Source: a virus. From it: a DNA stretch of 45,336 nucleotides. Where the stretch lies: positions 1 to 45,336 of IMG/VR virus record IMGVR_UViG_3300046659_000007, one strand, 5' to 3'. Within the stretch, counting starts at the first letter, position 1, and each line of letters starts with the position of its first letter. A program made the translations under genes and the position numbers. This document shows, in pieces, positions 1 through 45,336 of the stretch. The notes under the pieces were generated by a model. That model worked only from the letters and a program-made list of their open reading frames with translations. It was not told where the DNA came from and did not search any database.

Positions 1-31
1 ATGCCAGCGAGCGAGGGCAGCTCCTTCCATG
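1..31. repeat. Terminal 31-bp direct repeat, copy 1 (circular-assembly overlap)
   Basis: atgccagcgagcgagggcagctccttccatg at 1-31 is identical to 45306-45336. A minus-strand ORF reads in frame across the junction. Confidence 0.9.
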
Positions 32-1382
32 CCTCGACCATCTGGCCCCACAACTCAGTACTGATCTTGAGCGCATCGTTGAAGCCCTGCACAACCGTGG
101 TCGCTGTGCCGATGCCGAATGCCTGGTCGAGCCAGCGACCGATGAGCGAGTCGCCGCCTGTGAATAGCTGGTTGATGTCATCGAGCAGCAGCGCCAGCGC
201 AGCGAAGATCGCGAGCGGAACTATCAGCGATGAAATCGCTGCCCATTTCATCCTGATAAAGCCAGCGGTGAGCAGCGCGATCGAGGCCTCGAGGATGGTG
301 CTGTTCTTTGCTATCTCGGTGAATATGCCGATGAGGTCGCCGCCCCATTTGATGAGCTTGCCTGTCGCTGGCAGCAGCTTCTGACCTAGCTCAGTGCCTG
401 CATCCTTGAGCTTGCCCTGCAGCGCCTTGGTTGCGTTGGCGAAACCATCCTGCGTGCGCGCAGCGTCGCCTGATGCCTTGGCAGTTTTGGCAATGATGAA
501 GTTGTATCTAAGCTCAGTCTTCTCGGCGTTGCTCATCGCCGATAGCTTCTTGTGTATGCCCTGCGTGTGCGCGAACTCTGCGAGCGTCGCGTCGTTCATG
601 ACTACGCCGAACTTCTTCAGCGGCTCGGCCTCGCCAGTAATGCCGCTCTTGAGCGCGGCGAGCGCATCATCATCGGTCGCGTTGAAAAACGATCCGAGGT
701 CGACAGCCAGGCCAGCAAAGCGCTGGGACATCTCCTGCGCTTTCTGTGTGTTGCCCACCATCGGATCGATCATCGCGCCGAGCGCGCCAGCATTCTCGCG
801 CAGCGTGTAGCTCGAGCGCCCCATGGCCTTGGCTGCGCCATCAGCCCACGCATTGATCTGACTCTTGCCTTGCTCGCCGAACACCTCCTTGAGCACGTTC
901 TGCGTTTCGTTGGCGTCGCTCGCCAGGTTGACCATTCCCTTTATGGTCGCGCCGATCGCGAGGCCGCCGAGCAGCGTGCCGAGGCCGCCGAGGCCGAGAG
1001 CGGCAGCGGCGCCGCCGCCTGCAGACTTGTCCTTGCCCTTGCCCTTACCCTGGCCGATGAATCGGCCTCGCTCATCGCGACCGCGCCCTGCGCCGCTGCC
1101 TGCGCGCGCCGCTGCGCCGACTGCCGCCGCACCTGCAGCACGGCTCGCGATGCGCTCGGCGCCTCGAGGCGCGCGCGCCGCAGCGCCTGCGGCAGCGCCG
1201 CTCGCGCCTGCCATCTGCTTGCCAGCGCTCGACATGCGCGCTGCGCTCTTGCCTGTGCTTTTGTCGAGCTCGCCGAGCGAGGCCTTGATTGCCTCGATGT
1301 CGGCCTCGGCTTTCTTGAAACCGGTTTCATCGAGCTGAAACCCGATCTTCGCAACCAGCTCGCGCAGCACAGTGGCACTCAT
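1..1382 (-). CDS. Tail tape measure protein, N-terminal ~460 codons; continues across the circular junction into 44753..45307
   Basis: My translation starts at ATG (complement 1380-1382): MSATVLRELVAKIGFQLDETGFKKAEADIEAIKASLGELD. It is open down to base 1. It contains a TP901-type tape-measure-like core (LKSGITGEAEPLKKFGVVMNDATLAEFA) and hydrophobic segments. It sits directly downstream of the chaperone pair. The ORF track does not list it because it runs off the window edge. Confidence 0.85.
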   Translation of the reverse strand, partial: MSATVLRELVAKIGFQLDETGFKKAEADIEAIKASLGELDKSTGKSAARMSSAGKQMAGASGAAAGAAARAPRGAERIASRAAGAAAVGAAARAGSGAGRGRDERGRFIGQGKGKGKDKSAGGGAAAALGLGGLGTLLGGLAIGATIKGMVNLASDANETQNVLKEVFGEQGKSQINAWADGAAKAMGRSSYTLRENAGALGAMIDPMVGNTQKAQEMSQRFAGLAVDLGSFFNATDDDALAALKSGITGEAEPLKKFGVVMNDATLAEFAHTQGIHKKLSAMSNAEKTELRYNFIIAKTAKASGDAARTQDGFANATKALQGKLKDAGTELGQKLLPATGKLIKWGGDLIGIFTEIAKNSTILEASIALLTAGFIRMKWAAISSLIVPLAIFAALALLLDDINQLFTGGDSLIGRWLDQAFGIGTATTVVQGFNDALKISTELWGQMVEAWKELPSLAG

Positions 1383-1636
1383 CCTTGACCCCTTGCTCTC
1401 GCAACCTGCTCGGCCAGGCGCTCTAACTCATCGTACATGTCCTCTACTGCGTGAGCCTCGTATAAGTCATCGAGCGACCAGTCGTGCTGCACCTCGGTTA
1501 GGCTTGCGCGGATGTGCCGACTGGTTGCGATGCGCCAGATGTCCCAGTCGATGCCCTCTGGAACTTGGACACTGACTCGATCGCTGCTTTGACTTTGCCA
1601 AGCAGGGCGCCGAGGTTGGCGGACCCGCCTAAAAAA
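1379..1636 (-). CDS. -1 frame extension giving a GT-like chaperone fusion (2025..1379, about 215 aa)
   Basis: The -1 frame is open from the slippery site to a TGA at 1381-1379 that overlaps the tape-measure ATG (ATGA). Its distal part reads IDWDIWRIATSRHIRASLTEVQHDWSLDDLYEAHAVEDMYDELERLAEQVARARGQG. Confidence 0.55.
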   Translation of the reverse strand, partial: FFRRVRQPRRPAWQSQSSDRVSVQVPEGIDWDIWRIATSRHIRASLTEVQHDWSLDDLYEAHAVEDMYDELERLAEQVARARGQG

Positions 1637-2025
1637 CTTGCGAAGTTCGCCTCTATTGCGAATGCCAACCAGCCGACCATGGCATCGTAGCGACCTGCGA
1701 AATGGTCATCGAAGATCGCGAATAGCTGCGGCTCAAGCTCGGCATCGATCACGACCGTTGTGAACTTGGCCAGCTCATCGCTGATGGCGGCGAGCTCCTC
1801 GGCGCTCATGTGCTTCGCGAGCTCGCGCACAGCATCGGCAGCGCCGATCGCGATCGACGCTGCGCCATCCGAGCCATGCACAGTGCCCTCGACAAAACTC
1901 GAGAGCGTGGGGCCGATGAGCTTGAGCAGCCGCACGCTCATCGCTCGGCCCTGCTTGGCGCCGAGCAGCGTTACCTTGTAGACCTGCCCTGCGATCTCTC
2001 GCTCCTTGACCTCGCGACTCGCCAT
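1498..2025 (-). CDS. Tail assembly chaperone (G-like, zero-frame product)
   Basis: 175-aa ORF lying between the tail tube and tape measure genes, the canonical position. It contains a slippery heptamer at 1630-1636. Confidence 0.7.
   Translation of the reverse strand: MASREVKEREIAGQVYKVTLLGAKQGRAMSVRLLKLIGPTLSSFVEGTVHGSDGAASIAIGAADAVRELAKHMSAEELAAISDELAKFTTVVIDAELEPQLFAIFDDHFAGRYDAMVGWLAFAIEANFASFLGGSANLGALLGKVKAAIESVSKFQRASTGTSGASQPVGTSAQA
1630..1636 (-). promoter_or_regulatory. Candidate -1 programmed ribosomal frameshift site T_TTT_TTA
   Basis: Plus strand taaaaaa at 1630-1636. On the minus strand the zero-frame codons are AGT TTT TTA, giving an X_XXY_YYZ heptamer in the correct phase. 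Confidence 0.55.
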
Positions 2026-2028
2026 CGA

Positions 2029-2466
2029 CTACCTACCCCCAAAGAATGAGCCTGTCACATCGGCCAGCTCGATGCGCCAGGCATACACCTGCACCGTCTT
2101 GCCGAGCGTGATAGTCGGCGGACCGACTACCCACGCACGAGGCGAGCTCAGCACGAGCCTGCCCTGCATATCGCGCGCGTTGAATACGCCAGCGCCTGCG
2201 CCATTCGGCAGCAGCAGGTCGGCGTTGAGGATCGCGCTCAGCCTGTCGTTAGCGTCTGCGGTCTGCGCGTAGTTGAGCGTCACTATCGCGCCGAAGTTAT
2301 TCGTGCGTGTGCGAGTGCACTCGCCATCCGATCCGCGGTAGCTGGCGAACCAGTCCTCTGACCATTCGACAGATAGGAACTCATCCTCGCCATAGCCGCC
2401 GCTGTCGAGCGGCACTGCGTTCTGCGATACCGCCAGGTCGTTGATGTTCCATGCCTTGAATCCCAT
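2029..2466 (-). CDS. Tail tube protein
   Basis: 145-aa ORF immediately downstream of the sheath gene and upstream of the chaperone. Size and position are typical of myovirus tubes. Confidence 0.7.
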   Translation of the reverse strand: MGFKAWNINDLAVSQNAVPLDSGGYGEDEFLSVEWSEDWFASYRGSDGECTRTRTNNFGAIVTLNYAQTADANDRLSAILNADLLLPNGAGAGVFNARDMQGRLVLSSPRAWVVGPPTITLGKTVQVYAWRIELADVTGSFFGGR

Positions 2467-2500
2467 GCGCGCCTCCTGCTCGAGCTCGAGTTAGACCGTG

Positions 2501-3814
2501 TCAGACCTTGACTACGCCGATGACTCGCACGCTGTGAATCGCGCCAGACAGCGTGTACTCGTAACGTATGTTCGGCAGAACACGGTTAGCCTTGTCCGTC
2601 GGACTCACCTCTGCGACTTTCGGCGCTGTCACGAACCAGGACTGGTCGCCATCGATGAGGCCGAGCGAGATGCCCTCCTTGACCTGGCCCTCGATCTGCG
2701 CGCGCACTGTCTCAATGCCCTTGTCTGTGTAGGGAACTACATCGTTGTTGCGCAGCAGCAGGATGATGCGATCCTCGATGCCGACATCGAACCAGTCGAC
2801 GGCGACCATCACATCGAGGAACCTGCCGCTCGCTGCCCAGCCGTAGAGCGTGAAGCCAAGGCCCTTGATGTCGACATAGTAGTTCGCTTTTTTCGTGCGC
2901 AGGTTGACCCGTTCCGAGCCGCCGTAGTTCTTGCGCTCGACACCTGTTAGGCCCTTGTTTGCGTACGTGATCGGCCCTGGCAGCTTCGGCATCATCGCGC
3001 CAGTGAGCGCTCCGTCGATGAAGTCTGCAGTGTTTGGATGGTACCAAAGCGAGGTGCGATGGTAGCCGAGGCCGTTGAGCGAGGTCGCGACATCGCCTGT
3101 GCCAGACGCAGGCACATCGCCATCAGAGCTCGAGGCGAGGAAGATCGCGCGCTGCGTCTCTACCCATGCGGCAGCGTTGAGGATCGCAGCCTTGCCAGGC
3201 ACAGCGAGGATGAGGCCATACCAGTCGCCATCAGCGGCGCGAATGCGCGCGAGGTCTGTCGCTGGCGTAGTCGCAGACAACGGTGTTGTGTCTGCGAGCG
3301 CGAGGTTTACCGTCGCACTGGCGATGCGCATGACGCCGCCTGCCGTCGCTGTGAGCGTCACTTTCGTAGAGTCGGACGTTGCAGTTACGCCGATGCCAGC
3401 CGCCGCAGTGACAGCGGCGGCGAGGCCTGTGCAGACCATCGCGACAGTCGGCGTCACTGGCGCAGTGTAAGTTATCAGCACTGCGTTGAGCATGAAGCTG
3501 TAGATCATGCCCTGCACAGGCGCGCTCGGCGTGACTGTCACGACCTGCGTAAACGTGCCTGTGAGCTTGCCGACCTTGAATAGCGGCGGCGATGGATTCT
3601 GACTCTTGAGCTTCGATGCCTCTTGATAGAGCACGCTCGAGCTCGGCACGTTGAATGGCGGCAGCAGCAGCTCATCGGCTGTATTGAAGCTGCGAACATC
3701 CTCGAGCCAGTAAGAGTGATAGGCAGCAATCAGCGGGATGCCGAAGCCGAACTTAGAGACTGTCGCATCCGAGACAGTCACTGTGTGGATAATGACCTCT
3801 GACTCAGCGCCCAT
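2501..3814 (-). CDS. Contractile tail sheath protein
   Basis: 437-aa ORF. The C-terminal region (YYVDIKGLGFTLYGWAASGRFLDVMVAVDWF...) looks sheath-like. Gene order is sheath-tube-chaperone-TMP. Confidence 0.75.
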   Translation of the reverse strand: MGAESEVIIHTVTVSDATVSKFGFGIPLIAAYHSYWLEDVRSFNTADELLLPPFNVPSSSVLYQEASKLKSQNPSPPLFKVGKLTGTFTQVVTVTPSAPVQGMIYSFMLNAVLITYTAPVTPTVAMVCTGLAAAVTAAAGIGVTATSDSTKVTLTATAGGVMRIASATVNLALADTTPLSATTPATDLARIRAADGDWYGLILAVPGKAAILNAAAWVETQRAIFLASSSDGDVPASGTGDVATSLNGLGYHRTSLWYHPNTADFIDGALTGAMMPKLPGPITYANKGLTGVERKNYGGSERVNLRTKKANYYVDIKGLGFTLYGWAASGRFLDVMVAVDWFDVGIEDRIILLLRNNDVVPYTDKGIETVRAQIEGQVKEGISLGLIDGDQSWFVTAPKVAEVSPTDKANRVLPNIRYEYTLSGAIHSVRVIGVVKV

Positions 3815-3816
3815 AG

Positions 3817-4428
3817 TTAGCTCCTATCAATCTGCCTCGGCGGCACTGCAATCACGCTCGGATCGGTGTTGAATGGCGGCCAGACCAGGCCATCGACGAT
3901 CACATGCTCGATGGTGCCGACTGTCTCTGTCGGCGCGCCGTCGTTGCCGCAGCAGCCGCAGTGTGTGTCATACGTGTAGAGGAAACTGAGCTCGAGCGCG
4001 GCCTCGCTCTCGGCTCGAAAGTCAAAGCTGCGACCGAGCTCGACCAGAGGGCCAGGCTCGGCGAGCGAGACGCAGAGCTTGTCGAATGCTGCCTGCGTGC
4101 TCGGCCAGTAGAGCGCATTGCGCAGCCGCTCGAGGTACACATACGCTCGACCATTCGGCGTCTGGTCGCGAGTGAGCACGCGAGTAGTCACTGCGATCGC
4201 TCGGTTGCCTCGCACCTGCACCGTCGCATCGGCGCCGCTGCCGTTGCTGTGCAGCAGCACCTCATCTGGCGAGCCAGTCTGGTCGGCGGCGCCTGCCATC
4301 GACAGGAACGCGCAGGGCCTGCCGAGCATGCCGAGCGGCTCATTGAGCCAGATGACATCCTCGAGCACGATGCGGCAGCGCGCGCTCACGAGCTGGCGCA
4401 TGCCATCGGCGAATGCTTGCCAGTCCAT
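3817..4428 (-). CDS. Neck or tail-terminator-like structural protein (putative)
   Basis: 203-aa ORF between the head-tail joining genes and the sheath. The call rests on position only. Confidence 0.35.
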   Translation of the reverse strand: MDWQAFADGMRQLVSARCRIVLEDVIWLNEPLGMLGRPCAFLSMAGAADQTGSPDEVLLHSNGSGADATVQVRGNRAIAVTTRVLTRDQTPNGRAYVYLERLRNALYWPSTQAAFDKLCVSLAEPGPLVELGRSFDFRAESEAALELSFLYTYDTHCGCCGNDGAPTETVGTIEHVIVDGLVWPPFNTDPSVIAVPPRQIDRS

Positions 4429-4430
4429 CG

Positions 4431-4889
4431 CTACCCTAGCCTGTAGGTGATGGAGTTCTTGAGCGCGCCAGTGAACGCTATCAGCGGCGTGTCGCTGCCC
4501 TTGCGCGCGATGGTCGAGTCTGCGTTCTTTGGCGGTATGTGATCGGTAATGCGCTGCAGCATCAGGCCGCGCGTGTGCTCGCCGAGCAGGCCGAGCGCGC
4601 GCGCCGCACTGAGTTTCGCCTCGAGGATGCCGCCGCCGAGCTTGAGCGCCATCGCCAGCAGCCGCTGCTGGTTGAGGTCGATGGTGTCTCGGATGAATGA
4701 GCGCGACGGTATGCGGCCTGTGCCAAACTCATTCCAGCTGGCGACCTGCGCGTTAGTCACTGCGTCGCCGCCATGCGATGAGGCAGCCTGCGCGCCCTGC
4801 ACGCCGATGAGCACATGCGGATCGCCGCGCAACTGGTCGAGCTGGTTGCTCAGCGCATCCCATCCGCGATCGATGTCTTGCACTGGCAT
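4431..4889 (-). CDS. HK97 gp10-like head-tail joining / tail completion protein
   Basis: 152 aa. The C-terminal motif IPPKNADSTIARKGSDTPLIAFTGALKNSITY resembles the HK97 gp10 family signature. Confidence 0.55.
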   Translation of the reverse strand: MPVQDIDRGWDALSNQLDQLRGDPHVLIGVQGAQAASSHGGDAVTNAQVASWNEFGTGRIPSRSFIRDTIDLNQQRLLAMALKLGGGILEAKLSAARALGLLGEHTRGLMLQRITDHIPPKNADSTIARKGSDTPLIAFTGALKNSITYRLG

Positions 4890-5179
4890 CAGAGCACCAT
4901 CGCCTGCGGCAGCGCCGCGCGATCGATGTCGATGCGCCGCCGCTCGTAGATACTGCGCGCGCCGTCTGGCTCCTTACTCGGATCGAGCCGAGCGAACTCG
5001 CCAGACGGAGAGAGCACGAGCAGCTCGGCTGTCAGGTACTTGACCCGCATATCGCGCAGGCCTGCTGGGTAGTCGGCGCTCGTGAGCACATCAGCATCGG
5101 CCAGCTTCGCACGCACGAGGTCACTGCTCGCGCGTGCGAACTCTGGGAACTCCTCGATGATGTGCTCGACAGTAACCAT
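4889..5179 (-). CDS. Head-tail adaptor/connector protein (putative)
   Basis: 96-aa ORF with its stop/start overlapping the next gene. It lies between the capsid and neck genes. Confidence 0.4.
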   Translation of the reverse strand: MVTVEHIIEEFPEFARASSDLVRAKLADADVLTSADYPAGLRDMRVKYLTAELLVLSPSGEFARLDPSKEPDGARSIYERRRIDIDRAALPQAMVL

Positions 5180-5185
5180 CGGCCC

Positions 5186-5410
5186 TTACTTGCTGGCCGC
5201 CCTGCGCAGCGCCTCTGGCGGCGGCGGCGGCGTCGCCTCGACTATCAGTTCACCGCTGTCGACCAATGGCTTGAGGCTGCCTGCCAGATAGACCTGCACG
5301 TCGGCCTCGGCAGCATCGAGGAACTCGACAGTCGCGAGCGGCGCGATGCCGATGGTCTGCCCTTGCGTCTGAATGCCGATGATGCGCGCGCTCTTGTTAG
5401 TGACTTTCAT
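5186..5410 (-). CDS. Hypothetical small structural-module protein
   Basis: 74-aa ORF directly downstream of the major capsid gene, co-oriented with it. Confidence 0.45.
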   Translation of the reverse strand: MKVTNKSARIIGIQTQGQTIGIAPLATVEFLDAAEADVQVYLAGSLKPLVDSGELIVEATPPPPPEALRRAASK

Positions 5411-5458
5411 GGACTCTACCTAACCTTACTGGTTGACCTGTTAGACCTTCGCAGCAGC

Positions 5459-6535
5459 CTAGATGCCGTCCATGTAGACAGCCGAGAGCGGATACTCGTA
5501 AGCGACGCCGCCGCTGCGAGCCCAGCTATTCACATCGAGCGCGAGGTTGTGAGCCTGCGGCGGCAGCTCGGTCGGCGCGAGCGGCATCTCGAAATGCACA
5601 TGCTCAGCGTCGCGCCGATACATCAGCGCGCGAGGGCCTGTGCCTGCAGCGTTCGCGGTCGCGAGCGGCAGCCACCAGTCGATATCGGTTACGCTCGCAG
5701 AGCGCTCGAGAAATACCTTGAGGATGGTGTCCTCTGGGTCGCTGCCTGCGCCTGTGAACAGCGGCGTATTCTGAATGTAGCGAAACTGCGTGAGCGGCAG
5801 CAGGAGCGCGTCTGGCGACTCGACACCCTTGGTCGTTGTAATGATCGCGTTTTCCATCGCGAGCAGGTCGTTGAGCACATCGTTGGCAGTCTTAGTGCCG
5901 CTGCCCCACGCAGTGGTACCGCCGACATTCGCCGCTGTGAGCAGCGGAACGTTCGCATTGTTGAGCAGGCCCTTGATGCTCGTTCCTGGCTGGCCAGTCG
6001 CCGCGATGCGTTCGAACCGCAGCTCGAAACCTCGCCGCACCTGGTCTGACTTGCGATTGCGGTAGTTGACGCCGCTCATCGCAGCGCGCTCGATGTCGAG
6101 CACGCTGTAATCGTAGCCGAGCGCATAGGTTTCGATGTCGAACGAAACCTTTTGCGCAGTGACAGCGACTCGCCGAATGTCGTCTGCGTAGTTAGCAACG
6201 ATCTCAGCCATGCCGAGCGCGTCCCACATATAGTAGGCCCAAGTCTCCGCACCTGGCGGCGCCTCGCTCGTGACAGGGACGAACTGCCGCCACTTGAGTT
6301 CCGGTCTGCGAACCTCACGTGCGCGCTGGCTGATGTACTCGAGCTGCGTGCCGAACAGGGCAGTCTCATTCGCATCGAGCCGCTCGACTCCGTACAGGAT
6401 GGCGCGGGTGTTCGCCATCGCCTGCATCACTCGCTCGAGCTGGTCGTCTGAGTCTAAACGCACGCCGATGGCGGCGAGCGATGCTGCGAGCTCACTGCGC
6501 ACGAGCGGCTGAACTAACTGTAACTCTGGGTCCAT
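5459..6535 (-). CDS. Major capsid protein (HK97-fold, DUF2184-like by recollection)
   Basis: 358 aa. It follows the scaffold and cement genes. Sequence features include FGTQLEYISQRAREVRRPELKWRQFVPV and ALGYDYSVLDIERAAMSG. Confidence 0.8.
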   Translation of the reverse strand: MDPELQLVQPLVRSELAASLAAIGVRLDSDDQLERVMQAMANTRAILYGVERLDANETALFGTQLEYISQRAREVRRPELKWRQFVPVTSEAPPGAETWAYYMWDALGMAEIVANYADDIRRVAVTAQKVSFDIETYALGYDYSVLDIERAAMSGVNYRNRKSDQVRRGFELRFERIAATGQPGTSIKGLLNNANVPLLTAANVGGTTAWGSGTKTANDVLNDLLAMENAIITTTKGVESPDALLLPLTQFRYIQNTPLFTGAGSDPEDTILKVFLERSASVTDIDWWLPLATANAAGTGPRALMYRRDAEHVHFEMPLAPTELPPQAHNLALDVNSWARSGGVAYEYPLSAVYMDGI

Positions 6536-6582
6536 GGCTTACGCTGTCTCCTGCGATGGCGCTCGCGCGCTGTGTGTCTGGG

Positions 6583-7080
6583 TTAGAGGTCGATCTCCAC
6601 AATCGCGATATCGCCTGCGCCTGTTGAGGCCTTGACTACGTGCAGGTAGGGCGCTGCGACTGCGTTGCCTGCGTCTGCATCGTTGCGCAGCGCGCCGAGC
6701 AGAGTGCCTGCGCCCACAACGCCGAAGCGGACAAACGGGTTCGTGTGAATGGCCAGCGCTGTCTCGGCTGCGATCGCAACGCGCCCCTTGCGAATCACTG
6801 GCAGCACCTGGCCGATCGGGTATGGCGGCTCTGGGTAGGTCGGATCCCAGAGCGAGATACCAGCGACGCCGAGCACAGTCGTTACCATCGCCGATGTGCT
6901 CGGCTGCTTGAGCGCCTTATCTGTTCGGCCTGCTCCGGTATCGTAGATCACGACCTTACCCGCTGGGATGGCGACAGTCTCGGCGATGCCAGTGACCACG
7001 AATCCAAGGCCATAGGCCTCGATCCTCTGACCATCGACGCCGATCGGTCCCTCTACCTCATACGTTAGTTGTCCAGGCAT
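6583..7080 (-). CDS. Capsid cement / decoration protein (DUF2190-like)
   Basis: 165-aa Gly/Val/Ala-rich ORF between the scaffold and capsid genes. It resembles the cement proteins of BPP-1-type heads. Confidence 0.55.
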   Translation of the reverse strand: MPGQLTYEVEGPIGVDGQRIEAYGLGFVVTGIAETVAIPAGKVVIYDTGAGRTDKALKQPSTSAMVTTVLGVAGISLWDPTYPEPPYPIGQVLPVIRKGRVAIAAETALAIHTNPFVRFGVVGAGTLLGALRNDADAGNAVAAPYLHVVKASTGAGDIAIVEIDL

Positions 7081-7147
7081 CTAGCATTTCCTCACTGTTA
7101 GCGATTGACTTGAGAGCGTGCGCGAGTTCGCAGCGAGCGAGCCGCTG

Positions 7148-8332
7148 CTAGCTGTCGGCCTTGCGCGAGGTCGCTCGCAGCGGCGTTCGCCAGGCAGGCG
7201 TGCGATAGGCAGGCGCCGAGCTGCCGCCGCCGCCATCGCCGCCGCCATCGCCGCGCAGCTTGCGCCGAGCATCATCGAGGTTGCTGCCCTTGCTCGGCGT
7301 CTGCTTAGGCTGCTGCTCGAGCACGCTATCGAACCGCGCATCGACGTAGGCATCGCTCTTGCCAGCGAGGTCGATGTCTTTAACCAGATGCTTGAGCGTG
7401 CGCTCCTTGACCTCGCGCTCGCTCACGCCATCGAGCTTGACCTCGGCGCCGAGGTGCGGCCGCACACGCTCGAGCAGCGCCAGCCGAGCGGCTACCGCAG
7501 CATCGAACCGCTTGCCGTCCGTCGCCTCGGCTAGGTTCGTTTTTGCAGTGTCGAGCTCGGCCTGCAGCGCATCGATGCGCTCCTGCAACTTGGTTGCATC
7601 AGCCTTGCGCTGCTCAGCATCGCGCGCGCCCTGCTCGAGCGTGCGTGTAATCAGCTGCGCCGACTGCGGCGGCACAGCGATATCGATGCCATCGACTCGG
7701 ATCGTTACGGTGTCCATCGATTTTCCTCTCGGTCTGTTCTGCGGCTCATCGATCGCATCGAGCGCGCAAGCATCCTCGGCGCCGAGCTCGAGCTCTGCGC
7801 GCTCGCCATCGAGGCGCAGCGCGACCTCTGACCCTGCCCTGCCCCACTGCGGCGGACCTAGCCCTGCATGGTTGTAGACAATCTCGGTCTGCTCAGCGTC
7901 GTAATGCTCGCCGTTGTAGACGCCGCCGCCCTGCAGCAGCTTGCACGAGTAGCCGCAGCTAACCTCGCGCCTCGTGCCCTGCTCGATGGCGTCGATCATC
8001 GCGCCATCAGTCACGACAACCTCGGCCTCGACATACCTGCCATCAGGGCGCGCCGAGGCGCCACTCACATGGCCGACAGCCAGCGTGCGCGCGTTCTTCG
8101 GCGTAACCATCTCGCGCGGATGCAGGTCAGTGAGCGGCGCATCGGCCAGGCTCGCGATCGACTCGGCTCGGAATACCTGCTCTGGTCGGCGCAGCTCGCG
8201 CACGACTGTGCCGTCTGCGCGCTTGTACTTGAGCACGCCAGTGCGAGTGAGCCGAGCAGGCGCGCGCAGAAAGCCTTGAGGCGTGCGCGTTACCTTGCCC
8301 AGCTTCGCTGCATCGTAGCGTGTGACTGACAC
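7148..8332 (-). CDS. Scaffolding / prohead core protein (DUF2213-like N-domain plus coiled coil)
   Basis: 394 aa with a GTG start. The N-terminus reads VTRTPQGFLRAPARLTRTGVLKYKRADGT. The C-terminal half is a charged coiled coil. It lies upstream of the capsid gene. Confidence 0.6.
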   Translation of the reverse strand: MSVTRYDAAKLGKVTRTPQGFLRAPARLTRTGVLKYKRADGTVVRELRRPEQVFRAESIASLADAPLTDLHPREMVTPKNARTLAVGHVSGASARPDGRYVEAEVVVTDGAMIDAIEQGTRREVSCGYSCKLLQGGGVYNGEHYDAEQTEIVYNHAGLGPPQWGRAGSEVALRLDGERAELELGAEDACALDAIDEPQNRPRGKSMDTVTIRVDGIDIAVPPQSAQLITRTLEQGARDAEQRKADATKLQERIDALQAELDTAKTNLAEATDGKRFDAAVAARLALLERVRPHLGAEVKLDGVSEREVKERTLKHLVKDIDLAGKSDAYVDARFDSVLEQQPKQTPSKGSNLDDARRKLRGDGGGDGGGGSSAPAYRTPAWRTPLRATSRKADS

Positions 8333-8370
8333 GGCTGCTGCTATTGGCAGCGCCAGCCAGTGTCAAGGTC

Positions 8371-8394
8371 GATCAGTCCACTGGTCTACTGACA
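8371..8394. repeat. 8-bp-periodic GACCAGTC-family array
   Basis: GATCAGTC CACTGGTC TACTGACA. A second cluster (GACCAGGC TACCAGAA) lies at 8427-8442. Intergenic, between 8434..8826 and the scaffold gene. Confidence 0.6.
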
Positions 8395-8433
8395 GGCCAG
8401 ACGGCGGCGCGCTCGAGCAGCTAGTCGACCAGG

Positions 8434-8826
8434 CTACCAGAAGACACCATCGCCGCAGAGCGCGAGGTATTCAGGCAGCCAAGGCCCCGTTGTTCCGTGC
8501 TTCTGGTTGAGCTCGACAAACTCGCGCACTGTGTAGGTGGTCGTTTGCTGCGGCCGCATGTACCTGCGGAACGCCTCGGCAGTGTCGACTCGCCAGACAC
8601 GCTCTGACTTCGCATCGTCGATGCCGCCCTGCACGATGAGCTCGTGCGGCACGAGGCGGACCCAGCCATGCGCGAAGCGCAGGCCATCGCCTGGCGCTAG
8701 GCAGATGCCGTGCACGACACGAGCGTCCCGCGCGATCTGCGCTGGCGTCGCCTTGCGCAGCCGCACGAGCACCTCGAGGAACTCGAGCGCATCATCAAAG
8801 CAGGTGCCAGTCGGCCGCAGGCTCAT
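8434..8826 (-). CDS. Hypothetical protein (Cys/His-containing, function unknown)
   Basis: 130-aa ORF with gene-like codon usage. A possible Cys...His pair (TCFDDA ... HGIC ... HGWV) was noted but is not diagnostic. Confidence 0.5.
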   Translation of the reverse strand: MSLRPTGTCFDDALEFLEVLVRLRKATPAQIARDARVVHGICLAPGDGLRFAHGWVRLVPHELIVQGGIDDAKSERVWRVDTAEAFRRYMRPQQTTTYTVREFVELNQKHGTTGPWLPEYLALCGDGVFW

Positions 8827-9233
8827 GCGAGTCGAGCCGCCAACCAGTCGGCCAGCGCGCCATGCTCATCGGCCTCCCAGCCAGCGCGCGATGCGACCTC
8901 GACCAGACTGCCGAGCTCGCGCTCGAGTCGCTCGACCGAGGCCTCGAGCTGCGCCTGCCGCCGCAGGGAGCTTTGCTCCCGATGCTCATCGGCGAGCTGC
9001 AGCGACTGCCACTGGCCATCGATGCGCTCCTCGACCTGCGACACCTCGGCCTCGACATCGGCGATGCGCTGCGCGAGCGCTGGCAGCGACGGCTGCTCGA
9101 GCGCGACGCAGGCCGCGTGCACAGTCTCAAGTAACGGGTCAATCATCGGATCGAGGCCGCGTTCAGTCATGAGCCGCAGGCGAAACGATGCCAGGTCGCG
9201 CAGGCGCGCGATGTGCTCCGCAGGTGTCTGCAT
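8823..9233 (-). CDS. Hypothetical coiled-coil protein
   Basis: 136-aa ORF with a 4-nt overlap with the downstream gene. Confidence 0.5.
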   Translation of the reverse strand: MQTPAEHIARLRDLASFRLRLMTERGLDPMIDPLLETVHAACVALEQPSLPALAQRIADVEAEVSQVEERIDGQWQSLQLADEHREQSSLRRQAQLEASVERLERELGSLVEVASRAGWEADEHGALADWLAARLA

Positions 9234-9236
9234 GGC

Positions 9237-9413
9237 TCAGCCCCACACTTCGAAGATCGGCGGCGGCTCGCACCCCTCTGGCTGCAGCAGTATGGCGCCT
9301 GGTAACGCGGCCTGTATGCAGCGCCGAGCGGCGGCGACATCCGCGCAGAGCGTCGCCTCGCCATCGATCACATTGACGCCGCTCACGATGCGAGCGCGCA
9401 TCACAACTACCAT
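9237..9413 (-). CDS. Hypothetical small protein (start uncertain; the track ORF extends to 9467)
   Basis: The 5' part of the track ORF (9414-9467) is an AT-rich stretch holding two CTATATA boxes, so it looks like a promoter. ATG at 9413 is preferred. Confidence 0.35.
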   Translation of the reverse strand: MVVVMRARIVSGVNVIDGEATLCADVAAARRCIQAALPGAILLQPEGCEPPPIFEVWG

Positions 9414-9450
9414 GCCAGGGTAGTCGATATGACCTATATAGATCGCATAC

Positions 9451-9460
9451 GTATATAGCG
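9451..9460 (-). promoter_or_regulatory. CGCTATATAC box (minus strand) inside the head-module moron island
   Basis: Identical 10-mer to 33561-33570, in an AT-rich segment upstream of ATG 9413. Confidence 0.35.
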
Positions 9461-9555
9461 GCACCACCTAACATTCCCCCTCTTGGAACATGCGCTATGC
9501 GCTCGGCGTTTCGCACCTCGAGCGCTTGCTCCGCGTCTGTCATTGAGAGTCAGTG

Positions 9556-9564
9556 ACTATAGCG
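9556..9564 (-). promoter_or_regulatory. CGCTATAGT box (minus strand)
   Basis: Identical 9-mer to 33576-33584, in the 136-bp gap between 9604..9867 and the next gene. Confidence 0.35.
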
Positions 9565-9603
9565 CCACACTTGCGCGGCATACAAGCGCGCCGATCGAGG
9601 CGT

Positions 9604-9867
9604 TTATGCTAACGCGTCTGGCGACTCGCGCTCTGGCACTGGTCGACCGAGCATTCGGAAGTGTTCGGCGCGCAGCTCATCGATGCGCGCGAGCAGCCTG
9701 TCGGCCTCCTCTCGCGACGCAGACATCATCGCGAGGCGATACTCTACGCTGAGCGGCACATCGCCGAACTTCGCATCAGCGAGGTATGCCTGCGCGAGCC
9801 GCACTGCGTTGTCGAAACTAAACACAAGACTCGCTGCGAGGCGCTCGGCTGGGCTGCGATCGGGCAT
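9604..9867 (-). CDS. Hypothetical protein
   Basis: 87-aa ORF downstream of the methyltransferase gene, co-oriented with it. Confidence 0.45.
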   Translation of the reverse strand: MPDRSPAERLAASLVFSFDNAVRLAQAYLADAKFGDVPLSVEYRLAMMSASREEADRLLARIDELRAEHFRMLGRPVPERESPDALA

Positions 9868-9869
9868 CG

Positions 9870-10541
9870 CTACGCCGCCGCCGACTTGCTCGCGACTCGC
9901 AGCCGCTCGCGCGCGAGCCTGTGTGTCGTCTTGTCCTGCTCGGCGCCGAGCGCGCGCCTGCCCTCGAGCCGAGCTGCGAGCAGCGTTGTGCCTGTGCCTG
10001 CATGCGGATCGATGATGACCTCACCTGGTTCTGAATAGTCGCGCACGAGCGAGCGCATGAGCTCGAGCGGTTTCTGTCCAATGATCGAGGCGCCTCGCAC
10101 GACAGGAGCTGTGTAATGCCCTGGCCTAAAGCGCCGAGGCACAACGATGCGCCTACGTGCAATGGCTATATGCTCGCACTGCGAGCTTGGTCCGTCGCCA
10201 TAGAAGCGCGGCGCCGCTGCCTGCTTGACCCAGATCACAGGCTGAAACACGTACAGATCGCAGCGCTCGAGCGCATCGCGCCAGTAGCCGCACGTGACAT
10301 CGTCGCCGAAGATCACGAACCAGGTGCGCACACGAGGCAGCCAGGCGCGCACGAACGCTCTACAGTAAGCCTCATCGATTATGCCGTAGCTAATGCCTAC
10401 CTGCTGGTTAGGCGCGCTGCCGCTGCGGTATCCAGCTTGCGTGCGCGCGCTGTAAGGAGGGTCTGTCATGAGCGTGTCGCAGTGCACTCGCGCGAGCGCG
10501 TCGCGCCAGTCTCCAAGTCGCAGATCGCATGTGACTGTCAA
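9870..10541 (-). CDS. DNA methyltransferase (N6-adenine or N4-cytosine, beta-class order)
   Basis: Carries the TDPPY catalytic motif near the N-terminus and the DPHAGTGTT AdoMet-binding motif near the C-terminus. Confidence 0.8.
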   Translation of the reverse strand: MTVTCDLRLGDWRDALARVHCDTLMTDPPYSARTQAGYRSGSAPNQQVGISYGIIDEAYCRAFVRAWLPRVRTWFVIFGDDVTCGYWRDALERCDLYVFQPVIWVKQAAAPRFYGDGPSSQCEHIAIARRRIVVPRRFRPGHYTAPVVRGASIIGQKPLELMRSLVRDYSEPGEVIIDPHAGTGTTLLAARLEGRRALGAEQDKTTHRLARERLRVASKSAAA

Positions 10542-12862
10542 GGTTTCACCTCCTCCAATATAGCGATGAGCCGGTCGCGCTGGCTGGTCGTGAGGCCAGG
10601 CACAGCGCCGACGTAGGCGCGAATGAGCGCCGCCTCTGTGCTGATAGTCCGACCCATACCCTTGTATGATTGTGAGGCCGACTCGAAAGCCGCAGCGGCC
10701 TCGGCCTCTGACCAGTCTGTGACCTGGCGCAGTCCGTTGAGCATGCCTGTGATGTAACGATCGTAGGCTCGGCCCTCGAGCACCTCGCCGCCGACAGGCA
10801 GCTGGAGGGCCTTGCTCGAGCCGAGCTCGCCAGCGAGGTCGCGCACGATGCTGCGCGCTGCGGCCTCGGTCGTTGTCTCCTCGATCATCATTCCGATCGA
10901 GCCCTCGGTTGTCGTGTCGAGACTCGTGAGCGTCGGCCCTGCCGCGTGCAGCTCCTCATGTACGTACACACGCAGCGCGATCGCCTGCTTGTATGTGAGC
11001 TGCTCGCCGCGCGCGAGCGCAGCGAGGCTGGCCTGCAGGTCGCTCGCGATGTCTGCACGCAGCTCGAGCGCTCCGTTGCCGTAGAGCGCGCCCTGCGTTC
11101 TGGGATTGCGCAGCACCTGCTTAGCGACCTGAACGTTCTGTGTCGCGCGCGACTGCATCGCCAGGCCTCGGCGAGTGAGCTCAGCCTGCAGCGGCTCGCG
11201 CAGCTTGGTTGCATCTGCCGAGCCTCTGGCAGGCAGCGTGCGCGCGCCTGCATCGAGGTCGGCCAGCAGCTTGCCTCGGCGCCGAGCCTCGGCACTGTGA
11301 GGCTGCAGCGATGGCGGCGGCTGCGGCGGAACTGGCGGCGGCTGCTGCCGAGCTCGAGGCACTGGCGGCTGCGGCGGCAGAGGCGGCGGCAGAGGCGGCG
11401 GCAGAGGCCGACCTGCTGGCGGCGGCGGCGGCGGCGGCGGCCTGCGCCGAGGCGCGCGAGGCGGCGGCGGCGGCGGCTGCTGCGGCCGAGGCCTCGGCGC
11501 TGGCGGCTGCAGCGGCTCATCGCCGAGGCCGAGCTCGGCGAGCACATCATCGAGCACAGGCACAGCCGAGCAGCGGCAGGGATAATAGTGCGTATCGAAA
11601 CCAGGATGCGCGCGCTTGCCAGTCTTAGGGTTTACCACTGGCGGCTGCGACCACTTCTGCACCTTGCCATCGAGGGCCTTGTGCCCTGGTCGCACCTTAT
11701 CGTCGCGCGCTGTGAGCCAGGTGTAAGTCTTGATGCCCAGCGCGAGCTGCCGCTCCATGGTCATCGTGCCATGCAGTTTCGCAACGCTGTCGTTCGCGAG
11801 GATGGTCGCGCGCGCCTCTGACAGGCCAGTCTCATTGAGCGCGCGCGCGAGCGGCTCTGGCCGCCAGCCTTCACGCAGGCCGCGCTCGAGTGTCTTCTTT
11901 GCATCGGCGAGCTGCTTGTCGACCAGGCCAACGATGAGCCGCTGCTGCTGCTCGAGGAACCGCTGCGCGACCTGCGGCATGCCTGTCTCCGGCGAGAACA
12001 CATCGATGCCGAGCACCTCGCCGACGATCTGCTCTGTCTCGTTCTTTGTGTGCTCGGCGACTCGATTGCCTGTCTGCCGAATGAGCGCGCCTACTGGCGC
12101 GCGCGCATCGCGCGCGACCGATGCCCTGGCCTTGGCGAGCAGAGCATCGATGTCATCGTCGCCAGCATCGGCGCGCATCGGCGCCGCCAGCGGCTCGAGC
12201 TCGGCGGCCTCGTGCGCGATGAGCACACCTCTCGCGTGCAGCTTCGGCACGACCTGGTAGAGGATCGTATCCTGCGCGCGCGCCATCGCGCGCTGGCCGT
12301 CTGTGAGCACGACATGCGGCGTGCGCAGAATGAGCAGCGCATCGACTGGCCTATCAGTCGACTGGTCGAGCAGTTTACGTATAGCTCGCACGACCGAGAC
12401 ACCTTCAAAGATGCCGCTCGAGCTGGCCGCCATGCGGCGCGCGAGCTCGGCGCTGGCCTCTGACCAGCCGAGGCCGATGAGATCGTCGCTGTGCACGAGC
12501 GACAGGCCGAGCCTCGAGGCGAGCGCCTTGGCGGCGGTAGTCTTGCCAGCGCGAGGCGCGCCTGCGATCGCGATGCGCGCGATGGCTGGCAGCTTCGCAT
12601 CGTCGGCATCGGCGCGCTGCGCCTGCGCGACCAGCCGCGGCAGCGCAGGCACAACGATGCGCTCGACTGCCTGCTGCGTGCGTTTCACTACGCCGAGCAG
12701 ACCAGTGAGGTAGCCGTTGCGCACAGCCGTCGGAAACTCTGGCGGCCTCGGCCGAGCTCGAGCGGCTCGACCTCGAGGCGGCGCGCTCGTGCGCGCTCGA
12801 GCGCGAGCGGCGCCAGTGAGGTTCGCTGCGAGCGCGCGCTGCGCGATGTTGCGTGTCGCCAC
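10538..12862 (-). CDS. MuF / SPP1 gp7-type minor head protein with an inserted P-loop domain, a polyproline linker and a C-terminal HExxH domain
   Basis: Walker A GAPRAGKT lies at 12539-12562. The MuF-like core is TYTWLTARDDKVRPGHKALDGKV...PCRCS. About 70 residues are Pro-rich (about 11305-11510). VYVHEELHA has HEELH at 10946-10960. The gene follows the portal gene. Confidence 0.75.
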   Translation of the reverse strand: MATRNIAQRALAANLTGAARARARTSAPPRGRAARARPRPPEFPTAVRNGYLTGLLGVVKRTQQAVERIVVPALPRLVAQAQRADADDAKLPAIARIAIAGAPRAGKTTAAKALASRLGLSLVHSDDLIGLGWSEASAELARRMAASSSGIFEGVSVVRAIRKLLDQSTDRPVDALLILRTPHVVLTDGQRAMARAQDTILYQVVPKLHARGVLIAHEAAELEPLAAPMRADAGDDDIDALLAKARASVARDARAPVGALIRQTGNRVAEHTKNETEQIVGEVLGIDVFSPETGMPQVAQRFLEQQQRLIVGLVDKQLADAKKTLERGLREGWRPEPLARALNETGLSEARATILANDSVAKLHGTMTMERQLALGIKTYTWLTARDDKVRPGHKALDGKVQKWSQPPVVNPKTGKRAHPGFDTHYYPCRCSAVPVLDDVLAELGLGDEPLQPPAPRPRPQQPPPPPPRAPRRRPPPPPPPPAGRPLPPPLPPPLPPQPPVPRARQQPPPVPPQPPPSLQPHSAEARRRGKLLADLDAGARTLPARGSADATKLREPLQAELTRRGLAMQSRATQNVQVAKQVLRNPRTQGALYGNGALELRADIASDLQASLAALARGEQLTYKQAIALRVYVHEELHAAGPTLTSLDTTTEGSIGMMIEETTTEAAARSIVRDLAGELGSSKALQLPVGGEVLEGRAYDRYITGMLNGLRQVTDWSEAEAAAAFESASQSYKGMGRTISTEAALIRAYVGAVPGLTTSQRDRLIAILEEVKP

Positions 12863-14619
12863 TACTCAGCGCCCTGCGGCGGCGGCGGCGGCGGCGCAGC
12901 ATGCAGGCTCGGCGGCGCTTGCTTCGGCGTAGGCACGAAGCCTCGACCGACAGTCGAGAGCATCTGGTCGGCCTGCCGCTCATCGACCGAGAACGCGCGC
13001 ATGATGATCGCAACCGCTGTCTCGCGAGGTATCTCGCCAGCAGCGACCGCACGAACGATGTCGAGGAGGCTCGCGACCTGCGCCCCATTAAGCGCGCTGT
13101 CGGCTGCAGCATCGCCGCCGCCAGGCAGGCCAGGCAGAGCGCCATCGCCGCCAGCTGGCAGCAGGTCATCAGGCTGGGGCTCGGCGCGCATGCGCTCGAG
13201 CTCGAGCTTGAGTGCGTGCTCGCGCGACTCGACATCGAGCTCGCCGAACTCGCCGCTGTGCGCGAGCGCGAGCGCGGCCTCCTCTGGCAGGATGATCTGC
13301 GCAGTCGTGAGCGCTACCAGCGCATCAGATGTGGTCTTGAATGCGGTTGCTTTCTCGGCCTTGGTCTCCTGCCAGAGCGGCGGAAACTCGACATGCCATC
13401 CGTCGATGACCTCGCCGTTAGTCGGTCCATCATCGGTCGCCATGATGATGCGAGTGAGCTGCTCGATGGCAGGCACGAGCTCCTCGAGGCGCTCGCTCGC
13501 AACGCGATCATACCAGCCGCGCACATCGCTCTCGCCAGTCGCATTCATGCCCGCTGGCGACCTGCCCCACAGCACCGTCGCAGGCATGCTGGCGGCGGCG
13601 GCGATGCGCATCATGAACCGATCGAGCAGGTCTGGTATGCCGGTGAATGTGGTTGCGACACGCTCGAAACTTTCTTTCTCGGCATCGAGCAGCACCGCTC
13701 GAGCGCTCGAGCGCGCGATATCCATCATCTGCAGGCGCTTGCGCAGCAGTGCCTCGCCATTCGCGGCGAGCATCTGAATGAGGTTGGCAACCTTGAATAC
13801 GCCTTGGCTCGCATCTGTCATCAGATGCGCCGTCGACATCCAAGCAGAGGCGCTCTGCTTGAGCGCCTGATAGGGGCGCTGCAGCACGCTATCATCCCAG
13901 AATGTGCCGCTGAGCACCTGGTAGCGTGCGCTGGTCACACCTCTGAATGTGAGCAGGCGCGACTCGTGAACGATGAGATCTCCGTAGCGACTGCTGCCAG
14001 TGCGCAGCGGCGCGACTGGCTTACCATCGGCGCCAGTGACTGTGCCCTGCTGCATGCGCGTCTGCGGCGGCACGATCACTCGGAACCGCTCGACCTGGCC
14101 GAACTTCGGCGAGCGGATGTCTGTGTAGTAAGACTCTGCGACCAGCTGCGTGCGGCGCAGCACAGTGAGGAACCTGCAGCTCGCGACTCGCTCGAGGTCG
14201 AGCGGCTCGCTCACATCCTGCCCATCATCGGCGCCGACGAATACGCAGCCGTAGCCGTAGAGCCTGCCCCATATCCACGCCTGCCGCAGCGCCTTGCCAG
14301 CGCCGAGCGCCTTGAGCGCATCGTCGATCGAGCGCGAGACAGTCGTTGCATCCTCGATCTCATCGGCGCTGATGTGTATTCGAAAGCCTGCGCGCAGCGC
14401 CTCGCTCGGCAGCGCAGCGACGATCTTGGCTGCGATGTCATCGTCTGTGTAGAGCGACTCGAGCTGCTGGTCTGTGAGCGGCGCAGCGAGGACCTGCTCT
14501 TGCGCAGACAGCTTGTCGCGCACAGTGCCGAGGCCTGTGATCACGTTCTGCCAGGCATCGAGCCGCTGCACTGTGTCTAGGACGCGATTAGCCAGGCTCA
14601 TGCTCGCGCCTATCGGCAT
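12862..14619 (-). CDS. Portal protein
   Basis: 585 aa, immediately downstream of terL. The N-terminus (RLDAWQNVITGLGTVRDK) is typical of DUF1073-type portals. Confidence 0.8.
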   Translation of the reverse strand: MPIGASMSLANRVLDTVQRLDAWQNVITGLGTVRDKLSAQEQVLAAPLTDQQLESLYTDDDIAAKIVAALPSEALRAGFRIHISADEIEDATTVSRSIDDALKALGAGKALRQAWIWGRLYGYGCVFVGADDGQDVSEPLDLERVASCRFLTVLRRTQLVAESYYTDIRSPKFGQVERFRVIVPPQTRMQQGTVTGADGKPVAPLRTGSSRYGDLIVHESRLLTFRGVTSARYQVLSGTFWDDSVLQRPYQALKQSASAWMSTAHLMTDASQGVFKVANLIQMLAANGEALLRKRLQMMDIARSSARAVLLDAEKESFERVATTFTGIPDLLDRFMMRIAAAASMPATVLWGRSPAGMNATGESDVRGWYDRVASERLEELVPAIEQLTRIIMATDDGPTNGEVIDGWHVEFPPLWQETKAEKATAFKTTSDALVALTTAQIILPEEAALALAHSGEFGELDVESREHALKLELERMRAEPQPDDLLPAGGDGALPGLPGGGDAAADSALNGAQVASLLDIVRAVAAGEIPRETAVAIIMRAFSVDERQADQMLSTVGRGFVPTPKQAPPSLHAAPPPPPPQGAE

Positions 14620-14639
14620 CGCGATCCGCTGTCCAGTGG

Positions 14640-16109
14640 CTACAGCTCGAGCGACTCGAGCGCCGCCAGATAGTCTGCGGCGCCTCCCTTGAGGTAGTGT
14701 CTAATGGCCTGCGTCTGCGCATCAACGCGATCATTCGCGACACCTCGAGGGAACCGTTTGTGCTCGGTTGCCCAGTCGTGAACCCATGGCGCGAGCGACG
14801 GGTCTGGCAGCCACACGTTGCCAGCGGCGAACACTGGCTGTGTAGCGTAGGCGCGAGCCTCCTTACTGCCGTCTGGCGTGACTGGCAGCACGCCGCTCAC
14901 CTGCTTGCGCAGCATCTCGATCACGGCAGGGCCGTTTGCTTTGTCCTCGACTAGCGTGGTCGTGATCTGCGGCCAGCGCGCGAGCAGCGTGCGCGCCGCA
15001 GCGACAGTGCCGAGAAAGTCGAGGTGCTCGCGTATCTCATCGAGCAGCCAGAAGTGCGGCGGCCTGTAAGCCCACACCTGCGCGGCGACATAGCTCGAGG
15101 TGTCATGCGCCTTGAATGCGCAGTCGAGCGACAGGCACACGAGCTTTCCCTCGAGCGGCGGTCGCACGAGGTAATACTGCTGCAGCCATTCCTGCCGATA
15201 GATGGCGCCGCCCTGCGGCACTGGGTCCTGCTGGTCTTGGGCTGCCCAGCCATCAGGGCCGAACTCCTGCTTACGCCGATCGACCTCGGCGTCTGGCCAG
15301 CGCGCCTCGCAGAGCAGCTCGCCATCGGCCTGCCGAGGATCCTGCCAGCCGATAGGCGTAGGCGCTCGGCGCGCTGCGCTGATGTAACGCATCGGCATCG
15401 CGAGCACTGCATACCCTTGCTCGGCGGCGAGGCCTGCGAGGTCGCGATCGTGCAGGCGTTGCATGATGATGGTGCGTGTGTTGTTGCCAGGCAGCACACG
15501 CGACGCCATCGTTTCAAACCACCACAGCCGAGTGTGCTCGAGCATCGTCGCGCTGTGCGCATCGGTCGGCTTCATCGGATCATCAACGACCTGCCTGTGT
15601 GCGTGAAAGCCAGTCGGCGAGCCGCCGACGCTGATGGCCTGGCGGATGCCGCCTCGATCATTCTCGAGCCAGTCGGCGAGCCAGCGGCCTCGCTTCGGCT
15701 TCCACACCTCGCGATATAGGTCGCGATACCATTCGCTCTCGAATAGCGTGCGGCACTTGAGCGAGTCGCGCACAGCGAGCGCATCGGCATAGGCCCCGTA
15801 TTGCCACTGACAGCCAGGGTTTATCGACCATTCCCACGCTGGCCACATGACGCAGACAGTCGTGCTCTTGCTCGAGCCTGGCGGAACGTTGATGACCAGC
15901 CGCGGCAGCTCGCCTCGGCTCTGGGCCTCGAGGTGCTCGGCGACTGCGCCTATGTGCCAGTTGTCGACATAGGGCGCATTCGGCACGACGATCGGCCATG
16001 CGCTCTTGATGAACTCGTAGAGGTTGCGAGGCGTGCGAGCTCGCCGCTCGACACGCTTGCCTCGCTCTGCGATGAGGGCAGCGAGGCTCGGCTTACGCTG
16101 CACCGCCAC
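14640..16109 (-). CDS. terL: Terminase large subunit
   Basis: 489 aa. Walker-A-like region PPGSSKST, a C-terminal nuclease-like region, and position upstream of the portal. Confidence 0.8.
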   Translation of the reverse strand: MAVQRKPSLAALIAERGKRVERRARTPRNLYEFIKSAWPIVVPNAPYVDNWHIGAVAEHLEAQSRGELPRLVINVPPGSSKSTTVCVMWPAWEWSINPGCQWQYGAYADALAVRDSLKCRTLFESEWYRDLYREVWKPKRGRWLADWLENDRGGIRQAISVGGSPTGFHAHRQVVDDPMKPTDAHSATMLEHTRLWWFETMASRVLPGNNTRTIIMQRLHDRDLAGLAAEQGYAVLAMPMRYISAARRAPTPIGWQDPRQADGELLCEARWPDAEVDRRKQEFGPDGWAAQDQQDPVPQGGAIYRQEWLQQYYLVRPPLEGKLVCLSLDCAFKAHDTSSYVAAQVWAYRPPHFWLLDEIREHLDFLGTVAAARTLLARWPQITTTLVEDKANGPAVIEMLRKQVSGVLPVTPDGSKEARAYATQPVFAAGNVWLPDPSLAPWVHDWATEHKRFPRGVANDRVDAQTQAIRHYLKGGAADYLAALESLEL

Positions 16110-17337
16110 TGCGGCGCTGCGCGCTCTGGCCTGTCAGTGCCTGCCAGCGTTCGATGATCACATCGCAGTAGGCAGGCGCGAGCTCGACTGCAGTGCACAC
16201 TCGGCCGAGCTGCTCGGCGGCGATTAGCGTTGTGCCGCTGCCAGCGTACGGATCGAATACCTCGCCGCTCGTGAACTTGAGGCAGAAGCCGAGCAGCTTG
16301 ACTGGCTTCTGCGTCGGATGCTTGCGCTTCTCGTGCTCGCCAGCGCGGATCATTCCGTTCCACAGCTGGCGATGCACGCGCGCAGGGCCTGTCTGGTTCG
16401 ACCAGGCGAGCTCGCAGTCGGCGAAGCTATTCTCGATGCCGCTATCATCGCGCTTGTCCCACACGAGCCAGCCGCCCTGCGCTGGTAACTGGTCGGCGAA
16501 GTAGTTACCGCCCCACATGATCACGACCTCGCCGCGCTCGAGCAGCCAGCGCACATCCGGCGTGCTGTCATCGCCAGCAATCGGCGCGTACTTGCCTGCT
16601 TTGGCGACGGTGCCGAACTTAGCCGATTGCGCGCCTGCAGCGCCGACACGGCCCTGCTTGGTCACAACCGAGATACCGTAGGGCGGATCGGTAATCACTG
16701 CGCCGAAGCTGCGCACAGGTGTCTGCCTTCCATCGCCGCAGATCAGCGTGTGAGCGCCGAGCTGCCAGACATCGCCGAGCCTGCTCACTGGGTCGACAGG
16801 CACTGGCGGCGCCTCATCCTCCTCGAGCTCGGCCTCTGGCTTATCGCTGCCGCTGAGCTCATCTGCGAGCGCCTCTATATCCTCGCTCGACCAGCCTGCG
16901 AGCTCGGCCTCGGCCAGGTCAAACTTAGACAGCACGCTCGCGAGCGAGTCGCTCCATGTCGCGAGCTCGCCTAGTCGGTTGTCGGCGAGCGCGAGCAGGT
17001 GTGCCTCGCGCTCGCTGATGTCGAGCAGCCGCACTGGCACCTGCGGCAGCTCGAGCGCGAGCGCTGCTTTCCATCTTGTGTGCCCTGCGATGATCTCTCG
17101 GTTGGCTGCGCGCGCAACGATGACAGAGCCGAAGCCGAACCGCTTGATGCTCTCGATCACAGCCTCGACAGGCTCGCCATCGTTGAGCCGAGGGTTATCG
17201 CGCCAAGGCTTGAGCTCCTTCGGCGACAGCCAGACGGCAGGCGATGCAGCCGCCAGCGGCGAGGCCTTGGCGGCGGCGGCCTTGCGCGCTGCTGGCTTAG
17301 TTGCTGCTGCTTGGTTCTGTTTTGCTTTTGGTTTCAT
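16093..17337 (-). CDS. ParB-like nuclease domain / DNA methyltransferase fusion
   Basis: ParB N-terminal-like region (GEPVEAVIESIKRFGFGSVIVARAANREIIAGHTRWKAA). Methyltransferase motifs TDPPYG and DPYAGSGTT. Start chosen at MKPKAK (ATG 17337); the track ORF extends to 17514. Confidence 0.75.
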   Translation of the reverse strand: MKPKAKQNQAAATKPAARKAAAAKASPLAAASPAVWLSPKELKPWRDNPRLNDGEPVEAVIESIKRFGFGSVIVARAANREIIAGHTRWKAALALELPQVPVRLLDISEREAHLLALADNRLGELATWSDSLASVLSKFDLAEAELAGWSSEDIEALADELSGSDKPEAELEEDEAPPVPVDPVSRLGDVWQLGAHTLICGDGRQTPVRSFGAVITDPPYGISVVTKQGRVGAAGAQSAKFGTVAKAGKYAPIAGDDSTPDVRWLLERGEVVIMWGGNYFADQLPAQGGWLVWDKRDDSGIENSFADCELAWSNQTGPARVHRQLWNGMIRAGEHEKRKHPTQKPVKLLGFCLKFTSGEVFDPYAGSGTTLIAAEQLGRVCTAVELAPAYCDVIIERWQALTGQSAQRRSGGAA

Positions 17338-17635
17338 CTGGACTCTGCGCATCTGGCGCGCGCAGCAGGCGCTCGGCTGCGTATCGCTCGGCGACGCCAG
17401 CGACCTCTGACACGAGCTCGGCGAACTGCGCCTGTGTAACTGACAGTCCTTGCGACGCATGCTCGATGATGCGCTCGACAATGAGCCTCGAGGCAGCGTC
17501 GGCTGCCTCCGCATTCTTATCCATGATCGCTAGCGCATAGGCGCGACCAGTGAACACTAGGTGCATTGCGATGCTCAGCGCTGCGGCGACTAGCAGCTCA
17601 TCGCGACGATCGGCCTTGCCTGTCGGTTCGCTCAT
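17297..17635 (-). CDS. Hypothetical protein
   Basis: 112-aa ORF with gene-like composition. Its 3' end overlaps the next gene by about 40 nt. Confidence 0.45.
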   Translation of the reverse strand: MSEPTGKADRRDELLVAAALSIAMHLVFTGRAYALAIMDKNAEAADAASRLIVERIIEHASQGLSVTQAQFAELVSEVAGVAERYAAERLLRAPDAQSPDETKSKTEPSSSN

Positions 17636-17916
17636 ATCAACCTCATCTTGCGCGCCAGCCTAACCAGCGGCCTCGAGTCTCGCGCGAGTTTCGCCGCCGC
17701 AGCGATCGCAAGCCACTGGCCATCAGCGCTCGAGTCGCGCTCGACCAGATCGAGCAGCTTGCGCGCGCAGCCGACTGCGGCGCCGCACTCCTCGGCTACC
17801 ACTCGCCGCGCTGCGTCGATGATGCCCTCATTGTGGCGCAGGCGCAGCGTGTCGCAGAGCAGCATGTAGTCTGCCATGTCGATGTGCTCGCTGTAGGCGA
17901 AACTCTCGCAGCTCAT
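17632..17916 (-). CDS. Hypothetical protein
   Basis: 94-aa ORF with 4-nt overlaps with both neighbours. Confidence 0.45.
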   Translation of the reverse strand: MSCESFAYSEHIDMADYMLLCDTLRLRHNEGIIDAARRVVAEECGAAVGCARKLLDLVERDSSADGQWLAIAAAAKLARDSRPLVRLARKMRLI

Positions 17917-18215
17917 ATGCGGCTCAGCCTCTGCTCGAGCAGCGACACGAGCGGGTTATAGCCGCCGATGACCTCGACCATGCCGATACCGCAGGCGATG
18001 CCTGCGGCGTATACGATGGCCGACTGCTCGAGCTCGCGCCCCTCTGTGAACTCGAGGCCGCGCGCCTGCGCCGCAGCGACCAGCGAGCTGCCGAGCAGGC
18101 CATCCTCGCCAGCCTCGGCGAGCACTATCAGCACGAGCTCGACCAGATCATGCACGACGTCGATCTGCTGCGTCTCGCGCGAGCCGACCTCTGTCACCTC
18201 ATCCTCACTACTCAT
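17913..18215 (-). CDS. Hypothetical acidic protein
   Basis: Start chosen at ATG 18215 (MSSEDEV), which has GAGGAG 7 nt upstream. Confidence 0.45.
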   Translation of the reverse strand: MSSEDEVTEVGSRETQQIDVVHDLVELVLIVLAEAGEDGLLGSSLVAAAQARGLEFTEGRELEQSAIVYAAGIACGIGMVEVIGGYNPLVSLLEQRLSRI

Positions 18216-18699
18216 CGGCATGCTCCTCGATCGGCGCGCTCGCGCGCACGTAGCCATACTTAGCGATCGCGTTGTCGAGCTCGGCGTCGCTCATCTCGCC
18301 AGGGCCTTTCTCGAGGCGCAGCGTCTGCTTAGCGCCATACCGCTGCGGATGCCGACGCTCGAGCCACCATGCGCCAGCGCGCCAGTCGCGCTGCGCTGCG
18401 CGCACGACGTGCAGCGTGATCGCCGCCTCGGCCTTGGCGAGCGAGCGGTTGAGCTTGCGCACGAAGCCGACATACGGCTCGCGACCTGCTGCGCCGAACT
18501 CTCGCCAGCGGTAGAGCGTGCGCTTGCCGATGCCCTCGGCTCGGCACGCAACGCCGATCGGAACGCCGAGGCCGACCAGCTTACAGAGCTGCTCGCCGAG
18601 CTCGGCTGTGTATGCTGTCGGCCTGCCTCGCGCGCGCGCGCGCGATGGTGTCGATATTCGTTCGTTAGTAGCCATTGAATCCGCCTCGGCGATACGCAC
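18208..18699 (-). CDS. HTH protein, small-terminase-like (putative)
   Basis: GRPTAYTAELGEQLCKLVGLGVPIGVACRAEGIGKRTLYRWREFG followed by WWLERRHPQRYG resembles terminase small subunits of the HTH type. It lies upstream in the packaging region. Confidence 0.45.
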   Translation of the reverse strand: MRIAEADSMATNERISTPSRARARGRPTAYTAELGEQLCKLVGLGVPIGVACRAEGIGKRTLYRWREFGAAGREPYVGFVRKLNRSLAKAEAAITLHVVRAAQRDWRAGAWWLERRHPQRYGAKQTLRLEKGPGEMSDAELDNAIAKYGYVRASAPIEEHADE

Positions 18700-19003
18700 G
18701 CAGGCGACAGGCCCTGCAGCGTGTCGAGCGAAAGTCGCGCCAGATCGCCTCTGTCATCGTGCGCTCGCTGCCGCACGAGCAGCGCACACGCACGCAGCGC
18801 TCACTGCCTCGACCGTCGCGCCTCGGCTTGCGGAACCTGCGCAGGACCTGCCATTGCCGCTCGGTCGGATCGGCCAGCGGCGGCTGCTGCTGCGCAGGCA
18901 GGCAGCTCGCGCACAGGCCAGCGTAACGCCGCAGCGGCGGCAGCTCGGCGCCGCAGCTGCGGCAGTGAGTAGGCGAGTCTGGTATCGGCTTAGGCGCTGC
19001 CAT
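18665..19003 (-). CDS. Cys-rich (Zn-ribbon-like) hypothetical protein
   Basis: Contains CRSCG...CASC and CSCG...CRAC pairs. 112-aa ORF. Confidence 0.4.
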   Translation of the reverse strand: MAAPKPIPDSPTHCRSCGAELPPLRRYAGLCASCLPAQQQPPLADPTERQWQVLRRFRKPRRDGRGSERCVRVRCSCGSERTMTEAIWRDFRSTRCRACRLRAYRRGGFNGY

Positions 19004-19622
19004 GGCCCTGCCCTCGTGCAGGCACGAGCTCGCAGCGCAGGGCTGCGCGCAGCGCGCTCGAGCGTAGCTGCGTGTAGCCGAGGCAGATGGCGGCGGCCGA
19101 GTCGCCGCCTATCGGCGGCGCCTCATCGCCGATGTGCAAGCGCGCGATGCGCTGCGCCATGACCTGCTCGAGGTGCCGAGCTACGTCGCGAGGCAGGCTG
19201 CCCTTGCCGAATACCTGCGCGCGCCAGTCGCTCGCGCGCAGCTGCAGCACTCGTGTGCCTACGCCGCCGAGCGCCCGCCAGCTGTCGCGCCAGAGCTCGA
19301 GGCTCGCTGTCAGTGACAGGGCCGTTGCCAGCGTGCCGCCGAATGGCGCCTCGACCACGAAGCCGAGCCGCAGTTCGAACTCAGCGGCCAGGCGCTGCGC
19401 GCGCGCGATGACCTCGAGGCGATCGGCCTGGCAGCGAGCGTTGCACTCGCCATACCGCACGAGCTCGCCGCGCACGTAGAGCGCGAAGCCAGAGCGGCGC
19501 GCCGAGTCGATGGCCAGGATCGCGGCATCGAGCGGCCTCTGCGTCGGCGGCAGGGCAGACACACGGTTCCCCTTTTGCCTCCTGATGCGTAGCCACTGGT
19601 AGCCATAGGGCCGACCTATCAT
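18990..19622 (-). CDS. RuvC-like Holliday junction resolvase
   Basis: Acidic catalytic-type motifs ILAIDSA, VVEAPFGG and GDSAAAICLG appear in RuvC order. Start chosen at ATG 19622, which forms an ATGA overlap with the upstream gene. Confidence 0.6.
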   Translation of the reverse strand: MIGRPYGYQWLRIRRQKGNRVSALPPTQRPLDAAILAIDSARRSGFALYVRGELVRYGECNARCQADRLEVIARAQRLAAEFELRLGFVVEAPFGGTLATALSLTASLELWRDSWRALGGVGTRVLQLRASDWRAQVFGKGSLPRDVARHLEQVMAQRIARLHIGDEAPPIGGDSAAAICLGYTQLRSSALRAALRCELVPARGQGHGSA

Positions 19623-19852
19623 CGCGCACCTCGGCAGGCGCATGGCTCGACCACGCTGAATGATCCTTGCTGGTCGACAACGATCATCCGCGCAGAGCGC
19701 TCCTGCTTGCACCATCCGCAGATGACATCGCTCGCGCAGACATGGTCGACCGCGCTGCGGAACCGTCGGCTGCGCAGCAGGCATCGAGGGCAGATGGCGA
19801 GCTCGACTACCTCGACACGCTCGAGCGCCAGCGCCAGCGCAGCGGCGCGCAT
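19619..19852 (-). CDS. Zn-ribbon-like hypothetical protein
   Basis: Contains CPRC ... CGWC. The start is uncertain (19852 or 19942). Confidence 0.4.
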   Translation of the reverse strand: MRAAALALALERVEVVELAICPRCLLRSRRFRSAVDHVCASDVICGWCKQERSARMIVVDQQGSFSVVEPCACRGAR

Positions 19853-19996
19853 GCCGTCGGCTGCGAGCTCGAGCGCGCTCACCTGCCGGCCCCTTGCGCC
19901 CTGCCGATACTGCCAGCAGCGTGCGGCTGAGCTGATTCGCAACGCAGCGGCTGCGCGGCTCCGCCCCCCAACTGTGATCGCGCAGCCGCTGCCAGC

Positions 19997-20347
19997 TTAC
20001 GCCGCATGCGCCGCTCCATCGGCGCGAGCTCGGCGGCTCGGCGCTCGGCGCTTGCGCGCAGCCTTGCGCTTGCCTCGCTTGGCAGGCGCTGGCGCTCGAC
20101 TCTCGAGCTGCTCGAGCCGAGGCCTGCGCCGCAGGTCGGCTGGCTTATTACCCGCTGGCAGCGGCTCGCAGAGCTCGGCGATAGTGACCTGGCCGCTCGT
20201 GCAGGCGCTGAGCTTGACCGCTGTCTTGTAGCTCGCGCGCTTGCCCCGGTAGATTTTGTGAACGGTGGCGTAGGCGATGCCTGTACGCAGGTGCAGCCTC
20301 GTGAGCTCGCCGATCGGTTGCGCCTCGACCCACTGATGCAGCTTCAT
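19997..20347 (-). CDS. Cro-like / YdaS-type HTH regulator, first gene of the leftward train
   Basis: MKLHQWVEAQPIGELTRLHLRTGIAYATVHKIYRGKR plus a basic tail. It is divergent from the CI-like gene. Confidence 0.6.
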   Translation of the reverse strand: MKLHQWVEAQPIGELTRLHLRTGIAYATVHKIYRGKRASYKTAVKLSACTSGQVTIAELCEPLPAGNKPADLRRRPRLEQLESRAPAPAKRGKRKAARKRRAPSRRARADGAAHAA

Positions 20348-20354
20348 AGCTTGC

Positions 20355-20364
20355 GCTATATAGC
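20355..20364. promoter_or_regulatory. Palindromic GCTATATAGC box; -10-like element about 10 nt upstream of the Cro-like ATG
   Basis: The TATATA core is at 20357-20362 and the ATG at 20347. That leaves room only for a leaderless or near-leaderless mRNA. Confidence 0.4.
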
Positions 20365-20677
20365 TATTTTACTAGAGGTGCAATAAGCGACACCTGGCGA
20401 GGGCAGCGGCCTCTGCCGTCCTCTCAACGACTTGACCTCTGCCCTCTCAGCCGTTCCCCTATCTCGCCTCTCAACAACCGTTTGCGGTCAATCAATCGAG
20501 CTGCCTAACTTCCGTTTTCAACCGTTTGAGGGCAGGAGGCCGCCTCTTGAATAGGTCGCTTCTTATTTTGCTGCAGGCAAGGTGCAGGCTGCGAACGTTG
20601 CAAAGGCGGCAAGGTTTCGAAGGTTTCGGATGCAACTGGTTGTTGCGCCTCCATCGAGGTTCGATGTTGTGCGCATC

Positions 20678-20686
20678 CGCTATATT
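20678..20686 (+). promoter_or_regulatory. CGCTATATT box upstream of the CI-like gene
   Basis: The same 9-mer occurs at 30893 and 31722. It lies 41 nt upstream of GTG 20728. Confidence 0.4.
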
Positions 20687-20727
20687 GCTCACTTGTCAAC
20701 ACAAGCAGACGCGCGCTAAACAGCGAC

Positions 20728-21366
20728 GTGCCAAGAGTTCCTCGCAGACCCGATCCGAATATTCAGGACCCGCTATCGGAGCCGACTATTCAGCGTCGTA
20801 TCTGGGGCCTTTATGCGCGAGCTGGTTATTCGCGAATGAGCTTCGCCAAGGCGCTCGGCGTTGCTTACACAACGATCGACGCTTGGGACCTCGGCCAGAA
20901 TCTGCCTCGAGTCGACCAGCTACTGCAGATCGCAGAGTTGCTTGATGTCCCTATTGCTGCCCTCTGTTACGGGTATGCAGGGCAGCCGAATCCTGATGTC
21001 GAGCCAGAGCTAACGGACCACCAGCTGAAGCTCCTCTTGAATGAACGCGAGGCGAGTCACGAGGCGAGGCGAGACTTTGCCGAGCACGTCGCGACTGTCG
21101 GACGGTTTCAAAAAATCACGCGAGGCTACCTCTGCGCATTCTTGAGCGCGCGCGAGGCTGGCAGCGACGCAGTAGTAAACGCGATCACAGCGCGCGCTCT
21201 GACAGGCGCAGCTACCAGCGGCGGCAAGCCAGTTTCGGCAGGTATCATCAAGCAACTGATGCAGGCGCAGGATGAAGCAACCAAGGCGCCGATCGCCGAC
21301 CAGACTCGCAAGCCGAAACCGCTAGTCCGTAACTATCGGCCGAAACCAAAAAAGCGCAGCCGCTAG
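20728..21366 (+). CDS. CI-like XRE-family HTH repressor (no S24 peptidase motif seen)
   Basis: HTH region MSFAKALGVAYTTIDAWDLGQNLPRVDQLLQIAELLDVPIAALCYG. It is divergent from the Cro-like gene and has a GTG start. Confidence 0.65.
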   Translation: MPRVPRRPDPNIQDPLSEPTIQRRIWGLYARAGYSRMSFAKALGVAYTTIDAWDLGQNLPRVDQLLQIAELLDVPIAALCYGYAGQPNPDVEPELTDHQLKLLLNEREASHEARRDFAEHVATVGRFQKITRGYLCAFLSAREAGSDAVVNAITARALTGAATSGGKPVSAGIIKQLMQAQDEATKAPIADQTRKPKPLVRNYRPKPKKRSR

Positions 21367-21707
21367 AGCGGCCGCTGCGGCTGGTCGCTGAGCTTGCATG
21401 CGCCGAGCATTGCCGCCGCCAGGTCTGCGATGCTGTGCTGCGTTACGCCTCGCAGCGCGAGGTATCGCGCAATGCCATAAGCCTGCGCGATAGGCTGCCG
21501 AGGCGAGGCTAGATCCCAGCCGAGCACGCCCTCATAGCCGCTGTCGCTGGCCGCCAGCGCGACCTGCAGCGAGCCGCCGCTGCTCGCGACCAGCTCGAGC
21601 CGCAGCAGCATCGCGAGCTCGAGCAGCGACAGGGCGCGCGTTGCTCCGATTGCGTCAATGAGAGCGAGTACTGCCGATTGTGCGGAAGGTTCGGAGAGTC
21701 CCGACAT
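21363..21707 (-). CDS. Hypothetical protein, convergent with the CI-like gene
   Basis: 114-aa ORF. Its stop codon and the CI-like stop codon share the CTAG at 21363-21366 on opposite strands. Confidence 0.45.
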   Translation of the reverse strand: MSGLSEPSAQSAVLALIDAIGATRALSLLELAMLLRLELVASSGGSLQVALAASDSGYEGVLGWDLASPRQPIAQAYGIARYLALRGVTQHSIADLAAAMLGACKLSDQPQRPL

Positions 21708-21829
21708 GTGGCGAGCGATCCTGCATATGCTGCAAAACTAGTAAAGGCTGGCGAGAATCTTGACCCGATTCTTGTACGAGTCACACGCACACAGTCGCAG
21801 CTAGCCTGTGCTGGCGCATATATCACTTT

Positions 21830-21838
21830 CGCTATACT
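21830..21838 (+). promoter_or_regulatory. CGCTATACT box upstream of the recombination operon
   Basis: A -10-like TATACT, followed by the 16-bp palindrome and the RBS. Confidence 0.4.
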
Positions 21839-21848
21839 CTAGTGCAAT

Positions 21849-21864
21849 GGCTAGATATCTAGCC
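21849..21864. promoter_or_regulatory. Perfect 16-bp palindrome GGCTAGATATCTAGCC (candidate operator)
   Basis: It lies between a -10-like box (TATACT, 21833-21838) and the RBS AGGAG (21871-21875) of the recombination operon. Confidence 0.5.
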
Positions 21865-21883
21865 ACCATCAGGAGTATCGCAG

Positions 21884-22483
21884 TTGCCCCACACATCAGT
21901 TCCCTTGGCGCCTGCACAGGCAGCCAACACGACAACGTTGTCGGTCGATGAGGCCCTCGCTCTCGACAACCTGCGCGCCTCGCAGCTACCGATCGGCCAG
22001 CTGGTCGACCATCTGCTCGACCTGGTCGATGAGGCCGCCGACCCAGAGACTGGCGAGCTACGGCACGAGCTCGGCGCAGCGATCGACAAACTCAACCTGT
22101 CGCTGCAGGTCAAGGTGCAGGCATACGCGCACGTAGCCGAGCGGCTCAAGGCCGAGGCCTCGGCTTACGATGACCTCGCGCAGCACTATCGCGCCAAGGC
22201 CGAGCGGCAGGAGCGCGAGGTAAAGCTGCTCAAGCAGAGGCTGCAGGCCGAGCTCGAGCGGCTCGGAACCGATCGAGTCAAGACGCAGACTGTGACTGCG
22301 TATCTGCAGGCCTCGCCGCGCTCGGTCGAGCTGCTCGCGCTCGATGACAGCGATATCCCTGATGCGTTCTGCGTAGTCGAGCGGCGAGTCTCTGCGAGCA
22401 AGATCCTGGCAGCGCTCAAGAGCGGCGCCGAGCTCGCATTCGCTCGGCTCGCGCCAGTGAGCAAGCATGTGAGGTTCCGATGA
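21884..22483 (+). CDS. Gp157-like protein (often paired with Sak4-type recombinases)
   Basis: 199 aa with a TTG start. It has a central coiled coil and a C-terminal pattern (KTQTVTAYLQASPRSVELLALDDSDIPDAF) resembling the siphovirus Gp157 family. It forms an ATGA overlap with the next gene. Confidence 0.5.
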   Translation: MPHTSVPLAPAQAANTTTLSVDEALALDNLRASQLPIGQLVDHLLDLVDEAADPETGELRHELGAAIDKLNLSLQVKVQAYAHVAERLKAEASAYDDLAQHYRAKAERQEREVKLLKQRLQAELERLGTDRVKTQTVTAYLQASPRSVELLALDDSDIPDAFCVVERRVSASKILAALKSGAELAFARLAPVSKHVRFR

Positions 22484-23667
22484 GCGCCGCCGCCAGAGCA
22501 GCAGCGCCAGCGATGCAGTTTGTCGAGGCTGTGCGCGAGCACAGTTTCGCTCGCATCGCGCTGGTAGGTATCAGCGGCAGCGGAAAAACGCTGTCGAGTC
22601 TCAAGATCGCCAAGGGCCTCGGCGGCAAGCGGATCGGCGTGATCGACAGCGAGCGAGGCAGCGCGCGCAAGCATAGTGGCAAGGGCATTCCGTTTCAGGT
22701 GCTCGAGCTGTCGAGCTTCGCTCCTGCGACCTATGTGGAGGCGATGGCCGCCGCCTACCGCGCAGGCATCGATGTGCTCATCGTCGATGGCCTCTCGCAG
22801 GCATGGGCAGGCAAGGATGGCGCTCTCGAAATGGTCGACCAGGTAACCAAGCGCTCGCGCTCGCAGAACTCATTCGCGGCCTGGCGCGAGGTTACGCCAG
22901 AGCACACGCGCATGGTCGATGCCCTCGTGTCTATCCCCTGCCATGTCATCGTAACCATGCGCGCCAAGTCGGACTGGGTTGTCGAGGATGTCGACAACGG
23001 GAAAGGCGGCACGAGCAAGGCTCCGAAGCGCCTCGGCATGGCGCCTATTCAGCGCGAGGGCCTCGAGTATGAGTTCGATATCGTCGGCGACATGACTGGC
23101 GATCACGACTGGGTAATCAGTAAGACTCGCTGCGAGCGGTTCGATCGCGCGATCATCCGCTGCCCTGGCGAGGAGTTCGGCGCGCAGCTGCTCGACTGGT
23201 TGAATGAGGGCACAGCTCGGATCGAGGCGCCGCCAGCGCAGCCAGCAGCGGCACAGCCAGCAGCGCCTGCACCTGCGCCTCGCGAGGTAGCGCCGCCGCC
23301 AGCGGTAGCGCCGCCAGCTGCGAAGCCTACGTTTAGCACTCGCGCAGACTGGTCTGGCTCGCCTACGTGGGCAGGCAAACCGCTCGACTCTGCACCTGCG
23401 GCGGCGCTCGAGGCCTATCGCAAGGCGCTCGACCTGGCGATCGCTAACCCCAAAAACAAGTCACGCATTCGCGCACTGACCGAGCACATCGCGCAGGTAA
23501 GCAGGGAATGGATGGCCGCTCGAGCGCGCGAGCAGGCCGAGGCTGCGGCGGCTGCTGCTGCCGACCCATTCGCCGACATGCTGCAGGGCGGCGGCTGGCA
23601 CCTCAACGGCAGCGGCGAGGATGATGATATGCCAGTCACTCGATCGACTAACGGACTAGGACACTGA
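22480..23667 (+). CDS. Sak4-like RecA-fold ATPase (AAA_24-type) with an Ala/Pro-rich C-terminal extension
   Basis: Walker A LVGISGSGKT and Walker B-like LIVDGLSQAW. The size and order of the core motifs fit. Confidence 0.65.
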   Translation: MSAAARAAAPAMQFVEAVREHSFARIALVGISGSGKTLSSLKIAKGLGGKRIGVIDSERGSARKHSGKGIPFQVLELSSFAPATYVEAMAAAYRAGIDVLIVDGLSQAWAGKDGALEMVDQVTKRSRSQNSFAAWREVTPEHTRMVDALVSIPCHVIVTMRAKSDWVVEDVDNGKGGTSKAPKRLGMAPIQREGLEYEFDIVGDMTGDHDWVISKTRCERFDRAIIRCPGEEFGAQLLDWLNEGTARIEAPPAQPAAAQPAAPAPAPREVAPPPAVAPPAAKPTFSTRADWSGSPTWAGKPLDSAPAAALEAYRKALDLAIANPKNKSRIRALTEHIAQVSREWMAARAREQAEAAAAAAADPFADMLQGGGWHLNGSGEDDDMPVTRSTNGLGH

Positions 23668-23737
23668 TAGACCAGTGCTCGAGCCGAGCGGCACGCATGA
23701 GGCGGCTGCTCGGCTCGAGGCTTTCCGAGGTAACGCG

Positions 23738-24028
23738 ATGACACAAGAGCAGACGCAGGATGCGCCGCCACTCAACCAATGCCATAGCTGCAAAGCAGCG
23801 ATCATCTGGGCAGCGACAGCGACAGCCGCGATGCCGCTCGATGCCGAGCCGAGCAGCGCAGGCAATGTCGAGCTCACACTCGACCGAGGCCGATGGCGCG
23901 CGCGAGTGCTCACGACAGCCGAGCGCGAGCTGCTCGCGAGCGAGCCTCTTGTGCTGCGCACAGCGCACTTCGTGACCTGCCCTCATGCCGAGCTATGGCG
24001 CCGCAAGCCAGCGAGGCCTGCGCCATGA
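23738..24028 (+). CDS. Hypothetical small Cys/His protein
   Basis: Contains CHSC ... H..TCPH. ATG 23738 is preceded by GAGG. Confidence 0.45.
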   Translation: MTQEQTQDAPPLNQCHSCKAAIIWAATATAAMPLDAEPSSAGNVELTLDRGRWRARVLTTAERELLASEPLVLRTAHFVTCPHAELWRRKPARPAP

Positions 24029-24720
24029 TCATGCGAGCGCGACCTCTGCCGCCGCCGCCAGCGCGGCTGCCAGCGCGGCGACCGATCCTGTTTAGAGCGC
24101 CGCTCGTGCGCGCGATCATGGGAGGCCTCAAGCATCAGACTCGCCGCCCTGTGCGCGCGCCTCAAGGCTGGCGCATCGAGGCGCTGCTGCAGTCGGCCTC
24201 GCCTCGCGCGCTCTGCACACCGATCATGCGTCGCGACAGCGAGCGCCCTGTGCGCGAGGTGCGCTGCCCCTATGGCGAGCGCGGCGATTTATTGTGGGTC
24301 AAGGAGACTTGGGCAAGGCCGATCGAGGATGAACCAGAGCTCATTACGTATCGCGCCGATGGCGACGCTGCGATCGAGCGCGAGGTGCGCAGAGCGACTG
24401 GCAGAACCATCAGCGGCGCGACCTGGCGCAGTAGCCTGCTCATGCCGAGGCGCGCCGCTCGCATCTGGCTGCGTGTCGAGAGCGTGCGCGCGCAGCCGCT
24501 CGAGCAGATCACTTGCTCAGACGTGCGCGCCGAGGGCATCGGCTGCCCAGCGCATGACAATGGCCGAGGCCGATGCTCGAGCGACTGCGCTGCGTTGATA
24601 GCGGCGTTTCGCAGGCTCTGGGACAGCATCTATCACGACCAGCCTGCGCTGCGCTGGTCGCGCAATCCGGTTGTGTGGGCAGTCACATTCTCGCCAGTGT
24701 CGAGGCCTGCAGACGCATAG
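24025..24720 (+). CDS. Hypothetical protein, possibly ASCH/PUA-like
   Basis: The N-terminal ILFRAPLVRAIMGGLKHQTRRPV resembles a motif I recall from phage ASCH-like proteins. It forms an ATGA overlap with the upstream gene. Confidence 0.35.
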   Translation: MIMRARPLPPPPARLPARRPILFRAPLVRAIMGGLKHQTRRPVRAPQGWRIEALLQSASPRALCTPIMRRDSERPVREVRCPYGERGDLLWVKETWARPIEDEPELITYRADGDAAIEREVRRATGRTISGATWRSSLLMPRRAARIWLRVESVRAQPLEQITCSDVRAEGIGCPAHDNGRGRCSSDCAALIAAFRRLWDSIYHDQPALRWSRNPVVWAVTFSPVSRPADA

Positions 24721-24734
24721 GTCGAGCAGGCCTC

Positions 24735-24758
24735 TGGTCGACTGGTCGACTGGTCTAG
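24735..24758. repeat. 8-bp-periodic array, three tandem units
   Basis: TGGTCGAC TGGTCGAC TGGTCTAG, between convergent genes. Confidence 0.7.
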
Positions 24759-25597
24759 TAGGCGAGCTCGAGCGTGTAAGGCGCGCGAGGCAGCAGCTCG
24801 AGCACGCTCTGCGGTATCGCCGCGAATGCCCAGAACTTCGCGCCGCTCGTGTTCTGCACTGCGGCGCAGGTCTGGCTATCAGCATTCCAGCTGTAGAAGG
24901 TGTTCGGCGAGCTCGGCGCGCCTGTCGCGCTGTGATAGTAGGTGCCGCCGATCGCGATCGTTACTGCGTACGATGTGAGCGGCGTCTCGCAGGCCGAGTC
25001 TGCGAACACATACCAGATGCTCGCTGGCCGCCAGGCCTGCTGCGAGACGATGCCGCTCGAGGCACACTCGCTCGGCAGCGCGAGCTTGCCTGTGCTCAGC
25101 ACATACGACAGGCCGATCCGACGCTGGCCTGCGTGCGCGATGGTCACGCAGTCGGCAGCCTCGCCGAAGCCAGGCGTGCTGCTCGCATAGCCTGGCGCGA
25201 CATCGGCCTGCACAGGCGCGCCGCTCTTATCGCGCAGGACCCAGTGCGGCCGAGGCAGGCCATCGGACGCAGGCTCCTGCGCCTCGGCGCCAGCAACGCC
25301 GCCGCCGCTGCCAGCTGCAGCACCTGCCATCGCTCGGCCAGCCTGCGCGACTGTCGCGCCAGCCGCCGCCAGCATGCCGCCGATGGCAGCGCGCGCGCCA
25401 GAGGCGCCGCTCTTGCCAGCCGCCGCCGAGCCGCTCGCACCGCTCGCGCCAGCGCCGCCGAGCATCGAGCCGCCTATCCCTGCCATCGCCTCGCCAGCGT
25501 CGCGCATCGTGTCGCCGATGCCCTCGATGCCAGCGCCGCCGCACGCCATCACAACGCCAGCGATAACACCTGCTGCCGCAGTCTGCCGCGTAATCAT
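24755..25597 (-). CDS. Predicted lipoprotein with a Gly/Ala-rich linker and a Cys-containing C-terminal domain
   Basis: Start at ATG 25597: MITRQTAAAGVIAGVVMAC, a signal peptide plus lipobox-like VMAC. It lies outside the structural and replication modules. Confidence 0.6.
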   Translation of the reverse strand: MITRQTAAAGVIAGVVMACGGAGIEGIGDTMRDAGEAMAGIGGSMLGGAGASGASGSAAAGKSGASGARAAIGGMLAAAGATVAQAGRAMAGAAAGSGGGVAGAEAQEPASDGLPRPHWVLRDKSGAPVQADVAPGYASSTPGFGEAADCVTIAHAGQRRIGLSYVLSTGKLALPSECASSGIVSQQAWRPASIWYVFADSACETPLTSYAVTIAIGGTYYHSATGAPSSPNTFYSWNADSQTCAAVQNTSGAKFWAFAAIPQSVLELLPRAPYTLELAY

Positions 25598-25825
25598 CGC
25601 TCGATCGTATCGCGACCGAGGCGGCTGGAGGTTGTCGACTATTGCGCACCTGTGAGCGCCTAACGCCTCTCTCGCACTGGCGCGCAGGTCGAGCTCGGCG
25701 ACTACGATCGGCGCAGGTGAGCTCGACTTGGCTGGCGCGAGTAAGAGTGTTCGAGCGGCAGAGCGAGAGCGAGAGCACACGATCGAGCGCGCGCTGCGCT
25801 CGCACAGATCTCTACTGACGGAATT

Positions 25826-25835
25826 CCCCCCCCCC
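25826..25835. repeat. Homopolymeric C10 (G10 on the minus strand) tract
   Basis: gaattCCCCCCCCCCtattaa, in a locally AT-richer non-coding segment. Confidence 0.9.
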
Positions 25836-26072
25836 TATTAAGCCGCTAAGAGTCTGCGGTTACCTCGTACATAGATGGCTACAGAGGATGGTCTGCCGCT
25901 GCGAGCGGCGTGCGATCGCCTCGCTCTGCCCTCGATCCGCAGGCGCAAGCAGCCTCGAGGGCACGCTCGCTCGGCGCGATCCGCTGTGCGTGCGCGCAGT
26001 GGCAACGCACGCAGGGCGCAGCTCGGCCTCGAGCGTTGCGCCCTGTGTCTCGATCGAGCCTGTGCGTGCAGC

Positions 26073-27212
26073 CTATGGCGGCGCGATGGCGCGCTGCAGC
26101 TCGGCCAGCCTGGTCGGCTGCAGCCTCGGCCTGGTCGGCACGATGAGCGCGAGCATGTACGAGGCTCGATCGCGAGCGGCGATGCGCTCGACTACCTCGG
26201 CAGCAGTGCGCACCTCGGCATGCGCGAGCGTGTAATGCGCAACCGGAAACCCGCTGCGCCCTATCTCATGCGGCCAGCAGTGCTGCTCGATGGCGAATGG
26301 GTCGCGCCATTGATGCCAGGTGATGGCGCCAGTGAGCCAGAGCGCCTGCAGGTAACCGATGTCACCATCGAGCGAGTCGAGGCCGTTGGGATCCCAGTGC
26401 GAGACCGTGCGCAGGCCGATGTGTCTGAGACCGCATTCGCGGCATTCCTGGTAGCCGCCTGGCGGACTGATAATGCGCGCAAGCATGCACTGGCCAGGCC
26501 GCTGCTCGAGGCGCTCGGCCTCGGCGAACACTACCGCCAGCATCGCGAGGCCTCGAGCTCGGCGCGCATCGGACCCGTATCCCTGCAGCGAGCGGCGAGC
26601 CTGGCCATCGTCGCCGATCGCCAGCGCAGCGACCCAGCCGCCGATCGCCAGCGCGCCCTGCTGCTCGCCGATGCGCTCGAGCTCGGCGCGAGCGCGCATG
26701 CCTGTGCCGTCTGCGATCGCCACATGCACACGAGGCGAGAGCTCAGCCTCGAGGCGCGCGAGTCCTACCTTACCAGGCGGCAGCCATTCGATCGGCTCGA
26801 GCGCAGCGACCTCGCGCCGAGCCGCCTCGAGGTCGGCCTGCTCGAGCGGCAGCCAGGCGCCGAGGTCGAGCTGCTCGATGCGCGCGATCGTCGCCGCCCT
26901 GTGCGCATGGCGCGACTCGGCCTGCGCTCGGCGGCGAGCGTGGCGAGCATCGGCGATCGCATCCTCGGCTTCGGCCTGCGCCCTGGCCTGTGCCCTGGCG
27001 CGCTCAAGCTCGACCTGCTCGATGCCCTCGAGCTGGTCGGCGGCGCCTGCCTCGCGCAGCTCGATGGCCAGCCAGCGCGCAGCGGCACCATTCTCGGCTG
27101 CCAGCCGCCGATAGAATGTCGAAACCGAGCGGCCTGCGGCTGCGCTCTGGCGTTCGGACGGCGGCTGATATATATCTTCTGGCAAGTCGTTGCGCTGTCT
27201 AAGGGCGCTCAC
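26073..27212 (-). CDS. Orphan protein with an N-terminal HTH-like segment, a coiled coil and an unknown C-terminal domain
   Basis: 379 aa with a GTG start. RSVSTFYRRLAAENG resembles Hin/resolvase-type HTH helices. The Trp/His-rich C-terminus looks natural. A 447-aa antisense ORF is judged to be a shadow. Confidence 0.6.
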   Translation of the reverse strand: MSALRQRNDLPEDIYQPPSERQSAAAGRSVSTFYRRLAAENGAAARWLAIELREAGAADQLEGIEQVELERARAQARAQAEAEDAIADARHARRRAQAESRHAHRAATIARIEQLDLGAWLPLEQADLEAARREVAALEPIEWLPPGKVGLARLEAELSPRVHVAIADGTGMRARAELERIGEQQGALAIGGWVAALAIGDDGQARRSLQGYGSDARRARGLAMLAVVFAEAERLEQRPGQCMLARIISPPGGYQECRECGLRHIGLRTVSHWDPNGLDSLDGDIGYLQALWLTGAITWHQWRDPFAIEQHCWPHEIGRSGFPVAHYTLAHAEVRTAAEVVERIAARDRASYMLALIVPTRPRLQPTRLAELQRAIAPP

Positions 27213-27221
27213 GATTAGGGT

Positions 27222-27245
27222 TGTCAGTCGACTGGTAATCGACCG
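27222..27245. repeat. 8-bp-periodic array containing the palindrome CAGTCGACTG
   Basis: TGTCAGTC GACTGGTA ATCGACCG, 10 nt upstream of the GTG start at 27212. Confidence 0.6.
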
Positions 27246-27262
27246 GCAATCCGAGGCTTCTC

Positions 27263-27297
27263 GAGCCGCAGCGGGAAACTGCTGCGGCTCTTTTTTT
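27263..27297 (+). terminator. Rho-independent terminator (plus-strand orientation)
   Basis: A 10-bp perfect GC-rich stem GAGCCGCAGC/GCTGCGGCTC (27263-27272 and 27281-27290), an 8-nt loop, then T7 (27291-27297). Confidence 0.7.
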
Positions 27298-27528
27298 CTC
27301 TACGTGCGGCTATCAAGCGCCAGCGGAATCGCTATTGCAAGCGTTTCCAGACTTCGCGCCTCGCTCGAGTGCATTTTGTTCGGCCTGGCTACCCTGCAGG
27401 CGCCGCTCTCAGATGCTCGCAGGCGATCGCGGCGATCCGTCGCCAGCTCTACCGGTTGCCGATCGGCTACTGATATATAGCTAAACGGATACATCGCCGC
27501 TGCGAGCAGCGACATGGAGGTTCGTACG

Positions 27529-27762
27529 ATGAGCTCGACCCAGCCGACCGAGGAGGAACTGCTCGAGGCGCTGCGCATCGCGCTCGAGGATGGCGAGCAG
27601 AGCGGCGTCGCGCCTGGCGACGCGGTTGAAGATGCGCGCGCCCTCCTTGAGGCCATCGAGATTGGCGAGGCCGAGATCGAGCGCGGCGAGGGCATCCCGC
27701 ACGAGCAGGTCATGCGCGACCTCGAGGCGATGCTCGAGCGGCTCAATCGCCAGCGCGGCTGA
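27529..27762 (+). CDS. Acidic helical protein with an antitoxin-like (ParD/RelB-type) C-terminal motif
   Basis: ATG 27529 lies 8 nt after GGAGG. Motifs LLEALRIALEDGEQSG and IEIGEAEIERGEGIPHEQVMRDL. Confidence 0.35.
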   Translation: MSSTQPTEEELLEALRIALEDGEQSGVAPGDAVEDARALLEAIEIGEAEIERGEGIPHEQVMRDLEAMLERLNRQRG

Positions 27763-27882
27763 TATGTTGCGAGCTTGCACAAGCTCTAGTAATGACGCCA
27801 GACGATGACAGACCAGAACCGCAGCGGCACGCACAGCGCGCCCTATACTCGCCGCGATGGCGTGTCGACACGCTCGACAACA

Positions 27883-28011
27883 ATGCACCTCGACATCGAG
27901 GTGCACCGCAAGCTGCGGATCGCAGCGGTCGAGCTCAACACGCACATGAGCACGATCATCGATGCCGCCCTGCGCGACTGGCTGCTCGCCAACCAGCGGC
28001 GGCGGCGCTAA
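27883..28011 (+). CDS. Ribbon-helix-helix (CopG/Arc-like) DNA-binding protein (may start at 27805)
   Basis: MHLDIEVHRKLRIAAVELNTHMSTIIDAALRDWL fits a strand-helix-helix pattern. Confidence 0.5.
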   Translation: MHLDIEVHRKLRIAAVELNTHMSTIIDAALRDWLLANQRRRR

Positions 28012-28301
28012 TGCCGAAAGCTAAGTACGTGCGCCCACCATCGCGCGCTGGCAAAGTCGCGATCAACGTCTATGTGACCGAGCTCGAGCGCATGGCACTC
28101 AAGGTCTATGCCGCAAAGAACAGCACTACGCTCGATGCGCTCATGACCGAGGCGGTTGAGCTCGCGACTAAGGTCCCATTCTCGAGCTACATATCGAAGG
28201 TCAACGCCGAGCGCTTGCGGCAGCTGGCCGAGGCGAGCGGCAAAACTAATGTGCGGCTACTCACAGAGGCGCTTGATCTGCTTTTCAAGGCCTACGAGTG
28301 A
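28011..28301 (+). CDS. Protein with two tandem RHH-like modules
   Basis: Two modules: KVAINVYVTELERMALKVYAAKNSTTLDALMTEAVELA and YISKVNAERLRQLAEASGKTNVRLLTEALDLLFKAY. It has a TAATG overlap with the upstream ORF and a GTGA overlap with the downstream ORF. Confidence 0.45.
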   Translation: MPKAKYVRPPSRAGKVAINVYVTELERMALKVYAAKNSTTLDALMTEAVELATKVPFSSYISKVNAERLRQLAEASGKTNVRLLTEALDLLFKAYE

Positions 28302-28882
28302 CATCGTCTGCGCCGAAGCTGGCCACCTATGCCGACCTGCTCGCGCTGCCAGAGGGCATGCGCGCCGAGCTGGTCGGCGGCCAGGTTGTGATGATGCCCG
28401 CTGTGCTGCCGAGGCACGCTAAGTCTGCAGGTGCGCTGCGCCGATTCGTTGGCGGTCCGTACGATGATGATGATGGCTATGGAGGCCCTGGCGGATGGTG
28501 GATTCTGCCAGAGGTCGATGTGCAGCTCGAGGCGCATGAGGTCGTGCGGCCAGACCTATCTGGCTGGCGGCGCGAGCGGCTGCCAGAGCCAGGTGATGTG
28601 CGGCCGATCTGCGTCGTGCCTGACTGGGTCTGTGAGGTTATCTCGCCGACCAGCGCCAAGCGCGATCGGGTCGACAAGCGCGCGCTATACGCTCGAGCTG
28701 GCGTCGCGCACTACTGGCTGGTCGACCCAGAGGCGCGCACGCTCGAGGCGCTCGAGCTGCGCGCTGGCCGCTGGCTTGAGCTCGGCGCATATACCGATGG
28801 CGACTGCGCGCGCATCGCGCCTTTCGAGCAGGTCGAGCTCGAGGTCGGCAGGCTGTTTATGCCGAGGCCTGCCGACGTCTGA
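28298..28882 (+). CDS. Uma2-family (DUF820) PD-(D/E)xK endonuclease
   Basis: VVRPDLSGW, VCEVISPTS and RVDKRALYARAGVAHYWLVDP match the Uma2 family pattern as I recall it. Confidence 0.7.
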   Translation: MTSSAPKLATYADLLALPEGMRAELVGGQVVMMPAVLPRHAKSAGALRRFVGGPYDDDDGYGGPGGWWILPEVDVQLEAHEVVRPDLSGWRRERLPEPGDVRPICVVPDWVCEVISPTSAKRDRVDKRALYARAGVAHYWLVDPEARTLEALELRAGRWLELGAYTDGDCARIAPFEQVELEVGRLFMPRPADV

Positions 28883-29215
28883 CTACCAGAGCTCGAGCTG
28901 CACCTGCTTGCGCCGAGCTCGAGGCCTCGGCCCCTTGGCGGCTGGCGCAGCCTCGCGCGCTGGCGGCTCGGCGCGCAGCGGCTCATGCGTGCAGCAATAG
29001 TCGATGGTGTCGCCGCCGCCCTGCCCTGGCCGAGGCGGCTGCCGCCTCGTGCATCGCTCGCAGAGGCGCCTCGAGCAGGTGCGGCCTCGGCTGCCGACTG
29101 GATAGTCACAGAGTAGCGACGCTGGCCTGGCGCAGATGTGACACCTCGGCTGCCGTTTAGACCTCGAGCACAGCCACGCCTGGCCCTGCACTGTGAGTAT
29201 TCGTTCGCACGCCAT
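28883..29215 (-). CDS. Cys-rich hypothetical protein
   Basis: 110 aa. CHICARPASLLCDYP...CSRRLCERC...YCCTHE suggests Zn binding. It is convergent with, and abuts, the Uma2 gene. Confidence 0.4.
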   Translation of the reverse strand: MACERILTVQGQAWLCSRSKRQPRCHICARPASLLCDYPVGSRGRTCSRRLCERCTRRQPPRPGQGGGDTIDYCCTHEPLRAEPPAREAAPAAKGPRPRARRKQVQLELW

Positions 29216-29378
29216 AACTGCCCCGTTGCTAAAACCTCAATGATTCCGCTAATGTGCCTTAGTGGAAAAACGGCGCCCCTTCCCTCATCGCAACTCACGT
29301 AAGCGCACGATCGGCCTGAAACACAGGGCGCCGCCGATCGGCCGAGGATCGGCGCTCGCGCGCCTACCCTCACAGCCG

Positions 29379-30368
29379 ATGGTAGACCAGTCGACCAGTC
29401 GACCAGCCGACCAGCGGCCTGCTGCGCTCGACATCGGCCAGGATCTCGAGCGCCTCATACGTAACTATGCGGCATTCGCGAAGCGCGCCAAGGCCGATCG
29501 TACAGTCACAGAGTATGCAGCGCAGTGGCGCAGGTTCGACGCATGGTGCGCAGTGCGCGGCCTGAACTCGCTGCCCTGCCAGCCGCAGACGCTCGCGCTC
29601 TACCTCGCCTCACTGGCCGAGCGCCTCAAGGTCGCATCGATCGCGATGGCCCTCGCTGCCGTCTGCGCCAAGCATCGAACCGCAGGCCATTCCGATCCGC
29701 AGGCAAGCCCGATCATCGGCGAGCTCTGGGCAGGCATCCGCCGCTCGCTCGGCAGCGAGCAGCGCCGAGTCGCGCCGCTGCTCACAGAGGACCTGCATAC
29801 GATCGCGCGCGCGATGCCGCACACGCTGGCAGGCAAGCGCGACAGGGCGCTGCTCGCGCTCGGCCTCGGCGGCGCGATGCGTCGATCCGAGCTGTGCGCG
29901 CTCACTGTCGAGGATGTGAAGTTCCAAGCGAGCGGCGGCCTCGTGCTGCGCATACGCCGCAGCAAAACAGACCAGGAAGGTAAGGCGGCGCGCATCGGCA
30001 TCGCTCGAGGCGGCTCGCGCATGACCTGCCCAGAGCGCAACCTGCGCGCCTGGCTCGAGGCCTCGCGCATCAAGAGCGGACCTCTATTCCGCTCCGTCAA
30101 TGGCGAGCGCATCGGTCGCAGCGCGCTGTCTGGCCGCACCATCGCCAACATCATCAAGCGCGCAGTCGAGGCAGCAGGCCTCGACCCAGAGCTGTATTCT
30201 GGGCACAGCCTGCGCGCAGGCCTCGCGACCAGCGCCGCTCGAGCTGGCAAGGCCGACCGAGCGATCATGCAGCAGGGCCGATGGTCTAACCGAGCGACGG
30301 TGGATCGCTACGTGCGCGACGCCAGACTGCTCGACCGAGACAACGCGAGCGCAGACATCGGCCTATGA
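29379..30368 (+). CDS. Tyrosine recombinase (Cre/Xer-like integrase or resolvase)
   Basis: RDRALLALGLGGAMRRSEL, GHSLRAG and GRWSNRATVDRY supply the R...HxxR...Y catalytic pattern. Start chosen at ATG 29379. Confidence 0.8.
   Translation: MVDQSTSRPADQRPAALDIGQDLERLIRNYAAFAKRAKADRTVTEYAAQWRRFDAWCAVRGLNSLPCQPQTLALYLASLAERLKVASIAMALAAVCAKHRTAGHSDPQASPIIGELWAGIRRSLGSEQRRVAPLLTEDLHTIARAMPHTLAGKRDRALLALGLGGAMRRSELCALTVEDVKFQASGGLVLRIRRSKTDQEGKAARIGIARGGSRMTCPERNLRAWLEASRIKSGPLFRSVNGERIGRSALSGRTIANIIKRAVEAAGLDPELYSGHSLRAGLATSAARAGKADRAIMQQGRWSNRATVDRYVRDARLLDRDNASADIGL
29385..29416. repeat. 8-bp-periodic array, four direct units
   Basis: GACCAGTC GACCAGTC GACCAGCC GACCAGCG, beginning 6 nt after the recombinase ATG. 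Confidence 0.75.
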
Positions 30369-30833
30369 CACACGCTTGGGCCAGCTCACTTGAAGCCGAG
30401 CCATCTCGCAGACGGTTGCGACCAGCCGAGCGAGCATCACTGCATCGAGCTCTGGCGTGCGCTGCGCATCGCCAGCGATCCGCAGGCCGAGGTTAGCAGT
30501 GAGCAGGCCGACCTGGCGCGCCAGGTCGCGATCGGCGACCAGCGCCGCTAGCACATCAGCAAACTGCGGCGCCGATAGCTCGTGCGCGAGCGCCAGACCG
30601 AGCTGCACCATGCCGCCATCCTGCGACGTCGCGACTGGCGCAATCTGCTGCGGCGCCTCGAACTCGGGATGGTCGGCGGCCTCGAGCTCGGCGTGCGCGC
30701 GAGGATCGGCGCTGGCGAGCCGATGCACAAACACGATCACGCTGGCGCCAGAGTCGAGCACGCCATCCCAGCGCCGCACAGGCACGCCATCGAGCTCCAT
30801 CAGAGTGTCCGTTCTTTCCATGGTAATGCGCAC
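30363..30833 (-). CDS. Hypothetical protein
   Basis: 156-aa ORF, convergent with the recombinase and overlapping its 3' end by 6 nt. Confidence 0.45.
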   Translation of the reverse strand: MRITMERTDTLMELDGVPVRRWDGVLDSGASVIVFVHRLASADPRAHAELEAADHPEFEAPQQIAPVATSQDGGMVQLGLALAHELSAPQFADVLAALVADRDLARQVGLLTANLGLRIAGDAQRTPELDAVMLARLVATVCEMARLQVSWPKRVS

Positions 30834-30844
30834 AGGTTCCCTTC

Positions 30845-30876
30845 TGGTCTACCAGTCGACTGGTCACGCTGTAGAC
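30845..30876. repeat. 32-bp box, copy A (contains the palindrome ACCAGTCGACTGGT)
   Basis: TGGTCTACCAGTCGACTGGTCACGCTGTAGAC. It matches 31641-31672 at 26 of 32 positions. It lies in the divergent intergenic region upstream of 30909. Confidence 0.75.
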
Positions 30877-30892
30877 TCCGATTGACAGCTCG

Positions 30893-30901
30893 CGCTATAT
30901 T
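30893..30901 (+). promoter_or_regulatory. CGCTATATT box 7 nt upstream of ATG 30909
   Basis: The spacing implies a leaderless transcript. TTGACA is present at 30882-30887, but only 8 nt before the TATATT core at 30896. Confidence 0.4.
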
Positions 30902-30908
30902 GGAATCG

Positions 30909-31334
30909 ATGTCAACGGAGAATCGACCCGAGCTGCTCGAGCGCTACAAGCTGGCCTACGCCGAGTATCGCGCAGAGGTAGCACTCGGCTGGGATCGGCA
31001 GAAGCTGTTCCTCACCCTGCCATCGACGATCACGGCTCTGACCTCGGCGCTCGCGACGCATCGCCTCGCCGCGCAGGCCGCCCTGCTCTGCGCCGTCCTG
31101 CTGTCTCTGACTGGCATGCTGGTCGTGTGGCGCTCGCATGGCCGCTATCGCGCGACCCGCCAGGCCATGCAGGCGCTCGAGGATCGCCTCGGCATCGAGG
31201 ACCTGCAGACCACTGGCGGCCAGCGCGAGGCTCGAGGCCTGATGCGCCTCGAAGCCTTCCGGATTGTCGATGTGCTGATCGTGGTATTCGCCATCATCGG
31301 CGCGCTCGACCTGGCGCTGCTGGCGCTCTGGTAA
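30909..31334 (+). CDS. Small membrane protein (2-3 predicted TM helices)
   Basis: Hydrophobic segments LFLTLPSTITALTSAL, AALLCAVLLSLTGMLVVW and IVDVLIVVFAIIGALDLALLALW. The ATG lies 7 nt after a TATATT box. Confidence 0.55.
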   Translation: MSTENRPELLERYKLAYAEYRAEVALGWDRQKLFLTLPSTITALTSALATHRLAAQAALLCAVLLSLTGMLVVWRSHGRYRATRQAMQALEDRLGIEDLQTTGGQREARGLMRLEAFRIVDVLIVVFAIIGALDLALLALW

Positions 31335-31346
31335 GGCTCGAGGTCG

Positions 31347-31646
31347 ATGTCAAACCGAGACACATTCGCAGAGTTCGTGCAGCGCGGAGAAATAGCCTGG
31401 AATGGCGAGGGCCAGTGGTGCGGCGATGGCGCCGAGGTCACGCCGAGGCCGCCGCTCGCGCGCCCACATCAGTGCGGCGACAGACCAGAGTGCGGCCTAT
31501 TCGTGTGCAGTCGCTGCCAGCGCGGTGTGCCATGGTGCTTCGGCGGCGAGGGCACGCTCTGCGATGATTGCTGGTCTGAGACTCGGATGCCGAGGCTCGA
31601 GCGCCTGCAGCGGGTCTGGCAGCGGCGGCGCGACTTCGGCTGGTAG
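31347..31646 (+). CDS. Cys-rich hypothetical protein
   Basis: 99 aa. CGD...CGDRPECGLFVCSRCQRGVPWCFGGEGTLCDDCW. Confidence 0.45.
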   Translation: MSNRDTFAEFVQRGEIAWNGEGQWCGDGAEVTPRPPLARPHQCGDRPECGLFVCSRCQRGVPWCFGGEGTLCDDCWSETRMPRLERLQRVWQRRRDFGW

Positions 31647-31672
31647 ACCAGTCGACTGGTCGCGCTGTCTAG
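31641..31672. repeat. 32-bp box, copy B (contains the 16-bp palindrome GACCAGTCGACTGGTC)
   Basis: TGGTAGACCAGTCGACTGGTCGCGCTGTCTAG. It lies upstream of the 31756-parA operon and is followed by a hairpin at 31676-31696. Confidence 0.75.
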
Positions 31673-31721
31673 CAGGGCGCTGGTATAGCCAGCGCCAGCC
31701 GTGCTACCATTTCGTATCGCG

Positions 31722-31730
31722 CGCTATATT
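31722..31730 (+). promoter_or_regulatory. CGCTATATT box upstream of the 31756-parA operon
   Basis: Its extended context (tcgcgcgctatattgg) resembles that at 30888-30903. Confidence 0.4.
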
Positions 31731-31755
31731 GGCACGCTGAAACGGCAGGCAGGCT

Positions 31756-31947
31756 ATGGCACGCAATCGAACCTGGATAGTTATGTGCATCCCAGCGAGG
31801 CGCGACGATGGCGCCTCGAGCTACTTTGCTTACAACACATACACGCAGCGCTCGCGCGCTGCGGCCTCTGCCGCCGATGCGCGAGGCATGTGTCGCGACC
31901 TCAACGCTGGCATCGATCCGAGCGATGTCGCGAGCGTCGTGAGATGA
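31756..31947 (+). CDS. Hypothetical small protein, translationally coupled to the ParA-like gene
   Basis: 63 aa, with an ATGA overlap with the ParA start. Confidence 0.4.
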   Translation: MARNRTWIVMCIPARRDDGASSYFAYNTYTQRSRAAASAADARGMCRDLNAGIDPSDVASVVR

Positions 31948-32633
31948 CCACTATATTCGCCCTAGGCAACCAGAAAGGCGGCGTAGGGCGCTCAACGCTC
32001 GCAGTCTCGCTCGCCGCATACTGGCTCGAGCGAGGCCGCAAGGTCCTGCTGGTCGATGCCGATGAGCAGGCGACTGCGCGCACGTGGGTTGAGGTCGCGC
32101 TCGAGCACGAGCGGCCAGCGCCGACTGTGATCGCAATGGGCGTGTCGATGCATCGGCGCGACCAGCTGCCGCGGCTGGCGCCTGCATACGACATCGTGAT
32201 CATCGATACGCCTGCGAGGCTCGGCGAGGTACAGGGCGCAGCGATGCTGTGCGCAGACGTCGTGATCGTGCCCTGCGGACCAAGCGCGCACGAGTGCTGG
32301 GCAATGGCCGAGAGCGTGCAGCTGGTCGACAAGGCGAGGTCACTGCGGCCAGAGCTCGAGGCCTGCATCGTGATCACGCGCAGGATCGCACGCACGACGC
32401 TGGGTCACGAGGCGCGCGAGGTGCTCGAAAAAACAGGGCTCCCTGTGCTCGATGCCGAGCTCGGCCATCGGGTCGACTACCAGGAGGCTAGCGCCGCAGG
32501 CCGAGGCGTGACCAGCTATGCACCGCAGGGTGAGGCAGCGAGCGAGGTGCGCTCGCTGGCAGCCGAGCTCGAGCTGTTCGCTCGAGGCCGCAAAATCAGA
32601 GCGAGCAAGCGCGCAGCCAAGGAGGCACGATGA
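31944..32633 (+). CDS. parA: Small ParA-type (type Ib-like) partition ATPase with an atypical Walker A (KGGVGRST)
   Basis: FALGNQKGGVGRSTLAVSLA, VLLVDADEQ and DIVIIDTPA. It is 229 aa with no N-terminal HTH. Confidence 0.75.
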   Translation: MTTIFALGNQKGGVGRSTLAVSLAAYWLERGRKVLLVDADEQATARTWVEVALEHERPAPTVIAMGVSMHRRDQLPRLAPAYDIVIIDTPARLGEVQGAAMLCADVVIVPCGPSAHECWAMAESVQLVDKARSLRPELEACIVITRRIARTTLGHEAREVLEKTGLPVLDAELGHRVDYQEASAAGRGVTSYAPQGEAASEVRSLAAELELFARGRKIRASKRAAKEAR

Positions 32634-32920
32634 GCAAGCGAGAGCGGGTCAAGGCGCAGGTGCGCGCACCTCGAGCGATGGAGGCCCTCGTGCGCGCGAC
32701 CAAGCGCGCAGCCAACCAGTCGACCAGTGCATCAGTCGACCAGCCTGCCAGAGGCCGCGGCCTCGTGACTCGGCCATCAGGGCGCGAGCAGGATAAGGTC
32801 ACAGCCTATCTGCCTGTCGAGCTCGGCGGCAGGCTGCGCGCCTACTGCGCGACCGAGCGCATGGAGCTCAGCGTCGCAATGGCCGAGGCGCTCGAGGCTT
32901 ACCTCGCGAGCCAGTCATGA
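32630..32920 (+). CDS. ParG-like RHH centromere-binding protein (putative)
   Basis: 96 aa with a basic disordered N-terminus and a C-terminal RHH-like KVTAYLPVELGGRLRAYCATERMELSVAMAEALEAYL. It forms an ATGA overlap with parA. Confidence 0.55.
   Translation: MSKRERVKAQVRAPRAMEALVRATKRAANQSTSASVDQPARGRGLVTRPSGREQDKVTAYLPVELGGRLRAYCATERMELSVAMAEALEAYLASQS
32714..32745. repeat. 8-bp-periodic array, four units, inside the ParG-like coding sequence
   Basis: AACCAGTC GACCAGTG CATCAGTC GACCAGCC. It encodes NQSTSASVDQP. Confidence 0.6.
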
Positions 32921-33339
32921 GCGCAGGCAAGTGCAAGGCCTGCGGCTGCACCATCGAGCGAATGAACGCGAGCAGCATCGACAGGCAGCTCGCCTCGATG
33001 CTTGAGCAGATGCCAGAGATCGTCGATCGGCCTGGCGAGAGTTTCGACAGTTGGCAGCGGCGACAGTCCGACAACGATCGCAAGGTCGCAATCACTGCAC
33101 GTGTGCGCATCGGCATCCTGCGCGATGAGATCGCAGGCTACTGCCTCGACTGCGCGCCGACGAATCGCCAGATCGAACGCGAGCGCGCGCAGCGCAAGGA
33201 GCAGGGTGCGCGCCTCGCCATCGAGGCCGCCGACCGAGGCGAGGATCGCGACCTCGAGGCGCAGCTGCAGTCGCGACTGCGAGACACGAGGCGCGACCTC
33301 GAGGCGATGCGCGACAGGCTCAAGCCGAAGCCTGCCTAG
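32917..33339 (+). CDS. Zn-ribbon plus coiled-coil hypothetical protein
   Basis: CKACGC ... CLDC, then a charged helical tail. It forms an ATGA overlap with the upstream gene. Confidence 0.45.
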   Translation: MSAGKCKACGCTIERMNASSIDRQLASMLEQMPEIVDRPGESFDSWQRRQSDNDRKVAITARVRIGILRDEIAGYCLDCAPTNRQIERERAQRKEQGARLAIEAADRGEDRDLEAQLQSRLRDTRRDLEAMRDRLKPKPA

Positions 33340-33520
33340 CCTCGAGCACGATCACATATTCGAGCCGCCGCCGACTGCCAACCTCGCTGCGCCAGCGGCG
33401 CTCGATGCGAGCGACCATGCCGAGCCTGTCGCGCCAGAGCGCGCGCTCTGCGTCGTACCGATAGCCCTCGGCGCGCAGCGTCTCGGCGGCAATCGAGAAG
33501 TAGGGATAGGCGCTCTGCAT
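33320..33520 (-). CDS. Hypothetical small protein
   Basis: Start chosen at ATG 33520 (MQSAYPYFSI). Two CGCTATA boxes lie upstream at 33561-33584. It overlaps the convergent 32917..33339 gene by 20 nt. Confidence 0.35.
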   Translation of the reverse strand: MQSAYPYFSIAAETLRAEGYRYDAERALWRDRLGMVARIERRWRSEVGSRRRLEYVIVLEARQASA

Positions 33521-33560
33521 CGGCGCATGGTCGCGCAGCGCGCGCGATCGAGGCAAGCGC

Positions 33561-33584
33561 GTATATAGCGAAAGCACTATAGCG
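33561..33584 (-). promoter_or_regulatory. Two CGCTATA boxes (CGCTATAGT and CGCTATATAC on the minus strand)
   Basis: Plus-strand gtatatagcg (33561-33570) and actatagcg (33576-33584) are identical to the boxes at 9451-9460 and 9556-9564. Confidence 0.4.
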
Positions 33585-33624
33585 ATGTGGTCACAGTCGG
33601 CACACCTGCACACCTGGCCAGCGC

Positions 33625-34017
33625 TCAAGGCGCGAGCAGCATGAGGTCGCCTCGCGCGACCAGCAGGCGATCGACCGCATCCGAAACCCACAGTGCCCAG
33701 CCCCACACAGGCTCATGCAGCTGCTGCGTCTGCTCGTAGGTTAGCGCGAGCTGGATCGTCGATGGCGCTGTGAGCGTCGCAGTCCACGCGGCGACTGGCG
33801 GCGGCGTGCTCGAGCGCGCAATGATCGGCGCCTCGATGGTCAGACCTGTGAAGTCGACTGGCGAGCCGTCTGGATACTGCGCGACTAGCGAGAACGCCAG
33901 GCTACCGCCCGCTGCAGCGCGCACCTCAACGACAGCAGGCATCAGATCTAGCTTCGCTAGCGACTGGTTTAGGATGTTGGTTGAGCTCGAGCAGGACATC
34001 GCACTCCCTTTTCTCAC
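33625..34017 (-). CDS. Hypothetical beta-rich protein, last gene of the fibre cluster
   Basis: 130-aa ORF with a GTGA overlap with the upstream gene (or ATG at 33999). Confidence 0.45.
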   Translation of the reverse strand: MRKGSAMSCSSSTNILNQSLAKLDLMPAVVEVRAAAGGSLAFSLVAQYPDGSPVDFTGLTIEAPIIARSSTPPPVAAWTATLTAPSTIQLALTYEQTQQLHEPVWGWALWVSDAVDRLLVARGDLMLLAP

Positions 34018-35072
34018 GCAGGCAAGGCATCGCTGCTCTGGTAGATACGGTGCTCGGTCGCCGCAGCGACCAGCAGGTAGTGCACATCGGCACTGCGCAC
34101 GAGCGAGCGCAGCAGACTGTCGCCAATGACGCGTGGATAGTGAGTGGTTGCGCGCTGCGGATCGTATGCCCTGTTGTCAGCTGGCGGCACCGCAGCCGCT
34201 GACAGCAGACCGCTGGTCATGCGTGGGCTGCCCTCGCCTGAAAACAGATACAGCGGTCCGTTGTACCTCGTCCCTGCGCCTCGCATCACAACGGCAGTGG
34301 TGAACGTAAGCGCAGTGGCGAGCGAGCGCGTTACTGTCATCGCCGAGCCAGTCACGAGCGTGCAGCGCAGCGTGCCAGTCGGCAGCCGCAGCACGACATA
34401 CACACTTGAATCGGCGGCGCTGTAGAACGAGTCCATCAGCGTGCATGTGCCCTCGGGATGCGTCTCGAGCAGTGTCCATGTCTGGTCGAACGGATTGAAC
34501 CGATAGACTGTCGTTTCGTTCGCGCAGATAAACCTCTGCGCAGCTGGCGAATAGACCACGCTCTTGAATATGCCTGGCGCGGTAGCGTAGTAAATGGTCG
34601 GCACGCCCGCTGCTAGGTAGCGCATCCTGTAGAGGCCATCGGAACCGCCAGTATCTAGGCCGCCCACGATCAGCGTTACAGCGAGGTCAGTCGCTGAGTC
34701 GATCGCGTAGTACACGAAGCCCAGCGCGAGCGTCGTGAGATTGGTCCATGTTGTGCCATCCGGAGAGCTAAACAGCGCATCGGTTTGGCCGACTGCTAGG
34801 TATGAGGTGAACGCCTGGCTGTAGTTCACAGCGTAAAAGTTATAGGCGCCGAAACCTGGCGCTGTGACAGTCGCGCCGATCTGCGTCTCGAGGTCGAGGC
34901 GCCGAATCTGCCCAGCGTTGCCGACGCACACGAGGCTGCGTGGATTAGATGCAGTCGGCGGTATCGCTGCCGCCATCGCCGATAGCGTCACACCCGTGAT
35001 CGTGTCGATGCGCCTGGTCTGCCCTATTCCTTGCGACTCGAGATAGCGCGAAAATGCCCTGGGTCCGATCAT
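34014..35072 (-). CDS. Asp-box-like beta-propeller protein, fibre-cluster paralog 3 (lacks the N-terminal anchor module)
   Basis: FSSPDGTTWTNL, YLAVGQTD and a C-terminal YLLVAAATEHRIYQSSD shared with paralogs 1 and 2. It forms an ATGA overlap at 35069-35072. Confidence 0.55.
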   Translation of the reverse strand: MIGPRAFSRYLESQGIGQTRRIDTITGVTLSAMAAAIPPTASNPRSLVCVGNAGQIRRLDLETQIGATVTAPGFGAYNFYAVNYSQAFTSYLAVGQTDALFSSPDGTTWTNLTTLALGFVYYAIDSATDLAVTLIVGGLDTGGSDGLYRMRYLAAGVPTIYYATAPGIFKSVVYSPAAQRFICANETTVYRFNPFDQTWTLLETHPEGTCTLMDSFYSAADSSVYVVLRLPTGTLRCTLVTGSAMTVTRSLATALTFTTAVVMRGAGTRYNGPLYLFSGEGSPRMTSGLLSAAAVPPADNRAYDPQRATTHYPRVIGDSLLRSLVRSADVHYLLVAAATEHRIYQSSDALPA

Positions 35073-36292
35073 GGCTGTCCTAACCCTCGCAGTGACTCGA
35101 GTGGTCCGAAGCAAAATATCGTCGCCGCTGTAGCCGAGGTGTTAGCAGCGACCATGATCATGTTCTGCACGATCTTGATGCGCACAGCGGCGCCGCCGAG
35201 CACGTTCGGAATGCTGCGCGCTATCGCCGCAGGCTCTGGCGCAACAGTGAGATCCTGCAGGAACATCGCGAGCGTCCCATAGGTCGTTGCACTCACTGCG
35301 AACAGCACGAGGATCTGCCTGTTGAGCGGCACGAGCGTGTAGAGGTTTGTGTCCGCGCAGGTTCCGCCAGACGCTACGCTTGCGAACGAGCCGCTCGCTC
35401 CTGTCGCGCTCGAGAACATGTAGAGCTTGCTGTCGGCAGTGCTGCGCGAGAGCACGATGATGCCGAACGCTGCCGACCAGCACATGTCGAATACCGCACC
35501 GCCGCCGAGCGTAGCGAGCGCAGCGCCCTGCCAATCCGGAGCGGATGCTGGCGTGCTGTAGATACCATCAGCCGTTGCAGCGAAGAATCGATTCAGCGTG
35601 CCGCCAACATAGATAACCTTGAGGATCGGCGGAATGGTGCTCGTGACAAAAGTCCAAGTGACGCCATCGGTCGATGTGTAGCAGATGCTCGCGCCAGCCG
35701 ACACGCCGACTGCAATATATCGCAGATTACCATACGCCACACTCGTGAATGAGGCTCCAGATACGCCCACGCTGAGCCGCTGAGTCCAGCCTGTACCTGT
35801 GCCAGATGTTTGGATGATCGCGTTCGTGCCATTCGTGCCGACTGCGACATAGAGGCTGTTGCCACAAATCACGTCGTTGAATGCGCCTGTGAAGCCACTG
35901 GCTGGCGCTGGGTTCGTGACCTCTGTGCGCACCGCATCGTACCTCACGATCGTGCCAGACATGCCAACACCGACCACACTGGCAAGGGCGCCAGGGCCTG
36001 CGAGCACTGCGGCACAACCTTTGATCTGCATCGGCAGCGGTGACTGCGCGTAGTTTCGCGCAGGCACGAGCGCCTGCATCTCGAGCATGCGCTCGAGGTC
36101 GTTGGCCTCTGGCGTCGCTATGTTCTGGATCCAATCATCGAGGTAGTCGATCCAGTCGGACGGGTTGCCGAAAATCCAGTTTAGCCATTCGGCTGGCGGC
36201 GTGTCCTGCGGCATAAACCCAGCGTGCCGCTGCGGCAGCGCTGGCTCGCGCTGGACACCTTCCCAACTTGGTCGCGTTGTTGGCCTTGGCAT
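35069..36292 (-). CDS. Tail fibre / receptor-binding candidate, Asp-box-like beta-propeller paralog 2
   Basis: N-terminal module MPRPTTRPSWEGVQREPALPQRHAGF...PPAEWLNWIFGNPSDWIDYLDDWIQ. Blade-like repeats YVAVGTNGTNAIIQTSGTGTGW and YIAVGVSAGASICYTSTDGVTWTF. Confidence 0.6.
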   Translation of the reverse strand: MPRPTTRPSWEGVQREPALPQRHAGFMPQDTPPAEWLNWIFGNPSDWIDYLDDWIQNIATPEANDLERMLEMQALVPARNYAQSPLPMQIKGCAAVLAGPGALASVVGVGMSGTIVRYDAVRTEVTNPAPASGFTGAFNDVICGNSLYVAVGTNGTNAIIQTSGTGTGWTQRLSVGVSGASFTSVAYGNLRYIAVGVSAGASICYTSTDGVTWTFVTSTIPPILKVIYVGGTLNRFFAATADGIYSTPASAPDWQGAALATLGGGAVFDMCWSAAFGIIVLSRSTADSKLYMFSSATGASGSFASVASGGTCADTNLYTLVPLNRQILVLFAVSATTYGTLAMFLQDLTVAPEPAAIARSIPNVLGGAAVRIKIVQNMIMVAANTSATAATIFCFGPLESLRGLGQP

Positions 36293-36295
36293 CGT

Positions 36296-37513
36296 TCACC
36301 CTCGCGAGTATGGACGCAGCGTCTCGAGCGGCGTGCTCGCATATATGGCTGCGTCTGTGCCGCTGACGTTGCCGACTACGTACAGCGCGTTATGCAGCAC
36401 CTTGGCGCGCCTCGGCTTCGCGCCGAGCACGTTGAGCACGTGATCGGCGCTGCCTCGATCTGGACCAGACGTCGCATGCGACTGCGGCACCGCAAAGCAA
36501 GCGAACGCGCTTCCACTGGACACAAAAGTCACCAGGCTATTCGGCAGCGCGGCCATGCATGCACTGATTGGCGTAGCTGCGAGCGAGTTGCTGCCTATGG
36601 TCTGCCAGTTGCCAGCGGCGCCTGTCGGACTGAACACGTGCTGCAGCGTGTTAGTAGACCAGATGCCGAGCATGTAGACGCCAAACTCTGGCGACCACGC
36701 GACATCGAGCACCGCTGTAAATCCTGTGTATGTATAGACCTGCGTAAACGCAGTCGTGTACGGATTCGGCGAAGCGTACACCGCGCCATTCGTGAACACG
36801 AAGAACGACTGAATGCTGCCGCCAGCCCACACGATGCGCCGAGGCACATCGCTCGCCACTGGCAGCGCGCGCGTCACAGGCGTTAGCGCACCATCGCCAG
36901 CGATGATCACGCTGTTAGCGTTCGTCGCGTCTGTGCCGACCGCTGCGAACATGTTGCGCTCTGGACTGTAGGCAATCGAGGCGAGCACAGACGTGCCGCC
37001 GATGTCGGCATGAGCAGACCACACGACACCATCACTGCTCGTGCGCAGCTTGCCTGTCGCGCCGCAAGCCATATATCGCGAGTTGCCGAATGCTACATCG
37101 TTGCAGTCGACCGCCAGGCCCCACGTGCTCGCCGCTGCGGCATGCGTGACAGGGTCATAGCGAATCGTTTTGCCAGCCACACCTACGCCGAGCACCTGCT
37201 GCAGCACGCCAGCGGCACTGACCGCCGCCGAAAGGCTGTTGACCTGCATCGCGGTCGCATCGACGATCGTGCGCTGCGGGTAAGGCACGCTCGCAACAAC
37301 AGCGGCCTTCGCGGTCGCGAGGTCGGCCGGATACGTCTGGTTCACATAGTCATCGAAGTAGCTGCACCACTCGCCGATGTTGCCGAGCAGCCAGTTTACC
37401 GCCTCGGATGGTGGGTTCTGCGATATCGAGAAACCTGCAGCCTTCTGCGGCGCAGTCGGCTCGATGCGCGCGCCTACCGTTGCCCATTCAAGCTTCGATG
37501 TTGGCCTCGGCAT
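36296..37513 (-). CDS. Tail fibre / receptor-binding candidate, Asp-box-like beta-propeller paralog 1
   Basis: N-terminal module MPRPTSKLEWATVGARIEPTAPQKAAGF...PPSEAVNWLLGNIGEWCSYFDDYVNQ. Repeats YMACGATGKLRTSSDGVVWS and FAAVGTDATN. GGAGG lies upstream of the ATG. Confidence 0.6.
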   Translation of the reverse strand: MPRPTSKLEWATVGARIEPTAPQKAAGFSISQNPPSEAVNWLLGNIGEWCSYFDDYVNQTYPADLATAKAAVVASVPYPQRTIVDATAMQVNSLSAAVSAAGVLQQVLGVGVAGKTIRYDPVTHAAAASTWGLAVDCNDVAFGNSRYMACGATGKLRTSSDGVVWSAHADIGGTSVLASIAYSPERNMFAAVGTDATNANSVIIAGDGALTPVTRALPVASDVPRRIVWAGGSIQSFFVFTNGAVYASPNPYTTAFTQVYTYTGFTAVLDVAWSPEFGVYMLGIWSTNTLQHVFSPTGAAGNWQTIGSNSLAATPISACMAALPNSLVTFVSSGSAFACFAVPQSHATSGPDRGSADHVLNVLGAKPRRAKVLHNALYVVGNVSGTDAAIYASTPLETLRPYSRG

Positions 37514-37515
37514 GC

Positions 37516-37725
37516 TCAGCCTCCACGGTTCGCGGTTACGAACTCATCGAACCAATCGATCCAAGCATCTGTGCTGTAGAGCAGCCAGTTGACGGCGGCT
37601 GCGCTCGCTCTGCCGCCAGCCGCGAAGCCTGCGGCCTTCTGCGGCGCCGTCGGCTCGACGCGCGGGTTCGAGGTGCCTGGCGAGGTTGCCCAGTCTGGTT
37701 TCGCTGGCGGTCGAGGCGCTGCCAT
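37516..37725 (-). CDS. Stand-alone copy of the fibre N-terminal module (69 aa); possible remnant or adaptor
   Basis: RPPAKPDWATSPGTSNPRVEPTAPQKAAGFAAGGRASAAAVNWLLYSTDAWIDWFDEFV aligns by eye with the N-termini of 36296..37513 and 35069..36292. Confidence 0.45.
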   Translation of the reverse strand: MAAPRPPAKPDWATSPGTSNPRVEPTAPQKAAGFAAGGRASAAAVNWLLYSTDAWIDWFDEFVTANRGG

Positions 37726-37741
37726 GGCGCAGCCTACAGTT

Positions 37742-37773
37742 GACCGGTTGACCAGTCCACTAGGCTACCGCGG
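37742..37773. repeat. 8-bp-periodic array
   Basis: GACCGGTT GACCAGTC CACTAGGC TACCGCGG, between the collagen-like fibre gene and the 69-aa ORF. Confidence 0.55.
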
Positions 37774-37794
37774 CTGGCTGGCTGCGTAGGGGCT

Positions 37795-39381
37795 TCAAGG
37801 TGACATCAGCCATTTGCTGTTGCTCTGCACCCGCAGAAAATCAAAAGCGAACAGGGCGGACGTCCCTGCTACGTCGTTGCGGCAGTAGAACCCGACCCAA
37901 GCTAGAGGTGTTACGAACGTGCGCGGAGTTGGCCACTCGTAAGAGTCGCCTGTTTGGCTGTTGTAGAGCCAGCTCCGGCGGGCCGTACCTTCGAATCGGT
38001 CGGCGTACGAGTCCCAAAAGCCAGAATATGGGATGCCTTCCTCGACGTTGCTTGTGTTGTCTATCCGATTGAATCGCGAGTACACACCAAGGCCGTTGGT
38101 GTTGGTTTGACATCCAACGCGAGCCAGCTTCAGCACGTCTGGAATGCCGGCTGCGTCAGCAGCGGCAAATATTGTGCACAGCGGCGTGTAGAACGTGTTG
38201 GTGGGTCGGACTTGCGTTCGAAAGCGACCAGTCACCAGACAGTCGGTTGGGTTGACGTTGCGCGCGATGAATATGTCTGTTGCAAGCGGCAGCTCGAACC
38301 ACAGCCAACTGCCCATGAGAGTCGATCTGTATTGCGTAGGGCCTAAGACACTCCGGCCGTATGGGTCGATATCACCGACGCGTGTAAACTCAGCGCCGCC
38401 ATATATGTTGATGATTTTGTAGAGTGCGCTCGTGTCTGAGGTGAACTCATCGGCGAAGATTGCGCCAGCGGGACTCCGCAGCCACGGGTTACCAGGGTCG
38501 CCAGCTGGGCCGGTCGCACCAGTTGACCCTTGCACACCAGGCACACCCTGCGGCCCTTGGGCACCTGGTGCGCCAGCTGGGCCGGTCGCACCTGGTGCGC
38601 CAGCTGGGCCGGTCGCACCTGGTGCGCCAGCTGGGCCGGTCGCACCGGTCGCGCCAGCTGGGCCGGTCGCACCGGTCGCGCCAGCTGGGCCGGTCGCACC
38701 GGCCGCACCGGTCGCGCCAGTGGGGCCAGGATCGCCTTGTGGACCGGCCGGCCCTTGTGGGCCTGTGCGGCCGCTGACAAGGCCCCAAATCGAGGCGCCG
38801 TCCTCATGATAAAATACCCACTCCGAATAGGTGCCAGCGGGCAATGCAGCGCTCGAGCCGCGCAATCCGTCGAGACCTTGGATCTCCGATGTTCCTAACA
38901 CCTGCACTCTGACTGGCACCGTCACATCGCGGCCGACATACAGGGCAAAATGCGAATCAACCGGTGGTGCATCGATCGATGAGATGATGAACACAACAGC
39001 TTCAGTCGTGCCGACTGGCGGCTGCTGGATAAAGCCCCATGTGCCTGGCGCGATCGTGGCTGTGCCAGCGCTACCAGTCCAAAACTTGATCGATGGATCG
39101 TACCGCAGGCCAGGCACTCGCCAGATCGCATGCTTTCCATCGATCCCAGTCAGCACCTGCCCTTCGACCGGTGGTGCTGCGCTCGCCACATCGACAGGAT
39201 CACCCGTCGTTTGCAGCGCACTGGCGCTGCTGGCATCCGAGCCAGGCGGTCCCTGCGGTCCCTGCGGTCCCTCGGGACCCTCGGGGCCTGCAGGCCCCTG
39301 CGGTCCTGCAGGCCCTCGCGCACCCGATATCGTGACTGGTATCGATGGCGTGTCCGAACCGACGATGACCTTGACAGACAT
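37795..39381 (-). CDS. Collagen-like tail fibre with two G-X-Y tracts and a lower-GC C-terminal domain
   Basis: [28 protein letters not shown] near the N-terminus, then a roughly 95-residue G-X-Y tract mid-protein. It follows the baseplate genes. Confidence 0.75.
38562..38696. repeat. Five tandem 27-bp repeats (3 identical plus 2 identical variants) inside the collagen-like tract
   Basis: cacctggtgcgccagctgggccggtcg at 38562, 38589 and 38616. caccggtcgcgccagctgggccggtcg at 38643 and 38670. Each unit encodes 9 aa of G-X-Y. Confidence 0.9.
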
Positions 39382-39399
39382 GCGGCCAGGTTATCCGCT

Positions 39400-39431
39400 G
39401 ACTGCTCGACCAGTCTACTGCTCGACTGGTT
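39400..39431. repeat. 8-bp-periodic array
   Basis: GACTGCTC GACCAGTC TACTGCTC GACTGGTT, between the gpI-like gene and the fibre gene. Confidence 0.65.
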
Positions 39432-39436
39432 GCTCG

Positions 39437-40036
39437 TTACACGATCGAGGTCAACCGCCCGCCAGTCGTGAGCGCAGTGTCGGCTAGCCCTGTGTTCGGG
39501 TCGGCGTGCGCGTAGTCGCTCGAGGTGCCGAGCGTGAATAGCGATGTCGTTGGCAGACCCGCGAACGTGAGGTCAACCGCGATGCCCTGCGCCTTGGCGA
39601 GCAGCATGAGCTCGCCGACCTGCGACGCCAGCTCGGCACTCACTGTGCCTGCGAGCCGCACGTGTATGCGCGCTGGCTTTATCTCCGACAGCACGATCGC
39701 GATGCTCTCATCGCAGACCATGCGCAGGATCGCGAGCAGCTCCTCTGGCTTGCCGTTGCTGCGCGATACCAGCGAGCGCGCCAGAATCCAGACGCGGTAG
39801 ACCTCATCGCTGCGGCCTTGCCTCGGCTGGCCGACTATCTCGCCAAGCTGGTCGAGGGCATCGCCAGTCGCGTGCTCAACCATCGTGCCGAAGTAGAGCG
39901 ACCAGACGGCATCCTCGAGCTCCTGCACCTGCACGAGGTAGCTTGCGAGCAGCGCCTGCTGCAGCGACTGCCGCAGGTCATAGATAGGTAGCGCCTGCCC
40001 CTCGGCCACGTGCGCGGTGTTCTGCTCGAGCGTCAT
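39437..40036 (-). CDS. Baseplate protein, Mu gp48 / P2 gpI-like (DUF2313-like)
   Basis: 199 aa directly after the Baseplate-J-like gene with a 4-nt overlap. The N-terminal region is typical of this family by recollection. Confidence 0.55.
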   Translation of the reverse strand: MTLEQNTAHVAEGQALPIYDLRQSLQQALLASYLVQVQELEDAVWSLYFGTMVEHATGDALDQLGEIVGQPRQGRSDEVYRVWILARSLVSRSNGKPEELLAILRMVCDESIAIVLSEIKPARIHVRLAGTVSAELASQVGELMLLAKAQGIAVDLTFAGLPTTSLFTLGTSSDYAHADPNTGLADTALTTGGRLTSIV

Positions 40037-41217
40037 GGCCCCGACCAGGTCGCGCCTGCGAATGTTGCGTATTCACGAGGGCCGATTGCGACTGTAAAGC
40101 TCGGCTGCGTGGGCAACGCGTCTGGCGGCACAGTCGGCGCGCGCGCTATATCCATCGTGAAGTTCACGACACCTTGCACAGCCTGCCCTATCGCGAGCAG
40201 CCGCACGAGGTACACAGGCAGGCCGATATCGAAGTAGGCATGGTTGCTCGGATCGTTGGTCGCGAGCACGAGCGCTGCGCGTACAGACAGCGCGACATAG
40301 GTGGACGGCGAGGCCGTCGTTACCTCGTAGGTTGCGTTGATGATGATCGCTGTCGGTCGAGTGAAGTGCACTGCATGCGTCTCGCCCTCGGAGTCGACTA
40401 CGTTTACAGAGGTCGTGCCGAATGTCTCGATGCCTGCAGGTTTGTCGAGCCAGATCTGCTCGGCGATGGCCTGGTCATCGCCGCCTCGCACAACGACCTC
40501 GAAACTGTGCGGCGGCAGGCCGTTCACATCAGTGACGTCGGTTCGATTCTCAAGGCAGCGGCAGCTCACGACACCTGGCAGCTTGAGCACGTCTGCGCGC
40601 ACGCCGTCGACAGTCGAGCCGCCCTGCGCTGCGAGCTCCTCTTGACGCCGCAGGCGATACGCCTCATCGCTCTCGACATCGTTGCCGAGGTCGGCTGCGT
40701 CTGGATTCGTGACTGCAGTCCAGCCAGGCACTGGCGAGTCGATGTGCGTGAGCGTGCCTGGCGGCGCAGCGATCGGCCCTGTCTCGGTCGCGACAGCCTG
40801 CACCATGTAGCTGCCAGCGCCGATCGAGGTCACTGCGACCGAGGTTGCGAACTGCACTGTCGGCCTGGCTGGGTCGCTTACTCGCGAGCCTGCAGGCACA
40901 GTCACAGCGGCGCCGAGCGTAAGCGCGAGCTCAGCCACGCTCGCCGCTGCAGGCAGGCGAGTCGAGCCAGTGAGCGCGCCGATTGCATCGAGCGCTGTGC
41001 CCTCGGCAGAGTTCGGATCGTGCGAGTCGTATATCTCTTGCGCGAGCTCCCACACCTGCGCGAGCTGCATCGCGAATGCCATGTTGAGATTCGCGAGCAC
41101 GCCAGTGCTCGAGCTATTCAGCGAGCCGTCGATGGTCGAGCGCTGATAGTCCTGCAGCTCGGCGATGATCTGCTGCACTGTCTTTGCCTGAAACCCGATC
41201 GGCGTGAGGCCGCTCAT
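40033..41217 (-). CDS. Baseplate J-like wedge protein (Mu gp47 / P2 gpJ-like)
   Basis: 394 aa. Its position between the gpW-like and gpI-like genes, and its overall pattern, are consistent with the Baseplate_J family. Confidence 0.7.
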   Translation of the reverse strand: MSGLTPIGFQAKTVQQIIAELQDYQRSTIDGSLNSSSTGVLANLNMAFAMQLAQVWELAQEIYDSHDPNSAEGTALDAIGALTGSTRLPAAASVAELALTLGAAVTVPAGSRVSDPARPTVQFATSVAVTSIGAGSYMVQAVATETGPIAAPPGTLTHIDSPVPGWTAVTNPDAADLGNDVESDEAYRLRRQEELAAQGGSTVDGVRADVLKLPGVVSCRCLENRTDVTDVNGLPPHSFEVVVRGGDDQAIAEQIWLDKPAGIETFGTTSVNVVDSEGETHAVHFTRPTAIIINATYEVTTASPSTYVALSVRAALVLATNDPSNHAYFDIGLPVYLVRLLAIGQAVQGVVNFTMDIARAPTVPPDALPTQPSFTVAIGPREYATFAGATWSGP

Positions 41218-41606
41218 ACTTGCTCCTCACCTGCCTCGATGAACAGGATGTCTTTGAACACTAGCGGCACGCTCTCGCCAGTCTCGGCGATGACTGCAGC
41301 ATCGACAGTGAGCTGCCTCGTGCGGCGATCGAATGTGAACTCGAGCCGCTCGATGCTCTTCACGCCAGCAGTCTCCTGCGTGACCCGTGTGTAGATATGC
41401 CGCAGCAACGCGTCTGGCGGTTTCGGACCAAAGATAAGGCCCTGGTAGTCGATGCCGATGCGCCGATCGAGCGGCCATTCGCCGCGAAACAATGCAACAC
41501 GCAGGTTCCAATCCTGCGCGATGGCGGCAGGGCCTGCGACGATCACGAGGTCGCCGTCCTCGATGACCAGGTCGCGAGTCACTGGGTCGAGCGCTAGGTC
41601 TGCCAT
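41214..41606 (-). CDS. Baseplate wedge protein, gpW/gp25-like (Mu gp46-like)
   Basis: 130 aa. LALDPVTRDLVIEDGDLVIVAGPAAIAQDWNLRVALFRGEWPLDRRIGIDY resembles this family. Confidence 0.6.
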   Translation of the reverse strand: MADLALDPVTRDLVIEDGDLVIVAGPAAIAQDWNLRVALFRGEWPLDRRIGIDYQGLIFGPKPPDALLRHIYTRVTQETAGVKSIERLEFTFDRRTRQLTVDAAVIAETGESVPLVFKDILFIEAGEEQV

Positions 41607-41660
41607 GTGCTCGCGCTATCGGCATCGCCGCCGACAGGCAAGAAGCGCGAGCGCCTGCTC

Positions 41661-41684
41661 GACCAGCCGACCAGTCGACTGGCT
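41661..41684. repeat. 8-bp-periodic array containing the palindrome CCAGTCGACTGG
   Basis: GACCAGCC GACCAGTC GACTGGCT, plus TGGTCTAC at 41712-41719. It lies between the spike and gpW-like genes. Confidence 0.65.
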
Positions 41685-41729
41685 GCTCGAGCGGCTAGGC
41701 GCGCAGGCTTCTGGTCTACTGCCATGCTG

Positions 41730-42461
41730 CTAGATGGCCTTTACTTTGGTTGCTGCGACCGATGCCGAGGTCGGCGCAGGGCCAGTCTGCGCGAGCGCAG
41801 TGCCTGTCTGCGCCGCCGCTGTGCCTGTCGTGTTGACGATATGCGTGTGTGTCCAAATCTTAGACAGCGCATCATCAACCGCGCTCTTGACCAGGCCTGC
41901 CAGCGCGACAAAGTCTGTGCCGCTGGTCGCGCCGAGCTGCAGCAGCGAGTCGCCGATCGATATGAGCATGCCGCCGCCGCTCTTGCCTATCACGAGGTCT
42001 GTCGCCGACACGCCATCGAGCAGCTCGCCGATCGGCGCAGGTCCGACTGGCAGCGCGATGGCGCCATCGAGCGTGTGCGGGCCGATGTCGCCAGTCGCGA
42101 TCGTCGCCTGGCTATTCTTCTTTGCTACCGCCAGCCAGCGATCGATGCTGCGCTCGGCAAAGATGAGCAGCACAAAGTCGCCTACCTTGAGCGGCAGCGA
42201 CACGAACCAGCCGCCGCCCTGCATATACGCAATCGGCACGCGCGGCAGCACAGGCAGCGACTCCTCTGCGAGCGGCTCGAGGGCATCATCGTCGGTCGCG
42301 AGCGCGCGCCGCAGGCAGGGCTGCACATCGGCGAACTGGCGCTTGGTCTGAGCATCGGCATAGATGCTCACGACCTGGCCAGGCATCGCTGTGTGCAGCT
42401 CGAACTGCGACTGCGCCGCAGCATCCTGCAGCAGGTCGGCCAGCTGCGGCGTCGCTGGCAC
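41730..42461 (-). CDS. Baseplate central spike / gpV-like (Mu gp45-like) protein
   Basis: 243 aa. The N-terminal OB-like region (GQVVSIYADAQTKRQFADVQPCLR ... VGDFVLLIF) and its position fit. Confidence 0.6.
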   Translation of the reverse strand: MPATPQLADLLQDAAAQSQFELHTAMPGQVVSIYADAQTKRQFADVQPCLRRALATDDDALEPLAEESLPVLPRVPIAYMQGGGWFVSLPLKVGDFVLLIFAERSIDRWLAVAKKNSQATIATGDIGPHTLDGAIALPVGPAPIGELLDGVSATDLVIGKSGGGMLISIGDSLLQLGATSGTDFVALAGLVKSAVDDALSKIWTHTHIVNTTGTAAAQTGTALAQTGPAPTSASVAATKVKAI

Positions 42462-42730
42462 TAGGCCGAACCCTCATCCGCTGGCAGCAGCTCCTCTGGC
42501 GCGAGCTCGATGGCAGGCGCCTCGGGGTCTGGGACGCTGGTCGACTGCTCGACTGGCTGCCCAGCCGTCTGCTCTGCCAGTGTGCTTTCGCCCTCTGGCT
42601 GGCCCTCGCCGTCGCCGCCATCTGGCGGCGGCGCCTCTGGCTCTGGCTTCGGCCTCGGCGTCGCGAGGCCTGCCTCGGTTGCGTCTGCACTCGTGTTGGT
42701 GGCGATGTCGAATACTTGTGGCTGCGTCAC
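42461..42730 (-). CDS. Acidic Pro-rich hypothetical baseplate-module protein
   Basis: Start chosen at GTG 42730, which forms a GTGA overlap with the upstream stop and has AGGAG 8 nt upstream. The track ORF extends to 42766. Confidence 0.45.
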   Translation of the reverse strand: MTQPQVFDIATNTSADATEAGLATPRPKPEPEAPPPDGGDGEGQPEGESTLAEQTAGQPVEQSTSVPDPEAPAIELAPEELLPADEGSA

Positions 42731-43584
42731 TGTGTGAACTCCTTTAGTTCGAGCTCGATGCCCCACTCATCCGCGCTGGCATAGTCGCCTTTATGGTGCG
42801 TAGTCTCAACGCGATAGACGCCCTGCACGTGCTTTGTCCGCAGCTCGACTCGGCGGCCTGGCAGCAGGTTCGGAATCATCAGCGTGCGGCAGCGCACCAT
42901 GCGCCCCTTGCCTAGCTCTGGCGAACCGATGAGGCCGCTGCTCGGCGTTAGCACGATGCCCTGCTCGGCGATCGGCTGCCCTCGAGGCAGCAGCTGCAGC
43001 TGGTTGTCTTGAATCGACCACTCAAGGCCGCAGCTGCGGCAGACCCGATCGAGCTGCGAGAGCGCATCGCCGCTCGCGACATAGCCTGTCTGCACAGTCG
43101 CAGGCGTTACGCCGAACCAGGCAGCGCTGCTCGCTGCTTTCTCTGTGTTGCCGAGGCCGACCTCGAGCGCCTTGGCGCAAGCGACGATGATGTCTGAGAC
43201 TCGTGTGTTAGCTGGGAAGCTATGCTGTATGCGCTTCTTTTTCCGCGCTGTGCTGCCATCGTTGCTCGTGACCTGCGTAGACCACTCAGTGCCCTCGCGC
43301 GTTGAGAAAGCCTCGTGCAGCTCGCCTCGGAAGATCACACTCATGCCGTCGCTGTAGCCAGCCTCGATCGACACGAATACATCGTGCATGCCCTGCAGGC
43401 GCTTGCGTGTGCTCTCGGCCAGGTTGACTAGCTTTACCTCGGCGCTATTCGCTGTCTTTGCCGAGAGCGAGCGCTTGACCTCGAACGTTACCTGCAGGTC
43501 TGACACTAGCAACGTGTCGACCTGCAGCCTGTAGGCGCGATCGAATAGGTTGATTGAGTCGCTGTAGGCGTTCGGCTCGGCCAT
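42727..43584 (-). CDS. Baseplate hub protein (Mu gp44 / P2 gpD-like)
   Basis: 285 aa, lying between the tape-measure-proximal genes and the spike. The overall pattern is typical of hub proteins by recollection. Confidence 0.55.
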   Translation of the reverse strand: MAEPNAYSDSINLFDRAYRLQVDTLLVSDLQVTFEVKRSLSAKTANSAEVKLVNLAESTRKRLQGMHDVFVSIEAGYSDGMSVIFRGELHEAFSTREGTEWSTQVTSNDGSTARKKKRIQHSFPANTRVSDIIVACAKALEVGLGNTEKAASSAAWFGVTPATVQTGYVASGDALSQLDRVCRSCGLEWSIQDNQLQLLPRGQPIAEQGIVLTPSSGLIGSPELGKGRMVRCRTLMIPNLLPGRRVELRTKHVQGVYRVETTHHKGDYASADEWGIELELKEFTQ

Positions 43585-43910
43585 CAGAACTCACCATCTG
43601 GCACATAGTAGAGGCGGAACCGATCTCCCATGTCCTCGAGCGTTGGCTTCGCAGCCTCCTCGCGCAGGTCGAGGAACCAGAGATCGCCTGGCGGCAGCGT
43701 GCCGAGATAGCGATAGCGGTAGAGCAGCGGCCAGAGCGTGATCATGCGCACGCCATACAGGATCGGTGTGCCCTCGCTGTCTGCGAGCTCGAGGTGCCAG
43801 CAGCTGCCGCGCTGCGACCACACGATCCGCAGCGTGTATACGAGGCCGCCGAGCTCGACTCGCTGCGTCGTGTCTGGGTCTGGCGTTGTGATAATGCGCT
43901 GCGCCATCAC
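43584..43910 (-). CDS. Small baseplate/tail-tip protein (putative)
   Basis: 108 aa with overlapping stop/start codons with both neighbours. Confidence 0.4.
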   Translation of the reverse strand: MMAQRIITTPDPDTTQRVELGGLVYTLRIVWSQRGSCWHLELADSEGTPILYGVRMITLWPLLYRYRYLGTLPPGDLWFLDLREEAAKPTLEDMGDRFRLYYVPDGEF

Positions 43911-44752
43911 AGCCCCTTGAGTGCTGCCGCGATGGCATCGACTGCCGCCGCTCCTGCGCTCTTGCTCTTAGGCGGCACCTCGGATGGCGGCACAGCCGTA
44001 GTGTTCTGGTTGCCTTTGTCGACTTTCGGCGCCGCTCTCGGCTGCGTCGGATCGGGCTTGCCGACCTGGCCTGTCTGCGACTTGACGATCCTGATGATCT
44101 GCCCTGTCGCGCCGAACCGCAGCGAGCCGCTCGAGCTCGCATCGCGCTGCACTGACAGGTCGACCAGCACAACAGACTCGTAAACGCGCAGGCCAGTCAC
44201 GACCTGCACAGGGCGGCGCGCCTCGTAGGCTGTGCGCAGCGCATCGTGCACAGCGCGCACTCGATCGAACTCGCGATCGAACCGCAGCGCATTCGCCTGC
44301 CAGGCGATGGTGCGCGGCTGCAGCCGAGGCGATAGATACTGAAACGCGCGCCGAGGCCGCAGGTCGAGGCCGATGCCAGCGAGCAGCGCAGCGCCCTGCG
44401 CGACAGGCGTTATGAGGCCGAGCGCGCCGAGGGTAGGCTCGCCGAATATAGTCTGCGATCGCGTGCCGAGCGGCTCGAGGCGAGTGAGCGCAGAGCCATC
44501 GCGACCGAGCAGGCGCGCGCCGCTCTCGCTGCCGACAGCGCCATTCGCATGTGACTTAGGCACCTCAATAGGCTGGTTCGTTACGAGGCCCTCGATGCTC
44601 AGCGAGTCTGGCTGCAGCCGCACATGGTCAGTGACATCGGCGCCATCCTCGACAGGATGGCGCGACACCTCGGCCTGCGATGAGTGCTGTTCACTGATAG
44701 AGCAGTCTATCCAGATACCAGCGATCTGCAGGTGCGTGACCTCGCGCGACAT
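43907..44752 (-). CDS. Tail-tip / DNA-circulation-like protein (Mu gp43-like, putative)
   Basis: 281 aa, immediately downstream of the tape measure gene. Confidence 0.4.
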   Translation of the reverse strand: MSREVTHLQIAGIWIDCSISEQHSSQAEVSRHPVEDGADVTDHVRLQPDSLSIEGLVTNQPIEVPKSHANGAVGSESGARLLGRDGSALTRLEPLGTRSQTIFGEPTLGALGLITPVAQGAALLAGIGLDLRPRRAFQYLSPRLQPRTIAWQANALRFDREFDRVRAVHDALRTAYEARRPVQVVTGLRVYESVVLVDLSVQRDASSSGSLRFGATGQIIRIVKSQTGQVGKPDPTQPRAAPKVDKGNQNTTAVPPSEVPPKSKSAGAAAVDAIAAALKGL

Positions 44753-45307
44753 CTAGCCAGTCCTCCTCACAGCCTCGGCAGTGCGGCGACGCTCGAGGTC
44801 GATCGCTGCCTTGGCTGCGCGTGCAGCATCGGCAGCGCCGACACCTGCGCCGATGTTGACTGTCACAGGGCCGTTGTTGACTGTGTTCGATGGCGCCGCT
44901 GGCGCGCCGCTGCCAGCAGGTGCCGCAGGCACTGGCAGACTCGCGACGCCGAACTGCTGCGTCCCTGCGCCTACGCCTCGACCAGATGCGTACTTCCGTT
45001 TCGCGATCTCATCGGCGATGGCCTTGCGCTTGGCTTCGGCGTCGCGCACCTGCGCATCGAGCTCGGCCGCTCGAGCGGCGCGCTCCTGCTCTGGCGTCAT
45101 GACGCCAGCGCCGAGGCCTCGGCCAGCCGCGCGCCCTGCCGCAGGCGCCTGCTTGTCTTTGACGTCGAAGCCGAGCAGCCGACCGAATGCGGCGCCGAGA
45201 TTCTCGATCTTAGTGACCAGGCCCTGTACCCATTCTCCGACCTCTGCCAGCTTGTCGGCGACTGCAGCGCCGAAGTTCATCGCCGCGCCAGTGACCAGGT
45301 CCCACAT
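44753..45307 (-). CDS. Tail tape measure protein, C-terminal part (joins 1382..1; total about 644 aa)
   Basis: The frame is continuous with 1382..1 once the 31-bp overlap is removed (1382 + 553 nt = 645 codons including stop). The sequence is Gly/Ala-rich. It sits upstream of the baseplate genes. Confidence 0.8.
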   Translation of the reverse strand: MWDLVTGAAMNFGAAVADKLAEVGEWVQGLVTKIENLGAAFGRLLGFDVKDKQAPAAGRAAGRGLGAGVMTPEQERAARAAELDAQVRDAEAKRKAIADEIAKRKYASGRGVGAGTQQFGVASLPVPAAPAGSGAPAAPSNTVNNGPVTVNIGAGVGAADAARAAKAAIDLERRRTAEAVRRTG

Positions 45308-45336
45308 GCCAGCGAGCGAGGGCAGCTCCTTCCATG
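45306..45336. repeat. Terminal 31-bp direct repeat, copy 2 (circular-assembly overlap)
   Basis: Identical to bases 1-31. It lies inside a coding sequence. Confidence 0.9.

What the first reader, a model, noticed from the sequence alone, without database searches (positions are those of the whole stretch)
10538..12862. MuF-type head protein with an embedded P-loop domain, a ~70-residue polyproline linker and a C-terminal HExxH domain
Three unusual additions surround the MuF/gp7 core (KVRPGHKALDG...PCRCS):
- A Walker A motif (GAPRAGKT, 12539-12562) with a kinase-like context, LVHSDDLIGLGW.
- A tract that is mostly proline (about 11305-11510).
- A ~250-aa C-terminal domain containing VYVHEELHA (HEELH at 10946-10960), the minimal zinc-metallopeptidase motif.

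MuF proteins of temperate phages are known carriers of variable C-terminal toxin or effector domains. A protein packaged in the head and ejected with the DNA, and carrying a putative metalloprotease plus an NTPase, would be an attractive injected effector.
Basis: partly seen in the sequence, partly recalled or inferred. Interest (0 to 1): 0.7.

Follow-up and report, generated by a model that had tools for sequence, protein, structure and literature searches.

The report
Phage head protein carrying protease and kinase
A temperate phage's MuF head protein has a small ATP-binding kinase-like domain inserted in it and ends in a zinc-protease-like domain from a widespread but uncatalogued family that nearly always comes with a tiny acidic partner gene, so it looks like a capsid-delivered effector with its own antidote.

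Summary
ORF 10538-12862 (-) encodes 774 aa just after the portal gene.

- **Layout:** MuF N-terminal hairpin, P-loop domain (Walker A GAPRAGKT), MuF core, a 76-aa linker that is 54% proline, then a 246-aa HExxH domain.
- **C-terminal domain:** It models with high confidence (pLDDT 93.6) as a zincin-type fold. It belongs to a family of at least 464 representative proteins. H635, E636, H639, E662, E666 and R670 are 97-100% conserved across the family and all are present here. Neither Pfam nor PHROGs matches the domain, and NCBIfam does not match the family.
- **Carriers:** The family is mostly fused to MuF, sometimes to portal proteins.
- **Partner gene:** A small acidic ORF follows the domain in 50 of 58 loci and in 0 of 9 loci without it. 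Here it is the 87-aa ORF at 9604-9867.
- **Polymorphism:** Sister phages keep the N-terminal part (71% identity) and swap the C-terminus, which is the hallmark of polymorphic toxins.
- **P-loop domain:** It has an NMP-kinase fold. Elsewhere it is a stand-alone ~125-aa gene lying after the portal gene (directly before MuF where MuF is recognisable). Here it is inserted into MuF.

The best reading is a head-packaged, MuF-anchored effector with a cognate inhibitor. Packaging, ejection, proteolysis and the substrate are untested. It is a new variant of a known kind.

The parts
10538..12862 (-). Whole gene: 774-aa MuF fusion protein. The GTG start overlaps the portal stop codon.
   Evidence: ORF list and translation. 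31 relatives of 425-909 aa, most of them 700-900 aa with the same layout.
12590..12862 (-). aa 1-91: basic N-terminus plus the MuF N-terminal helical hairpin (aa ~43-90).
   Evidence: AF2 model shows helices at aa 45-69 and 71-90. aa 43-79 match aa 30-70 of unfused MuF proteins L063 and L066.
12188..12589 (-). aa 92-225: inserted mini P-loop NMP-kinase-like domain.
   Evidence: Weak Pfam AAA_18 and AAA_33 matches. Foldseek matches shikimate kinase, adenylate kinase and Fap7 with E ~1e-4 and probability 1.0. At least 584 clusters, the listed ones mostly stand-alone proteins of ~125-140 aa. Insertion shown.
12539..12562 (-). Walker A motif GAPRAGKT (aa 101-108).
   Evidence: G101, P103, G106, K107 and T109 are at least 90% conserved.
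11531..12187 (-). aa 226-444: MuF (SPP1 gp7-like) head-morphogenesis core, including KVRPGHKALDG...PCRCS.
   Evidence: Pfam PF04233 at aa 322-433. PHROG 324 at aa 222-439. TIGR01641.
11303..11530 (-). aa 445-520: proline-rich linker (54% Pro), encoded by a (GGC)n-like low-complexity tract.
   Evidence: Relatives carry Pro-rich linkers of 22-192 aa.
10541..11278 (-). aa 529-774: C-terminal zincin-like (gluzincin-type) metallopeptidase domain from an uncatalogued family.
   Evidence: AF2 pLDDT 93.6, pTM 0.92. Best Foldseek hits are zincins but weak. 464 representative proteins in the family. No Pfam, PHROG or NCBIfam match.
10946..10960 (-). HEELH (aa 635-639): two candidate zinc ligands and the catalytic glutamate.
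   Evidence: Family-wide conservation: H 99%, E 100%, H 99%.
10853..10882 (-). EETTTEAAAR (aa 661-670): helix carrying the candidate third zinc ligand (E662 or E666) and R670.
   Evidence: E662 98%, E666 99%, R670 97% conserved. The segment lies in model helix 128-153.
9604..9867 (-). 87-aa acidic ORF: candidate cognate partner (immunity protein or inhibitor) of the zincin domain.
   Evidence: Conserved at 34-51% identity in all six zincin-type sister loci first compared, and by HMM in 8 loci in all (adding L025 and L063). Absent from 4 non-zincin sister loci. pI 5.1 and no transmembrane segment.
9870..10541 (-). 223-aa N6/N4 DNA methyltransferase inserted between the MuF gene and the partner ORF (context).
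   Evidence: Pfam PF01555, E 1.4e-19. The same insertion occurs in L001 but not in L006-L009.
12862..14619 (-). Portal protein immediately upstream (context: the docking partner of MuF).
   Evidence: Pfam Phage_portal_3, E 4e-79.

Best explanation
**Proposed function.** The gene encodes a multi-domain internal head protein of a temperate myovirus-like phage.

- The MuF part (N-terminal hairpin plus core) is the anchor that brings the protein into the procapsid through the portal. This is inferred from what is known of SPP1 gp7 and Mu F.
- A long flexible proline-rich linker tethers a catalytically intact zincin-type metallopeptidase domain.
- That domain is a swappable cargo. It would be carried in the capsid and released into the next host with the DNA, where it would cleave a host protein, most plausibly a defence or housekeeping factor.
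- In the producing cell, a small acidic cytoplasmic protein encoded just downstream would keep the protease in check. Here that is the 87-aa ORF at 9604-9867. Elsewhere it is a ~60-aa protein whose start overlaps the stop codon.
- The second enzymatic module is a ~130-aa P-loop NMP-kinase-like domain. It is normally a separate gene lying after the portal gene. In this clade it has been inserted between the MuF hairpin and the core, so it is physically tied to the packaged protein. It is expected to bind and hydrolyse, or transfer phosphate from, ATP. Its substrate is unknown.

**Shown here:** the architecture, the folds, the conservation of catalytic residues, the polymorphism of the C-terminus, and the linkage to the partner gene.

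**Inferred only:** packaging, ejection, proteolysis, inhibition by the partner, and the target.
For: **Architecture and context**
- Domain layout.
- Head-module context (TerL, portal, MuF, Pa193_gp24-like protein, major capsid protein, sheath).
- The phage is temperate, with an integrase and a ParA-like protein.

**Zincin domain**
- The AF2 model has pLDDT 93.6. Strands are followed by a helix, then the HExxH helix, then a glutamate-bearing helix. This matches the zincin core described in PMC5512222.
- The top solved-structure matches are zinc peptidases: DPP III (probability 0.90), vibriolysin, ProA, IRAP/ERAP1, Pz peptidase and PprI.
- H635, E636, H639, E662, E666, R670 and Y700 are 91-100% conserved across about 165 family domains, and all are present in the window copy.

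**Carrier logic**
- At least 101 of 161 family proteins carry a MuF core, and others are fused to portal domains.
- The motif scan found 46 viral contigs but only 7 contigs in 185,579 species genomes.

**Polymorphism**
- P0004 (zincin type) and P0014 (PI3K-like type) are 71% identical over aa 1-527 and unrelated after that.
- Other sister proteins end in a HEWGH-type domain, in other unassigned domains, or in nothing.

**Partner gene**
- 50 of 58 zincin loci have a small acidic ORF directly downstream, and 0 of 9 non-zincin loci have one.

**Kinase**
- Fold.
- At least 584 clusters, mostly stand-alone ~125-140 aa proteins.
- The gene lies after the portal gene, and directly before MuF where MuF is recognisable.
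- Insertion into MuF.
- The same domain is fused to another head protein, the Pa193_gp24/DUF2213 family, in P0031.
Against: - No experiment and no virion proteome are available.
- Structural similarity to solved zincins is weak: best E 0.019, TM 0.33-0.41, and no hit at E <= 1e-3.
- The model's coordinates could not be inspected, so the ligand geometry is unverified.
- The window copy has Lys where its close subfamily has a nearly invariant His (H.LALP).
- Two relatives have degenerate motifs: HEEMK and REHAF.
- The 87-aa partner is not demonstrably homologous to the ~60-aa partner of the wider family: hhalign P 0.008, probability 5%.
- A methyltransferase gene separates the protease gene from its partner in this window.
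- The kinase's LID arginine is not conserved, and its Pfam scores fall below the family cutoffs. It may be an NTPase working in assembly rather than an effector.
Confidence: 0.55

Rival explanations
1. The zincin domain is a self-processing protease. It cuts its own polypeptide, for example in or near the proline-rich linker, before packaging, inside the head or after ejection. This would release the cargo or trim MuF. It would not attack host proteins.
For: PMC5512222 argues that zincin peptidase domains in phage polyvalent proteins often process the polypeptide that carries them, citing P1 DdrB. The long exposed linker is an obvious cleavage target. Some family members carry 2-5 tandem zincin copies.
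Against: A purely cis-acting protease would not obviously need a dedicated co-varying partner gene. Sister phages with non-protease C-termini or none at all (P0003; the L066 MuF of 333 aa) do without it.
Confidence: 0.2
2. The protein is a classical MuF polymorphic toxin used for competition between bacteria. It would be released when lysogens lyse and would act on neighbouring cells. The small ORF would be the immunity protein protecting lysogens.
For: Jamet et al. 2017 (PMC5576092) propose this for MuF toxins of temperate phages and report that most are followed by a small ORF. This phage is temperate. C-terminal swapping is present.
Against: No secretion or entry domain is evident. The partner has no signal peptide or transmembrane segment. 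MuF and portal fusions point to delivery through the capsid.
Confidence: 0.1
3. The added domains serve virion assembly. The P-loop module would be an assembly or packaging NTPase acting with portal and MuF. The zincin would process head proteins during maturation.
For: The kinase gene is conserved after the portal gene, sometimes directly before MuF, in several unrelated head modules. It is fused to another head-assembly protein in P0031.
Against: The phage already has a Pa193_gp24-type protein (PHROG 530, named head maturation protease). Closely related heads assemble with different C-termini or none, so the zincin cannot be essential for assembly. For the kinase, this rival is not excluded.
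Confidence: 0.1
4. The HExxH domain is catalytically dead or purely structural in this phage, acting for example as a DNA-binding or portal-plugging domain.
For: The window copy has Lys at a His that is nearly invariant in its subfamily. Two relatives have lost the motif. No strong match to a solved peptidase was found.
Against: All residues conserved across the wider family at 88-100% (H635, E636, H639, E661, E662, E666, R670, Y700) are intact here. The subfamily His is not among the positions that reach 75% conservation family-wide.
Confidence: 0.05

Closest known systems
MuF polymorphic toxins of temperate phages (Jamet et al. 2017, PMC5576092)
   Same: N-terminal MuF domain encoded after the portal gene. 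Variable C-terminal domain swapped among close relatives. A small ORF downstream. A temperate phage. About 20% of the described MuF toxins carry a metallopeptidase domain.
   Different: The C-terminal domain matches no catalogued toxin or peptidase family. It does not resemble the paper's Ct_MAD profile in the 64 of 251 positions read. It also carries an inserted P-loop kinase-like domain. Described MuF toxins are mostly from Firmicutes, whereas this one comes from a 64% G+C phage lineage known only from metagenomes.
Polyvalent proteins of phages and conjugative elements, with zincin-like MPTase domains (Iyer et al. 2017, PMC5512222), including the ArdC C-terminal peptidase and the phage N4 vRNAP MPTase
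   Same: Several unrelated enzymatic domains in one polypeptide, anchored by MuF or portal and predicted to be packaged and injected. The zincin core has a beta-sheet, an HExxH helix and a Glu helix. That paper also notes kinases (zeta-toxin-like) fused to MuF.
   Different: No Pfam peptidase model, MPTase-PolyVal included, matches ten diverse family members even at E <= 10. The motif here is HExxH-(~17 aa)-EExxTExxAR. The domain is accompanied by a dedicated small partner gene. The kinase has an NMP-kinase fold, not the zeta-toxin or protein-kinase type.
Gluzincin metallopeptidases (thermolysin M4, DPP III M49, M1 aminopeptidases, anthrax lethal factor)
   Same: HExxH on one helix and a glutamate ligand on the following helix. 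A conserved Tyr or Arg is available to stabilise the transition state. These families are the best Foldseek matches.
   Different: Matches are weak (E >= 0.019, TM <= 0.41) and there is no sequence-level relationship. The domain is only ~246 aa and has its own C-terminal helical region.
Small P-loop NMP-kinase-fold enzymes: shikimate kinase, adenylate kinase, AK6/Fap7/hCINAP (Pfam AAA_18)
   Same: Walker A motif, an Asp pair after strand 2 (HSDD, compare DxD in shikimate kinase), an acidic residue ending strand 3, and the overall fold.
   Different: Only ~130 aa with a short LID that lacks a conserved arginine. It has its own LGWSEAS and FEGVxVxRAxRK motifs. Pfam scores are below the cutoffs. 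The gene is tied to the phage head module.
Capsid-delivered phage effectors with known function (T4 Alt, P1 Dar proteins, N4 vRNAP), recalled from the literature cited in PMC5512222
   Same: The principle of enzymes packaged in the head and injected with the DNA to act before phage genes are expressed.
   Different: No homology. Delivery here is inferred only from the MuF and portal fusions.

Membership tests
MuF / SPP1 gp7 head-morphogenesis family (PF04233, TIGR01641) | Profile match above the curated cutoff | tested here: met
   PF04233 scores 48.5 bits against 29.6. TIGR01641 scores 47.7 against 39.65. PHROG 324 gives E 1.2e-35.
MuF / SPP1 gp7 head-morphogenesis family (PF04233, TIGR01641) | Gene located directly after the portal gene in a terminase-portal head module | tested here: met
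   TerL 14640-16109, portal 12862-14619, MuF 10538-12862. The same order is seen in 9 related loci.
MuF / SPP1 gp7 head-morphogenesis family (PF04233, TIGR01641) | Presence in the virion, bound to the portal | not testable with these tools
   Needs virion proteomics or cryo-EM.
MuF polymorphic toxin (Jamet 2017) | Conserved N-terminal MuF part with unrelated C-terminal domains among close homologues | tested here: met
   P0004 and P0014 are 71% identical over aa 1-527 and share nothing after that. Alignment A1 shows at least 5 C-terminal types.
MuF polymorphic toxin (Jamet 2017) | Small downstream ORF that co-varies with the C-terminal domain (candidate immunity protein) | tested here: met
   50 of 58 zincin loci have a small acidic ORF downstream and 0 of 9 non-zincin loci do. 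The protective function itself is not tested.
MuF polymorphic toxin (Jamet 2017) | Encoded by a temperate phage or prophage | tested here: met
   Integrase at 29262-30368 and a ParA-like protein at 31701-32633.
MuF polymorphic toxin (Jamet 2017) | Toxicity of the C-terminal domain, neutralised by the immunity protein | not testable with these tools
   Needs expression assays.
Zincin / gluzincin metallopeptidase superfamily | HExxH motif on an alpha-helix | tested here: met
   HEELH at aa 635-639 lies at the end of, and just past, model helix 96-110 in domain numbering. It is 99-100% conserved.
Zincin / gluzincin metallopeptidase superfamily | Third ligand (Glu) on the following helix | tested here: met
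   E662 (98%) and E666 (99%) lie in model helix 128-153. Their geometry relative to the two His residues could not be measured.
Zincin / gluzincin metallopeptidase superfamily | Beta-sheet and backing helix N-terminal to the active-site helix | tested here: met
   Strands 19-22, 48-52, 63-65 and 71-74, and helix 75-89, precede helix 96-110.
Zincin / gluzincin metallopeptidase superfamily | Significant structural match to solved zincins | tested here: inconclusive
   The best hits are zincins but weak: DPP III at E 0.019, probability 0.90, TM 0.33. No hit reaches E <= 1e-3.
Zincin / gluzincin metallopeptidase superfamily | Zinc binding and peptide-bond hydrolysis | not testable with these tools
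   Needs biochemistry.
Catalogued phage or toxin metallopeptidase families (Pfam MPTase-PolyVal, Tox-MPTase and others) | Profile match to a Pfam, PHROG or NCBIfam model | tested here: not met
   No relevant match for ten diverse family domains: Pfam at E <= 10, PHROGs at E <= 0.01. NCBIfam gave nothing for the window protein's C-terminus, the family consensus or two members.
Ct_MAD (C-terminal MuF-associated domain, Jamet 2017) | Agreement with the published Ct_MAD HMM | tested here: inconclusive
   Only nodes 1-19 and 63-105 of 251 were read. They show no HExxH and no strongly conserved His or Glu where this family would have them. The full HMM was not run.
P-loop NMP-kinase-like fold (AAA_18 / AK6-Fap7, shikimate kinase, adenylate kinase) | Walker A GxxxxGK[ST], conserved | tested here: met
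   GAPRAGKT. G101, G106, K107 and T109 are at least 90% conserved.
P-loop NMP-kinase-like fold (AAA_18 / AK6-Fap7, shikimate kinase, adenylate kinase) | Fold similarity to solved kinases | tested here: met
   36 PDB hits at E <= 1e-3, all probability 1.0, target-normalised TM 0.39-0.49. The model has pLDDT 85, and 92-96 across most of the domain.
P-loop NMP-kinase-like fold (AAA_18 / AK6-Fap7, shikimate kinase, adenylate kinase) | Pfam family score above the gathering cutoff | tested here: not met
   AAA_18 scores 22.7 against 29.4 and AAA_33 scores 19.7 against 27. Only the Walker A region aligns.
P-loop NMP-kinase-like fold (AAA_18 / AK6-Fap7, shikimate kinase, adenylate kinase) | LID arginine and a defined phosphate-acceptor site | tested here: inconclusive
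   The Arg after Q190 varies (GQRAM, GQAAM, GQLRM). R159, R162 and K163 are invariant or nearly so, but their role is unknown.

The most novel reading that the evidence does not exclude
The zincin domain and its tiny acidic partner form a previously undescribed and widespread protease-inhibitor (effector-immunity) module. Tailed phages load it into their capsids by fusing the protease to MuF or portal. It is injected with the DNA to cleave a host defence or host control protein before any phage gene is expressed. In parallel, the mini P-loop kinase encoded after the portal gene would be a second capsid-targeted enzyme, a new class of ejected phage kinase or NTPase. In this clade it has been hard-wired into MuF.
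Probability: 0.3. Interest if true: 0.75.

Novelty: new variant of a known kind. Interest (0 to 1): 0.6.

Why it matters
Proteins that travel in the capsid act before any phage gene is expressed, so they are prime candidates for counter-defence. Few have a known function.

This locus offers three testable things:
- a zincin family of at least 464 representative clusters that no domain library holds, with a clear catalytic signature;
- a matched small partner, which gives a ready-made toxin-antidote assay and a handle for finding the target;
- a conserved mini-kinase in the head module, whose insertion into MuF argues that it works with, or travels with, MuF.

If the module is confirmed, these domains could be annotated in many metagenomic phages, and a protease would be added to the known repertoire of injected effectors.

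Tried and rejected
1. **C-terminal domain alone, word-indexed search.** It found nothing. The exhaustive profile search was needed.
2. **Library scans for the zincin domain and both partner families.** Pfam, PHROG and NCBIfam scans were all negative.
3. **tblastn of the family consensus against 50,697 GenBank phages.** No match. The full protein matches known phages only in the MuF core.
4. **PDB profile search with the C-terminal alignment.** The only hit was a short resemblance of the tail motif VPxLDxxQRAAL..L.DP to the staphylococcal protein A B-domain. Each repeat scored E 1-4 on its own, so this was treated as a chance or helix-turn similarity.
5. **The search for related loci with alignments A2 and A5.** A degenerate DNA motif scan replaced them.
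6. **Is the domain Jamet's Ct_MAD?** The first 19 HMM nodes look vaguely similar (L..rrGlt). Nodes 63-105 show no HExxH, so the idea was rejected provisionally. The stored copy of the paper's spreadsheet is cut short and held no mention of Ct_MAD, so no Ct_MAD-bearing phages could be looked up.
7. **Homology between the 87-aa partner and the ~60-aa partner family.** Iterated HMM search found nothing and hhalign gave P 0.008. This is left open.
8. **Kinase as a simple head-to-tail fusion with the upstream gene.** Rejected. The MuF N-terminal hairpin precedes the kinase, so this is an insertion.
9. **Metzincin reading of HExxHxxG.** Rejected. There is no conserved His or Asp at position +6.

Full report
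**1. The observation**

The window holds an ORF at 10538-12862 on the minus strand that encodes 774 aa. Its GTG start overlaps the stop codon of the upstream portal gene by one base. The upstream gene, 12862-14619, matches Phage_portal_3 with E 4e-79.

- GAPRAGKT at aa 101-108 (nt 12539-12562), followed by LVHSDDLIGLGW.
- HEELH at aa 635-639 (nt 10946-10960).
- A proline tract, best delimited as aa 445-520 (nt 11303-11530), with 41 prolines in 76 residues. The rest of the protein is 5% proline. The DNA under it is a (GGC)n-like low-complexity array.

In 20,000 shuffles of the protein, HExxH arises in 0.9%, a Walker A motif in 1.3% and both in 0.005%.

The MuF core is genuine:
- PF04233 scores 48.5 bits against a cutoff of 29.6, at aa 322-433.
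- TIGR01641 scores 47.7 against 39.65.
- PHROG 324 matches at aa 222-439 with E 1.2e-35.

**2. Genomic setting**

The gene lies in a head module ordered as follows:
- ParB-methyltransferase
- large terminase
- portal
- this gene
- an N6/N4 DNA methyltransferase
- small ORFs
- a protein matching PHROG 530, whose counterpart in the related loci is Pa193_gp24-type
- an unassigned 165-aa ORF, which sits where the related loci carry a cement protein
- major capsid protein
- neck protein
- tail sheath

The window also encodes an integrase, a ParA-like protein, a baseplate wedge protein and a collagen-like tail fibre. It is therefore a temperate, contractile-tailed phage.

Its closest cultured relative by large terminase is only 40% identical (Aeromonas phage 56). 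Against 50,697 GenBank phage records, only the MuF core of this protein finds matches.

**3. Relatives and polymorphism**

A full-length search found 31 relatives of 425-909 aa, most of them 700-900 aa and several on ~46-kb contigs. The alignment shows four things:
- The N-terminus, the P-loop domain (GxPRxGKT, HxDDLIxLGWSEAS, IFEGVAVVRALRKLL) and the MuF core are conserved in all full-length relatives aligned.
- A Pro-rich linker is always present but ranges from 22 to 192 aa.
- The C-terminus falls into unrelated types. These are the window's HExxH type, a second HEWGH type, a weak PI3/PI4-kinase-like type, other unassigned types, and no domain at all in P0003 (425 aa).
- The swap can be sharp. 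P0004 (HExxH type) and P0014 (PI3K-like type) are 71% identical over aa 1-527 and share nothing after that.

The window protein and P0001 are 64% identical in the N-terminal 460 residues but only 34% in the C-terminal domain. This is the modular pattern described for MuF polymorphic toxins (PMC5576092) and for MuF- or portal-anchored effectors (PMC5512222).

**4. The C-terminal domain**

*Fold.* Searched alone with the word-indexed tool, the domain found nothing. A 13-sequence alignment from the relatives (A2) gave an AlphaFold model with pLDDT 93.6 and pTM 0.92. In domain numbering (add 528 for protein numbering), the model has:
- strands 19-22, 48-52, 63-65 and 71-74;
- helix 75-89;
- helix 96-110, which ends in HEELH;
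- helix 128-153, which carries EETTTEAAAR.

This is the zincin core described in PMC5512222: a sheet, the HExxH helix, then a helix carrying a glutamate.

*Structural matches.* Foldseek against the PDB gave no hit at E <= 1e-3. The best matches were nonetheless zinc peptidases: DPP III (E 0.019, probability 0.90), vibriolysin, ProA, IRAP/ERAP1, Pz peptidase and PprI. Against predicted viral structures, the weak hits included a lethal-factor fragment and IrrE-like and SprT-like proteins.

*Family size and conservation.* An exhaustive profile search of 1.84 billion representative proteins found 464 proteins at E <= 1e-3 and 134 at E <= 1e-10. Across about 165 aligned domains, the conservation is as follows:

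| Residue | Conservation |
|---|---|
| H635 | 99% |
| E636 | 100% |
| H639 | 99% |
| E661 | 88% |
| E662 | 98% |
| E666 | 99% |
| R670 | 97% |
| R555 | 98% |
| Y700 | 91% |

The window copy has all of these. The dominant spacing is HExxH, then 17 residues, then EExxTExxAR.

*Caveats on activity.* Two relatives have degenerate motifs (HEEMK and REHAF). The window has Lys at a His that is nearly invariant in its own subfamily. That position does not reach 75% conservation family-wide.

*Not in any library.* Ten diverse domains gave no relevant match in Pfam even at E <= 10 and none in PHROGs. NCBIfam gave nothing for the window protein's C-terminus, the family consensus or two members. The family consensus finds nothing in GenBank phages.

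[quoted passage not shown] I read 64 of the 251 nodes of its HMM. They show no HExxH and no strongly conserved His or Glu. It is probably a different domain, but the full HMM was not run.

**5. Who carries the domain**

- Of ten representatives scanned, six were MuF fusions, two were portal fusions (Portal_Mu and Phage_portal_3) and two had no recognised domain.
- An iterated MuF profile finds a MuF core in at least 101 of 161 family proteins.
- 116 of 218 domain hits end within 40 residues of the C-terminus, and some proteins carry 2-5 copies.
- A degenerate DNA scan for the motif found 46 IMG/VR viral contigs, all confirmed by HMM. It found only 7 contigs in one genome for each of 185,579 species, of which 4 were clear members, 1 weak and 2 false. 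All the confirmed ones are metagenome-assembled genomes.

The domain is therefore a phage head-protein cargo that is essentially unknown from cultured phages.

**6. A partner gene**

In the six HExxH-type sister loci first compared (window, L001, L006-L009), an ORF of 87-91 aa lies downstream and is 34-51% identical across them. An HMM built from these also finds it in L025 and L063. The small ORFs downstream of four non-HExxH sister genes are unrelated. In the window, this ORF is 9604-9867 (-). A methyltransferase gene (9870-10541) has been inserted between it and the MuF gene, as also in L001.

In the wider family, the first downstream ORF usually starts at or overlaps the stop codon, and 38 of these ORFs form one BLAST cluster of ~55-75 aa proteins. 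Their consensus is ..PRNDVEAAL..Y.....G.LT.D.AEMLLMLQDDPxEL.

By HMM, the counts are:
- 42 zincin loci have this small protein.
- 8 have the 87-aa type.
- 8 have neither. Three of these end at the contig edge, one is a weak hit, and four have divergent small ORFs.
- None of 9 loci without the zincin has either type.

Both partner types are acidic (median pI 4.8), lack hydrophobic segments and match no library family. Homology between the two types is unproven: hhalign gives P 0.008 and probability 5%.

A small cytoplasmic protein that is tightly linked to an enzymatic cargo domain and co-varies with it is the signature of an immunity protein or inhibitor. This is an inference, not a demonstration.

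**7. The P-loop domain**

*Fold and residues.* Residues 40-262 model with pLDDT 85, and 92-96 across most of the P-loop domain. Foldseek places it firmly among NMP-kinase-fold enzymes, including shikimate kinase, adenylate kinase and Fap7/hCINAP. It returned 36 PDB hits at E <= 1e-3, all with probability 1.0.

Sequence profiles align only the Walker A region. Conserved features are:
- the Walker A Lys and Thr;
- the Asp pair after strand 2 (HSDD);
- E153 at the end of strand 3;
- R159, R162 and K163.

The usual LID arginine is not conserved, so activity as a kinase rather than an NTPase is open.

*Where else it occurs.* A profile search found at least 584 clusters. The best-scoring 120 are mostly stand-alone proteins of ~125-140 aa. 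Their genes sit as follows:
- directly between portal and MuF, overlapping the MuF start, in L063;
- directly before MuF, one small ORF after portal, in L066;
- a few genes after portal in L064 and L065, directly before a 328-aa protein with only a weak MuF-like match;
- overlapping the portal stop in GenBank MW202476, the only GenBank phage record that has it.

*Insertion into MuF.* The unfused MuF proteins of L063 and L066 align with window aa 43-79 through their own aa 30-70. They align with window aa 267-446 through their aa 118-295. In the window's clade, the kinase has therefore been inserted between the MuF N-terminal hairpin and the core.

In P0031, the same domain is fused instead to a Pa193_gp24/DUF2213 head protein. 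Repeated attachment to internal head proteins suggests the module works with them or travels with them.

**8. Interpretation**

The best-supported reading is a MuF-anchored internal head protein carrying two enzymatic modules. One is a swappable zincin protease cargo on a flexible proline-rich tether, held in check in the producer cell by a small acidic partner. The other is a head-module mini-kinase.

That MuF proteins are packaged through the portal and leave with the DNA is established knowledge for SPP1 gp7 and Mu F, as cited in PMC5512222. It is not shown for this protein.

The rivals are:
- self-processing by the protease (PMC5512222);
- an extracellular competition toxin (PMC5576092);
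- an assembly role;
- a dead or purely structural domain.

The assembly role is unlikely for the zincin. Close relatives build the same head with other C-termini or none. It is not excluded for the kinase.

**9. Comparison and novelty**

By architecture, polymorphism, temperate lifestyle and a co-varying small downstream ORF, this protein is a member of the MuF polymorphic-toxin or polyvalent-protein kind.

Three things are new:
- the zincin family itself, which is large, sharply defined and absent from Pfam, PHROGs and NCBIfam;
- its near-obligate small partner;
- the conserved kinase gene of the head module and its insertion into MuF.

I rate it a new variant of a known kind with interest 0.6. 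It is not categorically new, because metallopeptidase cargo on MuF and kinase fusions to MuF are anticipated in the literature. It is nonetheless a well-defined, widespread and directly testable module.

Noticed in passing
window 9870-10541 (-); L001 10550-11227: An N6/N4 DNA methyltransferase gene is inserted between the MuF-zincin gene and its 87-aa partner in the window and in L001. It is absent from L006-L009, where the partner follows directly. The window also has a second methyltransferase, a ParB fusion, at 16093-17514.
   Followed up: partly
window aa 742-770 of the ORF (nt ~10553-10639); alignment A2 columns ~225-257: The C-terminal tail motif (V/L)PxL(D/T)xxQRxAL...L.DP resembles the helix-turn of the staphylococcal protein A B-domain (LPNLNEEQRNAFIQSLKDD). 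Each repeat scored only E 1-4 on its own, so this is probably chance or convergent.
   Followed up: partly
P0031 (554 aa, metagenomic): The same mini P-loop kinase domain is fused to the N-terminus of a Pa193_gp24/DUF2213 (PF09979) head protein instead of MuF. This is a second, independent attachment to an internal head protein.
   Followed up: partly
P0006, P0007, P0008, P0011, P0012 (sister MuF proteins); L002: A different C-terminal domain with its own HExxH motif (LHEWGHSLE / LHEMAHAIE) replaces the window-type domain. It is not detected by the window-type HMM and has a different downstream small ORF, on the opposite strand in L002.
   Followed up: no
P0005, P0014, P0023; L005: Sister MuF proteins end in a domain with weak PI3/PI4-kinase-like similarity (best E 1.6e-5, below the Pfam cutoff). 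In L005 it is followed by an unrelated 83-aa ORF.
   Followed up: no
P0043, P0046, P0058, P0142, P0159 and the giant proteins P0070 (2450 aa) and P0141 (1558 aa): Some family members carry 2-5 tandem copies of the zincin domain, or place it inside very large proteins. P0141 and P0042 are portal fusions. These resemble polyvalent proteins.
   Followed up: partly
window 37795-39381 (-): A 528-aa tail-fibre protein with collagen-like repeat matches (many PHROG tail-fibre families).
   Followed up: no
window 29262-30368 (+) and 31701-32633 (+): An integrase and a ParA-like partition protein occur in the same phage. Whether the prophage integrates or is kept as a plasmid was not examined.
   Followed up: no
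window 11301-11516: The proline linker is encoded by a (GGC)n-like array with nested 9-45 bp periods. This kind of sequence is prone to slippage and may explain why linker length ranges from 22 to 192 aa among relatives.
   Followed up: partly

Follow-up and report, generated by a model that had tools for sequence, protein, structure and literature searches.

Is the Uma2-family nuclease gene at the end of a four-gene unit in a phage genome the toxin of an undescribed toxin-antitoxin (TA), addiction or abortive-infection (Abi) module, as a preliminary description of this DNA had proposed, or is it joined to the small genes in front of it in some other way? The window, i.e. the whole stretch of 45,336 nucleotides analysed here, is a complete circular, myovirus-like genome of ~45.3 kb which harbors a tyrosine recombinase gene and ParA/ParG partition genes. 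It carries phage structural genes and a 31-nt terminal direct repeat, and host flanks are absent over its whole length. The element is a temperate phage, possibly a phage-plasmid, and the proposed setting of the unit in a temperate-phage maintenance module is borne out by the integrase and the ParA/ParG genes. Relatives of the phage and homologues of its Uma2 protein point to the Polyangia (Myxococcota) as the putative host. The features of the region are as follows (positions in the window, strand in brackets):

27213-27528 (no strand): divergent intergenic region upstream of ORF1, with a palindrome, a hairpin and an AT-rich box
27529-27762 (+): ORF1, acidic protein of 77 aa, C-terminal half of a ParD-like antitoxin
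27805-28011 (+): ORF2, 68 aa, single RHH protein, Arc/CopG-like ('type A'), with a conserved N-terminal arm
28011-28301 (+): ORF3, 96 aa, two RHH modules in one chain
28298-28882 (+): Uma2-family PD-(D/E)xK nuclease (PF05685), 194 aa, GTG start, overlapping the ORF3 stop by 4 nt
28883-29215 (-): convergent Cys-rich ORF, 110 aa, which abuts the Uma2 stop codon and closes the unit
29262-30368 (+): tyrosine recombinase/integrase (PF00589, 7.6e-17)
31944-32920 (+): the genome's own partition cassette, an overlapping pair of a small ParA (31944-32633) and a ParG-like protein of 96 aa (32630-32920)

The integrase is 49-68% identical to the integrases of the sister phages L084, L086 and L088, and the ParA and ParG proteins are 57-68% and 44-55% identical, respectively, to those of the same phages. 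The ParG-like protein has a C-terminal RHH domain, labelled type D. The slot occupied by the ORF block varies among the sister phages, L088 having unrelated small ORFs there. The Cys-rich ORF, of putative coding status, has a GC content of 0.65 at second (GC2) and 0.78 at third codon positions (GC3), and a family match was not found. A megablast search with the 20-33 kb part of the window against GenBank phages gave zero matches. IMG/VR searches for close relatives of Uma2, of the N-terminal half of ORF3 (type-B alignment), of a 379-aa neighbour and of ParA′ returned the window's own proteins or nothing. When the window's own proteins were looked up by exact sequence, none had a record, and neither Rfam families nor tRNAs were found.

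Layout of the operon and its upstream region

The coordinates and junctions of the four co-directional, operon-like packed ORFs were confirmed, with ORF2 and ORF3 meeting at TAATG (28009-28013) and ORF3 and Uma2 at GTGA (28298-28301). Profile searches likewise agreed with the gene content and domain calls given earlier (Uma2, tandem RHH, small RHH and antitoxin-like acidic protein). All four ORFs show a coding-type distribution of GC over the codon positions, with a GC3 of 0.74-0.87 (0.87, 0.86 and 0.74 for ORF1, ORF2 and ORF3) and a GC2 of 0.41-0.50, which beats the antisense and alternative frames; the frames of ORF1-3 are intact. JGI gene calls agree on ORF2 and ORF3, and ORF1 has a canonical Shine-Dalgarno sequence (GGAGG at 27517-27521). 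Overlaps of 1 or 4 nt are found in 15 of the 48 co-directional gene pairs of the genome, so the overlaps described here reflect its packing norm and are not a special mark of a functional unit.

The divergent region upstream of ORF1 contains the over-represented palindrome CAGTCGACTG (27225-27234), of which the genome has five copies, a number reached in 0 of 100 shuffles. A hairpin with a 12-bp stem plus a T-run follows on the + strand (27263-27297), and an AT-rich box, CTGATATATAGC, is located at 27470-27481. Within the latter, GATATATAGC (27472-27481) had been described as a promoter-like box; a consensus-based sigma-70 scan of 27000-29500 revealed no promoter, so that this label is putative. 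The sole terminator-like site found in the 27000-29500 scan lies upstream of ORF1. Operator sites for ORF2 or ORF3 were not identified.

The antitoxin fragment and the RHH proteins

The antitoxin-like character ascribed to ORF1 turned out to be genuine, i.e. the protein is antitoxin-derived. Sister phage L084 encodes an RHH antitoxin of 87 aa, the C-terminal half of which shares 43% identity with the last 51 residues of ORF1 (27-77); the gene of this antitoxin overlaps a ParE/RelE gene, and the two form a canonical TA pair beside the L084 par genes. Pfam and NCBIfam gave weak, sub-cutoff ParD/RelB matches (E about 0.03), scoring 15.3 bits versus a cutoff of 21 for PF03693 and 14.5 versus 46.2 for TIGR02606. 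The ParD-profile match covers ORF1 residues 8-28 and profile positions 43-63 only, leaving the N-terminal RHH part unmatched. Unlike ParD-ParE systems, ORF1 is devoid of an RHH DNA-binding domain, and no ParE or RelE was found anywhere in the window. Judged from these alignments, ORF1 corresponds to that half of a ParD-like antitoxin which is of the toxin-binding type, and the matching ParE is absent here. ORF1 might counteract the ParE toxins of sister elements that compete with the phage, or be a remnant, and these phages offer a means to ask whether such an orphan antitoxin fragment counters the ParE toxins of rival elements.

ORF2 matches the Pfam RH3_dom family (1.5e-5, under the Pfam cutoff) and a PHROG family of Arc-like repressors (7.7e-6), and it is 51% identical over 55 aa, arm included, to the N-terminal half of the tandem RHH protein P0124. 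ORF3 matches PF20605 (Antitox_RHH, 5e-12) in two stretches, and its two halves align in register with 28% identity. The type B module (about nt 28035-28172) and the type C module (about nt 28173-28298) are separated by a linker of only about 2 residues, compared to 12-60 residues in homologous tandem RHH proteins. The B module (residues 9-50) shares 71% identity with the ParG′ protein of L089 and 59% with its L094 counterpart, and the C module (residues 55-95) is 56% identical to a 92-aa ParA-adjacent protein of L082, the gene of which overlaps the end of the ParA gene. About 13 residues precede the first strand of ORF3, versus about 50 in ParG′. The upstream neighbour of ORF3 is the RHH gene ORF2, not ParA, and the closest ParA gene (at 31944) is already paired with a ParG-like gene. 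These comparisons indicate that ORF3 is a chimera of two RHH modules related to the C-terminal domains found in the ParG-type proteins that accompany small ParA ATPases, with apparent loss of the N-terminal ParA-interacting tail.

Module shuffling is also seen among 13 remote ORF3 homologues. A convergent gene, and no toxin gene, lies behind each of the tandem RHH genes P0124, P0123 and P0126; P0124 itself is located immediately after parA-parG. A set of 5.8 billion proteins contained no close homologues of ORF2 and ORF3 beyond the window's own proteins. A single-protein scan of IMG/VR with ORF3 gave one weak locus (L081), and a metagenome match (L083) was rejected as a false positive within a housekeeping gene.

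ORF3 had previously been viewed as an unusual pseudo-dimer. Two modules in one chain are indeed present, but the AF2 model (pLDDT 73, pTM 0.38), in which four helices occupy the expected positions and the beta-ribbon is not called, is of too low confidence to support intramolecular pairing. In view of a linker of about 2 residues, each module probably pairs with one on a second chain, and the resulting dimer would present two DNA-reading heads. Foldseek placed AvtR, ParG and single-chain Arc at the top of its list, with no match at E<0.5. AvtR from Acidianus filamentous virus 6 (PDB 4hv0) also has two RHH motifs in a short viral chain; it is a monomer when bound to DNA and regulates its own expression (PMC5569661). 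A sequence relationship between AvtR and ORF3 is undetectable, and the AvtR motifs are linker-joined, unlike the nearly contiguous modules of ORF3. TraY of the F plasmid is a further single-chain tandem RHH regulator.

Similar to the type Ib partition proteins ParG and omega (ParF-ParG of TP228 and delta-omega of pSM19035), the ORF3 modules are homologous to the C-terminal RHH domain of ParA partners, here those of L089, L094 and L082. In contrast to type Ib systems, ORF3 has no preceding ParA, long N-terminal tail or iterons, and it contains two RHH modules instead of one, while a separate, complete ParA-ParG pair is encoded elsewhere in the window genome.

The Uma2 nuclease and its gene neighbourhoods

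The terminal gene product matches PF05685 with E=3.3e-26 (92.2 bits, cutoff 27), residues 13-182 aligning to profile positions 3-170 of 172, and its GTG start agrees with the N-termini of 23 homologues. A 24-sequence alignment confirmed that the intact-looking motifs noticed earlier belong to a conserved catalytic core. In the subfamily, RPDL, EVIS and D-x3-KR show no or hardly any variation, and the residues E72, D74, D86 (of RPD), E113, S116, D123 and K127, which do not vary at all, are also found in the window protein, a predicted nuclease. An equally subfamily-invariant loop, DDDG-x-GGPGGWW, is absent from 6okh; this structure and the other PDB relatives, 9y1l and 3ot2, are all uncharacterized. 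The homologues found number 3452; tblastn revealed no Uma2 in 50,697 GenBank phage records. Literature and structure searches found no function assigned to any Uma2 protein. Uma2/DUF820 is thus among the largest nuclease families for which these searches found no function, and any partner that accompanies it consistently would be well worth following.

The unit can hardly be called an undescribed system, as had been suggested, since Uma2 is already catalogued as the single-gene defence candidate PDC-S03 of PADLOC. The HMM PDLC04833 matches with 1.6e-20 over residues 1-187 and PDLC04832 with 1.1e-18. The window protein shares with this class the full-length Pfam match, the intact PD-(D/E)xK core and the match to the single-gene class HMM, but it is phage-encoded and operon-embedded, not free-standing, and a BREX, DISARM or RM context is absent. 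According to the PADLOC source paper, PDC systems are candidates found by their embedding in BREX/DISARM/RM loci, and their anti-phage activity is putative. No mention of PDC-S03 was found in the literature.

A test of the proposed association with RHH genes is provided by the neighbourhoods of the ~70%-identical Uma2 subfamily, which is widespread and often multi-copy in Polyangia genomes. The gene is solitary in 80 of 80 genomic loci, mostly from Polyangia MAGs, with heterogeneous upstream genes, and an RHH gene or a relative of ORF1-3 is near none of these loci and none of four further close homologues. The association does not hold for these homologues. A -10 box (TANNNT) starting at -15 to -12 is present in 47 of 78 loci, versus 0-2 at any other position, and most chromosomal copies have a -10-like box 6-9 nt 5′ of the start codon. 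We read this as a sign of leaderless-type, putatively autonomous expression of chromosomal Uma2. Such autonomous, RHH-free genes fit a role as stand-alone defence or selfish nuclease better than a role as toxin. The phage copies are without an autonomous -10 box, and the window copy is packed behind ORF3. Since the autonomous promoter signature is lost and the gene overlaps ORF3, Uma2 expression in the window would depend on the RHH operon.

Two further arrangements were rejected. A conserved ParA-RHH-Uma2 triad outside the phage group was not found, as three plasmid contexts (one in Bdellovibrio, two in Leptospirillum) are without adjacent ParA or RHH. A small mobile element carrying Uma2 between conserved flanks was also dismissed, as the 150-nt flanks of 77-81 loci have no k-mers in common on either side.

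The postulated RHH-Uma2 linkage fared better among the sister phages: it recurs in two lineages, L089/L090 and L094, but there the RHH protein serves ParA as its partner within a partition cassette. The arrangement in these phages is parA′-parG′-Uma2, where parG′ encodes a type-B RHH protein and overlaps parA′ in L089 and L094; in L089 two genes lie between the RHH gene and the matching Uma2. A third par′ cassette lineage has no Uma2. Including the window, the linkage of type-B RHH to Uma2 is seen in three lineages, and each of the two is about 71% identical, compared to 42-58% for the structural proteins that are shared. Iterons of 8 bp, (C/T)CA(C/T)CATG, occur in L089 and L094 at three places: in front of parA′, in the parG′-Uma2 interval and behind Uma2. 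The conserved linkage and the flanking iterons are a hint that the two may be specifically tied, by regulation or by function. The presence of these iterons in the window was rejected, as their density (0.22 per kb) equals background and there are zero copies between 27 and 29 kb; other tandem iterons were not found in the window's intergenic regions.

Explanations for the coupling of the RHH genes and Uma2

With moderate confidence, we consider the unit a mosaic accessory maintenance or regulatory operon which has captured Uma2 as cargo, and not a new TA system. A promoter within 27213-27528 would drive ORF1-ORF2-ORF3-Uma2 in the lysogen. Omega-, ParG- and Arc-type RHH proteins are DNA-binding autoregulators, and by analogy ORF2 and ORF3 would bind DNA and control their own and perhaps other maintenance promoters. 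Uma2 would be a passenger, a metal-dependent nuclease co-expressed with the regulators, and its most plausible role would be exclusion of, or defence against, incoming DNA, in line with the PDC-S03 candidate class. Points that count against this reading are the linkage to type-B RHH in three lineages, with iterons around Uma2 in the sister phages, the dependence of Uma2 on the ORF3 operon, and the lack of identified ORF2 or ORF3 operators and of sister-phage iterons in the window. The small group of uncultured myxobacterial phages to which the element belongs combines plasmid-type partition cassettes and freely shuffled RHH modules with Uma2 as recurrent, iteron-bracketed cargo, and is a tractable place to study the control of Uma2 expression.

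Regulatory coupling without neutralisation appears rather unlikely. The ParG′-derived type-B RHH protein would here specifically repress transcription of Uma2, nuclease output would depend on whether, and in how many copies, the phage-plasmid is present, and the unit would act as a partition-coupled device for exclusion or addiction. A precedent is pSM19035, where the epsilon-zeta operon and parA (delta) are under the control of omega, an RHH protein whose gene directly precedes a TA pair; omega regulates this pair without being its antitoxin. The co-conservation of type-B RHH and Uma2 in three phage lineages, the position of the iterons in L089 and L094 and the missing -10 box of phage Uma2 copies are in line with such control, whereas the window has no iterons above background, one of the three par′ lineages is without Uma2, chromosomal Uma2 copies need no such control and ParG′ binding to the iterons is itself a prediction. 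Quite unlikely, in our view, is a functional pair of ParG-type RHH and Uma2 tied to the partition locus in Polyangia phages or phage-plasmids, in which the RHH protein would bind the Uma2-flanking iterons and repress, or directly restrain, the nuclease. If it did exist, loss or dilution of the element or an RHH-titrating competitor would unleash Uma2, again as a partition-coupled addiction or exclusion device, and the pair would represent the first biological role for a Uma2 protein.

A type II-like TA, addiction or Abi module, with Uma2 as toxin that is neutralised by binding of one or more of ORF3, ORF2 and ORF1, which would also autoregulate, is quite unlikely. ORF3 and Uma2 are adjacent, co-oriented and overlap by 4 nt, which resembles a TA layout, as do the tight packing of overlapping genes and the order of RHH gene and nuclease. 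The antitoxin-type segment of ORF1, the canonical TA pair beside the par genes of L084, the repeated RHH-B/Uma2 linkage in sister phages and the term 'TA-associated' used for DUF820 in Synechocystis (PMC4963859) also count in favour. The pairing is not conserved across Uma2 homologues, however: the 80 loci and four homologues are partnerless, most with their own promoter-like -10 box, and multiple copies per genome of a free-standing toxin would not be tolerated. Type II antitoxins combine a DNA-binding domain with a toxin-binding extension, a combination absent from ORF1, ORF2 and ORF3; the latter two stop at the last RHH helix and have no toxin-binding tail. Moreover, RHH and Uma2 genes are two genes apart in L089, ORF3-type proteins elsewhere have no toxin downstream, and the homologue of ORF1 partners ParE, not Uma2. 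The comparative data, i.e. solitary loci, RHH proteins that are ParA partners and a missing toxin-binding tail, therefore speak against the suggestion that Uma2 is a toxin for which the RHH proteins act as antitoxins.

It is likewise quite unlikely that ORF1 and ORF3 are non-functional debris of deleted ParDE and par′ cassettes beside a functional Uma2 and perhaps ORF2: ORF1 does lack a DNA-binding domain and a toxin, ORF3 lacks the ParA-interacting tail, a ParA gene, iterons and a normal linker, and ORF2 and ORF3 have no close homologues in the 5.8-billion-protein set, but packaging-size pressure on phage genomes purges dead DNA, and the frames are intact with strong GC3 and, for ORF1, a canonical Shine-Dalgarno sequence.

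Organization of the block and the Uma2 family

Four co-directional ORFs make up the block, with a TAATG junction at 28009-28013 and a GTGA junction at 28298-28301; this organization, claimed in the preliminary description, agrees with our re-reading of the sequence.

Genes of the four-gene block and further genes of the same module
27529-27762, ORF1, 77 aa, GGAGG Shine-Dalgarno 7 nt upstream
27805-28011, ORF2, 68 aa
28011-28301, ORF3, 96 aa
28298-28882, Uma2, 194 aa, GTG start
29262-30368, tyrosine recombinase
true start about 31944, small ParA

Such overlaps are the norm in this genome, since 1- or 4-nt overlaps occur at 15 of its 48 co-directional gene pairs. The promoter-like box GATATATAGC indeed lies at 27472-27481, but a scan of 27000-29500 detected no consensus promoter.

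The product of the last gene matches PF05685 in family scans (3.3e-26), which confirms its assignment as a Uma2-family nuclease. Among its 3,452 homologues there is a dense cloud at about 70% identity, in which the catalytic residues E72, D74, RPD86, E113, S116, D123 and K127 are invariant, consistent with the intact-looking motifs reported before. PADLOC models assign the protein to PDC-S03 (1.6e-20), one of 145 PADLOC 'phage defence candidates' and by definition a single-gene system. No function assigned to Uma2 was found in the literature searched, and all three related PDB entries are labelled 'uncharacterized' or 'putative'. An acidic/glycine loop (G-P-x-x-DDDG-x-GGPGGWW, Uma2 residues 53-68, 28454-28501) is invariant in 24 of 24 aligned subfamily members and missing from the solved Uma2 structure 6okh; it is a subfamily-specific insertion.

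RHH proteins and the partition cassettes of sister phages

ORF2 resembles the PHROG Arc-like repressor family (7.7e-6) and has a weak Pfam RHH match under the cutoff (RH3_dom, 1.5e-5), in agreement with its earlier description as a small RHH protein, while ORF3 matches PF20605 (Antitox_RHH) over two stretches (5e-12). No close homologues of either were found. A sensitive search with ORF3 yielded 13 remote relatives, among which at least four RHH module types are shuffled: type A, represented by ORF2; type B, in the N-terminal half of ORF3 (PPSRxGKV...); type C, in its C-terminal half (VPFSSY...SGKxRVRLL); and type D, represented by the ParG-like protein of the window itself. The homologous protein P0124 is an A-C fusion (51% identical to ORF2, 41% to ORF3), P0123 is C-C and P0130 is B-D, and in several others a single B module comes with a Pro/Ala linker and a conserved N-terminal peptide. 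P0124 is encoded directly after parA-parG (locus L103), and at locus L082 the gene of a C-module protein overlaps the end of a ParA gene. The three tandem-RHH genes with placeable context (P0124, P0123 and P0126) are all followed by a convergent gene, with no co-directional toxin. The RHH proteins ORF2 and ORF3 have their kin among partition proteins and regulators rather than among known antitoxins.

A tandem RHH protein has a viral precedent in AvtR (PMC5569661), and ORF3 likewise carries two modules, but its AF2 model is weak (pLDDT 73, pTM 0.38, ribbon absent) and gave no significant Foldseek match. Of the pseudo-dimer suggested earlier, the two modules stand; since the linker between them has only about 2 residues, compared with 12-60 in homologues, the modules would more probably pair across two chains than form an intramolecular pseudo-dimer.

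Two of the closest Uma2 relatives, P0005 (72%) and P0004 (71%), sit in the sister phage lineages L089/L090 and L094. L089 shares a protease (42%) and a scaffold protein (56%) with the window, and L094 an AAA_24 protein (58%). The gene order is parA'-parG'-Uma2 in L094 and parA'-parG'-cbiA2-Uma2b-Uma2 in L089, where a second CbiA/ParA-type ATPase and then a divergent 228-aa Uma2 paralogue (1692-2998) come directly before the 189-aa Uma2, so that the nuclease is present as a tandem pair. ParG' is a 101-aa PF20605 protein, encoded by a gene overlapping parA'. Its N-terminal tail is long, and its RHH, of type B, shares 71% (L089) and 59% (L094) identity with residues 9-50 of ORF3. In both phages 8-bp iterons, (C/T)CA(C/T)CATG, are found ahead of parA' and behind both parG' and Uma2. 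They lie in intergenic gaps in two to four copies (L094: 360-390, 1987-2001, 2971-2985, 3579-3593; L089: 603-640, 1641-1655, 3576-3590, 3918-3943), bracket Uma2 and are likely to be ParG' binding sites. An omega-like link, in which RHH-B as the partition regulator would control the transcription of Uma2, is the best-surviving alternative for the block and still unlikely; iteron density is 1.7-2.9 per kb in L089/L094 compared with 0.22 per kb in the window, where none of these iterons occurs near the four genes.

This RHH-Uma2 linkage, the single genuine one, is best explained by Uma2 being cargo that one phage lineage carries at the 3' end of a partition operon, because unrelated small genes follow the more distant par' cassette of L109/L110, other small ORFs occupy the equivalent slot in sister phage L088, tblastn found no Uma2 in 50,697 GenBank phages, and three inspected plasmid copies of Uma2 lack ParA or RHH neighbours. 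For the window, the best explanation would be that parA' and the ParG' tail were lost and the remaining RHH was fused to a C module.

Uma2 as a stand-alone gene and the ancestry of ORF1

Our survey covered 80 genomic loci of the Uma2 subfamily, mostly from Polyangia MAGs and with several genomes represented twice. At none of them does a relative of ORF1, ORF2 or ORF3 lie within 4 kb of Uma2, nor a small RHH-like ORF among the upstream genes, which differ in size and orientation; an RHH neighbour is also absent at all four further close metagenomic homologues (P0009, P0015, P0018 and P0069). At 47 of 78 chromosomal loci the Uma2 start codon is preceded by a TANNNT hexamer that begins 12-15 nt before it (-15 to -12), against 0-2 occurrences at any other upstream position, and no Shine-Dalgarno is evident in the aligned upstream sequences of the chromosomal genes (L001-L080). 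The close -10 box without a Shine-Dalgarno suggests a leaderless, self-contained transcription unit for this subfamily.

A true toxin-antitoxin system with Uma2 as the toxin is quite improbable, as the nuclease has no RHH partner at these genomic and metagenomic loci and ORF2 and ORF3 stop at the last RHH helix, without a tail for toxin binding. The undescribed toxin-antitoxin or abortive-infection system built on Uma2 that had been proposed was thus mostly not borne out: Uma2 stands alone elsewhere and the RHH proteins are partition-related. Each component is a new member of a known family (Uma2/PDC-S03, PF20605/ParG-like RHH, Arc-like RHH and a ParD fragment), and their arrangement is a lineage-specific mosaic.

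ORF1 itself gave only sub-threshold matches to ParD/RelB in family scans. The IMG/VR contig L084/L087, a sister phage (identity to the window: integrase 49%, ParA 57%, ParG 44%, protease 41%), encodes beside its par genes an 87-aa protein with an N-terminal RHH, whose gene overlaps by 4 nt that of a 92-aa ParE/RelE-type toxin. Residues 27-77 of ORF1 are 43% identical to the C-terminal half of this protein, which upholds the description of ORF1 as an antitoxin-like acidic protein. Since neither the RHH part nor any ParE was found in the window, ORF1 is best described, from these alignments, as the orphaned toxin-binding half of a ParD-like antitoxin; it could be a remnant or possibly an 'anti-addiction' factor against ParE of rival elements.

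These comparisons establish what the genes are, that Uma2 is autonomous elsewhere, and that ORF3 has a partition and ORF1 a toxin-antitoxin ancestry; the mechanism that we propose as a whole, a four-gene operon with autoregulating RHH proteins and Uma2 as exclusion or defence nuclease, is somewhat probable. In the lysogen the four genes would be transcribed from a promoter in 27213-27528, with ORF2 and ORF3 as autoregulating DNA-binding proteins; the co-expressed Uma2 would act as a metal-dependent nuclease on incoming DNA, for exclusion or defence, and ORF1 may buffer foreign ParE. Non-functional debris is the least likely reading; all four ORFs have coding-type GC by codon position (GC3 0.74-0.87, GC2 0.41-0.50), poorer in the antisense ORFs and the alternative frame. 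The GTG start of Uma2 aligns with the N-termini of 23 homologues. The main value of the analysis is the evidence for Uma2 genes as autonomous single-gene units; a further one is the small set of phages with Uma2 bracketed by partition-type iterons.

Phage genome and repeated sequences

The contig ends in an exact 31-nt direct repeat (1-31 and 45306-45336) and has no host flanks; at about 45.3 kb, the genome is therefore probably complete and circular. Among its products are tail sheath, baseplate, portal, large terminase, major head protein and protease. The small ParA gene overlaps a gene for a 96-aa protein whose C-terminal part is an RHH. The two form a ParA/ParG-like pair of type Ib, which, with the tyrosine recombinase, bears out the proposed setting on a temperate phage next to maintenance genes. 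These genes and the lack of host flanks may point to a phage-plasmid lifestyle in a Polyangia host; relatives of the phage proteins and of Uma2 are found in Polyangia (Myxococcota) assemblies.

Two small ORFs rich in Cys (28883-29215, -; 31347-31646, +) flank the integrase/partition module; they have CxxC pairs like those of zinc ribbons and gave no family matches. A member of the 8xMP octameric-membrane-protein family (4.9e-9; 30582-31334, +) lies between integrase and parA, and the 140-aa gene after parG (32917-33339, +) has a weak PADLOC PbeC match (4.8e-4). A fusion of a ParB-like nuclease/partition domain and a DNA methyltransferase (16093-17514, -) adjoins the large terminase gene. The 379-aa gene at 26073-27212 (-) runs in the opposite direction to its homologue in sister phage L088 (4969-6138, +; 50% identical), the flanking genes keeping their orientation.

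The divergent intergenic region between this gene and ORF1 holds a hairpin that has a perfect 12-bp stem, a GAAA loop and TTTTTTT behind it (27263-27297, +); it is terminator-like on the + strand, yet does not lie at the end of any + strand gene. The genome has exactly two copies of CTGATATATA, at a distance of 305 nt, one within the 5' end of the 379-aa gene (27165-27174) and one 50 nt upstream of ORF1 (27470-27479); its significance is marginal, with at least two copies in 6 of 100 shuffles. The 10-nt palindrome CAGTCGACTG (mostly CCAGTCGACTGG) is found at 12355, 27225, 30853, 31649 and 41672, five copies against 0.1 expected and a number reached in none of 100 shuffles. Three of them lie between genes, one each ahead of the ORF1 operon, ahead of parA and in the baseplate region. 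In sister phage L086, CCAGTnnGACTGG takes two equivalent positions (1072 and 10055), and a third copy lies downstream of parG at 3561; the palindrome is likely an operator or methylation site.

Follow-up and report, generated by a model that had tools for sequence, protein, structure and literature searches.

The window, a 45,336-nucleotide stretch of viral DNA (IMG/VR record IMGVR_UViG_3300046659_000007), carries a conserved cassette of four minus-strand genes that most likely encodes the host-binding device of the phage, a known type of phage receptor-binding protein (RBP) in an unusual form spread over several genes. The genes encode three paralogous proteins, A, B and C, and a 69-residue protein, N69, which was overlooked in an earlier note on this DNA. 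The paralogy, the modelled fold of A, the distribution of an N-terminal module, the synteny and the conservation of the cassette are established here, and a baseplate-anchored role in receptor binding is rather probable. Propeller-headed RBPs are known from phages and are poorly characterised, above all in myoviruses. The features of the locus are as follows, with positions counted in the window.

33625-34017, minus strand: D130, a small ORF and the final gene of the minus-strand unit; membership of the cassette uncertain
34014-35072, minus strand: paralogue C, 352 aa, neck and propeller without the N-terminal module
35069-36292, minus strand: paralogue B, 407 aa, N-terminal module, neck and propeller, with two significant Asp-box-like blades
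36128-36292, minus strand: N-terminal module of B (residues 1-55)
36296-37513, minus strand: paralogue A, 405 aa, N-terminal module, neck and predicted seven-bladed beta-propeller
36329-37273, minus strand: predicted seven-bladed propeller of A (residues 81-395)
Residues ~58-80 of A: neck, helical in the model at low confidence
37343-37513, minus strand: N-terminal module of A (residues 1-57)
37516-37725, minus strand: N69, 69 aa, a tail-fibre-type N-terminal anchor module alone; first gene of the cassette
37737-37768, minus strand: octamer-repeat motif GACTGGTCAACCGGTCAAC, ~20-45 nt upstream of the N69 start
37795-39381, minus strand: collagen-like fibre protein, 528 aa (Pfam Collagen, E = 3e-19)
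39437-40036, minus strand: outer wedge protein, 199 aa (Pfam and PHROG matches)
40033-41217, minus strand: Baseplate_J wedge protein, 394 aa (Pfam and PHROG matches)

Pfam and PHROG searches recognised a baseplate set that includes Baseplate_J, an E217 hub, a Pam3 plug and the sheath, and the phage is an uncultured, probably temperate myovirus whose baseplate is of the minimal, Pam3/E217-like kind. The cassette lies downstream of the wedge genes with the collagen-like gene between them. Its genes are all co-oriented and closely spaced: 3 nt separate the A stop from the B start, and the B stop overlaps the ATG of C (ATGA). The GTG start of D130 overlaps the stop of C in turn; this ORF has a weak match to phrog_1084 (E = 7e-5), and tblastn found no counterpart of it in the related lineages L001, L002 and L004. 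The GACTGGTCAACCGGTCAAC octamer motif is 25-fold over-represented within the window, and in L001 the N69 homologue also has it upstream. The motif probably serves in regulation, as the cassette's own control element. The drop in GC content that the earlier note had seen relative to the baseplate genes is real though small (0.617 in the cassette versus 0.643 in the baseplate genes and 0.647 in the whole window), and cassette GC is below that of the surroundings in the relatives too.

Paralogy and predicted fold

The three long ORFs have the coordinates and lengths given in the earlier note, and its proposal of tandem paralogy holds. The full-length alignment of A and B has 31% identity (E = 9e-47). 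BLASTP of C against A or B returned only E = 0.002-0.003. When the A+B families were compared with the family of C in hhalign, the probability was 98.2% (E = 4.9e-14); the alignment spans 316 columns, pairs C residues 6-345 with A residues 64-391 and includes the C-terminal stretch that had been described as related in the three proteins. By these comparisons A, B and C are true paralogues, and the kinship of C is visible only at the profile level.

A blade HMM built from unrelated proteins was used to locate the repeats. Significant blades were found only at residues 135-167 (iE = 5e-12) and 179-196 (5e-4) of A, 135-173 (7e-9) and 179-217 (3e-8) of B, and 79-114 (2e-6) of C. The blade-like repeat motifs quoted in the earlier note are present; just one or two Asp-box-like blades per protein are significant and the others are degenerate. 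The motif is the 7-residue S-x-D-G-x-x-W (one copy in A, two in B, one in C) versus 8 residues in the canonical Asp-box. A profile search with A and B matched the blade repeat [YF]G.G.[FY]VAVG..G.I..S.DG..W in 23,527 protein clusters, and giant tail-fibre-like ORFs on viral contigs also contain the repeat in their C-terminal regions. Full-length matches to the family came to a handful among the representatives listed, from 1.84 billion representatives searched; the family is rare, unannotated and from a lineage distant from cultured phages. Membership of the BNR/Asp-box family was rejected: the proteins are kin at the level of the repeat, yet BNR Pfam families gave no match to A, B or C at E ≤ 1, and the best Pfam score, B against DUF6242, was 15.7 bits with a cut-off of 29. 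Ycf48/DUF6242/BNR-like propellers have seven blades and a blade repeat in common with A, B and C, but they are mostly cellular and often giant multi-repeat proteins, whereas the blades of A, B and C are mostly degenerate.

AlphaFold2 was used to model A from a 6-sequence alignment (pLDDT 71.9, pTM 0.73), with low confidence at the N-terminus. Residues 81-395 are all-beta in the model and show velcro closure. The strand list was grouped into seven four-strand blades with strand 81-86 placed in the last blade. Foldseek searches with the model matched the WD40 fold of WDR5 (TMt about 0.70) and Ycf48 (TMt 0.61-0.64), with PDB entries 5ojp and 2xbg, of the Ycf48/DUF6242/BNR-like kind, among the best structural matches. 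In BFVD the model matched propeller domains of phage proteins, one of which is a Caulobacter phage tail fibre. The prediction identifies A as a seven-bladed beta-propeller, the fold that the earlier note had suspected. The AlphaFold2 model of C is unreliable (pLDDT 45); the propeller fold is assigned to C from the 98% hhalign match and to B from its 31% identity to A. A sialidase- or endosialidase-type depolymerase (six-bladed, GH33/GH58) was rejected as an identity for these proteins, given the seven blades of the model, the lack of any match of A, B or C to glycosidase or sialidase Pfam families at E ≤ 1, and PDB sequence searches that returned no matches.

The putative N-terminal anchor module

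A module of ~57 aa is common to A and B and missing from C, as the earlier note had described, and N69 is a further copy (N-module HMM, E = 4e-27). The HMM finds three copies only in the whole window (N69, A and B) and none in the collagen-like protein. The module follows the pattern P-x-P-x(4-5)-W ... E-P ... G-[FW] ... N-W ... W ... D. Residues 15-55 of A gave a weak, short match to phrog_4465 (E = 0.0018), and the modules of relatives matched phrog_7389 and phrog_2126 with E down to 8e-8; all three PHROGs are tail-fibre families, and the matches fall at their N-termini. In the phiTE short tail fibre, the module profile marginally matches residues 35-65 (E = 0.0028). Similarity to annotated tail fibres is weak overall (E = 1e-3 to 1e-8) and confined to short segments.

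The genomic position of the module was compared across loci. In L006 and MW202816 a single N-module gene lies directly after the wedge genes, and the L006 gene is an N-module joined to a propeller. P0008 and 11 other distinct loci (13 with duplicate contigs) have the module on other C-terminal domains, and across the loci and P0008 it is fused to at least 4 kinds of C-terminal region. In L006 and MW202816 the module gene is thus placed in the tail-fibre slot, and across the loci a constant N-terminus is combined with variable C-terminal domains, as in tail fibres.

Structures of simple baseplates indicate what such a module may do. Residues 3-92 of the phiTE short tail fibre (9CUY) are a trimeric joint bound to wedge 1 (PMC11972413), and the Pam3 outer wedge subunit gp23 has two fibre docking sites (PMC9942802). 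In the phiTE fibre and in Pam3 gp24 a short N-terminal region is the trimeric joint on the outer wedge. These fibres are one-gene homotrimers, whereas the cassette has the module on three genes, one of which, N69, encodes nothing else.

Conservation and proposed assembly of the cassette

N69, A, B and C are 1:1 orthologues, in the same order, in the window and four other uncultured lineages (L001, L002, L004 and L051). Small ORFs at the equivalent position in L001, L002 and L004 have 50-65% identity to N69, and L051 has a 65-aa N-module ORF there. Identities in the four other lineages are 36-56% for A, and orthologues of B and C are 37-45% and 36-46% identical. Between lineages the cassette has 42-56% identity versus 62-80% for the baseplate proteins, which is expected of host-contact proteins. 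Gene content is constant in 5/5 lineages, each with exactly three anchors and exactly three propellers; the other 13 module-bearing loci have one anchor each. No other fibre genes adjoin the baseplate operon in L001, L002 or L051.

These data suggest a model in which N69-A-B-C (34014-37725) would be a host-recognition module. A and B would each run from the anchor through a short neck to a propeller, likely a receptor-binding (lectin-like) head; C would contribute a neck and propeller minus the anchor, and N69 the anchor only. By analogy with the N-termini of the phiTE and Pam3 fibres, the anchor would attach them to the baseplate's outer wedge, with the outer wedge and Baseplate_J wedge proteins as the likely platform, and the propellers would touch the host surface. 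We infer host recognition by the propellers, which the earlier note had proposed, from the likeness of the N-module to tail-fibre N-termini, the tail-fibre slot, the blade repeat in giant tail-fibre-like ORFs and the matches to phage propellers, and these make it plausible. The virion location, docking site, stoichiometry and ligand are likewise those that we infer.

One hetero-oligomeric device made of all four proteins is a tentative proposal, suggested by the 1:1 orthologues in five lineages together with the exact count of three anchors and three propellers. Its most likely form would be a pseudo-trimer, with a trimeric joint made of N69, A and B and a three-propeller platform supplied by A, B and C, comparable to the homotrimeric RBP of phi11. 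A stricter version may be entertained with similar reserve: an obligate pseudo-threefold RBP descended from an L006-type homotrimer, its third subunit divided into N69 and C and its three different propellers arranged as an asymmetric platform. L006-type phages use one gene, so homotrimers of such architecture are viable; a split third subunit is made less convincing by the fact that the N69 and C genes are not neighbours.

Somewhat less likely, A, B and, through another attachment, C are independent RBPs, each homo-oligomeric at a separate baseplate site of a multivalent phage that recognises several receptors. A and B could each take one of the two docking sites per Pam3-type outer wedge subunit, each of the three N-modules (A, B, N69) has a distinct signature that is conserved inside its own orthologue group, and the single N-module-propeller gene of L006 can work alone, presumably as a homotrimer. 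Such independence leaves unexplained the strict conservation of an anchor-less C plus a propeller-less N69 and the constant count of three anchors and three propellers, and gene content that is invariant in five lineages is unlike typical multi-RBP arsenals. The multi-valent apparatus envisaged in the earlier note is possible, and a single hetero-oligomer accounts for the conservation pattern no less well than three separate RBPs would. One-to-one conservation in a fixed order points to a fixed multi-subunit apparatus rather than alternatives, and it is unlikely that A, B and C are interchangeable.

The orientation of the cassette was compared with that in its relatives, of which L001 and L002 are the closest that have flanking sequence. 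In every relative, transcription of the cassette runs against the baseplate/tail operon and with the integrase/ParA block, a direction that is unusual for structural genes. Co-orientation with lysogeny and partition genes would suit non-virion proteins (secreted or intracellular lectins, depolymerase-like glycosidases, lysogenic-conversion or exclusion factors), as would the many propellers that are carbohydrate-active enzymes, and the invariant C-family motifs LLETHPEGTCT and TRYNGPxYxFSGxG could mark an active site. This reading is improbable: tail-fibre families have the N-module at their N-termini, other phages have it in the tail-fibre slot, the Pfam searches above gave no glycosidase or sialidase, and sialidase propellers have six blades versus the seven predicted here.

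In the window the cassette is flipped relative to all relatives, with both flanks collinear, and a tyrosine recombinase lies 3.6 kb away (29262-30368). The host-range-switching cassette raised in the earlier note, with the paralogues as alternative RBPs selected by inversion or recombination through this enzyme, on the lines of Mu G, P1 C or a shufflon, is nevertheless very improbable, because in all relatives the recombinase is a neighbour of ParA, as an integrase or resolvase would be, no inverted repeats (≥12 nt, ≤1 mismatch) occur at the cassette boundaries in the window and only chance-level imperfect matches flank it in L001, and a flip of co-oriented genes with their own upstream motif would exchange nothing. 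The note's statement that reverse transcriptase and invertase are absent was borne out among the ORFs scanned, which contain no reverse transcriptase and no serine invertase or resolvase-invertase domain. With these results, the repeat search and the shared orientation of the four genes, an invertible fibre-switch segment was rejected. A diversity-generating retroelement target is unlikely for lack of a reverse transcriptase among those ORFs, and the repeat search, which was aimed at inverted repeats, reported no long direct repeats in the cassette. Mu G and P1 C are alternative fibre genes beside simple-myovirus baseplate genes, and the cassette also differs in orientation between genomes; unlike them, it is without flanking inverted repeats, a serine invertase or oppositely oriented alternative exons. 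The orientation difference, together with gene gain (the collagen-like gene and D130) and 44-58% protein divergence of A, B and C, points to an old rearrangement.

Relation to known systems and significance

The propellers of Staphylococcus phage phi11 Gp45 are thought to carry a sugar-binding site, and an N-terminal strand closes each (PMC4901313). Gp45 is a single-gene homotrimer of a siphovirus, with five-bladed propellers and a C-terminal tower; the cassette differs in its seven blades, the lack of a tower and its three diverged propeller genes plus an anchor-only gene, and has no sequence similarity to it. The C-terminal domain of phiKZ gp131 (4GBF) is seven-bladed and lies at the baseplate periphery of a myovirus, where receptor binding is proposed and unproven (PMC4901313). 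It belongs to a single gene of a giant phage with no N-module in common with the cassette, and 4GBF is absent from the top 50 Foldseek matches of the A model.

A collagen-like shaft and a beta-propeller lectin are joined in one polypeptide in eCIS eBAP3 fibres and giant-virus proteins (PMC12923769). The window likewise pairs a collagen-like element with propellers in a contractile-tail system, but on separate genes. A necessary link between the propellers and the collagen-like fibre, which the earlier note had put together, is not supported: the collagen-like gene is missing from all relatives and all of them keep the cassette.

The family is rare and unannotated and its lineage is distant from cultured phages, so the practical impact is limited for now. 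If confirmed, the anchor module would be usable to annotate fibre genes of uncultured phages. An old triplication has been kept intact in five lineages together with an anchor-only protein and an anchor-less propeller, and it points to a homotrimeric fibre that may have turned hetero-oligomeric, and possibly multi-specific, on a minimal baseplate. If this is true, a split-subunit RBP could read three different surface ligands at a single baseplate site, and the cassette would be a compact model of how phage RBPs acquire asymmetry and multivalency.

The propeller paralogues and their predicted fold

Three closely packed ORFs, termed A, B and C, were proposed in the earlier note to be related propeller proteins. 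They are present exactly where that note placed them, and together with N69, a 69-aa ORF, they form the unit referred to here as the cassette. The genes of this region are as follows.

37795-39381, minus strand: collagen-like gene
37516-37725, minus strand: N69, consisting of the N-terminal module alone, between the collagen-like gene and A
36296-37513, minus strand: A, 405 aa
35069-36292, minus strand: B, 407 aa
34014-35072, minus strand: C, 352 aa
33625-34017, minus strand: D130, a small ORF that follows C

A and B are clear paralogues (31% identity over the full length, E 9e-47). BLASTP similarity of C to A or B is marginal (E 0.002-0.003); the profile of the A and B families matches the C family profile with 98.2% probability (E 4.9e-14, 316 columns). 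This profile-profile alignment pairs C residues 6-345 with A residues 64-391, and C is therefore the same protein without the first ~60 residues, as the earlier note had it. Searches of Pfam, PHROGs and PDB sequences with A, B and C returned nothing significant, tblastn of A against GenBank phages gave no match, and the sole blastn match of the region was collagen-repeat DNA.

AlphaFold2 was used with a six-sequence alignment to model A (mean pLDDT 71.9, pTM 0.73). Residues 81-395 are all-beta in the model with pLDDT mostly 70-93, and the modelled strands could be grouped as seven four-stranded blades with strand 81-86 placed in the last blade. Foldseek matched the model to seven-bladed propellers in the PDB, including Ycf48 (TMt 0.61-0.64) and WDR5 (about 0.70), and to propeller domains within phage proteins in BFVD. 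The BFVD matches include a DUF6242 protein, BNR-repeat proteins, a Caulobacter phage tail fibre and a giant-virus protein with collagen repeats. The C model is unreliable (pLDDT 45, two-sequence alignment), and the propeller fold of C is predicted from its homology to A and B.

Calling the repeats Asp-box-like is fair, with the qualification that the motif has 7 residues (S-x-D-G-x-x-W) and few blades are significant. A and C have one copy of the motif each, and B has two. Each protein has one or two blades that score significantly with a 40-residue blade HMM made from unrelated proteins (A 135-167; B 135-173 and 179-217; C 79-114), and the other blades are degenerate. No Pfam family was attained; the best score was B against DUF6242 at 15.7 bits (cut-off 29). 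The blade repeat is part of a very large superfamily. With the A/B profile as query, 23,527 representative clusters score at E ≤ 1e-3, most of them giant proteins with many repeats that align at profile positions ~125-215. Giant repeat proteins dominate the full-length profile search, which says functionally little beyond membership of this huge blade-repeat superfamily. The C family has two invariant stretches, LLETHPEGTCT (residues ~201-211) and TRYNGPxYxFSGxG (~268-281), that are missing from A and B and could mark an interface or active site. Conservation in C is highest in blades 5-6, where that of B is lowest.

Conservation of the cassette and the probable role of its N-terminal module

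Full-length matches to A or B are only a handful among the representatives listed (1.84 billion searched). Four lineages besides the window carry the cassette (L001/L005, L002/L003, L004 and L049-L052), all from metagenomes and all in the order N (65-75 aa), A, B, C. All-against-all comparison gives clean A, B and C orthologue groups with 36-66% identity within groups versus 24-39% between them (short local alignments ignored). This grouping across lineages argues that the triplication predates the divergence of the cassette phages and that every copy was kept. Cassette proteins of the window are 42-56% identical to those of relatives and the baseplate proteins 62-80%. The N-terminal module is among the best-conserved parts of A and B (55-67%), and blades 4-6 of B are the most variable (27-36%). 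Each cassette lineage has exactly 3 copies of the module; 13 other module-bearing loci have 1 each.

The module spans ~57 residues in A and B, with invariant W10, E18-P19, G27, N40-W41 and W49. A decayed remnant was considered for N69 and ruled out because a homologue with 50-65% identity occupies the same position in close relatives. The module also begins many other viral-contig proteins, whose C-terminal parts are quite different, as well as P0008, and its match to PHROG tail-fibre families 7389, 2126 and 4465 covers their first ~50 residues. The short tail fibre of phiTE is weakly matched at residues 35-65 (E 0.0028); its residues 3-92 build the trimeric joint attached to wedge protein 1 (PMC11972413). 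The sole module-bearing gene of viral contig L006 (8001-9101) lies directly after Baseplate_J and outer-wedge genes and encodes a 366-aa protein with the same module and a very regular propeller, likely a single-gene, ancestral-type version of the cassette. L006 is an unrelated contig of 40.7 kb, and its propeller repeats read VMTSPDGITWTSRTAAAAN.W..V.WSPEL.LF.AVS..GT.R. In the GenBank phage MW202816, a module gene is located shortly downstream of the baseplate wedge genes. Taken together, the fibre-family, phiTE, L006 and MW202816 evidence makes the module a probable baseplate anchor for proteins of the fibre slot in minimal-baseplate myoviruses; the sequence matches agree with this, each being weak by itself.

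The best-supported reading is that the anchors of A and B would dock on the outer wedge and their propellers would face the host surface. The Pam3 outer wedge subunit gp23 has two fibre sites per wedge (PMC9942802). The anchors of N69, A and B and the propellers of A, B and C may come together in a single pseudo-trimeric assembly. This arrangement is suggested by the retention of three anchors and three propellers in every lineage, by the fact that N69 and C together make up a complete paralogue divided between module and neck, and by the trimeric nature of fibre joints. Such an assembly would be comparable to the receptor-binding protein of phi11, which is homotrimeric with a three-propeller platform (PMC4901313). 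Independent homotrimers at separate sites are a serious rival to the pseudo-trimer. A role as enzymes or outside the virion is a less probable alternative.

Genome setting and orientation of the cassette

Nucleotides 1-31 of the window are identical to nt 45306-45336, which makes the contig, about 45.3 kb long, a circular (or terminally redundant) assembly. It is a complete myovirus genome with 64.7% GC. The head and packaging genes are the small terminase, large terminase, portal, Mu-F-like protein and major capsid, and the tail genes include the sheath, which is <30% identical to any GenBank phage, and a tail assembly chaperone. The baseplate genes encode Dit-like, Pam3 gp18-like plug, E217 gp41-like hub, spike, gp25-like and Baseplate_J proteins and a 199-aa outer wedge protein. 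The minus strand carries every structural gene. Further features are listed below.

3-1427: tape-measure-like ORF, which probably runs on across the contig junction
16093-17514: ParB-N/DNA methylase fusion
27792-28882: RHH antitoxin-like protein and Uma2 nuclease
29262-30368: tyrosine recombinase
31701-32633: ParA-type ATPase

The last four entries suggest a temperate, possibly plasmid-like, prophage lifestyle. A scan of genome contigs returned no prophage relative, only cellular propeller proteins.

A cassette for host-range switching, as raised in the earlier note, is not borne out: the four genes are co-oriented, their content is constant among lineages, and no inverted repeats or recombination sites were detected on either side of the cassette. 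Among the ORFs scanned there is neither a reverse transcriptase nor a serine invertase, in agreement with that note, which overlooked the tyrosine recombinase. In all relatives this gene is a neighbour of ParA, which resembles the placement of an integrase or resolvase.

The cassette of all relatives is on the strand opposite the baseplate operon and convergent with it, and the flanks are still collinear with the window (regions compared: window 33625-39381; L001 9788-13821; L002 3597-7593; L004 405-4431; L051 7804-11511). Gene gain, deep sequence divergence and the lack of recombination sites lead us to see the orientation difference as an old rearrangement rather than a programmed inversion. 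An arm-spacer-arm site upstream of the collagen-like gene was rejected as a cassette-specific recombination site; it is part of a genome-wide intergenic octamer motif. This motif, GACTGGTCRAC, occurs 25 times versus ~1 expected in the window, as tandem CTGGTCGA units that are at times palindromic (GACCAGTCGACTGGTC). Its positions are 8368-8434, 24740, 29382-29408, 30847, 31643, 32719-32745, 37747, 39400-39415, 41666 and 42543, mostly intergenic and upstream of operons, N69 and the collagen-like gene included. The copy upstream of N69 is conserved in L001. A phage regulator probably uses the motif as an operator or promoter element.

Neither the collagen-like gene nor D130 is matched in L001, L002 or L004, and the L049-L052 gene map shows no counterpart of either. 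The baseplate operon of L001, L002 and L004 ends with a 108-118-aa protein (MIDLGKRFPDRQ...); neither this protein nor a 117-aa protein of L006 could be linked to D130 by homology. Two Gly-X-Y tracts occur in the collagen-like protein (aa ~22-47 and ~205-300), with a ~150-aa domain between them, and they are followed by a C-terminal domain of ~230 aa without a family match. The protein does not have the N-terminal module and therefore must attach to the baseplate some other way. In the available sequence of the relatives, the baseplate operon has no further fibre gene next to it. The collagen-like gene is absent from relatives that keep the cassette; the collagen fibre is therefore an accessory of the window phage, leaving the propeller cassette as the lineage's core host-recognition candidate.

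Propeller receptor-binding proteins are already known from phi11 Gp45, PRD1 P2, phiKZ gp131C and endosialidases (PMC4901313), and propeller-plus-collagen fibres have been catalogued for eCIS (PMC12923769). The novelty lies in a rare, unannotated family from an uncultured lineage, organised as a conserved set of 3+1 paralogues in which anchor-only and propeller-only proteins are separate members.
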